31,091 nucleotides of DNA, taken from positions 1 to 31,091 of the forward strand of contig SKKC01000391.1 in assembly GCA_007121695.1 (NCBI GenBank), written 5' to 3'. This DNA comes from Spirochaetales bacterium (GTDB lineage: Bacteria > Spirochaetota > Spirochaetia > DSM-27196 > SKKC01). A program made the translations under genes and the position numbers. This document shows, piece after piece, positions 1-31,091 of this stretch; position 1 is the first letter of the stretch; each line of letters begins with the position of its first letter. Under the pieces are notes generated by a model. That model did not search any database, had not been told where the DNA came from, and worked only from the letters and a program-made list of their open reading frames with translations.

Positions 1-1376
1 ATCCGGTCACGGTCCACCCAGGGGTTCCCGTAGGCAAGATTATTCTCGAGTCTCGAAGTAAATATGAAACTGTCCTGCTGTATCACGCTCACCGCCCGGC
101 GAAGCGATTCAAGCGTCACATCGCGTATGTCCTGTCCGTCTATGCGGATCGATCCGGAACTCACGTCGTAGAAGCGGGGAATCAGGTGGGCAATGGTCGA
201 CTTTCCGGCGCCCGGAGGGCCCACGAGCCCGAGCGTCTGCCCCGGCCCGACTTCGAAGGAAATGTCGCGCAGGGTATGTTCCTTCTTGTCCGTCTCGTCG
301 TACGTGAACCCGACGGAGTCAAAGGTCAGGACCCCGTTGCTCAGCTTCAGCGCGGGAGCTCCGGGTTTGTCCTGTATTTCCGGCTCCCGGTCGAGTACGT
401 CAAACAGCCGCTCACCCGACGTGGTTGCCCGCGCGATCGAGTTTACGAGCAGCCCCATCTGCCGAACCGGCATCTGCAGAATCGTAAGATACGCGAGAAA
501 TTCGGTAAGGCGGCCTATCGTAATGCTGCCGGAGAGCACCATGCTCCCGCCAACCGTCAGGACCAGCCCCATGGAGATAAAGTACACGAAGCTCATGAAG
601 GTGGCGTTCCGCACCCGCACGCCAATACGGTGCCGTGTCAGATTGAATGCCCGGTCGGACGTGCGGTCGAACTTGGACAGTTCGTAGTCCTGCGACCCGA
701 ACGACCGTACGACACGGATACCGCCCAGATTCTCTTCCATTATGCGGGTGAGAACCGACAGGCGCCGTTGCAGTCCGTGCCAGCTTTTTCGAAGCCGAAG
801 CCGCATGACTATGGCGCGCCACCCGACAATGGGCACAAAGCTCAGCGCAACAAGCCCGAGTACCGGCTCGGTGGAGATCATGAGCCAGGAGCCGACCCCG
901 ACAAGCACGCTCAGCACGATCATTCGGATAATGCCGGTATTTACAAATAGTCTGACGCCTTCCACGTCGAGCATGCCCCGCGTAATCAGGTCGCCGCTGT
1001 GCATTGCGTCGTGATAGCTGAAACTCAGCCGTTGCACCTTTTCATAGATCGCGAGCCGCAGCTCGTAGCCTATGAACTGTCCGACCGCTTCGGCGTGGTA
1101 GTTGTGAAGCATGGTAAACAGGCCGTGTGCGACGCTGGCACCAAACAGAAGCGCGGCAGACAGAAGAAGCACGGACCGTGCCTCCGCAATGGCTGCGCCC
1201 TGCTGAAAGAGCGTAAACGAGCTGTCGACCGCCGACCCGAGCAGCTGCGGAATCCAGAGCTGAAACGCACCGGCGATTACAGCGCAGGCAATGGTCACGG
1301 TCATACGTCCCCGGTGGCGAAATGCCATGCGGGTAATTCGCCCGAGCGTGTGCAAGCGTATGTGTGTACGAGGCAT
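1..1376 (-). CDS. ABC exporter, fused permease + ATP-binding domain (ABCB/MdlA-like); 3' end runs off the window
   Basis: Manual translation of the minus strand (not in the ORF track because there is no stop inside the window): MPRTHIRLHTLGRITRMAF..., six-TM ABC membrane domain (SGDLITRGMLDVEGVR, EENLGGIRVVRSF), Walker A GPPGAGKST, then LIPRFYDVSSGSIRIDGQDIRDVTLESLRRAVSVIQQDSFIF (Q-loop). ATG at 1376 with GGAG upstream. Confidence 0.93.
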   Translation of the reverse strand, partial: MPRTHIRLHTLGRITRMAFRHRGRMTVTIACAVIAGAFQLWIPQLLGSAVDSSFTLFQQGAAIAEARSVLLLSAALLFGASVAHGLFTMLHNYHAEAVGQFIGYELRLAIYEKVQRLSFSYHDAMHSGDLITRGMLDVEGVRLFVNTGIIRMIVLSVLVGVGSWLMISTEPVLGLVALSFVPIVGWRAIVMRLRLRKSWHGLQRRLSVLTRIMEENLGGIRVVRSFGSQDYELSKFDRTSDRAFNLTRHRIGVRVRNATFMSFVYFISMGLVLTVGGSMVLSGSITIGRLTEFLAYLTILQMPVRQMGLLVNSIARATTSGERLFDVLDREPEIQDKPGAPALKLSNGVLTFDSVGFTYDETDKKEHTLRDISFEVGPGQTLGLVGPPGAGKSTIAHLIPRFYDVSSGSIRIDGQDIRDVTLESLRRAVSVIQQDSFIFTSRLENNLAYGNPWVDRDR

Positions 1377-1446
1377 AAAAAATCTCCGACATGCAAGGGC
1401 GCGGCCGGAGTGAACACAGGTGGCAGCAGCACCGCATGTTCGAACT

Positions 1447-1476
1447 ATCGTACCGTGCTCTGATGTACGGGGGCAA
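1447..1476 (-). promoter_or_regulatory. Candidate sigma70 promoter for the ABC exporter
   Basis: Minus strand TTGCCC-N18-TACGAT in the 155-bp gap between mgtC and the ABC gene. Confidence 0.35.
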
Positions 1477-1531
1477 TGCGTGCCGCGAACGGATACACCA
1501 GACTGTCCCACCGGCTGGACAGAAACGTGTA

Positions 1532-2233
1532 TTACCCGACATCCTCGAGACGTATCTTTGTAACACCCGGTACACCGTTTACCAGTTCGTACATTTCGTC
1601 GTAGTCGAGATCGGGTGGCACGTAGACCATAAAGCGGTATCGGGTGGTGCCCTTGTCTATGGAACGCTGCACATCGGTGCTCCGAATGCGAATGTTCAGA
1701 TCCTCGAGCACGCCCTCGAGTACGTAGGCCTGTGCCTTTTTACTGTTCGTGGCAATGTGCAGGCTTTTAATGACTCGCTTGGGAAAATACTTGCGTTCGA
1801 ACCGATCGAGCAACGTCAGCGTCATGAGAATCAGGACGGTGGCCCCGACCGCGCCGCCATAGAGGCCAGCCCCGACCGCGAGTCCGATTGCGGCGACGGT
1901 CCATATAGAGGCGGCTGTGGTGAGCCCGCGTATATCCGCGCCGAGGCGTAAAATCGCCCCACCCCCGAGGAACCCGATGCCGGACACCACCTGTGCGGCA
2001 AGCCGGGCCGGATCGCCGGCTGCGTAGGTAAGCGGCAGGTGTATCGACAGAAGCATAATGAGGGTCGATCCGAGACCGATCAGAATATGAGTCCGCAGAC
2101 CCGCGGGCTGATTGCTGCGTTCCCGCTCGACACCTATTGCGCCAGCGAGCACAAACACGACAAGCAGCCGGAACAGCGTCACCGGCAGGTGAACGTCAGT
2201 TGCGTTCAGAAGATCCTGTATCCACACAAGCAT
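1532..2233 (-). CDS. MgtC/SapB family membrane protein with C-terminal ACT-like domain
   Basis: Family motifs IGVERE, AGLRTHILIGLGS, RLAAQVVSGIGFLGGGAI, GLTTAASIW, followed by a soluble C-terminal domain. Confidence 0.93.
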   Translation of the reverse strand: MLVWIQDLLNATDVHLPVTLFRLLVVFVLAGAIGVERERSNQPAGLRTHILIGLGSTLIMLLSIHLPLTYAAGDPARLAAQVVSGIGFLGGGAILRLGADIRGLTTAASIWTVAAIGLAVGAGLYGGAVGATVLILMTLTLLDRFERKYFPKRVIKSLHIATNSKKAQAYVLEGVLEDLNIRIRSTDVQRSIDKGTTRYRFMVYVPPDLDYDEMYELVNGVPGVTKIRLEDVG

Positions 2234-2258
2234 AGTCAGATCATTGTATCCGAGCAGA

Positions 2259-3782
2259 CTAACTCACGGAAGCGGATTTTTCGCGATCTTCGTATCTCAG
2301 GGCCCAAATGAGTCCGGCAAGGGACAGAAGCAGCACCGGCATGACCGGAAGCGCTGCGACAATCACGAGACTTCGAAACCCGGTCATGCCGGCAGACACC
2401 ACCATGACGGCCGCGAGTGCACCGGTGAGCACGAGCCACAGTACGCGCGTGAACAGCTTCATTGACGAGTCGGCCGGGAGCGACAGTCGGGAAAGAAACC
2501 AGCTGCTGCTGTCAAGCATAACGACCCCGAACCCCCCGACGATCAGCACCAGAACGAACCGGAGCACGAACGAAAACCTGAACTCTGAAAGAATCACGAA
2601 CATCGCGGACTCCGGCGCGGAAGCGATCGCGTCTGCGACCAGTATTCCGCGTTCCAGTTCCAGATACAGCCCGGCACCAGCGCTAATCGCGAGTACAAGC
2701 AGGATGCCGACTACCGGGATGGTCAGCGACGCAATGACACAGGACCGAATGGTGCGTCCACGCGAGACGCTTACCAGAAACACTCCCGTAAACGGTGCCC
2801 AAACCATCCAGAACGCCCAGTAAAACAGAGACTGCTCGCCGGATGCGTGTCCGCCAGCGATAACGCCGCTTCCAAGGGCAAGGCCGGGCAGATTCGTCAG
2901 GTAGTCGCCAAGCGTCGTCGAGAAAAACGACAGGATCCAGTTTCCCGGCCCGATCAGCAGCAGAAGGAGCATCAGAACGCCAGCGGAGATAGTCGCGGGG
3001 CGGCGAAGCAGCTGCACCTGCCGGTGCCGTTTCAGAAGCACGAGCGACATGGGAATCGCGGTAATTACGAGAAGGCTCGCGAGCACAAGCGCCGGACTGT
3101 CTTCCAGACCGAACAGCGAGGACACGCCCGCGGCAAGCTGCAGGGACGCAAATCCGAGGGTCGAGGCCGCCGCCACGGCACCGCCGAGCACCACACAGGC
3201 ATTCACCACATGACCAGGATACCGTTCAGCGCGAAAACCCACGAGGGGAAACAGCGTACTCGACAGCCGTATCGGCGTATCACGGCGAAAATGAAACCAG
3301 CCGAGTGCAAGTCCTGTTACCAGCGGGATAGCCCACATGTGAATGCCCCACTGCAGGTATACCGTCTGCATCGCTTCGCGCGCCGCCTCGGAACCGTATG
3401 GGGCAACACCGGTCGAGGGTGCGGCGAATCGTGTCAGCGTGTCTGCGACACCGAGAAACAGAACTCCAAGGCCGAGTCCTGCCGAAAGCAGAAGCGTCAG
3501 CCAGGCCGAGAGACTGAACCGGGGCCGTTCGTCCGGGCGACCGATAATCTTCAGGCCATGTCGGCTGAATGCCAGATACAACGCGGCCACCACGAATGCA
3601 CTCGCCGACAGCACGTACCATGCGGACAGACGTGCCGCAACGAAGCGATGCAGCAGGCGAATAATATCGAGCACCCACACCGGCTGCAGGGCCATGACCG
3701 TAATAAAAACCGCGAGCCCGGCCCCTGTCAGCGCAAGCGGCACCCCGGCAAAACGCTCCGTCGGCGTGTTCGTCTGGCTCAT
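2259..3782 (-). CDS. BCCT family (betaine/carnitine/choline) transporter
   Basis: About 12 hydrophobic segments; AGLGLG unwound TM motif; QWGIHMWAI; LFYWAFWMVWAPFTGVFLVSVSRGRTIR matches the BCCT signature (WAWWxxWxPFxGxFxARISRGRTIR). Confidence 0.92.
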   Translation of the reverse strand: MSQTNTPTERFAGVPLALTGAGLAVFITVMALQPVWVLDIIRLLHRFVAARLSAWYVLSASAFVVAALYLAFSRHGLKIIGRPDERPRFSLSAWLTLLLSAGLGLGVLFLGVADTLTRFAAPSTGVAPYGSEAAREAMQTVYLQWGIHMWAIPLVTGLALGWFHFRRDTPIRLSSTLFPLVGFRAERYPGHVVNACVVLGGAVAAASTLGFASLQLAAGVSSLFGLEDSPALVLASLLVITAIPMSLVLLKRHRQVQLLRRPATISAGVLMLLLLLIGPGNWILSFFSTTLGDYLTNLPGLALGSGVIAGGHASGEQSLFYWAFWMVWAPFTGVFLVSVSRGRTIRSCVIASLTIPVVGILLVLAISAGAGLYLELERGILVADAIASAPESAMFVILSEFRFSFVLRFVLVLIVGGFGVVMLDSSSWFLSRLSLPADSSMKLFTRVLWLVLTGALAAVMVVSAGMTGFRSLVIVAALPVMPVLLLSLAGLIWALRYEDREKSASVS

Positions 3783-4636
3783 GATGAATACTCCTCGGGA
3801 TCCCAGCTCCCGGACGCGTGCAGAACCGGGGCGTCGGCCGGCAGCACGAACACCGAAACGCCGCGTGCATGGACAACCGCCTCTGCCGTTCGCCCGATCG
3901 GGCGCGGGCCATCCTGAACCGTCGCCGATTTTCCGATAACCACCATGCGCGCACCCGCGAGGCGTGCCTGGCGTGGAATAACGCGTTCGGGCTGCCCCGT
4001 CAGCGACATGGTGGTGACGCTGCGGTTCAGGCAGCGGGCCGCAAGCCGCCCGAGCGTGCCTTCGGCCTGCTCGCGACGCGCGCGTTCTGTCTGCGGGTCA
4101 GGCGCCCTGTCGGCGCTGTGTAACAGGATCACGTGGCCGGGGCCGAAGTCGTTGCGGTTCAGAAGCGGAAGCGCGAACCGGTCGACGACGTCGAAGGCGG
4201 TCGCATACAGAATCGGGCCCTTCGGGTCAGACCAGCTCGGAAGCAGCGGCTGTTTGTGCACGAACACCGGCACATCCGTGGTACGGATTGTGTCCATGAT
4301 CATGCTCCCGGAAAACGATCGCTGTATCCAGTTTTTCGGTTTCCAGGAAGCGGCAATGCAGTCCGCTCCAATCTCCCTGGCGACGCGCGTTACCACACCA
4401 CTGTCGCTGTACCAGACCGTCCGATGCTCGACACGAAGACCCAGGTTCGAGAACATGGCACAGCGATTCTCGAGCAGGTCAGTGTTTCCGTGACTGCCCG
4501 GACCGGCATCCGGGCCGACGACATGGACCAGGACAACCGATCGCGCACCGAACCCGGACACGGACGTCGCAAGCGATTCGACCCGCCGTGTGGACTCGTT
4601 CAGTTTCAGGGGAACAAGGACTTTTTCAAATACCAT
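3779..4636 (-). CDS. Universal stress protein, tandem USP domains
   Basis: MVFEKVLVPL...VVLVHVV...GS..MDTIRTTDVPVFV, and a second domain ILYATAF...VILLHS...MVVIGK...GRTAEAVV..ARGVSVFVL. Its stop overlaps the BCCT start (ATGA). Confidence 0.85.
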   Translation of the reverse strand: MVFEKVLVPLKLNESTRRVESLATSVSGFGARSVVLVHVVGPDAGPGSHGNTDLLENRCAMFSNLGLRVEHRTVWYSDSGVVTRVAREIGADCIAASWKPKNWIQRSFSGSMIMDTIRTTDVPVFVHKQPLLPSWSDPKGPILYATAFDVVDRFALPLLNRNDFGPGHVILLHSADRAPDPQTERARREQAEGTLGRLAARCLNRSVTTMSLTGQPERVIPRQARLAGARMVVIGKSATVQDGPRPIGRTAEAVVHARGVSVFVLPADAPVLHASGSWDPEEYSS

Positions 4637-4668
4637 AGTGGTTGCTCAGAATAAATCGTGAACGCCGT

Positions 4669-6072
4669 TCAATACAATCCGTCTGAGACGCCAGACAGGC
4701 TGTTTTGTCTTTGTTCACGATGAAGATACCGTGTCGTCGTTATCATGAACACCGCTCCGAGCATGGCCGTCAGTACGTCGGCGACCGCCTGCGACGCAAT
4801 GACGCCATCCAGGCCAAAGAGCCCGGAGAGCACAAAGACTATGGGGATCAGAAAAATCCCCTGCCGCGCGATCCCGATCAGATACGCCGGTTTCGATTTG
4901 CCGAGCGCCTGACAGGTAAACAGCGCGACCGTCTGCAGACCGAACAGCGGGAACACACCGTGAATAACTCGCAGACCCCATGATCCGATCGCGATCACCT
5001 CGGGATCGGTCGTAAAGATGCGCATGATCCACGGCGCCATTGATACCACGAGCGCTGCCACCAGGAGCGCGTATATGCTGCTCCAGATGTACCCGAGCCT
5101 GATTGCGCGCATAAGCCGTGCGTACCGCTTCGCGCCGTAATTGTACCCGACCACCGGACCGTAGCCCTGTCCAAACCCGTACACGGGAAAGGAGGCAAAC
5201 AGAAGCACCCGGAACACGATGCCGATGGCGCCGAGCGCCGCGTCCCCGTGCGGCCGTGCGAAGCTGTTTATGATACCAAAGGCCACCGTTTCGAGCAGCA
5301 GCCGGAAAAACAGCGGTCCACCGTTGCCGATGACCTCCCGGACGATGGTACGGTCAGGCCGCAGGGAGGCAGGTCCCACGTGGACATAGCTTCGCCCGCG
5401 AACGTAGTGCGCAGACAGAAACACAACGGCGACCACCTGGCTCAGAATCGTCGCGTACGCTGCACCGGCGATGCCCAGGTCAAGCACAAAGATAAAGATC
5501 GGATCAAGGATGATGTTCACAACCGCCCCGAGCACCAGTCCGGCCATGCTGTAGCGGGCAGCACCTTCGGCGCGTATGCAGTGTGCAAGGCACTGTTTCA
5601 GCATGAGCGCCGACGCTCCGAACAGAAACACTTCAGCGTAGCTTCGGGCGTACGGAAGAACGGTGTCGGATGCGCCGAGCGCGACGAGCAGCTCGTCGAT
5701 ATACTGGTACGAGACCACACTGAACACGATGGACGAGAGCACCGTCCCCGCCAGCGCTACCGTCGCGGTCCGACTCGCCTCGTCCCGACGCCCTGCGCCG
5801 AGACTGCGGCTAATGTAGCTTGCAGCGCCGACCCCGAAGGTAAGGCCTATTGCGCCGACGAGCGTCAGCAGCGGAAACACGACCGCGACCGCGCCGATCT
5901 GGGCTGTCCCGAGACGGCCTATGAACGCACTGTCGGTCACGTTATAGAAGGCGTTTACGGTCATGCCCACGATGCCGGGCAGACTCATGCTCACAAGGAC
6001 CCGGGCAAGCGGTCCTTCACCGAGTACTCGTGTCCGTTTCTCCGCCTGCTGTTGCCTCTCGGCCTGCTCCAT
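4669..6072 (-). CDS. MATE family efflux transporter
   Basis: SLPGIVGMTVNAFYNVTDSAFIGRLG, NIILDPIFIF..LGIAGAAYAT, VGYNYGAKRY.R motifs. Start placed at ATG 6072 (AGGA upstream) because the ORF-track start overlaps aspS. Confidence 0.93.
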   Translation of the reverse strand: MEQAERQQQAEKRTRVLGEGPLARVLVSMSLPGIVGMTVNAFYNVTDSAFIGRLGTAQIGAVAVVFPLLTLVGAIGLTFGVGAASYISRSLGAGRRDEASRTATVALAGTVLSSIVFSVVSYQYIDELLVALGASDTVLPYARSYAEVFLFGASALMLKQCLAHCIRAEGAARYSMAGLVLGAVVNIILDPIFIFVLDLGIAGAAYATILSQVVAVVFLSAHYVRGRSYVHVGPASLRPDRTIVREVIGNGGPLFFRLLLETVAFGIINSFARPHGDAALGAIGIVFRVLLFASFPVYGFGQGYGPVVGYNYGAKRYARLMRAIRLGYIWSSIYALLVAALVVSMAPWIMRIFTTDPEVIAIGSWGLRVIHGVFPLFGLQTVALFTCQALGKSKPAYLIGIARQGIFLIPIVFVLSGLFGLDGVIASQAVADVLTAMLGAVFMITTTRYLHREQRQNSLSGVSDGLY

Positions 6073-6088
6073 GCCGCATTCCTGCTGA

Positions 6089-7396
6089 TTATGGCCGCAC
6101 GCGTTTGCGGTCCCGCGGGAACAGGCTCGCGGCCTTGACGTTTTCAAGACCGAGAATCTTCTGTGTCAGCCGTTCGAGACCTATGGCGAAGCCTCCGTGC
6201 GGTGGGCAGCCATAGCGAAAAATCGAGAGATAGTCACCGAGGTCTTCGGGTTTCATTCCGAACTTCGGCAGTTCGCCCACGAGCATGTCGTAGTCGTGTA
6301 TGCGCTTGCCACCAGTCGTTATTTCCAGACCGCGGAACAGCAGGTCAAAGCTCGCGGTCTGTCGCCCGTCGGGCCAGGTGTAAAACGGCCGTTTCTTGCG
6401 AGGGAACCCGGTTACAAACACCGCCTCGATACCGTGTTCGGCTTCGGCCCAGTCGCAGAGAACCCGCTCGGCTTCCGGGTTCAGGTCAAACAGACGCTTC
6501 CCGGTGCGTTCCGAAGCGATCGCCTTCGCCTCTTCGTAGTCGATTCGCGGCGTCCGAGACAGCGCGTCGGCATCGGGGACGGAGGCTCCGTACTGTTCGA
6601 GAGCGGTTGCCGCCACTCCGTCCTTCACACCGGCGAAAATGTGTTGCAGTATTCCGAGTTCGAGGTCCATCAGGTCGTCGATGCCGTCGATAAACCCCAT
6701 TTCCACGTCGAGGCTCACGTATTCGTTCAGGTGTCGGGGGGTATCGTGTTTCTCCGCCCGGTAGGCCGCGCCTATCTCGAATACCCGCTCGAGGCCGCTT
6801 GCGACCATGGCCTGTTTGTAGAACTGCGGGCTCTGTGCAAGAAACACCCGTTCGCCGAAATAGTCCACCTCGAACAGACCCGTGCCGCCTTCGGTGCCCG
6901 ATCCAATGAGTTTGCTCGTCTTGACTTCGGTAAAATCCTGCGCCCGCAGATACTCTGCAAACAGGCGTACTATTTCGGACTGAAGCTGGAACATCGCGCG
7001 GATCTTCGGCATGCGCAGGCTCAGAATACGATGGTCAAGCAGCGTCTCTATACCGATCCCGTCGGGGTCAGCCGCCACCGGAATGGGAGCATCGAGCGCG
7101 GCAGGCCCGAGCACCTCGGTTTCCTGCGCCCGCACTTCCATGCCTCCAGGAGCCTTCTCGTTGGCTGCAGTGAGTCCCTGTATACGGACGACCGTTTCCG
7201 ACGTGACCGGAGCCGCGCCCTCGTAGACTATCTGTACAAAGCCGCTTCTGTCCCGAAGGACGACGAAGCTGACCTGCCCGAGTTCACGCACCCGGTGCAC
7301 CCAGCCTGCTACCTGTACGACTGCTCCTGCATCCATGTCCGCCACGCGGGCTGCCGCGGTGCGAACCGGTGAGGTCTGTGCATCTGTTTCACCCAT
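6089..7396 (-). CDS. aspS: Aspartyl-tRNA synthetase, short archaeal-type, non-discriminating (Asp/Asn)
   Basis: OB-fold N-terminus (GWVHRVRELG, LRDRSGFVQIV); class II motif 2 YRAEKHDTPRHLNE; motif 3 GGFAIGLERL; 435 aa with no bacterial GAD insertion. His in GWVHR and Pro in KAPGG are the residues associated with non-discriminating enzymes. ATG 7396 overlaps the gatB stop. Confidence 0.95.
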   Translation of the reverse strand: MGETDAQTSPVRTAAARVADMDAGAVVQVAGWVHRVRELGQVSFVVLRDRSGFVQIVYEGAAPVTSETVVRIQGLTAANEKAPGGMEVRAQETEVLGPAALDAPIPVAADPDGIGIETLLDHRILSLRMPKIRAMFQLQSEIVRLFAEYLRAQDFTEVKTSKLIGSGTEGGTGLFEVDYFGERVFLAQSPQFYKQAMVASGLERVFEIGAAYRAEKHDTPRHLNEYVSLDVEMGFIDGIDDLMDLELGILQHIFAGVKDGVAATALEQYGASVPDADALSRTPRIDYEEAKAIASERTGKRLFDLNPEAERVLCDWAEAEHGIEAVFVTGFPRKKRPFYTWPDGRQTASFDLLFRGLEITTGGKRIHDYDMLVGELPKFGMKPEDLGDYLSIFRYGCPPHGGFAIGLERLTQKILGLENVKAASLFPRDRKRVRP

Positions 7397-9785
7397 CTGT
7401 CGTGCTCCCTCTGTGCTCCATTCCGGCAAAGGCCTCGTCTATGTCGTCGCCGCAGACCATCGCAGCAATCAGTCGCGTGTAGGCGCTCTCTGTTGTCAGT
7501 GAGCCCATGGGTACCGCGCCTTCGCGCCACAGCGCATGACCGGTCACATATGACTGAAAGTCAACGACGCCTTCCTGCTGACTGGTGCAGTATATCCGTA
7601 CTCCCCGTCTGCGGGCTTCCTCGAAGGCAGCGCGCAGGCCGAAGGGCGAATGCCCGAGGTTCGCCGTACCGGTATCGTACAGCTCAAGCACGAACGCGGT
7701 AAACCCGGCGTCCATGAGTCGCACGAGGCTCTCGCTCCGCATACCGGGATAGATACGTGCGATGTGAACCTGCTGCATCGCTGCATCGAAACGTTCCGCG
7801 AGTTCTTCGGCGGGGACATCGGGCAGCGAAAACCCGGGCCACTGGTCAGGTCGATGATACTCTTCGTTCCATGTACGGAATCGGGCCGATGCAGTGTCTA
7901 CGCGTTCGAAGCGAAGGTTCACCGCAGGGTACACGCCGTCGGTAAGCGCGACGTGAACCGCGGGTGGCAACTCGATCGCTGCCTGCACCGCGGAGCGCAT
8001 GACCGCGGGAGCCTGTTCCGGCTGTACGGCGGCTGTCAGGACAACAGGCACCGGCGGGTTCGGAAAACACCAGCCGAGAAGCGCTGCTGTATAGGCAAGC
8101 GTATCGGTTCCATGGGACACGACAACTCCGCTCGACGATTCCTCCATTCGCTCCCGGATTGCAGCGACCAGCTGCGCCCAGTCACCGGGTGTAATCTCCT
8201 CGCTCAGAAACCCGCCCAGCGGGATCGCCTCAAAGCGTATGGAATCGGGAAGGTCAGGCTCGGATGCGAGCATGTCCGTCAGATCGCGCAGGGCACCCGC
8301 CTGCACCATGCCGTCGGGGCGTCGCTCGCCGCCGATCGCACCACCAAAGTCGAGTACGTACAGCGGCTCAACCGACAGGGCAGTCTTCAGCGCCTGCTGC
8401 AACGCGCGCGGCTCGGCGCGACCGGCGCTGCGCTTCATGGCCTCGCCGACAAGAAAGCCAAGCGGCCTGGCGTTCCCGGCGCGCACCGCCGACACCGCGT
8501 CCGGGTTGTCAGCGACAACCGCTGCGGCAAGGTCGGCAAGCGCTGCCGGATCGACGATCTGCTCCCATCCCTTTTCCTGAATTATCTCTTCCGGATCTCG
8601 GTCGAGTTCGAATACCGCTTCGAGCGTCTGTTTGGCGATCTTTCCGTGTATGCGGCTGGCCTGCAGAAGCGACAGCAACCGAGCCAGACGCGCCGGCGAA
8701 AGCGGGCTGTCGGCGAGGCTTACCGAATGCCGGTTCAGCAGCTTTCGTACGTCCGAGGTAAGCCAGGTCGCGACGGTACTCGCGTCGGCTCCTTCCTGAA
8801 TCACCGCCTCGAAGAAATCCGCCGTTTCCTTTTCGTCGCACAGGAGCTCGACGACTCTGTCGCCCAGATCGTAGGCCTGCCTGAGCCGTGCCATACGCGC
8901 CTGGGGAAGCTCGACCTGCGACGCTTTCAGCGTGGCGAGAAAGGCTTCGTCTGCCTCGACGACGGGCAGATCGGGTTCCGGGAAGTACCGGTAGTCGTGC
9001 GCGAGTTCCTTCGTCCGCATCGGCTCACTCTGATCCCGGTTCTCGTTCCACAGACGGGTTTCCACGGTGACCGTCCCGCCTCGCTCGAGAATGTCAGTCT
9101 GCCGATCTGTCTCGTACGCGAGCGCCTTGCGCACAAAGCGGGAACTGTTGAGGTTCTTGATCTCCACCTTGTTGCCAAGCGGCGCGCCTTCCGGTGCGAC
9201 GGACACGTTGGCGTCGCAGCGCATGCTGCCTTCCTCCATGTTCCCGTCGCATACACCGAGATAGCGCACCATGCGCCGAAGCTGCATCAGAAGCACTTCG
9301 GCTTCTTCGGCGATCTCGAGATCCGGTTCGGTCACGATTTCGAGCAGCGGCGTTCCCGCGCGGTTGTAGTCGAGCAGGGACATGTCGCCCGCGTGAACCA
9401 TTTTTCCTGCGTCTTCTTCGAGATGGCATTCGCTGATGCGCACTCGCCGGGTCTTTCCATGGAACTCGATATCGAGGTAGCCGTCGGTACCGATCGGCGC
9501 GCCGAACTGGCTTATCTGGTAGTTCTTGGGCAGGTCGGGATAGAAATAGTTCTTTCGCGCGAAGCGGGTATGCGGCGTCGGTGTGCAGTTCAACGCGAGT
9601 GCGACCTGATAGGCCATGCGCATGGCCTCGCCGTTCAGCGACGGAAGCACGCCGGGGTAGCCCATGCAGACCGGGCAGACATTCGTGTTCGGCTCGTCAC
9701 CGAAGGCAGCACGACATCCGCAGAAGATCTTGCTTTCTGTTAACAACTGTATGTGTATTTCAAGTCCGATTCTTGACGCGTACAT
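7389..9785 (-). CDS. gatB: Asp-tRNA(Asn)/Glu-tRNA(Gln) amidotransferase subunit B fused to a C-terminal L-asparaginase/GatD-like domain
   Basis: GatB motifs IGLEIHIQL, RKNYFYPDLPKNYQISQ, LEEDAGK, DYNRAGTPLLEIVTEP, GSMRCDANVS, DYRYFPEPDLP and a Yqey-like tail occupy about aa 1-472. The frame continues without a stop into FGGAIGG...LSEEITP..W...SHGTDTLAYTA...PVVLTA...IYPGM...GAVPMGSLTTESAYTRL (asparaginase fold). 798 aa from ATG 9785 (GAGG upstream). Confidence 0.95.
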   Translation of the reverse strand: MYASRIGLEIHIQLLTESKIFCGCRAAFGDEPNTNVCPVCMGYPGVLPSLNGEAMRMAYQVALALNCTPTPHTRFARKNYFYPDLPKNYQISQFGAPIGTDGYLDIEFHGKTRRVRISECHLEEDAGKMVHAGDMSLLDYNRAGTPLLEIVTEPDLEIAEEAEVLLMQLRRMVRYLGVCDGNMEEGSMRCDANVSVAPEGAPLGNKVEIKNLNSSRFVRKALAYETDRQTDILERGGTVTVETRLWNENRDQSEPMRTKELAHDYRYFPEPDLPVVEADEAFLATLKASQVELPQARMARLRQAYDLGDRVVELLCDEKETADFFEAVIQEGADASTVATWLTSDVRKLLNRHSVSLADSPLSPARLARLLSLLQASRIHGKIAKQTLEAVFELDRDPEEIIQEKGWEQIVDPAALADLAAAVVADNPDAVSAVRAGNARPLGFLVGEAMKRSAGRAEPRALQQALKTALSVEPLYVLDFGGAIGGERRPDGMVQAGALRDLTDMLASEPDLPDSIRFEAIPLGGFLSEEITPGDWAQLVAAIRERMEESSSGVVVSHGTDTLAYTAALLGWCFPNPPVPVVLTAAVQPEQAPAVMRSAVQAAIELPPAVHVALTDGVYPAVNLRFERVDTASARFRTWNEEYHRPDQWPGFSLPDVPAEELAERFDAAMQQVHIARIYPGMRSESLVRLMDAGFTAFVLELYDTGTANLGHSPFGLRAAFEEARRRGVRIYCTSQQEGVVDFQSYVTGHALWREGAVPMGSLTTESAYTRLIAAMVCGDDIDEAFAGMEHRGSTTDG
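7392..8370 (-). other. Asparaginase/glutaminase-like domain at the C-terminus of GatB (about aa 473-798)
   Basis: Both asparaginase signature regions are recognisable: GGAI in place of the consensus GGTI (Ala codon at 8337-8339) and HGTDT (Thr codon at 8106-8108). Confidence 0.88.
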
Positions 9786-9792
9786 AATGCCC

Positions 9793-11232
9793 TCAACTCC
9801 AGACCCGTGGATAGTTCGGCGGGGTCGGCGGTGGAAATACCCCGGCCAGTACCTTCGCAAGCCGTATCAGCCCGAAGTCGCCGCCTTTGGGCCCGGTCAA
9901 CTGCACACCCCCGGGCAAGCCGTCGTACACACCCGTCGGGAGCGCGAGAGCGGGAACGCCGGCGAGGTTGGCGACTGTCGTGTAGCGGTCGGCCTGCTTG
10001 CGCTGATACGGTGTCAGCCCATCGCTTCCCAGCGGAAACGCGAGCGTCGGAAATACCGGCGAAACCAGTACATCTACCCGCGTAAAAAGATCCTGCATAT
10101 CACGGCTGATGCGGGCCCGCAGTCGCTGTGCACGCCCGTAGTACTGATCGTGGAAGCCGCTCCTGAGCACGTAGGTCCCAAGCAGTATGCGCAGTTTCAC
10201 TTCGTCTCCAAGTCCGGTACTCCGCGACAGCCGGACGAGTTCGTCCGGGTTCTCTGCGTACAACGGACGCTCGCCGTAGCGCACTCCGTCGAAACGGGCG
10301 AGATTGGCTCCGGCTTCGGCAGTCGCAATGGTGTAATAGACGGCCGCGGCGTATTCAAGAACGGGCAGGTTTACGCGTTCCGTGTTCGCCCCCTGCGACT
10401 GCAGATACGTTTCAACGTCGCGTACCGCCTGTTGCACGGCAGGGTCGTCGGCCGTATCCGGTGCGAGCACACCCACGGTCAGGGCTTTCAGCCCGGGCGT
10501 CTCGCGCACCTGCATCGAGCGTATGTCTACAGACGTCTGGTCCTTTTCGTCCGACCCCGCGATGACGGAAAAAACAGACTCGAGTCTCTGCGGGGTGTCC
10601 GCGACGACACCGATCGTGTCCAGACTCGACGCGTAGGCGACGAGCCCGAAACGGCTGACAGCCCCGTAGGTCGGCTTCAACCCGTATACACCGCAAAAGG
10701 ACGCGGGCTGTCGAACCGACCCACCGGTATCTGACCCGAGCGCCACCGGTACCATGCCGGACGCCACGGCAGCGGCGGACCCACCGCTTGAACCGCCCGC
10801 TGTTCGCGACAGATCCCATGGGTTTCTGGTCGCAGACAGCGTACTCGTATCGGTGGCGGAACCCATGCCAAACTCATCGAGACTGGTCTTGCCGACAATC
10901 CGGGCACCGGCTTCTTTCAGCTGTGCGACCGCAGTTGCGTCGTAGGGGCTTTCGAACTGTTCAAGCAGTTTCGATCCGCAGGTCAGGCGAAAATCGCGTA
11001 CCGCGATGTTATCCTTGACTGCGACGGGCAGGCCCGCGAGCGGACCCTCGCCGGGATCTTCCGGAGCAGGAGAACGAAACTCCAGAAACGCTTCGAGCTC
11101 TCCGTTTCTCGCGTCGACGGTTGCACCATATTCGCTGACCGTGTCGGCTGTATTCAGGACGGTTTTCCAGTCGGCTTGCACCACGTGCTCCTTTATCTCG
11201 TAACCGGAAGCCCGGATACCGGGCTCGGCCAC
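9793..11232 (-). CDS. gatA: Asp-tRNA(Asn)/Glu-tRNA(Gln) amidotransferase subunit A
   Basis: Amidase signature with intact Ser-cisSer-Lys triad: VAVKDNI, GGSSGGSAAAVA, GSDTGGSVRQPA; also ARFDGVRYG and EVKLRILLGTYVLRSG. Confidence 0.97.
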   Translation of the reverse strand: MAEPGIRASGYEIKEHVVQADWKTVLNTADTVSEYGATVDARNGELEAFLEFRSPAPEDPGEGPLAGLPVAVKDNIAVRDFRLTCGSKLLEQFESPYDATAVAQLKEAGARIVGKTSLDEFGMGSATDTSTLSATRNPWDLSRTAGGSSGGSAAAVASGMVPVALGSDTGGSVRQPASFCGVYGLKPTYGAVSRFGLVAYASSLDTIGVVADTPQRLESVFSVIAGSDEKDQTSVDIRSMQVRETPGLKALTVGVLAPDTADDPAVQQAVRDVETYLQSQGANTERVNLPVLEYAAAVYYTIATAEAGANLARFDGVRYGERPLYAENPDELVRLSRSTGLGDEVKLRILLGTYVLRSGFHDQYYGRAQRLRARISRDMQDLFTRVDVLVSPVFPTLAFPLGSDGLTPYQRKQADRYTTVANLAGVPALALPTGVYDGLPGGVQLTGPKGGDFGLIRLAKVLAGVFPPPTPPNYPRVWS

Positions 11233-11253
11233 GGTTCCGGAGCCTGTCAGTCG

Positions 11254-11532
11254 TCAGAGTACATTCGGAATGACAATGTAGCGGTCCTCTATCTCGGGAC
11301 CACGATCAATGAGGGCGTCGGCGTCACAAAAGCGGCTCAACACATCGTCCCGGAGGGCCGTGACGGGGCGAACAGGTACGTCTGCTTCGGCCCCGGAATC
11401 GATGTCGGCATCGGCCATGAGGTCGAAATACTGAAGCATGCGCTTCACTTCGTCCGCAAAGCGTGTCTGTTCTTCGTCCGAGAGATCGAGTTTGGCCAGT
11501 GCTGCGGTTATGGAAAGTTCCGTGTCACCCAC
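11254..11532 (-). CDS. gatC: Amidotransferase subunit C
   Basis: 92 aa; ALAKLDLSDEE...LRDD...YIVIPNVL pattern; lies directly upstream of gatA. Confidence 0.9.
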   Translation of the reverse strand: MGDTELSITAALAKLDLSDEEQTRFADEVKRMLQYFDLMADADIDSGAEADVPVRPVTALRDDVLSRFCDADALIDRGPEIEDRYIVIPNVL

Positions 11533-11540
11533 GGCTGAAA

Positions 11541-11569
11541 GGTTTACTAGGTCACCGGAAGGCTGTCAA
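11541..11569 (-). promoter_or_regulatory. sigma70 promoter of the gatC-gatA-gatB-aspS operon
   Basis: Perfect -35 TTGACA (11569-11564), 17-nt spacer, -10 TAAACC(T); only 8 nt separate it from the GTG start. Confidence 0.55.
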
Positions 11570-11615
11570 CCACACGAAAACAACACTTTCGGGGGGATTA
11601 TCGACATTTTCTTGT

Positions 11616-11645
11616 TTGACGGGCGTTTCCGTCATAAAGTATGTT
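11616..11645 (+). promoter_or_regulatory. sigma70 promoter of the GH63-like gene with an overlapping inverted repeat
   Basis: TTGACG-N18-TATGTT; the inverted repeat TGACGG-N6-CCGTCA overlaps the -35; SD-like GAGAGG lies before GTG 11694. Confidence 0.5.
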
Positions 11646-11693
11646 TCAGTACTCTGGCCGGAGCCCGGCCGCGCATAATATGAGAGGTTACAG

Positions 11694-13115
11694 GTGACAA
11701 AAAGAGAGTTCCCGACCATACATTTTTACGATCAGGATTTTGTCGACCTGTATAATCAGACCTGGACCTGGATGGATGATTTCCAGAAGAAAGGGACCAC
11801 ACGGAATAAACTGCAGCCGAAGTATCTGAACTATCCTTCGTCCGAGACGGTCAATCAGTTCGACGCGTGCTTTTCCACCTTTTATCTGGTGTATTCGAAC
11901 CGCATCTACTCGGCGGCCGCGCAGCTGGACAACTTCTACGGCCGCCAGGAAAAAGACGGTGCAATTCGAGGGGAGTACTCGCTGAAAGACGGAAAACCGG
12001 TTACTACGCGAGATAACCCGGAATGCGTGCACCCACCGCTGTTCGCGTGGGCCGAGTACAACCTGTACCACAAGATAGGAAACAAGAAGCGAATCAAGGA
12101 AATCATGCCCATACTCGAAGCGTATTTCGAGTGGCTCGAGGCGACCTTCAAACAGGAAAATGGCCTGTACGCGGCACCGCTTCACGCGACGACCATGACC
12201 AACTCGCCACGGAAAAAATCGAAATATCCTGTCGACTTCAACGCCCAGCAGGCCATAAACGCGCTGTACATGTCCGAACTCGGCGACATCCTGAACGATA
12301 AGGACATCAGCTTTAAATACAAGCGTCATTATTTCAGTCTGAAAACCCGCATCAACTCGCTCATGTGGAACGACGACGCGGGATTCTACTTTGATCTCGA
12401 CAGCAAGGAAGAGCAGGTACAGGTAAAGACCATCGCAGGCTTCTGGCCGCTGCTGGGCGAGATACCGAACGAAGCGAAGAGCGACCCGCTTATCCGCCAC
12501 GTGCGCGACCCGGAAACATTCGGAACCGAAAACCCCTTCCCCACCGTTGCGGCGAACGAACCGGATTTTGACGAAAACGGAACCGGTTACAAGGGTTCGG
12601 TCTATCCTCCCTTTACATTCATGGTAATCAAGGGACTGGAAAAGTACGGGCAGTTCGAACTTGCCCGGGAATGCGCGATCAGACACCTGTATTACATTCT
12701 CGATACGCTTCACCCCGAGGGGAAGGACAAGGGCAACGTCTGGGAGGCCTACCTGCCTCGCAAGGATGGTCCGTCGAAATGGAGAGGCAAGGCGGGCTTT
12801 CCCCGCCCCATGTTCCTGACCTACACCGCTCTTTCTTCCGTGGCGCTCATGATAGAGAACGTGATCGGACTGTATATCAGCCTGCCGCGCAAGACGGTCG
12901 ACTGGATCATTCCCACGCTTGAAATCATGGGCATAGAGAATCTCTCGCTCAAGCGGAACCTCGTCACCATTCTCAGCAACAAGACTTCACGCGGCTGGGA
13001 GATTCGTCTCGAGAGCGAGAAGCTCTATTACTTCACCATCGACATCCTGCGGCACAAGAAGAAAACACTGCCCATTCCCTCGGGCAAGTGCTCCATGCTT
13101 ATCGACAAGCTCTAA
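11694..13115 (+). CDS. GH63/MGH1-like (trehalase-like) (alpha/alpha)6-barrel glycoside hydrolase family protein
   Basis: NQFDACF, HPPLFAWAEY, TNSPR, LMWNDDAGFYFD, KTIAGFWPLL, YKGSVYPPFTFMVIKGLEKYG, VWEAYLP motifs typical of GH63/GH37-clan barrels. Confidence 0.75.
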   Translation: MTKREFPTIHFYDQDFVDLYNQTWTWMDDFQKKGTTRNKLQPKYLNYPSSETVNQFDACFSTFYLVYSNRIYSAAAQLDNFYGRQEKDGAIRGEYSLKDGKPVTTRDNPECVHPPLFAWAEYNLYHKIGNKKRIKEIMPILEAYFEWLEATFKQENGLYAAPLHATTMTNSPRKKSKYPVDFNAQQAINALYMSELGDILNDKDISFKYKRHYFSLKTRINSLMWNDDAGFYFDLDSKEEQVQVKTIAGFWPLLGEIPNEAKSDPLIRHVRDPETFGTENPFPTVAANEPDFDENGTGYKGSVYPPFTFMVIKGLEKYGQFELARECAIRHLYYILDTLHPEGKDKGNVWEAYLPRKDGPSKWRGKAGFPRPMFLTYTALSSVALMIENVIGLYISLPRKTVDWIIPTLEIMGIENLSLKRNLVTILSNKTSRGWEIRLESEKLYYFTIDILRHKKKTLPIPSGKCSMLIDKL

Positions 13116-13813
13116 GCGTCAGACTCGCCTTCGGCGGCCCGGGCCTTCGCGCGTTTCTTTATCGCGGCTCCTAAAAGCGTAATGCGCTTTCCGGGTGCCA
13201 CACCGGTCGGACAGACCCGTGAACAGCTGAAGTTTTTGGTGCAGCGCTCCACCCCGCGAGCGTCTGCGGCGAGATCGAGCCACCTGTCGGCCTCGTGGGG
13301 AGATTTTTCGACCATGCGGTGTATCGAAGCGAGCGCTGCCGGTCCCATCCAGTCCTCGGTCACGGGACAGCTGGTCACGCACAGCCCGCACTCGATGCAG
13401 TTTTCGAAGCGCTCGTAGTGCTCCATGCCCTCGGGAACTGCAGCGTCGGTGTTCACGTCGCTCACCCGGGTGTAGGTAATGTCGTCCGGAAACTCGTTAA
13501 AGAACTCCGCCGGATCGAAGGCTAAGTCACCGATCTGATGCATGGTCGGCAGCGGCTCGATACGCACCGGCTGATCCTCGGGAATGTCGGCGAGGCGCTT
13601 GATGCACGCGAGCACGAACTCCCCGTTCACCGCCACACCACAGGTGCCACAGGACCCGTGATGGCATGACTGCCGGAACATGAGATCCGGTTCTTCCTGA
13701 AGCCGGATGTATTCGAGTGCGTCTATGATCGTCGTCCGTTCGTTGTACGGCACCGTAAATTCGCTGACCTTCTGTGTGGCCGTCCGGTACACTGCAACCG
13801 TTCGTTCATTCAT
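13112..13813 (-). CDS. Succinate dehydrogenase/fumarate reductase iron-sulfur subunit-like protein (SdhB/FrdB family)
   Basis: [2Fe-2S] motif SCHHGSCGTCG...LAC; CIECGLCVTSCP; CTKNFSCSRVCP; family motifs TIIDALEYI, IEPL, MGPAAL. Confidence 0.9.
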   Translation of the reverse strand: MNERTVAVYRTATQKVSEFTVPYNERTTIIDALEYIRLQEEPDLMFRQSCHHGSCGTCGVAVNGEFVLACIKRLADIPEDQPVRIEPLPTMHQIGDLAFDPAEFFNEFPDDITYTRVSDVNTDAAVPEGMEHYERFENCIECGLCVTSCPVTEDWMGPAALASIHRMVEKSPHEADRWLDLAADARGVERCTKNFSCSRVCPTGVAPGKRITLLGAAIKKRAKARAAEGESDA

Positions 13814-15006
13814 ACGAGTACTCCCTGGCGAAAAAAGTGACGGTAGTTCGGAAGAGGTTCACTGGCGGTCCGGCAGGGTGTATCCACGTCGAACAGGTCG
13901 CATACAACGTCAACCGTCTTTTCACCCATGGCTCTGAGCGTCGTTGCCTTACCTCCGGTCAGGCTCAGCATGCCTTCGACGTTGTCGAGCTTCGCGTGAT
14001 CGCGAACGTCGAAGTCCCGACTGAGTTCCCGCCCCTCCTCTTCGGTCGACGACGCTCCAGCCAGAGGACGAACAGCAGCCCACGCCTTGTGATACGCAGT
14101 CTCCTTGAAGTCCGGCACCATCTCGATTGCTGCCTTCGTGAGAAACTCGACGTCGGCGTCGGGCACCGTACAGTCGTCCGGGTCGTCGGTCTGCCACTGC
14201 GTCGATCCGATAATGGACAGTCCTCGCTGCGGAACCAGAATGTCGCCGTCACTCGCAGGCCGCAGCCGCTCGATTATGTTGTTTACGAGCCGCCCCTGAT
14301 GCGCGAGCATGGTGCCGGGGGCCGGAGTAATCGGCAGCTCTATGTCGGCCATGGCGGCGAGTCGACCGGCCCAGCCGCCTGTCGCGTTGATCACCAGATC
14401 GCATTTCACCGTTTCGTCGGCGCCGGTACGAAGGTCGTGTACCGTCACCCCAGCGATCCTGCGGCCCTCGAATACGAGCGACTCCACCCGCGTAAAGTTG
14501 CGAATAACGGCGCCGAGTTTCCGCGCTCCTGCGAAAAAGTGCATGGGCAGACGGTACGCGTCGAGGGTTCCGTCCGGCACCATTACGCCGCCGAGAAGTC
14601 CGGGATTCAAACGGGGTTCCATGGCGAGAACCTGCTCGGAGGTCAGCCACTGCGCGGGTATGTCTGCTTCAGCGCAGGCCTGTTCGAAGGTTTCGCGGAA
14701 CGCCAGCTCTTCTTCGTCAAAGGCGACGAATATACCGCGATTCGCTTCTATGGCTTCGGGAGCAATGCGCGTGAGAATACGCACCTCGTCCATGCATTCC
14801 CTGCCGACTTCCCGGTCCTTCACTACGTAGCGGGCTCCGGAGTGCAGAAGCCCGTGATGGCGGCCCGTCGAGCCACAGGTCAGTTCGCCGCGCTCGAACA
14901 GCGTTGCCTTGAATCCGCGTTGTACAAGATCGTAGAGGATTGCAGCGCCGGTGCCCCCGCCGCCCACAACGACCACGTGCGTATCTGATGCATTGCTCAT
15001 ACGCAT
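13810..15006 (-). CDS. FAD-dependent glycerol-3-phosphate dehydrogenase subunit A-like flavoprotein (short form without the C-terminal Fe-S domain)
   Basis: VVVGGGGTG Rossmann motif; GSTGRHHGLLHSGARY..KD.E..RECM.E closely resembles the anaerobic GlpA motif; also DGTLDAYRL, LTGGKATTLRAMGEKTVD. Ends at 398 aa. Start could be 15006 or 15000. Confidence 0.85.
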   Translation of the reverse strand: MRMSNASDTHVVVVGGGGTGAAILYDLVQRGFKATLFERGELTCGSTGRHHGLLHSGARYVVKDREVGRECMDEVRILTRIAPEAIEANRGIFVAFDEEELAFRETFEQACAEADIPAQWLTSEQVLAMEPRLNPGLLGGVMVPDGTLDAYRLPMHFFAGARKLGAVIRNFTRVESLVFEGRRIAGVTVHDLRTGADETVKCDLVINATGGWAGRLAAMADIELPITPAPGTMLAHQGRLVNNIIERLRPASDGDILVPQRGLSIIGSTQWQTDDPDDCTVPDADVEFLTKAAIEMVPDFKETAYHKAWAAVRPLAGASSTEEEGRELSRDFDVRDHAKLDNVEGMLSLTGGKATTLRAMGEKTVDVVCDLFDVDTPCRTASEPLPNYRHFFRQGVLV

Positions 15007-15061
15007 TGTGCGCGTAGAAAGGATTCCTTGCGCGTCGTTGTTGTGTTTTCCACCGTCTGTC

Positions 15062-15089
15062 AGGCTATCAGATTGACTGTTTTTGTCAA
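15062..15089 (-). promoter_or_regulatory. sigma70 promoter of the glpA-like/sdhB-like pair with a perfect inverted repeat over the -35
   Basis: Minus strand TTGACA-N16-TAGCCT with extended -10 TG; palindrome TTGAC-N7-GTCAA at 15073-15089. Confidence 0.55.
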
Positions 15090-15850
15090 GAATGCGACGC
15101 GACGAACCAGTCTATCAGATACCGGGCCACACTCGATCGCGGGGGAATGTCGGGCAGCTCGTCCGGCCGACACCAGAAGGCATGGTCGATTTCAACGCCA
15201 TCCACCTGAATTTCGCCTGCCTGGTAGTCGCACACGAATGCGATCATGAGGCTGTCGGGGAATGGCCAGGGCTGACTGCGCATGTAGCGGATGTTCCCGA
15301 CGGTGATTCCCGTTTCTTCGGCGACCTCACGCGCTACGCACTCCTCGAGCGTTTCACCAGGTTCGACAAATCCGGCGATTACGCTGTAGTAGCGGGATGC
15401 GCGACGCGAGTTATGGGCGAGCAGCAGTCGGCCGTCGCGAACAACCGCCACGATTACGGCCGGAGAAATGCGCGGATACACCACCGATCCGCATGTGGGA
15501 CAGCGGCGTGCCACCTCCTCCCCGACACGCACCGTCTCCGTACCACAGCAGCCGCAGTAGCGGTGGGTTCGGTCCCAGTGCGCCAGGTGCACACCCCGGG
15601 CAGCGCAGCGAAAGTCCGCTTCCGGTACGCTCCGCATGAGCTCGCGCAGCGTGTGGCAGTCGTAGCCCTCGGGCACCTGCTGTTCCGCAGGTGCGGACAG
15701 CAGACCCATCCTGGCCCCCGACGAGCACAGCCCCAGATCAACCGCTGAGGCTGCATCCAGACCGAGGCTGTTCAGGTCGGTTTGTGCGAGCAATACCCGG
15801 CCCTCCCGGGATATCAGTTTATCTTCTACACGTACGATGTACACCTGCAC
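15086..15850 (-). CDS. nudC: NAD(+) diphosphatase (NADH pyrophosphatase)
   Basis: Zinc finger RYCGCCG...RRCPTCG..YPRISPAVI, Nudix box AGFVEPGETLEECVAREVAEETG, SQPWPFPDS. Start set at GTG 15850 (254 aa, the usual NudC size); the ORF-track start overlaps the divergent gene. ATG 15907 is an alternative. Confidence 0.93.
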   Translation of the reverse strand: MQVYIVRVEDKLISREGRVLLAQTDLNSLGLDAASAVDLGLCSSGARMGLLSAPAEQQVPEGYDCHTLRELMRSVPEADFRCAARGVHLAHWDRTHRYCGCCGTETVRVGEEVARRCPTCGSVVYPRISPAVIVAVVRDGRLLLAHNSRRASRYYSVIAGFVEPGETLEECVAREVAEETGITVGNIRYMRSQPWPFPDSLMIAFVCDYQAGEIQVDGVEIDHAFWCRPDELPDIPPRSSVARYLIDWFVASHS

Positions 15851-15856
15851 GCCAGC

Positions 15857-15886
15857 ATTGTAGTGCTCACGGGTCCTGTCCGCCAG
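15857..15886 (-). promoter_or_regulatory. Candidate promoter giving a leaderless nudC transcript
   Basis: Minus strand CTGGCG-N18-TACAAT followed by 6 nt and the GTG start. Confidence 0.45.
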
Positions 15887-15895
15887 GGGGGAAAC

Positions 15896-15924
15896 TTGAC
15901 ACTGCATATGACGCTCCATAGACT
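15896..15924 (+). promoter_or_regulatory. Near-consensus sigma70 promoter of the HD-GYP gene
   Basis: TTGACA (15896-15901)-N17-TAGACT (15919-15924). Confidence 0.7.
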
Positions 15925-15941
15925 TGATTACAGAACAGCAT

Positions 15942-17186
15942 ATGACGTCTTCCGAACAGAAACTCCGTGATATTCTACAGCTCGACGCGGAACTCAATCG
16001 TATACAGGACGTCGACATCCTGCTCGAGCGTATTCTCTCCGAAGCGCGCAGGGTTTCAAGTGCCGACGCCGGAAGCATTTACGTCCGGCGCGAAGACGAG
16101 CTTCTGATCAGCTACGCGCAGAACGACACGCATCAGGCCAAGCTGCCACCGGGGCATAAACTCATTTACAATGTCTTTACCGTCCCGATAAGCCGCAAGA
16201 CCATCAGCGGCTACTGTGCGGCGACGGGAGAACAGGTAAACATTCCAGATGTATACGAGATTCCGGACGAGGCTCCGTACGGCTTCGACCCGTCCTACGA
16301 CCGGATCAGCAAGTACCGCTCCAAGTCCATGCTCGCCATTCCGCTCCGCGACCAGAACGGCACGATACTCGGCGTAATCCAGCTTATAAACAAGAAGAAC
16401 CCCGACGGTTCTGTCGGGGAGTTCGATGCAGATGACGAACTCATTACCATGCATTTCGCCACAAACGCGACGGTCGCGCTGCAACGGGCACAAATGACCC
16501 GCGCCATAATCCTTCGCATGATCCGCATGGCAGAGCTGCGCGATCCGAAGGAAACCGGGCCCCACGTAAACCGGGTGGCGGGCTATTCGGTGGAAATCTA
16601 TGAGCGCTGGGCGCAGAAAAAAGGCTACGATCAGGCGCAGATAGACCGGGCGCGTGACAACCTTCGAATGGCGGCCATGCTCCACGACGTGGGAAAAGTG
16701 GCCATCTCCGATGCCATTCTCAAGAAACCGGCGAAGTTCACCGACGAAGAGTTCAACATCATGAAGACCCACACCTGGATGGGCGCACGGCTCTTCGCCG
16801 ACAGGCAGTCGGAGTTCGACGACATCGCCGCAGAGGTCGCGATCAGTCATCACGAAAGCTGGGACGGTACGGGCTATCCCGGGAAGATCGATGTCAATAC
16901 TGGCGAACCCTACGAGACGGACGACAGCGGGCGTCCCGTAGGGTTCAGAGAAGACGAGATTCCGATCTACGGGAGAATCGTATCGATTGCGGACGTGTAC
17001 GATGCGCTCAGTTCGCGCAGGGTCTACAAACAGGCCTGGTCCGAGGACGATGTCATAGACGAGATCAAAAAACTCAGCGGAATAAAGTTCGACCCGGACG
17101 TCGTTGAGTGTTTTCTCGAAGTACTGCCGAACATCCGGCAGATTACGGAAAAATACAAGGACCCCGAACCACCAGCAGGCGAATGA
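15942..17186 (+). CDS. GAF + HD-GYP domain protein (predicted c-di-GMP phosphodiesterase)
   Basis: N-terminal GAF (SADAGSIY, YRSKSMLAIPL, GVIQLINK); ETGPHVNRV, MLHDVGK, HHESWDGTGYP, IADVYDAL..RRVYK. ATG 15942 chosen because TTG 15924 lies within the -10 box. Confidence 0.93.
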   Translation: MTSSEQKLRDILQLDAELNRIQDVDILLERILSEARRVSSADAGSIYVRREDELLISYAQNDTHQAKLPPGHKLIYNVFTVPISRKTISGYCAATGEQVNIPDVYEIPDEAPYGFDPSYDRISKYRSKSMLAIPLRDQNGTILGVIQLINKKNPDGSVGEFDADDELITMHFATNATVALQRAQMTRAIILRMIRMAELRDPKETGPHVNRVAGYSVEIYERWAQKKGYDQAQIDRARDNLRMAAMLHDVGKVAISDAILKKPAKFTDEEFNIMKTHTWMGARLFADRQSEFDDIAAEVAISHHESWDGTGYPGKIDVNTGEPYETDDSGRPVGFREDEIPIYGRIVSIADVYDALSSRRVYKQAWSEDDVIDEIKKLSGIKFDPDVVECFLEVLPNIRQITEKYKDPEPPAGE

Positions 17187-17197
17187 CCGCGCGGGTC

Positions 17198-17224
17198 GGA
17201 ACCGCCGCCGACGGCGGCGATTCC
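17198..17224. terminator. Stem-loop between convergent genes, candidate bidirectional terminator
   Basis: GGAA-C-CGCCGCC-GAC-GGCGGCG-A-TTCC hairpin in the 48-bp gap between the HD-GYP and pntB stops; no clear U-tract. Confidence 0.5.
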
Positions 17225-17234
17225 GGTACGTTGT

Positions 17235-18635
17235 TTATGCTTCCTTGTAGGCCTGAACAAGATCGTCGAGCGCCTTCTTTCCATCACCAAAATACATCAG
17301 TGTGTTGTCGAGCGCGAAGAGGGGATTCGCTATACCGGCGAACCCCGGACTCAGACTTCGTTTGATAACCACCACCGTACGCGACTTGTCCACGTCGAGA
17401 ATTGGCATGCCCGAAATTGGCCCTCCAGCTTCACGAGCTGACGGATTCACGACGTCGTTCGCACCAATAACAATGCTGACGTCGGTATTCTTGAAGGTCG
17501 GATTGATCTGATCCATTTCCTTCAGCTTGTCGTAGCTGATCGCTTCCTCGGCAAGCAGTACGTTCATGTGGCCGGGCATGCGTCCGGCAACCGGATGTAT
17601 GCCGAACTCGACCGTGATATCGTCGGCTTCCATTGCCTCGGTCAGCTGCCGCACGGCCGACTGCGCCCGGGCCACAGCCATGCCATAGCCTGGTACAAAC
17701 ACGACCCGTCGCGCCGTCTTCAGAATCATTGCCACTTCGTCGGCGTTCGTGCTCTTGATCTTTCCGTCGTAGATATCGTCAGTCGCAGCCTTTTCAGGGA
17801 TGGCTCCCATGCCTCCGAAGAGAACGTTCGCAAGCGAACGGTTCATGGCCTTGCACATGATCTGCGTCAGGATAATGCCGGACGCTCCTACCAGCGATCC
17901 CGACACGATCAGAATCGTGTTGGAGAGGACGAAACCGGTCGCGGCAGCGGCCAGTCCCGAATAGGAGTTCAGGAGCGCAATGACAATGGGCATGTCGGCT
18001 CCGCCAATGGGAACAACGAGCAGAAGGCCAAGCAGACCCGCAACCGCTGTGAGAATCCAGAACAGCGACATGTCAGCGGGCTCGAGAATAACCATGACTG
18101 CACCTGCAACGGTCAGGCCTGCGACGAGGATCTTGACGATCTGTTCGCCGCGGTAGCGGACCGGCTGCTCGGTCACGAGGCCCTGCAGCTTCGCAAACGC
18201 GACAACCGAGCCGGTGAAGGTAACCGCACCAATGATCGCACTCAGAACCGTTGCAATGGAGACCTGCAGCGACAGTTCTCCGGCTCCCGCGCCGCTGATA
18301 ATTCCGACTGCCTGCATGAGCGCAGCAGCTGCAACCAGCACAGAAGCGCCACCGCCGAAGCCGTTAAACAGCCCGACAAGCTGCGGCATCGCAGTCATTT
18401 TGATCGTCAGCGCGAGCACTGCCCCGAGCGCTGCTCCGCCCGCCATACCGGCAATGAGCACCGGTCCGTTGAGCATCTGCTGATCTACGAGCGTCACGAC
18501 GACGGCAATGAGCATGGCAATAGCGCCGAGCAGGTTGCCGCGAACAGCGCTTCGCGGATGCGTCAGACCTTTCAGTCCCAGAATAAAGAGTACCGCAGCT
18601 ATGAGATACGCAAGATTTACAAAATCGAATTCCAT
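17235..18635 (-). CDS. pntB: NAD(P) transhydrogenase subunit beta
   Basis: MPQLVGLFNGFGGGAS, GGADMPIVIALLNSYSG, VPGYGMAVARAQ, HPVAGRMPGHMNVLLAE, GANDVVNP. Confidence 0.97.
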   Translation of the reverse strand: MEFDFVNLAYLIAAVLFILGLKGLTHPRSAVRGNLLGAIAMLIAVVVTLVDQQMLNGPVLIAGMAGGAALGAVLALTIKMTAMPQLVGLFNGFGGGASVLVAAAALMQAVGIISGAGAGELSLQVSIATVLSAIIGAVTFTGSVVAFAKLQGLVTEQPVRYRGEQIVKILVAGLTVAGAVMVILEPADMSLFWILTAVAGLLGLLLVVPIGGADMPIVIALLNSYSGLAAAATGFVLSNTILIVSGSLVGASGIILTQIMCKAMNRSLANVLFGGMGAIPEKAATDDIYDGKIKSTNADEVAMILKTARRVVFVPGYGMAVARAQSAVRQLTEAMEADDITVEFGIHPVAGRMPGHMNVLLAEEAISYDKLKEMDQINPTFKNTDVSIVIGANDVVNPSAREAGGPISGMPILDVDKSRTVVVIKRSLSPGFAGIANPLFALDNTLMYFGDGKKALDDLVQAYKEA

Positions 18636-18645
18636 GAACAGACCC

Positions 18646-18924
18646 CTACTTCCTGAACTTCTTGAGCATGCGGTGCGTCACGAGAAAACCGCCAACGACG
18701 TTGGTCGTCGCGAACACGAGCGCGGTCACACCAAGCACGGCCGCAAGCGGCCCGCTTCCGGATCCGCTCGCCACTATCGCCCCTACGAGCGTTATACCGG
18801 ATATCGCGTTCGATCCGGACATGAGCGGGGTATGCAGAATGGGCGGTACCTTGGTAATTACTTCAAACCCGACAAATACAGCCAGGGCGAAAATGGTCAA
18901 TATCATTACAAAACTGGTGTCCAT
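18646..18924 (-). CDS. pntAB: NAD(P) transhydrogenase subunit alpha, part 2 (membrane)
   Basis: KVPPILHTPLMSGSNAISGI, NVVGGFLVTHRML. Confidence 0.95.
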   Translation of the reverse strand: MDTSFVMILTIFALAVFVGFEVITKVPPILHTPLMSGSNAISGITLVGAIVASGSGSGPLAAVLGVTALVFATTNVVGGFLVTHRMLKKFRK

Positions 18925-18931
18925 GCTGTTT

Positions 18932-20074
18932 CTACTCCTTTTCGTATGCAGCCTTCAGAAACTGACCGCGGATTTCGCCATCGTGAATGACCAGCGTGGA
19001 ATCGGTGATCTCGTCTTCCAGGTCGACAGTCAACTCACCCTCGCGCACGATGTTCTGCAGGAAGGTAACCATGTTCTTGCTGTACAGCTGCGAGGCGCTT
19101 CCGGCCATCTCCGACACGAGATTCAGCGGGCCGATAATTGTCACGCCGTGCGCAACGACCGTTTCTCCCGGTTTCGTCAGCTCGCAGTTCCCTCCCCGTT
19201 CGGCGCCGAGGTCGACAATGACGGAGTTCGGCTGCATGCCGGCTACCATTTCGGCGGTGACAAGTCGTGGGGCAGGTTTACCGGGTACGGCTGCCGTTGT
19301 AATGACAACATCACTTTCGGCGAGTACGGTTTTCATCATCTCCCGCTGCTTTTCATAAAACGTCTCGTCCATTTCCTTCGCGTAGCCACCAGAGCCTTCC
19401 GCGCTGTCGCCAAGGTCCAGTTCCACGAACTTCGCCCCGAGGCTTTCTGCCTGTTCCTTCGCGGCGCTGCGAACATCGTAGGCGCTGACCACCGCCCCGA
19501 GACGCTGTGCCGTCGCAATGGCCTGCAGCCCCGCGACCCCCACGCCGACGATAAACACTTTCGCCGGAACTATGGTTCCGGCTGCGGTCATCATCATCGG
19601 GAACATTTTCGGCAAGGTGGTCGCCGCGGTCAGAACCGCCTGATACCCCGCGAGGTTTGCCATGGACGACAGGACGTCCATGCTCTGCGCGCGGGTTATG
19701 CGTGGAACAAGCTCGAGCGAAAACAGGGATGCCTTTCCCTGGACCATTGTGTCGAAGGATTCGTGTTTCCGGTACGGGTCCGCCATGCCGACCCAGATCT
19801 GTCCTGCATGACCAACTTCGGCAGCAGCACCACCGTCCGCCGAGGCGGCACATCTGACGCTTGCAATGACATTGCTTTCTGCGACAATGGCTGCCCGGTC
19901 GCCACGGACCGCGCCTTTTTCCTCGTACTCGCTGTCGGCGTAACCCGCCGCCGCACCCGCACCTGTTTCAAACCGCACTTCACAGCCGATTTTCTGCAGC
20001 AGGGAGACATGCGCCGGGACAATGGCAACACGTTTCTCGCCGGGTGCTGTTTCTTTAAGCACACCTACAATCAT
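18932..20074 (-). CDS. pntAA: NAD(P) transhydrogenase subunit alpha, part 1 (NAD-binding domain I)
   Basis: GEKRVAIVP, RITRAQSMDVLSSMANLAGY, FPMMMTAAGT, GVGVAGLQAIATA, GGYAKEM, GGNCELT. Confidence 0.96.
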   Translation of the reverse strand: MIVGVLKETAPGEKRVAIVPAHVSLLQKIGCEVRFETGAGAAAGYADSEYEEKGAVRGDRAAIVAESNVIASVRCAASADGGAAAEVGHAGQIWVGMADPYRKHESFDTMVQGKASLFSLELVPRITRAQSMDVLSSMANLAGYQAVLTAATTLPKMFPMMMTAAGTIVPAKVFIVGVGVAGLQAIATAQRLGAVVSAYDVRSAAKEQAESLGAKFVELDLGDSAEGSGGYAKEMDETFYEKQREMMKTVLAESDVVITTAAVPGKPAPRLVTAEMVAGMQPNSVIVDLGAERGGNCELTKPGETVVAHGVTIIGPLNLVSEMAGSASQLYSKNMVTFLQNIVREGELTVDLEDEITDSTLVIHDGEIRGQFLKAAYEKE

Positions 20075-20162
20075 GATGAGATACTCCTTTTGGGTTCAGT
20101 CGTGAACGTGGAGAGTCTAACAGGTTATCGATCAAGAAACCATGCTCTGATCCACACCCTCA

Positions 20163-21662
20163 CTATTTTTCGTGATGCAGGATCAAATCTGAGACGATTT
20201 TGCCACCGGAAACAACCAGGGGCATGCCCCCGCCGGGGTGGCAGCTTCCGCCGCAGAAATACAGCCCGTGATACCGTTTCGAACGGTTGGGATGCCGGAG
20301 AAAGGCAGCCGTTCTGCTGTTCGATGAGATGCCATAGAGCGATCCGCGGTAGCTGCTTGTGCGCTCGGCAATGTCAGCGGGCGTCATGACCGCTTCGGTC
20401 TCGATATGTTTCTCTACGTCGACGCCGATTCGCGAAGAAATCGTTGCCAGCGCAGTTTTGCGGACACGCTCGGCCTCTGCAGACCAGTCCTGACCATTAT
20501 CGTACGGCGCGTTTACAAGCACAAACCAGTTCTCGCCGTGATCGGGTGCGTCGGCAGGCGACGACTTGGAGGTAATGTTCACGTATACGGTCGGATCGTC
20601 CGGGCAGACGCCTTCTTCGAAGATCTGCCTGAACTCGCTGCGGTAGTCCCGGGAGAAGAAAATATTGTGATGCGAGAGCTCCGGACACTCGCGGCCAACG
20701 CCCCAGTAGAATACGAGTGCCGACGAGCTCGGCTCAAGCGACTCGTACCTCAGGAGTTCGGGCGCATCGGGCTCTGAAAGAAGATCGCGATACGCGATGG
20801 TGACGTCGGCGTTACAGACGACTGCCTGCGCGGGTACGTGAGCCCCGTTCACGCTGACCCCGGTTACCCTGCGACGACGTTTGTCCTGACGCCAGGTTAT
20901 CTGTTCCACCCGCTCGCCACGGTGTATGTGAACGCCAAGTTCGCGGGCAAGCTGTTCCAGCGCCCGCGGAATCGCGTGTATACCGCCTTCCACGGCGTAC
21001 GCACCGCCCCGGTATTCGACGTGCGGAATAATGTTCAGGGTTGCCGGGGTCTGAAAAGGGTCCGATCCGTTATAGGTCGCGTAGCGCTCGAACAGTTGCC
21101 GGGCGTGGGGCGTTTCGAAGTGGCGTTCTACCGACTGCGCCATGGTCCGCAGCGGGTCAATGCCGGGCAGACGGAGCAGAGACGCAAGAAAACCGAAGCG
21201 TACATAGGACGATGCTTCATGCAGGCTCCGGTTCAGAAACATATCCGCGGCAATGGAATAAATGCGACTGGAATAGTCGAGAAATCGCTTGAGGTTCGCC
21301 GGATTCTCGCCCGCCCGTTCGTGTAACTCCCGTGCAAACCGTTCCTCGTCGGCCCAGGCGCTCAGAGAAACGCCGTCGGGGTAGAAGTACCGGCAGACCT
21401 CCGGGAGCGGGATCAGCGTGACGTAGTCTGCCAGATCACGGCCTGCCACACGAAACAGATCCTCGAACACCCCCGGCATGGTTACCAGAGACGGTCCGGT
21501 ATCGAAACGATACCCGTCGCGTGTCATAGTGCCGGCCTTACCGCCGACGTAGTCCGATCCGTCGTATACAGCCACCTGCCAGCCCCGTGCAGCGAGTCGG
21601 ATCGCCGCCGAGAGTCCGCCAAGTCCTGCGCCAATAACTACAGCTACACGTTTATCGTTCAT
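20163..21662 (-). CDS. Phytoene desaturase family carotenoid dehydrogenase (CrtI/CrtD-like)
   Basis: VIGAGLGGLSAAIRLA, GYRFDTGPSLVTMP, ATYNGSDPF..PA, PSSSALVFYWG, HHNIFFS, DPTVYVNI, GGSCHPGGGMPLV. Confidence 0.88.
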   Translation of the reverse strand: MNDKRVAVVIGAGLGGLSAAIRLAARGWQVAVYDGSDYVGGKAGTMTRDGYRFDTGPSLVTMPGVFEDLFRVAGRDLADYVTLIPLPEVCRYFYPDGVSLSAWADEERFARELHERAGENPANLKRFLDYSSRIYSIAADMFLNRSLHEASSYVRFGFLASLLRLPGIDPLRTMAQSVERHFETPHARQLFERYATYNGSDPFQTPATLNIIPHVEYRGGAYAVEGGIHAIPRALEQLARELGVHIHRGERVEQITWRQDKRRRRVTGVSVNGAHVPAQAVVCNADVTIAYRDLLSEPDAPELLRYESLEPSSSALVFYWGVGRECPELSHHNIFFSRDYRSEFRQIFEEGVCPDDPTVYVNITSKSSPADAPDHGENWFVLVNAPYDNGQDWSAEAERVRKTALATISSRIGVDVEKHIETEAVMTPADIAERTSSYRGSLYGISSNSRTAAFLRHPNRSKRYHGLYFCGGSCHPGGGMPLVVSGGKIVSDLILHHEK

Positions 21663-21701
21663 GGTATGTCGCCTACACTCCTGAGTCGGAATCCCGTCGG
21701 G

Positions 21702-23243
21702 CTACTGCGCCGAAGCGCGTATGTCCTCTACCAGGGCACGATGCGCCTCGGTTCCGAGCGCCGACTGATCCTCCGGTAGCCATCGATCAGACTCGAACAG
21801 ACCCCTCAGATACTTGGCTTCGAGAATTCGCTGCGCCGATGCTTCGATTCGATTCGCCGTCAGCACCCCCTGTGCGACCGCGTCGCGAATCGCGTTTCGT
21901 GCGACCACTGCATTGCGTGGCTGCAATAGAATATCGCTCCCTGCATCCACAGCGGCAACTGCCAGCTCTGCGGTCGAAAACCGGGAGGTAACAGCCTCCA
22001 TGACGAGACTGTCTGTAACAATCAGGCCATCGAATTCCATATCCTGACGGAGCAGCTCTTCGAGCGCCGCGCGGCTCAGCGTAACCGGCAGGTCGGAGCC
22101 GAACACGTTCGGTACGTCGATGTGTGCCGACATTATTCCATCCACGCCTGTCGCTATAGCGCGCCGGAACGGAAGCAGTTCGATCGTTTCAAGGCGCTCG
22201 CGGTCGTGCGGAATTACGACACGCTGCACGTGGCTGTCTTCGTAGCTGTCACCGTGACCCGGAAAGTGTTTTACCACCGAGAGGACGTGCTCGCTTTGTA
22301 ACCCGGCGATCATCTGCTCGACCATGTCGGATACGCGATGCGGGTCTGTACCGAATGCCCGCGAGCCGATAACCGTGTTCGCCGGGTTCGTAAGCACGTC
22401 GGCGACAGGTGCGAGGTTCATGTTGATGCCGAGCGCTCGTAACTCGCGGGCGATGGCCTGGCCGACACGAAAGGCATACTCCGGGTTTCCGGTGCGACCG
22501 ATTACCTGGGCAGACGGAAAACGTGTCGCGGTCATGTCAGCGCTGTTTGTCAGCCTGCTGACGACACCGCCTTCCTGATCGACTGCCACGAACAGAGGTG
22601 TACTCGACAAGGCCTGCAGCGCGGCAATAAACGTACTGGTCTGGACAGGATCGGCGATATTCTGGCCGAACAGGATCAGCCCGCCCGGTTGTACGTCCGC
22701 AAGCTCCGTGCGTATGCGATCGGTCACGGCCCGGACGGGCACGGTCCCGGTATCGAAGATGTACGCCGGCATGATCATCTGCCCGATCTGCTCGTCGAGG
22801 GACATGTTCGCGACGCGCTGAGCGGCGAGCAGTCGTGCCCGCTCGCGACGCAGTGCATCGGTCAGCGACGGGTCGTCGAACGAAAGATCAGTAATGGATA
22901 CTTCAACCGGTCGATCGGCTTCAGAACCCGGAAAAACCGGCAGCACAGCGAGGTCCGAGTCGCGGTCTCGTGCTTCGTCTCCGGACGGAGTTTCGCCCGA
23001 CGGCGCAGTCGGCTCGGCATCCTGGTCAGGAGTTTCGTCCTGTTGCGGTGCGTCGTCCTGTTCGGGTGCTTCATCCGGTTCCCGCGACTCATCCGGTGCC
23101 GGAGGCTGTTCGTGTTCCGGCGCCTGTGCGGGGTGTCCATTGCTGTCCGGTGAATCGCTGTCCGGAACCGGTGCGCTCGCGCAGGCAGCAAACACGTACA
23201 GGGCAAGCAGACAGGGGAGTACACGTCGCGACAGATTCAACAC
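21702..23243 (-). CDS. nagZ: GH3 beta-N-acetylhexosaminidase (NagZ-type), predicted lipoprotein with a long acidic linker
   Basis: Lipobox FAAC (Cys21); VAVDQEGGVVSRL; NLAPVADV; RAFG; KHFPGHGDSYEDSH (NagZ-specific motif); nucleophile in VTDSLVM. Confidence 0.85.
   Translation of the reverse strand: MLNLSRRVLPCLLALYVFAACASAPVPDSDSPDSNGHPAQAPEHEQPPAPDESREPDEAPEQDDAPQQDETPDQDAEPTAPSGETPSGDEARDRDSDLAVLPVFPGSEADRPVEVSITDLSFDDPSLTDALRRERARLLAAQRVANMSLDEQIGQMIMPAYIFDTGTVPVRAVTDRIRTELADVQPGGLILFGQNIADPVQTSTFIAALQALSSTPLFVAVDQEGGVVSRLTNSADMTATRFPSAQVIGRTGNPEYAFRVGQAIARELRALGINMNLAPVADVLTNPANTVIGSRAFGTDPHRVSDMVEQMIAGLQSEHVLSVVKHFPGHGDSYEDSHVQRVVIPHDRERLETIELLPFRRAIATGVDGIMSAHIDVPNVFGSDLPVTLSRAALEELLRQDMEFDGLIVTDSLVMEAVTSRFSTAELAVAAVDAGSDILLQPRNAVVARNAIRDAVAQGVLTANRIEASAQRILEAKYLRGLFESDRWLPEDQSALGTEAHRALVEDIRASAQ
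23022..23093 (-). repeat. Imperfect 18-bp (6-aa) tandem repeat in the NagZ linker
   Basis: DESREP-DEAPEQ-DDAPQQ-DETPDQ (aa 51-74). Confidence 0.6.
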
Positions 23244-23258
23244 CGGACCCCACTCCTC

Positions 23259-24089
23259 TTACTTCGCGAGACTGTGAAACCGGCCGCCCGATCGATTGAT
23301 AATTCGGTCAACGAGTCTCGGCGCAAGACGATCGAGGGTGAGCAGCAGCCACCCCTTGGGCGTCAGGATGCGACGATATTTCCGTTTACATATCATGGAC
23401 AGAATTTCGGCGGCCACGTCGCGCTGGGTCATATCGTGTTTGCGTTTGGAGTGCATGACAGACCCGTCTGCGTTGTAAATTTCCTTGTCCGGGTCGTTTT
23501 CCGTGAACCCGACGTAGATAATTCCGACGTGGAGCCCCGTATTCGCAGTCTCGGCCCGAATGGACTGCGCGAGGGCGGTCAGCGCCATTTTTGCCGCCGA
23601 ATAAATCGAAATTCCCGGGAAGCCGCGCATGCCGGACACGCTCGACACAAAGAGCACGCTTCCCGAGCGCGAAAGCAGATCCTGAAAAAAGGCCTGTGTC
23701 GACAGCGAAGCTCCAATGACGTTTGTGCGCATGACGCTTTCGAGTACGTCGGTTTTTATGTCGCCGAAGGCGCCGCGCATCGACGTACCAGCGTTGTTGA
23801 TTAGAATATCGCAACCCGTGTGCTCGTCGGCAGCGCGTTTCAGGGCCTGTGAGGTCGCCGGATCGCAGATATCCCCGACAACGGTCGAAACAGTGCCGCC
23901 CTTCGCCCGGAGCGATTCCGCCACCGCCTGCAGTTTGGTTTCGTTTCTTCCGTGGATGACCACCCTGGCCCCCGCCTCGACGCACAGATGCGCGGTTTCA
24001 CGACCAATGCCGCGGCTGGAACCTGTGATAACGACCGTTTTACCCGCCAGCGTACGAAAACGGCGAGCGAGAGAAGAGGATTCCGACAT
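23259..24089 (-). CDS. SDR family oxidoreductase
   Basis: TGSSRGIG, LINNAG, VSSVSG, YSAAK; SD AAGGAG before ATG. Confidence 0.93.
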   Translation of the reverse strand: MSESSSLARRFRTLAGKTVVITGSSRGIGRETAHLCVEAGARVVIHGRNETKLQAVAESLRAKGGTVSTVVGDICDPATSQALKRAADEHTGCDILINNAGTSMRGAFGDIKTDVLESVMRTNVIGASLSTQAFFQDLLSRSGSVLFVSSVSGMRGFPGISIYSAAKMALTALAQSIRAETANTGLHVGIIYVGFTENDPDKEIYNADGSVMHSKRKHDMTQRDVAAEILSMICKRKYRRILTPKGWLLLTLDRLAPRLVDRIINRSGGRFHSLAK

Positions 24090-24108
24090 TCACTGTACTC
24101 CTTTCGGG

Positions 24109-24117
24109 ATTGTAGCA
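24109..24117 (-). promoter_or_regulatory. Extended -10 promoter for the SDR gene
   Basis: TG-C-TACAAT about 20 nt upstream of the ATG. Confidence 0.45.
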
Positions 24118-24131
24118 CGGTCGGGACCGGA

Positions 24132-24824
24132 TTAGAACAGTTCGTATTGTCTGATCTCGCGGATTTGCACTGTCACCCGAACCGTCGCGGTGTATTGCTC
24201 ACGCCGGATCGCCAGCACCGGAGGTTGCGAGAGAAGGACGTCGGCCACGATTTCGGCTGGACGATTCGGAGTTTCACGACGGGCCTGCACCAGAACGGCC
24301 CGGACAATCGCGTCCCGTATCGCGTCCTGCATGCCTTCGGGACCCGAGAAATAGTGCGCGCGTCCTGTCGCCGACGATCGAGCGACACTCGACACCAGGA
24401 ACTGCTCCCGCGATACTCGCTGTTCGTTATCCGGCGTGAAAAGGAAGACTCCATACACCCGCCCCTCCGACTCACGGACCTCACGTGTACGCAGTCCGGG
24501 GTGACCGGCCGCAATGACCGATCGCAACTCGACCTCGGATCGTTCGACAACCCCCCGAGCCGGTTCGGCAGGAACGACTCGCACGCTGACGCCGTAGGTC
24601 ATGGCGCTGAAGACAAACCTGGCGGTGTCGAGAAGCCTCAGGACCCCACCCTCGGCGCTCCACGGCTCGCGTTCCCGTTCCGACAGAAATGGTTCGAGCT
24701 CCGCCCACAGTTCGGCCTGAAGGAGCATGTCCGTCGCACCGATCTGTGGCGCATGCGAGAATAAAAGGAGACACACAGTCACGAGTACGGATAGCCGGTA
24801 CTTCACATGTACAGATATCGGCAC
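24132..24824 (-). CDS. Hypothetical exported protein
   Basis: 230-aa ORF filling the gap between rhomboid and SDR; N-terminal KYR plus hydrophobic stretch suggests a signal peptide; no motif recognised. Confidence 0.65.
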   Translation of the reverse strand: MPISVHVKYRLSVLVTVCLLLFSHAPQIGATDMLLQAELWAELEPFLSEREREPWSAEGGVLRLLDTARFVFSAMTYGVSVRVVPAEPARGVVERSEVELRSVIAAGHPGLRTREVRESEGRVYGVFLFTPDNEQRVSREQFLVSSVARSSATGRAHYFSGPEGMQDAIRDAIVRAVLVQARRETPNRPAEIVADVLLSQPPVLAIRREQYTATVRVTVQIREIRQYELF

Positions 24825-24844
24825 CGATCGTGGTCTTCCGCAGC

Positions 24845-24869
24845 CGGCTGACAGGATTCGCTGTCGCCG
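24845..24869. terminator. Hairpin immediately after the rhomboid stop
   Basis: CGGC-T-GACAG-GATTCG-CTGTC-GCCG; no U-tract on the minus strand. Confidence 0.3.
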
Positions 24870-25514
24870 TTAATCCCGGCCGAAGAACACCCGAAGCGAG
24901 TTCACGTTCAGTCGCAGCAACAGATACAGGAAGGCCGCGACAAAACCGGCGAGGTGCGTCAAATGGGCCACGCCGCTCCCCGGGCTCGTAATGCCGCGGA
25001 ACAGCTCAAGCGCCGTAAAACCGAGGACAAGCACCGGCGCCTTCATGGGAATAATCGCGAACAGAAAGATGATGGAATCCGGAAAAAATGTCGCGTAGGC
25101 GAGAAGCGTTGCAAACACGGCACCGGATGCGCCGAGAAGCTGTATCTGCACCAGACCGGTAGCCCAGTAAATACCCAGTGACAGGAGCCCGGCGAGCAGG
25201 CCGGAAAAGAGGTAAAACACGAGAAACTCGGTGGAACCTATCCTGCGTTCGACCTGGGACCCGAAAATGAACAGTCCGAACATATTAAAGAGGATATGCC
25301 CCCACCCGAACGGAGAATGCACGAACATGTAGGTGAAGGGCTGCCAGACCATGCGACCGTATATGGTTTCGAGGGGGTTCATTGCGAGGACATAAAGAAA
25401 ATCCGGCACGAAATTGGTAACTGCGTACACGAGCACATTCGCTCCGACAAGCCACAGCACGGCATTGTACTGTCGATAGGCAAAGGGCCGACGCAGCACG
25501 GCGTTGTTGTTCAT
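24870..25514 (-). CDS. Rhomboid family intramembrane serine protease
   Basis: WQPFTYMFVH..HILFNM..L.IFG..VERRIG, GASGAVF (catalytic Ser), AHLTHLAG (catalytic His). Start set at ATG 25514. Confidence 0.95.
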   Translation of the reverse strand: MNNNAVLRRPFAYRQYNAVLWLVGANVLVYAVTNFVPDFLYVLAMNPLETIYGRMVWQPFTYMFVHSPFGWGHILFNMFGLFIFGSQVERRIGSTEFLVFYLFSGLLAGLLSLGIYWATGLVQIQLLGASGAVFATLLAYATFFPDSIIFLFAIIPMKAPVLVLGFTALELFRGITSPGSGVAHLTHLAGFVAAFLYLLLRLNVNSLRVFFGRD

Positions 25515-25521
25515 GCACAGT

Positions 25522-25551
25522 AATGTACGCGAAGCCGGAGGGCTGCGGCAA
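25522..25551 (-). promoter_or_regulatory. Promoter giving a leaderless rhomboid transcript
   Basis: Minus strand TTGCCG-N18-TACATT followed by 7 nt and ATG; no SD. Confidence 0.55.
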
Positions 25552-25598
25552 CACTGGCGTGTAGGCGATTGCTGTCTGTCGGCAGTACGTTGAGGAAT

Positions 25599-26966
25599 AT
25601 GAGACGTTTTCTGTTCCCGACTGCCGTACTGACTCTGGTACTGATCGTGTCCTGCGCAAGCCCGGACAGGTTCGGGCCATTTCCTCCGGACCACACCCCT
25701 GAACCCCTCGGGGACGTCCTCTTCATTGGCGACGACGGCAATGTATACACGGTCGATCCCGAAAGCCGGGAAACCACCGCGCTGACCGATCTGAGCGTAC
25801 GCTACGGCGGCACGCCGCACAGCTACGATCAACCGCACTGGTCACCAGACGGTATGAAGATCAGCTACGTTGCCATGCATCGCTCTGAGCGCAGCGGACG
25901 ATCGTATTATCTCTACGTTCACGATCTGGCCAGCGGCGCTGTTCGAACGCACGAGGTTACTGCGGCCCAGCCGCCCGCGTATACGCAGTGGGCACCAGAC
26001 AGCCGCAGGCTCTCGTTTCTGGTGCAAAGCGAAGAGACCGGGCTGCTGGAAATTGTTGTCTGGGATACAGAAACCGATCACACAGTGCGGGTACTGAATA
26101 ATCGGCCATTGTTCTGGGACTGGAGCCCGTCGGGTGACTTTCTTGTCGCACACGGTGGCACATCGTCGCTCCGCGGCGGCAGTGGTACGGTCTCCATCGT
26201 ACGATTTGATACCGCAGCGGAGCCGACGGTGAACGAGCTCGACGTACAGGCGGGGTATTTTCAGGTGCCTGCCATTGCTCCTTCGAGTGATGCGTTCGCG
26301 ATGGGAGTTTTTTCACAGGAGACAGGGACGTCACTGGCTGTCCGGAGTATCGAAACCGGAGAAACCGTCATTCGAGGCCCGCTGTTCAGCGCGGGAGCTT
26401 TCGGGTGGTCACCAGATGGGGAGTGGATCGCATACATAACAGGGCTGCGACGACCCACCGGCGAAATCACGGGAAATCTCCGGATCGCACAGCGAGAGAG
26501 TGACGTCCGCCTTGTTTCTGACCGCAGCAGGTCACTGCCCGTGCAGGAGGACTCCAGGGCACCATCGCTCGGTGGTGTAAACGCGTTCTACTGGAGTCCG
26601 GACGGCGCCCATCTGGCGTTTTACCGGACCGATCGCCAGCAGAACGATGCCGGGCAGCTGGTACTCGAAGTTCGCCTCGGGTTCATTGAGACCGCTACCG
26701 GGCGCGCGTTCGAGCTTCCCCCGGAAAGACCGACGACGAGCCTGTCGAGTGTCATCATCCCATACTTTGACCAGTACGCTCGCTCGGGCAGCATGTTCAC
26801 CACCGACGGCAGCGGGTTTCTCATGAACGTGCAGACGCCGGATAATCGGCCGGGGATCTACCTCGTGGACGTGGCATCGCGTACGGCAGAACTCATTGCG
26901 TACGGCCACATGCCCGTATTTCGACCGACTGGTTCCGGGGAGCAATTGTCGAGCGAAAGCCTTTGA
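25599..26966 (+). CDS. TolB-like (PD40/WD40) beta-propeller lipoprotein
   Basis: MRRF-hydrophobic-IVSC lipobox; repeated PHWSPDG, QWAPDS, WDWSPSG, FGWSPDG, FYWSPDG blades. Confidence 0.8.
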   Translation: MRRFLFPTAVLTLVLIVSCASPDRFGPFPPDHTPEPLGDVLFIGDDGNVYTVDPESRETTALTDLSVRYGGTPHSYDQPHWSPDGMKISYVAMHRSERSGRSYYLYVHDLASGAVRTHEVTAAQPPAYTQWAPDSRRLSFLVQSEETGLLEIVVWDTETDHTVRVLNNRPLFWDWSPSGDFLVAHGGTSSLRGGSGTVSIVRFDTAAEPTVNELDVQAGYFQVPAIAPSSDAFAMGVFSQETGTSLAVRSIETGETVIRGPLFSAGAFGWSPDGEWIAYITGLRRPTGEITGNLRIAQRESDVRLVSDRSRSLPVQEDSRAPSLGGVNAFYWSPDGAHLAFYRTDRQQNDAGQLVLEVRLGFIETATGRAFELPPERPTTSLSSVIIPYFDQYARSGSMFTTDGSGFLMNVQTPDNRPGIYLVDVASRTAELIAYGHMPVFRPTGSGEQLSSESL

Positions 26967-28174
26967 CAGTACACTCGGCAACTGTGAACACACTACAGGA
27001 AAACTACTACTTCCCTCTCGACCGTTATATCTCGCAGGAGCGGATGGACCGCCTGCGGGACTTTACCCGAGGTAAGGAAACGCCTCTTCTGGTCGTCGAC
27101 CTGGATCTTGTCCGGGAGCGCTACGAGTTGTTTCAGAAGACCATGCCCTTCGCAAAGGTCTACTACGCGGTAAAGGCAAACCCCATGGACGAGGTTATTG
27201 AACTGCTTCGCGATCTGGGCAGCAGTTTCGATGTCGCAACCAGATACGAACTGGACCAGCTGCTTCGTCTGGGGGTCGATCCGGCGCGCATGAGTTACGG
27301 AAATACGATCAAAAAACGCGCTGACATCCAGTACTTTTACGAGAACGGTGTCCGCCTGTTCTGCAGTGACAGTTTTGAGGACACGCAGAACATTGCGCAA
27401 AACGCGCCTGGGTCAAAGGTGTTTTTCCGACTCATTACCGAAGGCACCGGAAGCGACTGGCCGCTGTCGCGGAAGTTCGGTGCGCATTCCGACGTTCTGT
27501 ACAATCTCGCGCTTCGGGCACGGGATCTCGGTCTGATTCCGTGGGGCTTGAGCTTTCACGTCGGGAGCCAGCAGCGGGACATTGGCCAGTACGACGACGG
27601 TATCTCCCGGGCGAAATATCTCTTTACCTGTCTTCAGGACGAAGGCATAGAGCTGCAAATGATCAACATCGGCGGCGGGTTCCCTGCGAACTACGTTGAC
27701 CCGACCCTGCCCATGGAGACCTACGCGAGCGAGATCAAGCGTTTTCTGCACGAAGACTTTGGCGACGAACTTCCCGAGGTACTTATTGAACCTGGACGTG
27801 GCATGACTGCCGACGCCGGAGTCATTGTCTCGGAGATCGTGCTGGTGGCCAAAAAGGCGAAGAACGGGCTGTATCGATGGGTGTTCCTCGACGTCGGCAT
27901 GTTCGGCGGGCTTATCGAGACCTTTAACGAAGCGATCCGCTATCCCATCTACTTCGACAAATCAGGAAAATCGGAAGAGATTATTCTCGCAGGCCCGACC
28001 TGTGACAGCATGGATATCATGTATCAGAACTTCCGGTACCGCATGCCGCACAGCTGCGGCATCGGCGACCGGGCCTACATCCTTTCCACAGGCGCATATA
28101 CGCAGAGCTACAGCTCGGTGAACTTCAACGGCTTTCCACCGCTGCAGGCATGCGTCCTTCCCGCGTCGCAATGA
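26963..28174 (+). CDS. Fold-type III PLP-dependent ornithine (lysine/ornithine) decarboxylase
   Basis: YYAVKANP (PLP lysine), FDVAT..E, PLSRKFG, SFHVGSQ, IGGGFP, IEPGR, AGPTCDSMD, TGAYT.SYSSVNFNGF. Confidence 0.92.
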   Translation: MTVHSATVNTLQENYYFPLDRYISQERMDRLRDFTRGKETPLLVVDLDLVRERYELFQKTMPFAKVYYAVKANPMDEVIELLRDLGSSFDVATRYELDQLLRLGVDPARMSYGNTIKKRADIQYFYENGVRLFCSDSFEDTQNIAQNAPGSKVFFRLITEGTGSDWPLSRKFGAHSDVLYNLALRARDLGLIPWGLSFHVGSQQRDIGQYDDGISRAKYLFTCLQDEGIELQMINIGGGFPANYVDPTLPMETYASEIKRFLHEDFGDELPEVLIEPGRGMTADAGVIVSEIVLVAKKAKNGLYRWVFLDVGMFGGLIETFNEAIRYPIYFDKSGKSEEIILAGPTCDSMDIMYQNFRYRMPHSCGIGDRAYILSTGAYTQSYSSVNFNGFPPLQACVLPASQ

Positions 28175-28764
28175 AACGTAAACCCGACCACTACACCGAA
28201 CGGGCACGGAAAGAAGGCTTCCCGGCCCGCAGTGTCTACAAGTTCGACGAGTTACAGCATCGCTTCCGGCTGGTGAACCGGGGCGATACCGTACTCGATA
28301 TCGGTGCATCGCCGGGCAGCTGGACGCTTCGGCTGCTTGAGCTTGTCGGGAAAGAAGGAACCGTGGTCGCGCTCGATCGCAAGGAGCTTCCTGAGCTGAC
28401 CCGCGCAGGAAACACGGCTGTGTGCATGCAGGCAGACATAACCGAGCCGGCCGAATACGGCGATCTCGAGCGCTACGCGCCGTTTGACGCGATTGTCAGC
28501 GACGCAGCCCCGAATACGAGCGGGCACCGCACGCTCGACACAGCAAGATCCGCAGTCATTGTCGAGTCGTCACTTGAACTTACCGGGCAGCTGTTAAAGC
28601 CGGGAGGCAATGCCGCGTTCAAGCTCTTCCAGGGAGGGGACGAACAGGCCATTCTGGCTACCGCACGCGACATGTTCGAGAAAGCCCGAATCGTGAAGCC
28701 AAAGGCCTGCCGCGACGAGAGCTTTGAAGTGTTTCTTGTCTGCACCGGACGAACGGCCACGTGA
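28171..28764 (+). CDS. rlmE: 23S rRNA (uridine 2552-2'-O)-methyltransferase
   Basis: DHYTERARKEGFPARSVYKFDE, VLDIGASPGSW, IVSDAAPNTSG, KLFQG, KPKACRDESFEVFLV. ATG overlaps the decarboxylase stop (ATGA). Confidence 0.95.
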   Translation: MKRKPDHYTERARKEGFPARSVYKFDELQHRFRLVNRGDTVLDIGASPGSWTLRLLELVGKEGTVVALDRKELPELTRAGNTAVCMQADITEPAEYGDLERYAPFDAIVSDAAPNTSGHRTLDTARSAVIVESSLELTGQLLKPGGNAAFKLFQGGDEQAILATARDMFEKARIVKPKACRDESFEVFLVCTGRTAT

Positions 28765-28783
28765 GAGCGGGATCTCGCGTGGC

Positions 28784-29797
28784 TCAGCTCTGCCGGTGTT
28801 CGAGATGCAGGAATATGTTTTCCAGCGCGTCGGCTGGCATGCCGTCCGGAAGGAGATTGAGTTCGGCGCGTGCGCGCTGCAGATAGCGTGCGGCTTCGCG
28901 GGATGCTTCCTCGACACCGCCCCGCCCGACAACGTCGCTCAGTACGGTCTGCACAATCTGACGCTTCGCCCGGGCGGGCGCCGCGGTAACCGATCGATGC
29001 CATGAAGCAAGCTCGTTCGGTCCTGATGCCGCGATAATGAGGGGAAGGGTCAGTGTTCCGGCGAGAAGATCGGCTCCGACGGGTTTTCCGGTTATCTTCG
29101 GATCTCCGGAAATATCCAGAACGTCGTCCTGTATCTGAAATGCCGTACCAAGACAGTAGGCTATCCGACGCAACCGTTGCAGCAGCTGCCCTGTCGCGCC
29201 GTGTTCGCTCGCTCCGAGGGTCAGGGACAGAATAAACATGGCCGTGGTCTTCCCGAAGATGCGCCGCATATACTCCCGCCGCGTAAGCGCCGGGGCTTCC
29301 GCGTTTCTGAGTTCCGACTCGCACATGCGCGAAACACCTCGCGCGAGTACCCGTGCCTGATCCGGAGACGCGTGATCCGCGAAGAGCTCAAAGGTAAGGC
29401 TGAACAGAAAGTCCCCCATGAGCACTGCGTCGTGAGCGCCGTATTGTCGGTGCAGCGCCATGCGACCTCGCCTGTGAGACGCCTGATCGAGAATGTCGTC
29501 GTGTATGAGCGTTGCCGCATGCAGAAGTTCGACACCTGCCGCGAGGCGGATCGCACTCTGCGGTGCTGATACCCCTGCCTCGTGTTCACCTCGCTCGGCT
29601 GCCGCCAGCCGCGCCCCGATGAGTACAAGGGCCGGTCGCAGGCGCTTACCACCGCTACGAACGAAGTCTGCCAGACCTTCGCGAATGCGAAGAGCCTGGC
29701 GATCAAGATTGCGCCTGATTTCGGCGTCTGTCAGATCAAGGTCGTGCAGCAGGTCGGGGAACTGCCCCCAGAACATTCCGGGGGCGGGTTTTCCCAT
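28784..29797 (-). CDS. Long-chain polyprenyl diphosphate synthase (HepT/IspB-like)
   Basis: GGKRLRP, ELLHAATLIHDDILD (first DDxxD), RRGR, KTTAMF, AFQIQDDVLD (second DDxxD), TGKPVGADL..G..TLP. Start placed at ATG 29797, just after the upstream stop. Confidence 0.92.
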   Translation of the reverse strand: MGKPAPGMFWGQFPDLLHDLDLTDAEIRRNLDRQALRIREGLADFVRSGGKRLRPALVLIGARLAAAERGEHEAGVSAPQSAIRLAAGVELLHAATLIHDDILDQASHRRGRMALHRQYGAHDAVLMGDFLFSLTFELFADHASPDQARVLARGVSRMCESELRNAEAPALTRREYMRRIFGKTTAMFILSLTLGASEHGATGQLLQRLRRIAYCLGTAFQIQDDVLDISGDPKITGKPVGADLLAGTLTLPLIIAASGPNELASWHRSVTAAPARAKRQIVQTVLSDVVGRGGVEEASREAARYLQRARAELNLLPDGMPADALENIFLHLEHRQS

Positions 29798-29814
29798 GTC
29801 GGTTTTCGATACGG

Positions 29815-31091
29815 TTACGGGCGTGGTTCGCCGGTGTACAGATACGTACGCTTGGCTATCCATGTGCTGTTCCACCAGTTTTTCAACCACCTCATGACGT
29901 AATGATCAAGACCAAGACCACGTCCGGCACCACCAAGAAGTACGAAGGATGCCGTCATGTACCAGTACAGTTCAACGTTCCCCCATCCGGATACAATGAA
30001 GAATCCACACATTCCTATTGATGCTGCGGCCGAAAGGAAGGTAAACAGTCCGACGATCAGACATACTCCGATTACGACCTGCGCAATTACGGCTCCCGCC
30101 TGGGCTCCGTACGCGACTATGGGGTGTATGCTGAGGAAGGTCTCTGCAAACCACTCGTAGATCCCTATCGGCTCACTCAGAATCGATGTCTGCCATACTC
30201 CGGTGCGCCCCATACCACCAGGCGTTGCACTCGTTGCGGCACTGATTTCGTCGGTAAGGCCTGGAAGAAATATGTTGTTCGGCGACGGCCTGAGAATACC
30301 GTCGGGTCCGGGGTTAAGCCACCCGGTAGAGACCTTGTACAGCCCTTCTGTCAACCACTTGATTCCAAGGAATACACGAACGGGCAGAGCCCAGTAGACC
30401 GGAATCTTGTACGAAAAGTGCTCGCGGGTGATCGTTCGGCCATTCTTGACGTCCAGGAACTGGCCCCGAATATACTCCCACACCGCGTTTACTCCGGCAA
30501 CGCCGAACAGGTAGTGCAGGTTAATGAGGTGCTTCACGCCCAGTGCCAGGAAGCCACTCATACTCATGCCACCGACGTGCGCCACACCGACCTTGCTTCC
30601 AAGAGACACCATGTGACCATGGTAGTTGCTCTTGAAGGGCTTCATGGGCTTTCGCTCCATGTCGGCAATAATGTTGTGCGACGCGGTATGCGCGGTCTGC
30701 AGGGCCGTTTCAACGATCTGCGGCAGCACCGTGTCGTTCTCGACAAACCAGATCATGTCTCCGACCATGAAGACATTCTCGTAGTCCACGCTCTGCATGA
30801 ACTCGTTGACCTTGATGCGTCCACGCTGGCCTGCAATACACATATCGTCGTCGTCGAAATGACACCCCGCCATGCCGTGGATGCCTTCGGGGGACGCCTG
30901 CACTGCACCAGCACTCGGCGATACCGAACCCTTGGTCAGCTCGATTTTCGACGTGAACTCGGAACCGTGTACGCCGGCTGTCCAGATAAAGGTCTCTGTC
31001 CTGATAGGGTCCTGGCCTTCCAGCTCTACGACACCAGGCTTTGCACCGGTAATCTTCGTGCTCAGCATGAAGTCACATCCGTTCTTCTCGA
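29815..31091 (-). CDS. Type II NADH dehydrogenase family flavoprotein fused to a C-terminal DoxX-like membrane domain; 5' end beyond the window
   Basis: The frame is open to the window edge (EKNGCDFMLSTKIT...); FIWTAGV, GRIKVNEFM, VFMVGD, PQIVETALQTA, YHGHMVSLG, KHLINLHYLF; then RVFLGIKWLTEGLYK...GRGLGLDHYVMRWL (DoxX-type). Confidence 0.88.
   Translation of the reverse strand, partial: EKNGCDFMLSTKITGAKPGVVELEGQDPIRTETFIWTAGVHGSEFTSKIELTKGSVSPSAGAVQASPEGIHGMAGCHFDDDDMCIAGQRGRIKVNEFMQSVDYENVFMVGDMIWFVENDTVLPQIVETALQTAHTASHNIIADMERKPMKPFKSNYHGHMVSLGSKVGVAHVGGMSMSGFLALGVKHLINLHYLFGVAGVNAVWEYIRGQFLDVKNGRTITREHFSYKIPVYWALPVRVFLGIKWLTEGLYKVSTGWLNPGPDGILRPSPNNIFLPGLTDEISAATSATPGGMGRTGVWQTSILSEPIGIYEWFAETFLSIHPIVAYGAQAGAVIAQVVIGVCLIVGLFTFLSAAASIGMCGFFIVSGWGNVELYWYMTASFVLLGGAGRGLGLDHYVMRWLKNWWNSTWIAKRTYLYTGEPRP

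Follow-up and report, generated by a model that had tools for sequence, protein, structure and literature searches.

The last 329 residues of the spirochaetal GatB described here are, judged by sequence, a pseudo-enzyme with the type I asparaginase fold that is joined to the tRNA-binding tail of the subunit. GatCAB, with its amidase, and GatDE, with its asparaginase, form the textbook pair of solutions to tRNA-dependent amidation. The GatCAB of this organism is bacterial and carries an asparaginase fold that appears to be kept for a non-chemical purpose. The fusion is a variant of a known enzyme, is present in databases, and no publication on it was found.

Results

GatB runs in frame into an asparaginase fold

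The gene lies in a window of 31,091 nucleotides, the whole stretch of DNA analysed, from the metagenome-assembled genome (447 contigs, 76% complete) of a soda-lake spirochaete. The coordinates 7389-9785 of the initial annotation are correct and the strand is minus; the minus-strand reading frame is open, and a plus-strand reading of the interval is ruled out by its many stops. The gene and its domains are as follows.

7389..9785, minus strand: gatB fused to the asparaginase-like domain; open frame, four Pfam domains
8937..9770, minus strand: GatB_N catalytic (cradle) domain, residues 6-283; Pfam E 1e-112, Foldseek matches to GatB chains
8376..8819, minus strand: YqeY-like tRNA-binding tail of GatB, residues 323-470; Pfam GatB_Yqey E 4e-39
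8343..8393, minus strand: in-frame junction, residues 465-481, length not variable; DNA without stop or ATG
7923..8360, minus strand: asparaginase N-terminal lobe, residues 476-621; PF00710 E 4e-22, 79 bits against a cut-off of 22.5
7434..7772, minus strand: asparaginase C-terminal lobe, residues 672-784; PF17763 E 2e-12, 47.6 bits against a cut-off of 34.6

Translation likely starts at the ATG at 9785, 11 nt downstream of a GGAG that directly follows the gatA stop, and the product has 798 amino acids (plus stop). This gene supplies the sole GatB_N match in the genome. Two GatB models cover residues 2-471 of the fusion protein, the equivalog NF004012 with 597 bits (cut-off 338) and TIGR00133 with 520 bits (cut-off 315). 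Foldseek matched the GatB part to 3ip4_B with a target TM-score of 0.79, and target TM-scores of 0.75-0.80 to type I asparaginases identify the two-lobed asparaginase fold in the fused domain. The N-terminal lobe has phmmer matches to 5ot0, 1zq1 and 2d6f, and the C-terminal lobe contains the motifs ELYDTGTA and TSQQEG. The Pfam order and the open frame bear out the earlier description of a complete GatB, YqeY tail included, that continues into an asparaginase fold with no ATG at the junction.

The fusion is shared by more than 100 homologues

Two genes wrongly joined by misassembly or a frameshift would be conceivable in a source as fragmented as this one, and we give this explanation practically no weight. 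The junction is crossed without a gap by independent contigs from four metagenome runs in three studies, and no indel is present at the site that had been marked for a check of the reads. The four-domain architecture is common to >100-120 protein clusters in public sequences, and more than 100 independent homologues share the in-frame junction. The spacing between the GRAEP motif and GGAI is 26 amino acids in 100 of 105 relatives. No member of the family was found to stand alone; the matches of 320-370 amino acids start inside the YqeY tail or at GGAI and are fragments, not separate genes. The bridging contigs, the architecture of the homologues and the fixed junction length together refute an artefact. 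The domain bears the mark of purifying selection; in a variant strain, 26 of the 31 listed substitutions within it fall at third codon positions.

Catalytic residues are lost and substrate-binding residues are kept

Residue conservation was counted over 105 relatives. The residue numbers reported earlier, G481-G482-A483-I484, S528-E529-E530 and H558-G559-T560-D561-T562, proved correct. The four sites are listed below.

8337..8339, minus strand: GCG codon for Ala483 where asparaginases have the nucleophilic Thr (GGTI to GGAI), read from the DNA
8196..8204, minus strand: S528-E529-E530, the substrate-binding Ser region; S528 and E529 in 105/105, E530 in 104/105
8100..8114, minus strand: HGTDT (558-562), second Thr and Asp retained; G559, T560, D561 and T562 in 105/105
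7902..7919, minus strand: N623-L-R-F626-E-R628 in place of the canonical GTRVRK; triad Lys lost

Position 483 is Ala in 101 of the relatives and Ser in three, and a return from Ala483 to Thr would take one transition only. Among the matches listed to stand-alone relatives (n = 107), 85 have GGTI, 13 have another Thr form and nine have a gap or no Thr, so the Thr is kept in 98 of 107, and the Lys is kept in most. The position of the lost Lys depends on the method: hhalign profile-profile alignment and MAFFT place it at F626, and pairwise phmmer places it at R628. We prefer the F626 register on the profile-profile result. N623 is invariant, F626 is Phe in 102/105 and E627 is Glu in 102/105. Residues 610-640 of the fusion protein contain no Lys, as the initial annotation had stated; this holds for the 798-residue protein and does not extend to the family, in which Lys occurs at position 625 in 81/105 and at position 628 in 15/105.

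The family-wide exchange of Thr for Ala and the alignment of the triad Lys to a conserved Phe sustain the view of the domain as a pseudo-enzyme, and its residue pattern indicates that it is catalytically dead. It scores 107 bits against the asnASE_I model TIGR00519, whose cut-off is 260. In a deeper sister clade the second Thr is gone as well (HGLDT), and GGTI is present in some divergent members. The GGAI loop is nearly invariant though it lies outside the predicted dimer interface. Judged by their entry titles, Thr-to-Ala asparaginase mutants in the PDB (7c8x, 5dnc) are Asn-bound traps.

The fused domain is predicted to form a homodimer

Structure prediction of the fused domain as a homodimer gave an ipSAE of 0.86 in 3/3 runs, and the best control reached 0.02. 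In the calibration of the score, 20 of 30 known homodimers and one of 23 monomers attained the mark. Conservation of at least 90% is seen in half of the 56 interface residues and in 22% of those elsewhere (odds ratio 3.55, p 5e-5, uncorrected for burial). The C-terminal lobe makes up much of the predicted interface and, with a median identity of 60%, is better conserved than the rest of the domain. The homodimer score and the interface conservation lend support to the hypothesis that the domain self-associates; the score may also stem from the model's memory of solved asparaginase dimers. A rigid arrangement of tail and domain is not supported by the models because their pTM is 0.65 for residues 296-798 (AF2) and 0.55 at full length.

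The gene sits in a gatCAB-aspS operon

The operon order is gatC-gatA-gatB::domain-aspS, and the three other genes are as follows.

11254..11532, minus strand: gatC, 92 aa, first gene of the operon; Pfam GatC E 3.6e-7, 30.7 bits against a cut-off of 23
9793..11232, minus strand: gatA, amidase subunit, 479-aa ORF; Pfam Amidase E 6e-125
6089..7396, minus strand: aspS, archaeal-type non-discriminating AspRS, about 435 aa; NF003483 "aspartate--tRNA(Asn) ligase", 507 bits against 353

GatA scores 472 bits against TIGR00132, slightly below the cut-off of 481. Its Ser-cisSer-Lys triad motifs AVKDNI, GGSSGGS and GSDTGGSVRQPA are intact when aligned to the solved structures 3h0l_A and 3kfu_E, as the initial annotation maintained, and this triad together with the GatB equivalog score marks a genuine bacterial GatCAB. 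The likely ATG of aspS, preceded by a GGGAG Shine-Dalgarno sequence, overlaps the gatB stop (ATGGGTGA), so the non-discriminating AspRS noted earlier does lie directly downstream. AsnRS and GlnRS are encoded in the genome. The search for an asparagine synthetase in the 76% complete genome found no AsnA and only a 25-bit Asn_synthase match, and the pattern is repeated in two complete related genomes. GatCAB therefore looks dedicated to asparagine synthesis, and the tRNA-dependent route appears from gene content to be the only route to asparagine in the organism.

A strict GatD identity of the domain is not supported

The label "GatD-like" is not supported in its strict sense. The fused domain scores 114 bits against the GatD model NF003217, whose cut-off is 310, and the alignment begins at model position 103. 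The domain begins three residues past the end of the YqeY tail and lacks the N-terminal extra domain of about 90-100 amino acids found in GatD. A FastTree tree with weak deep nodes groups the fused domains in a single clade, which lies outside the one made up of 13 GatD-length sequences. Neither the tree nor the model scores support a strict GatD origin.

GatD is a homodimer that holds two GatE, and GatDE is supplied with ammonia via the asparaginase (PMC2330236). The fused domain shares with archaeal GatD (1zq1, 2d6f) the asparaginase fold linked to a GatB/GatE-type kinase (similarity E ~1e-22) and a homodimeric state, which is predicted here. In contrast to GatD, which is a separate subunit, it is part of a fusion and is missing the N-terminal domain, the nucleophile Thr and the triad Lys. 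It does not group with the GatD clade, and it is paired with a bacterial GatB that has a GatA of its own. Type I L-asparaginases (Thermococcus kodakarensis 5ot0, Pyrococcus 1wls/4q0m, E. coli AnsA 2p2d) have the same two-lobed fold and the same HGTDT, SE and C-lobe motifs; they form dimers whose interface contains the active site, which for the fused domain is again a prediction. The fused domain differs from them in having GGAI for GGTI and Phe for the triad Lys, in never standing alone, and in scoring below the TIGR00519 cut-off.

Comparison with the GatCAB of the Thermus thermophilus and Pseudomonas aeruginosa Asn transamidosomes (3kfu, 4wj3) shows the same GatB_N domain and YqeY tail, the same gatC-gatA-gatB order, an intact GatA and a co-encoded non-discriminating AspRS; the difference is the extra 329-residue asparaginase-fold domain after the tail. 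Thermus and Deinococcus likewise have AsnRS and GlnRS with no asparagine synthetase detected. Orphan GatB::asparaginase-like proteins of Treponema and Breznakiella have the same four-domain architecture and nest in the same domain clade, but their GatB core is decayed (90-137 bits compared to about 380), gatC, gatA and aspS are missing from their neighbourhood, and the genome often encodes a canonical GatB at another locus. Relative to these degenerate copies, the fused gatB of the window is, judged by sequence, the working form. The orphans are annotated as "asparaginase domain-containing protein".

Discussion

Our leading explanation, held with slightly better than even confidence, is that the domain is a non-catalytic dimerising module that pairs two GatCAB and has a pocket that possibly still binds an amino acid. 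GatA, not the fused domain, would be the ammonia source. The intimate homodimer typical of asparaginases would be kept and would tie two GatCAB trimers tail to tail in a (GatCAB)2 particle, an arrangement that would echo the archaeal GatD2-GatE2 tetramer and fit the neighbouring non-discriminating AspRS, itself a dimer with two-fold symmetry. The relic active-site pocket would sit within the dimer interface. Because it retains the residues that hold the amino acid and has others in place of the two chemistry residues, it probably remains able to bind Asn or Asp, and would do so without turnover. Counting against the dimerising module, degenerate fusion copies persist in treponemes without gatCA or aspS; the domain must therefore be of some use independent of a transamidosome.

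The invariance of the ligand-holding residues alongside the replaced chemistry residues also suits a domain that acts mainly as an allosteric sensor, a possible though rather improbable role. The dead pocket would bind free Asn (or Asp, Gln or Glu) and signal via the YqeY tail, and its occupancy would reduce transamidation or the binding of tRNA at times when Asn is imported and AsnRS can charge tRNA(Asn) directly. Position 483 is fixed as Ala with no drift, solved Thr-to-Ala mutant structures trap Asn, and the domain joins the tRNA-binding tail at a fixed distance. Feedback would pay in an organism with AsnRS, a tRNA-dependent Asn route and no synthetase detected. However, the Lys-to-Phe replacement may reshape the pocket, the sister clade lacks T560 as well, and a block of GatCAB alone would let mischarged Asp-tRNA(Asn) build up unless AspRS were also controlled. 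Such sensing is compatible with dimerisation. Tentatively, the dead pocket could be a natural substrate trap in which Asn bound at the dimer interface shifts the tRNA-binding tails and shuts the tRNA-dependent Asn pathway.

It is quite unlikely that the domain has kept amidohydrolase activity with another nucleophile such as T560 and provides a second, Asn-dependent source of ammonia, as GatD does for GatE. The invariant HGTDT and SEE, the Ser483 of 3/105 relatives, the GGTI of some divergent members and the GatDE precedent of an asparaginase as ammonia supplier (PMC2330236) would fit this activity, but throughout the family non-functional residues occupy the places of the nucleophile Thr and triad Lys. 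An intact GatA is also co-encoded. The domain would hang on the GatB tail, which is mobile in GatCAB structures, and would not sit beside the kinase pocket. Attachment to a tail that binds tRNA raises the very slim prospect that Asp-tRNA(Asn) or Asn-tRNA(Asn) places its aminoacyl end in the pocket for channelling, product protection or hand-off, and the survival of degenerate tail and domain copies without gatCA hints at a tRNA-linked role independent of amidation. Yet the S528-region residues that hold a free alpha-carboxylate are conserved and an esterified aminoacyl group has none, and the YqeY-like tail contacts the tRNA at its elbow, well away from the 3' end.

In Thermus, a symmetric transamidosome requires a second AspRS dimer as well as extra tRNAs. 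Dimerisation of GatCAB by the domain, if real, would offer a protein-only way to a symmetric transamidosome with an archaeal-type AspRS. Asn sensing, if true, would be the first case known in which the indirect pathway is under metabolic control and would make this the first allosterically feedback-regulated GatCAB or transamidosome, with an asparaginase recycled as a receptor. It would bear on a question left open in a 2008 review, namely how the formation of amide aminoacyl-tRNA is coupled to the cellular needs for amide amino acids (PMC2330236). The family also presents a clean natural case of an enzyme turned pseudo-enzyme, in a series made up of the working fusion, the form without the second Thr and the orphan fusions with decayed GatB.

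A literature search found no paper on a GatB::asparaginase-like fusion and no described GatB with such an extra domain. The initial annotation likewise knew of no described system with this architecture; the architecture itself is already common among public Spirochaetia sequences. One metagenome-assembled genome labelled Alphaproteobacteria (L061), a doubtful label, contains the fusion in frameshifted pieces, and its GatB is nearer to that of the window than to that of the sister clade.

A single minus-strand gene encodes GatB and an asparaginase-fold domain

The initial annotation located the fused gene correctly at 7389-9785; the open frame exists only on the minus strand, the plus strand being stop-rich. 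The likely gatB start is the ATG at 9785, with GGAG 11 nt upstream and the gatA stop codon just before it. The product (P0002) is 798 aa long and contains four Pfam domains, all of which exceed the curated cut-offs.

Pfam domains of P0002 (gatB::asparaginase-like fusion, minus strand)
Residues 6-283, minus strand, GatB_N
Residues 323-470, minus strand, GatB_Yqey
Residues 476-621, minus strand, Asparaginase
Residues 672-784, minus strand, Asparaginase_C

Residues 2-471 match the NCBIfam GatB equivalog with 597 bits (cut-off 338). The C-terminal domain scores far under the NCBIfam cut-offs for GatD (114 versus 310 bits) and type I asparaginase (107 versus 260 bits). FastTree analysis of 135 domains placed all fused domains in one clade with a support of 100 and a long stem. 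The 13 GatD-length sequences form a clade that excludes them, and the deeper branching is poorly supported. GatD also has its own N-terminal domain, which the fused domain lacks. Asparaginase-fold is an accurate name for the domain, and the earlier description as GatD-like applies only loosely.

The junction DNA contains neither a stop codon nor an ATG, as first described, and it is bridged without insertion or deletion in contigs of four metagenome runs: a salt-lake run of 2012, two runs of soda lake or alkali sediment from 2019 and a lake-water run of 2025. In one variant strain, 26 of the 31 listed domain substitutions fall at third codon positions by our own count. A word-indexed search recovered the same four-domain layout in >120 protein clusters of about 794-826 aa, the named ones being Spirochaetaceae, Spirochaetales or Alkalispirochaeta. 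An exhaustive HMMER scan returned 34 representatives at E < 1e-30, followed by a steep fall to ordinary asparaginases. In 100 of 105 aligned fused-domain relatives, the spacing from GRAEP in the GatB YqeY-like tail to GGAI measures 26 residues. Short high-scoring matches were considered as stand-alone proteins and rejected as fragments because their starts fall inside the tail. No paper on a GatB-asparaginase fusion was found in the literature, and databases name the fused proteins plain 'GatB' or 'asparaginase domain-containing protein'.

The fused domain has lost catalytic residues

The residues numbered in the initial annotation (A483, S528-E530, T560 and D561) are correct in P0002. Of the 105 relatives, 101 have Ala at the nucleophile position, 3 have Ser and 1 has Arg. 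The Ala483 codon is GCG, a single transition from Thr, and the persistence of Ala so close to Thr points to selection rather than chance. The G, T, D and T of HGTDT are invariant, as are S528 and E529. Profile-profile alignment with 100-odd stand-alone relatives pairs the canonical G-T-R-V-R-K with P-L-N-L-K-F; the triad Lys therefore falls at F626, a position occupied by Phe in 102 of 105 relatives. Pairwise phmmer alignment sets the triad Lys on R628 instead. P0002 has no Lys at the triad position under either alignment, in agreement with the original reading. Among the 107 stand-alone relatives listed, 98 keep the nucleophile Thr, 85 of them as GGTI, and most keep the triad Lys. The fusions of a deep sister clade (P0151, P0154 and P0157) read GGAI / SEN / HGLDT and have thus lost the second Thr too. 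The Ser-cisSer-Lys motifs of GatA are intact, as had been noted. The proposal that the domain is a pseudo-enzyme is well supported.

A 655-aa protein (P0285) is encoded ahead of gatC in the operon of the sister clade (L006:2276-4243, also L007), overlaps the gatC start and is preceded by an uncharacterised 252-aa gene (P0286). Its asparaginase motifs are order-swapped: HGTDT lies close to residue 183, ahead of GGTI close to residue 307. The Pfam match begins with profile positions 78-180, and the N-terminal region of P0285 has no Pfam match. In that lineage, P0285 may partner the doubly dead fused domain as an asparaginase. The only other PF00710 match in the G000 genome is a 166-aa protein on contig C291 (L001:1471-1971, minus strand), an asparaginase N-terminal lobe alone with GGT and HGTDT intact.

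The fusion lies in a probable operon for tRNA-dependent asparagine synthesis

The operon order is gatC, gatA, gatB::domain, aspS, and the same order occurs at L004, L006, L008, L011, L015 and L061. The gene downstream of the fusion matches the 'aspartate--tRNA(Asn) ligase' equivalog with 507 bits. Its likely ATG (7396), with GGGAG 8 nt upstream, overlaps the gatB stop codon; this arrangement at window positions 7389-7396 (ATGGGTGA) suggests translational coupling. A longer open frame that begins at TTG and reaches 7429 is probably overcalled. The window's genome (76% complete) has no GatB other than the fusion, and it encodes AsnRS (588 bits) and GlnRS (519 bits). AsnA was not found in this 76% complete assembly, and Asn_synthase gave only a 25-bit match. 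Two complete genomes of the same taxonomic order repeat the pattern. The situation matches that of Thermus/Deinococcus, where asparagine comes solely from the indirect route (PMC2330236).

GatA (window 9793-11232) scores 472 bits, slightly below the TIGR00132 cut-off of 481; its first ~60 residues do not match the model, and its GTG start may be overcalled. The operon flanks (window 11694-16078) are syntenic with L004:740-3845 from a distant relative. In both, the operon is flanked by genes for an MGH1-like glycoside hydrolase and a NUDIX/NADH pyrophosphatase, and a response-regulator gene directly precedes gatC in L004 only.

Working and decayed forms of the fusion

In an even sample of the phylum, the domain was present in 13 of 401 genomes and 10 of 153 genera, all belonging to a single class. 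Only three (the window's genome, G332 and G380) carry the working form. The core is decayed in the other 10 (90-137 bits); these genomes usually also hold a canonical unfused GatB, and some hold AsnB. Named decayed-type members belong to Treponema and Breznakiella, and neither gatCA nor aspS adjoins the gene there.

Orphan fusions in which the GatB core has decayed (30-42% identity, 90-137 bits) and gatCA/aspS neighbours are absent, mostly alongside a canonical GatB
Loci: L009, L010, L012-L014, L016, L017, L020
Genomes: G305, G317, G323, G329, G338, G347, G353, G359

GGTI is regained or kept in some orphan fusions (Treponema phagedenis, P0136). A gatA-fusion-aspS operon at L061:4494-7069, in a MAG with the doubtful label Alphaproteobacteria, has the fusion split over three frames, probably by long-read indel error.

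The domain is predicted to dimerize

A domain homodimer was predicted with an ipSAE of 0.86 in three runs, a mark reached by 20 of 30 known homodimers and by 1 of 23 monomers; the best control scored 0.02. The tool cautions that such a prediction may reproduce asparaginase dimers already solved. The predicted interface includes the relic active site (SEE, TDT and F626-E627) and the C-lobe motifs ELYDTGTA and SQQEG. Conservation of ≥90% was found for 28 of 56 interface residues versus 60 of 273 elsewhere (odds ratio 3.55, p 5e-5, uncorrected for burial). Conservation of the domain equals that of the YqeY tail (median identity 50%) and is higher in its C lobe (60%). AF2 folded both halves well (pLDDT 81 and 86) and did not fix their relative orientation (pTM 0.55 and 0.65).

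We read the domain as a putative non-catalytic dimerizing module whose homodimer would tie two GatCAB complexes together through their tails. We infer that this arrangement could extend to a (GatCAB)2-AspRS2 particle. Outside the predicted interface, the GGAI loop is still nearly invariant, which argues for conservation of the pocket itself. The pocket possibly binds a ligand; the standard way to trap Asn in solved asparaginase structures is a Thr-to-Ala mutant (7c8x and 5dnc, by structure titles).

Four other sizeable window ORFs had no Pfam match: 16059-16853 (minus), 18662-20386 (plus), 24135-24824 (minus) and 29818-31068 (minus). The ORF at 18662-20386 overlaps a minus-strand ORF of 380 aa that adjoins pntB, and the latter may be the real gene (pntA).

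Follow-up and report, generated by a model that had tools for sequence, protein, structure and literature searches.

Two FAD-type glycerol-3-phosphate (G3P) dehydrogenases of bacteria are described in textbooks, GlpD and GlpABC. The survey that introduced a further type, GlpA-SdhBCD, states that bacterial glpA occurs "consistently" with glpB and glpC (PMC11962113). The stretch of spirochaete DNA analyzed here, 31,091 nucleotides in length and referred to below as the window, carries a gene for a short GlpA-like flavoprotein immediately followed by a gene for an iron-sulfur protein of the SdhB/FrdB type. No glpB, glpC, sdhA or membrane anchor gene was found in the window, in agreement with the first-pass annotation. 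The locus thus raises the question of whether the two proteins form one enzyme, and of which substrate and which electron acceptor such an enzyme would use.

Organization of the locus

Both open reading frames are located on the minus strand, at the positions reported on first pass. The glpA-like gene (13810..15006) encodes P0001, a flavoprotein of 398 residues that has the DAO fold, lacks the BFD [2Fe-2S] tail and is the predicted G3P-oxidising subunit. The sdhB-like gene (13112..13813) encodes P0002, a protein of 233 residues with [2Fe-2S], [4Fe-4S] and [3Fe-4S] motifs. The TGA stop codon of the former overlaps the ATG start codon of the latter in an ATGA sequence (13810..13813, minus strand), an overlap already noted in the annotation that suggests translational coupling of the two genes. 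A convergent gene for an MGH1-like glycoside hydrolase (11694-13115) lies directly downstream and closes the pair, as had been proposed. Within the 3' end of this gene, 25 nt past the sdhB-like stop codon, is a terminator-like hairpin with a T-rich tail (13068..13087, minus strand), which is weak evidence because the region contains two such sites and 2.1 are expected by chance.

The pair is separated from the upstream nudC gene by a gap of 79 bp. A perfect TTGACA, overlapping the nudC stop codon, is followed after 16 nt by a poor -10 element, TAGCCT (15062..15089, minus strand). This putative promoter, read from the sequence, is weak and was not flagged by a consensus promoter scan. The pair had been credited with a promoter of its own, a claim that our analysis does not bear out, and it may thus be co-transcribed with nudC.

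The flavoprotein is a GlpA that ends after the FAD domain

P0001 matches PF01266 (2.5e-53), and its best family is TIGR03377 (GlpA; 428 bits, 5e-128), of which it covers only profile positions 1-378 of 530. The score is under the GlpA equivalog cut-off of 552.8 bits, a shortfall that is explained by the absence of a tail of about 150 residues. In the alignment with E. coli GlpA, P0001 is 39% identical and colinear up to the segment PCRTASEPLP, and it ends about 12 residues beyond. E. coli GlpA is longer by about 140 residues, which include the BFD cysteines and have no counterpart in P0001. The profile coverage and this alignment both corroborate the initial reading of a GlpA-like protein that stops after its FAD domain.

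The AlphaFold2 model of P0001 (pLDDT 92.9) has only a four-residue helix after the DAO fold, and the known structures that it resembles most are those of G3P oxidase and GlpD (TM scores of 0.80-0.84). Residues R59, R313, R330 and K353 align with R54, R317, R332 and K354 of E. coli GlpD, which we take, from the structure papers on GlpD, to be substrate-site residues. H55, R59, Y60, R313, R330 and K353 are invariant in all 52 linked GlpA sequences.

The iron-sulfur subunit resembles SdhB and FrdB

P0002 matches PF13085 and PF13183 (Fer2_3 and Fer4 domains) and scores 158.8 bits on the SdhB/FrdB model TIGR00384, against a cut-off of 88; on the TfrB model it reaches 123 bits, under the cut-off of that model. 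The complete set of cysteine patterns that had been described is present, with C50/C55/C58/C70 for the 2Fe-2S cluster, C139/C142/C145/C149-P for the 4Fe-4S cluster and C191/C197/C201-P for the 3Fe-4S cluster, and all three motifs occur in 92 of the 92 sequences of our SdhB set. The third 2Fe-2S ligand is a cysteine (CGTC), unlike in E. coli SdhB of complex II and in the host's own SdhB, which have an aspartate. The [3Fe-4S] motif is the classical C-x5-C-x3-CP, and Thr192 occupies the column of E. coli SdhB His207. Among solved structures, the relatives nearest in sequence are 1kf6_B (E. coli FrdB) and 2wp9_B (SdhB with the H207T mutation). The AlphaFold2 model (pLDDT 89) adopts the FrdB/SdhB fold over its full length (TM 0.70-0.76), and its top 30 PDB matches are FrdB/SdhB chains throughout. 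An atlas look-up returned generic SdhB clusters only.

The two genes are inherited together

Gene neighbourhoods were taken from related loci on contigs of genomes and metagenomes. In all 16 genome loci of this SdhB clade, the gene immediately upstream of sdhB is a short glpA; the same is true of 34 of the 34 metagenome loci that are 4.5 kb or longer, and of 63 of the 64 loci for which 700 nt or more of upstream sequence are available. Lack of conserved adjacency in other genomes had been named as an observation that would speak against the pair, and its presence in 63 of the 64 informative loci speaks for the pair. The two genes stay adjacent even where sequence identity falls to about 38% and the surrounding genes differ widely. 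The pairwise identities of GlpA and SdhB correlate over 49 loci (r = 0.88), and the GlpA and SdhB trees are congruent. The pairing is far beyond chance, and the two proteins are co-inherited.

ORF clustering of the 16 genome and 34 metagenome loci revealed no conserved third gene beyond the pair. Some low-GC loci have gaps of 440-670 nt between glpA and sdhB, and a six-frame reading of these gaps gave no convincing ORF for a hidden third subunit. No natural GlpA-SdhB fusion was present among the best 150 representatives at 50% identity; P0361 resembles a frameshifted fragment and not a fusion. In a sample of 300 Spirochaetota species, only two other genomes contain a close relative of P0002, and the distribution of the pair across the phylum is thus patchy. 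At least 496 short-GlpA/SdhB relatives were found in JGI metagenomes, and bacteria thus hold a large family of such proteins.

The pair descends from a four-gene enzyme

In seven loci, sdhB is immediately followed by SdhC/D genes (PF01127), and of the 74 loci that extend 600 nt or more downstream, 69 have no SdhC/D homologue. In the SdhB tree, whose root rests on three long outgroup branches, these four-gene bacterial loci (L063, L096 and others) form two basal groups that are the nearest outgroups of the clade of the window. The anchor-less sequences form a single clade, with a support of 98 in FastTree (85 rows) and of 98 SH-aLRT in IQ-TREE PMSF (39 rows). The linked GlpAs also form one clade (support 97), and the GlpAs of the four-gene loci fall inside it. 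A histidine occupies the His207 column in 7 of the 7 anchored sequences versus 0 of the 85 anchor-less ones. The tree and this split show that sdhC, sdhD and the Qp-site histidine were lost on the branch leading to the anchor-less clade.

By these phylogenies, the two-gene form derives from a four-gene GlpA-SdhB-SdhC-SdhD enzyme, of which it is an anchor-less branch. The large anchor-less clade that holds the pair of the window is the new point of this analysis. Among the members sampled nearest to the window, the majority have lost the membrane anchor, and anchor loss coincides with loss of the quinone-site histidine without exception. The clade can be regarded as a natural experiment in which the three-cluster wire of SdhB has been cut loose from the membrane.

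A predicted G3P dehydrogenase and its alternatives

The substrate of the predicted dehydrogenase is likely G3P. Upstream of the pair, glpK scores above its equivalog cut-off in two loci (L096 and L102), and a divergent Ugp-like ABC transporter and GDPD adjoin the pair in six loci, with the full set in four. The host genome contains glpK, and no other GlpA or GlpD homologue was found in this genome, which is 76% complete. As judged by homology, P0001 is therefore the sole candidate for completing the glpK pathway in the host.

We propose that the short GlpA-type subunit would oxidize G3P to DHAP on its FAD, as its homology, conserved residues and gene context indicate. Having no Fe-S tail of its own, it would occupy the place of SdhA in complex II, docked on the SdhB-type subunit. 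Electrons would then pass from FAD to [2Fe-2S], [4Fe-4S] and [3Fe-4S], a path consistent with the conserved motifs and the fold. With sdhC, sdhD and the Qp-site histidine lost, the classical quinone site of complex II would not be usable, and in the spirochaete host the dehydrogenase may be soluble or loosely attached to the membrane and feed a different acceptor. Taken together, the sequences make it probable that the pair is a heterodimeric FAD/Fe-S G3P dehydrogenase, a derived anchor-less branch that is most likely soluble or loosely membrane-attached and that uses an acceptor different from the complex-II quinone site. The first-pass annotation had already put forward a hybrid enzyme of this kind, with a GlpA-type G3P flavoprotein that hands its electrons to an Fe-S wire of the SdhB type; the idea is strengthened by the adjacency, the co-inheritance, the substrate residues and the glycerol/G3P context of related loci.

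It is very improbable that the two proteins form no complex, their adjacency being inherited synteny and the SdhB-like protein serving an SdhA encoded in the genome. The complex-II biology of the host does look unusual, in that there are two sdhA genes but no anchors that could be recognised, but each sdhA adjoins its own sdhB, so that there is no orphan sdhA in need of P0002. Nor would synteny alone account well for an adjacency that persists at about 38% identity in very different surroundings, for the overlap of start and stop codons or for the congruent trees, and a short GlpA that lacks the only Fe-S centre of canonical GlpA needs an acceptor. We also consider it unlikely, to a lesser degree, that the flavoprotein acts on another 2-hydroxy or amino compound of the kind used by DAO-family enzymes, the GlpA likeness reflecting ancestry only. 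The neighbours of the spirochaete loci (nudC, the MGH1-like hydrolase and gatCAB) include no glycerol gene, some loci have a GFO/IDH/MocA oxidoreductase directly upstream, and P0001 is below the GlpA equivalog cut-off. The missing tail accounts for that score, however, and a substrate other than G3P fits poorly with the invariance of the residues that align to the substrate site of GlpD, with the glpK or ugp/GDPD genes of related loci, with G3P oxidases and dehydrogenases as the best structural matches, and with the position of P0001 as the only candidate for the host's glpK pathway.

A possible but less probable alternative retains the chemistry and the heterodimer and has the enzyme still reduce a membrane quinone, by binding the membrane directly like the monotopic GlpD or through an unlinked CCG-domain (SdhE/GlpC-like) partner, the quinone being built by a MenA-like prenyltransferase on a salvaged head group. 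G3P/DHAP is thermodynamically well suited to menaquinone by textbook potentials. A MenA-like UbiA prenyltransferase is encoded in all five pair-bearing spirochaete genomes searched, one of which is a complete chromosome; its score exceeds the cut-off in the relative G002 and just reaches it in the host genome. On contig C181 of the host, UbiA adjoins a polyprenyl synthetase and a YceI gene, which makes a salvaged quinone possible. In the same five genomes, however, there was no MenB above cut-off, no MqnA, and no cytochrome bd or COX1 quinol oxidase. An sdhA-sdhB-CCG-MenA-like cluster in G002 resembles a type-E complex II, but its CCG-linked SdhB has a C-x2-C-x2-C-x3-CP motif, unlike the classical motif of P0002, and its CCG protein has no homologue in the host assembly (76% complete). 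The only CCG protein of the latter is encoded on a different contig, next to a rhodanese gene. A CCG/GlpC-like gene lies a few kb upstream of the pair in the anchor-less locus L102, the sole locus with one, and such a gene directly adjoins the pair in none of about 95 loci. The Qp histidine is lost in all 85 anchor-less sequences, but the E. coli SdhB H207T enzyme is described as stable and active (PMC3334918, citing PDB 2WP9), so that loss of the histidine alone is no proof of lost quinone reduction.

Returning to the preferred heterodimeric dehydrogenase with an acceptor other than the complex-II quinone site, the case for a non-quinone acceptor is about evenly balanced. The host is a soda-lake spirochaete. 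Neither PF01127 SdhC/D nor GlpB (TIGR03378) was found in the five pair-bearing genomes, and the anchors of L063 and L096 gave no tblastn match in the host genome (76% complete). An orphan sdhA-sdhC or glpBC set elsewhere in the genome, which had been put forward as a refutation, was thus not encountered, both sdhA genes having their own sdhB. The regions upstream of these canonical sdhA genes contain no transmembrane ORF that could be a hidden anchor. More tentatively, the pair could be a soluble, quinone-independent G3P dehydrogenase whose exposed [3Fe-4S] end passes electrons, directly or via a small soluble carrier, to a cytoplasmic redox enzyme, possibly the anchor-less SdhAB-type fumarate reductases of the same genomes. 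If so, these fermentative spirochaetes would have a membrane-free electron path from G3P to fumarate, or to another sink, built from complex-II parts.

Comparison with known systems

The GlpA-SdhB design has a precedent in the GlpA-SdhBCD type, proposed from the gene order of Thermofilum pendens Tpen_1127 and its downstream genes (Schmerling et al. 2025, Commun Biol 8:539, PMC11962113). In both, GlpA stops at the end of the DAAO fold and an sdhB-type gene follows directly, Thermofilum being compared by description. The spirochaete pair differs in that its operon has no sdhC or sdhD and none was found in the rest of the genome (76% complete), the His207 equivalent is replaced, here by Thr192, and the hosts are without the respiratory-chain markers that were searched. 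Common descent with four-gene forms is shown for the bacterial four-gene loci that the trees cover. The GlpA-CoxG of Sulfolobus acidocaldarius (Saci_2032/2031) also relies on a separately encoded partner for a truncated GlpA-like flavoprotein, but there the second protein is CoxG-like, has no Fe-S clusters and serves as a membrane tether, and quinone is reduced by the flavoprotein itself (PMC11962113); the partner here is a three-cluster Fe-S protein.

With E. coli GlpABC, the pair has in common a catalytic domain (39% identity to GlpA), the substrate residues and the same predicted role downstream of GlpK. It lacks the BFD [2Fe-2S] tail, GlpB and GlpC, and the Fe-S centres are supplied by the SdhB-type subunit. 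P0002 has the fold and all three cluster motifs of the Fe-S subunit of complex II (SdhABCD/FrdABCD), but its flavoprotein partner is of the DAO family and not SdhA, and there are no membrane subunits and no Qp-site histidine. In type E (non-classical) succinate:quinone reductases and the thiol:fumarate reductase TfrAB of methanogens, SdhB works with CCG-domain proteins and not with haem-b anchors. These enzymes illustrate that SdhB-type subunits can function without SdhC/D; unlike them, the pair has no fused or adjacent CCG domain, and its third cluster motif is the classical [3Fe-4S] one. Metabolic reconstructions of soda-lake and sediment MAGs are affected by these results, as the two genes are annotated there as "FAD-dependent oxidoreductase" and "succinate dehydrogenase iron-sulfur subunit".

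Architecture of the two-gene locus

The source metagenome-assembled genome (MAG) comprises 2.8 Mb, is 76% complete and has its nearest relatives among Spirochaetaceae MAGs recovered from the sediments of soda lakes and hypersaline sites. Two genes on the minus strand encode P0001, a short GlpA-type flavoprotein of 398 residues (13810-15006) with a DAO-type FAD domain, and P0002, an SdhB/FrdB-type Fe-S protein of 233 residues (13112-13813). The top family for P0001 is GlpA (TIGR03377, 428 bits), with a score below the equivalog cut-off because the match spans only profile positions 1-378 of 530. P0001 is 39% identical to E. coli GlpA and colinear with it as far as PCRTASEPLP. It ends about 12 residues past this motif, and E. 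coli GlpA runs about 140 residues more, with the cysteines of its BFD-type domain. The AF2 model of P0001 (pLDDT 92.9) comprises a full DAAO-type fold followed by just coil and a four-residue helix; the closest solved structures, those of G3P oxidases and GlpD, have TM scores of 0.80-0.84. P0002 scores 158.8 bits against the SdhB/FrdB model (cut-off 88), contains the Cys patterns for [2Fe-2S], [4Fe-4S] and [3Fe-4S] clusters, and has a predicted model with the FrdB/SdhB fold along its full length. The first-pass annotation had described a short GlpA-like protein without BFD tail, overlapping by ATGA with an SdhB-type partner that carries three Cys patterns. This observation is confirmed: the profile span and the E. 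coli alignment bear out the missing tail, the family score and motif reading agree with the proposed partner, and the ATGA overlap is present in the sequence.

Conservation and distribution of the gene pair

A neighbourhood survey of homologous pairs revealed that their adjacency is kept. In species-representative genomes, all 16 loci have the sdhB-like gene immediately behind the glpA-like gene. A search of JGI metagenomes, with the aligned SdhB clade as query, brought up at least 496 relatives; 80 loci were retained. A short GlpA (median 398 residues) lies directly upstream in all 34 metagenome loci of at least 4.5 kb, and in 63 of the 64 loci of any origin with at least 700 nt upstream. Every GlpA ORF end checked falls within a few residues of the end point in the window. 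No third conserved gene was found beside the pair, the surroundings of which otherwise vary widely. Pairwise identities among P0001 and P0002 homologues correlate across 49 loci (r = 0.88), and the GlpAs linked to an SdhB group in a single clade (support 97) inside a broader clade that contains short forms only. From this conserved adjacency, the identity correlation and the single GlpA clade, we conclude that the two genes constitute a functional unit that is inherited together.

The genes overlap or stand tightly spaced except in five loci from low-GC sediment metagenomes (L052, L061, L070, L080, L114), where they are 440-670 nt apart and the spacers contain no convincing ORF. The sole non-spirochaete match of the genome scan, L019, comes from a record titled Halomonas sp. 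MAG; both genes are split into several frames there (3 + 3 tblastn pieces), and decay of the copy, faulty assembly or wrong binning of the contig may explain this.

Close homologues bear the names of Alkalispirochaeta, Spirochaeta and Anaerolineales, and the cultured species Alkalispirochaeta americana and A. sphaeroplastigenens possess the pair. Among 300 evenly sampled Spirochaetota species, just two other genomes contain a close P0002 relative. The pair is thus patchy in the phylum, and it is concentrated in saline and alkaline lineages.

Probable loss of the membrane anchor genes

SdhC/SdhD genes, called by a PF01127 match or as tblastn relatives of matching genes, immediately follow the sdhB-like gene in seven loci (L063, L054, L067, L096, L100, L101, L105). 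Of the 74 loci that extend 600 nt or more downstream, 69 lack an SdhC/D homologue, and no such gene follows sdhB outside the seven. We built an SdhB tree with long-branched outgroups as its root: SdhB and FrdB of E. coli and the SdhB of the host itself. The seven sequences with anchor genes branch off at the base as two groups in succession, and the anchor-less ones form a single clade, with a support of 98 in FastTree (85 rows) and an SH-aLRT of 98 under the IQ-TREE PMSF mixture model (39 rows). By its position among these sequences, the window pair belongs to the anchor-less clade.

The alignment column of E. coli SdhB His207 comes directly behind the first Cys in the third motif, and the Thr of the H207T mutant (2WP9) aligns to Thr192 of P0002. 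Histidine occupies this column in 7 of 7 anchored sequences but in none of the 85 anchor-less ones, which carry E (49), D (14), Q (9), R (4), T (3), A (3), K (2) or V (1). The simplest reading is a single loss of the anchor genes, along with release of the histidine of the complex-II quinone site (Qp).

Schmerling et al. (2025; PMC11962113) used the C-termini and the genes downstream to sort G3P dehydrogenases. Their 'GlpA-SdhBCD' type is drawn for Thermofilum pendens, with a GlpA said to have next to no C-terminal extension, and bacterial glpA is stated to co-occur consistently with glpB and glpC. Our literature search found no further paper connecting glpA with sdhB. Likened to the Thermofilum type by its published description, the window pair likewise combines a short GlpA with an SdhB, and would represent a new anchor-less variant of this recently predicted enzyme type.

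Predicted substrate

All 52 linked GlpAs share six invariant residues, H55, R59, Y60, R313, R330 and K353. In the alignment, the four basic residues of these proteins coincide with E. coli GlpD R54, R317, R332 and K354, which we take to be the substrate-site residues in GlpD structures. Of the related loci, L096 and L102 encode a glycerol kinase above the equivalog cut-off, upstream of the pair and in the same orientation. A divergent operon adjoins the pair in six loci and is full in four (L058, L064, L088, L107); it encodes a solute-binding protein, two permeases and a glycerophosphodiester phosphodiesterase. Our search of the host genome for glpK located the gene away from the pair, adjoining two SorC-type regulators, and P0001 is the sole GlpA/GlpD homologue found in this 76% complete assembly. 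The invariant residues, the gene context at related loci, and the presence of glpK with a lone GlpA/GlpD homologue in the host make G3P a well-supported candidate substrate of P0001.

Electron transfer partners

The host genome contains two SdhA/FrdA genes, each followed by its own sdhB, 32-34% identical to P0002, in two paralogous canonical pairs: sdhA 1898-3925 and sdhB 3940-4674 on contig C324, and sdhA 327-2189 with an sdhB fragment (3-326) on C352. No orphan sdhA was found there, nor any transmembrane ORF upstream of the canonical sdhA genes. Neither GlpB nor a PF01127 SdhC/D was found in the host genome or in four related genomes with the pair, one of them a complete 3.9-Mb chromosome. 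The searches thus brought up no orphan sdhA-sdhC or glpBC set that would account for the two subunits separately, and the hybrid GlpA/SdhB-type enzyme put forward at first pass is supported by gene adjacency and the substrate evidence. In the SdhB of C324, Gln stands in the column of E. coli His207. SdhA-type genes occur in all five related genomes with the pair, with no PF01127 match in the four searched.

The pair would encode a heterodimeric G3P dehydrogenase in which the complex-II Qp site is no longer used. In the five spirochaete genomes that carry the pair, searches for SdhC/D, MqnA, cytochrome bd and haem-copper oxidase had no match, and no MenB scored above cut-off. Such a result is in keeping with fermentative anaerobes and speaks against a classical quinone-linked chain. 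The enzyme may still use a quinone built on a salvaged head group: a MenA-like UbiA prenyltransferase is present in all five genomes. In the host, genes for a polyprenyl synthetase and a YceI-like protein lie in a row with it (L120, contig C181, 279-2918), a cluster that could serve quinone head-group salvage or an unrelated prenylated product. In a relative's genome (G002), it follows an sdhA-sdhB-CCG cluster, type-E style, CCG being an SdhE/GlpC-like domain. Set against the missing quinone markers, the MenA-like genes leave soluble and peripheral-quinone delivery of electrons at roughly even odds. A CCG-type partner for P0002 was also weighed; however, P0002 has the classical [3Fe-4S] motif, whereas the CCG-linked SdhB of G002 has C-x2-C-x2-C-x3-CP as its third motif, and a CCG gene adjoins the pair nowhere, with one distant case (L102). 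The heterodimer may act with the SdhAB-type flavoprotein/Fe-S pairs of the same genomes, which have no recognisable anchors, so that a putative membrane-free route from G3P to fumarate is an attractive idea.

The G002 cluster (L119, contig C72, 313-6260) encodes an amine-oxidase-like flavoprotein, SdhA, SdhB, a two-CCG-domain protein and the MenA-like UbiA, that is, a type-E-like complex II beside a quinone prenyltransferase; the genome gave no MenB or MqnA match.

Gene neighbourhood in the window

Upstream of the glpA-like gene lies nudC on the same strand (15086-16078, minus). The 79-bp gap contains TTGACA-16-TAGCCT, a possible promoter such as the first-pass annotation assigned to the pair, but a consensus promoter scan did not flag this element. 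The convergent gene said to close the pair was found: an MGH1-like (mannosylglycerate/glucosylglycerate-hydrolase-like, GH63-type) glycoside hydrolase (11694-13115, plus), whose stop overlaps that of the sdhB-like gene by 4 nt. This hydrolase occupies the same position at 11 of 16 spirochaete loci, and it may be linked to the breakdown of compatible solutes.

Beyond the hydrolase, downstream of the pair, sits gatCAB on the minus strand, with gatC (about 11254-11532) and gatA (9793-11232) upstream of an 823-residue GatB-asparaginase fusion (7389-9860). GatB is fused to a complete asparaginase/glutaminase in one ORF (GatB_N, GatB_Yqey, Asparaginase, Asparaginase_C), and the same fusion is found in relatives (L010, 11266-13107; cluster c7, 9 loci). 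The amidotransferase would hold two glutaminase-type modules, the GatA amidase and a GatD-like asparaginase. On the other side, a three-gene PntAB NAD(P) transhydrogenase (17235-20074, minus) comprises PntA (18932-20074), a 4TM piece (18646-18924) and PntB (17235-18635). An amine-oxidase-type flavoprotein (20163-21662) and a GH3 hydrolase come after it, and all of these genes look ordinary.
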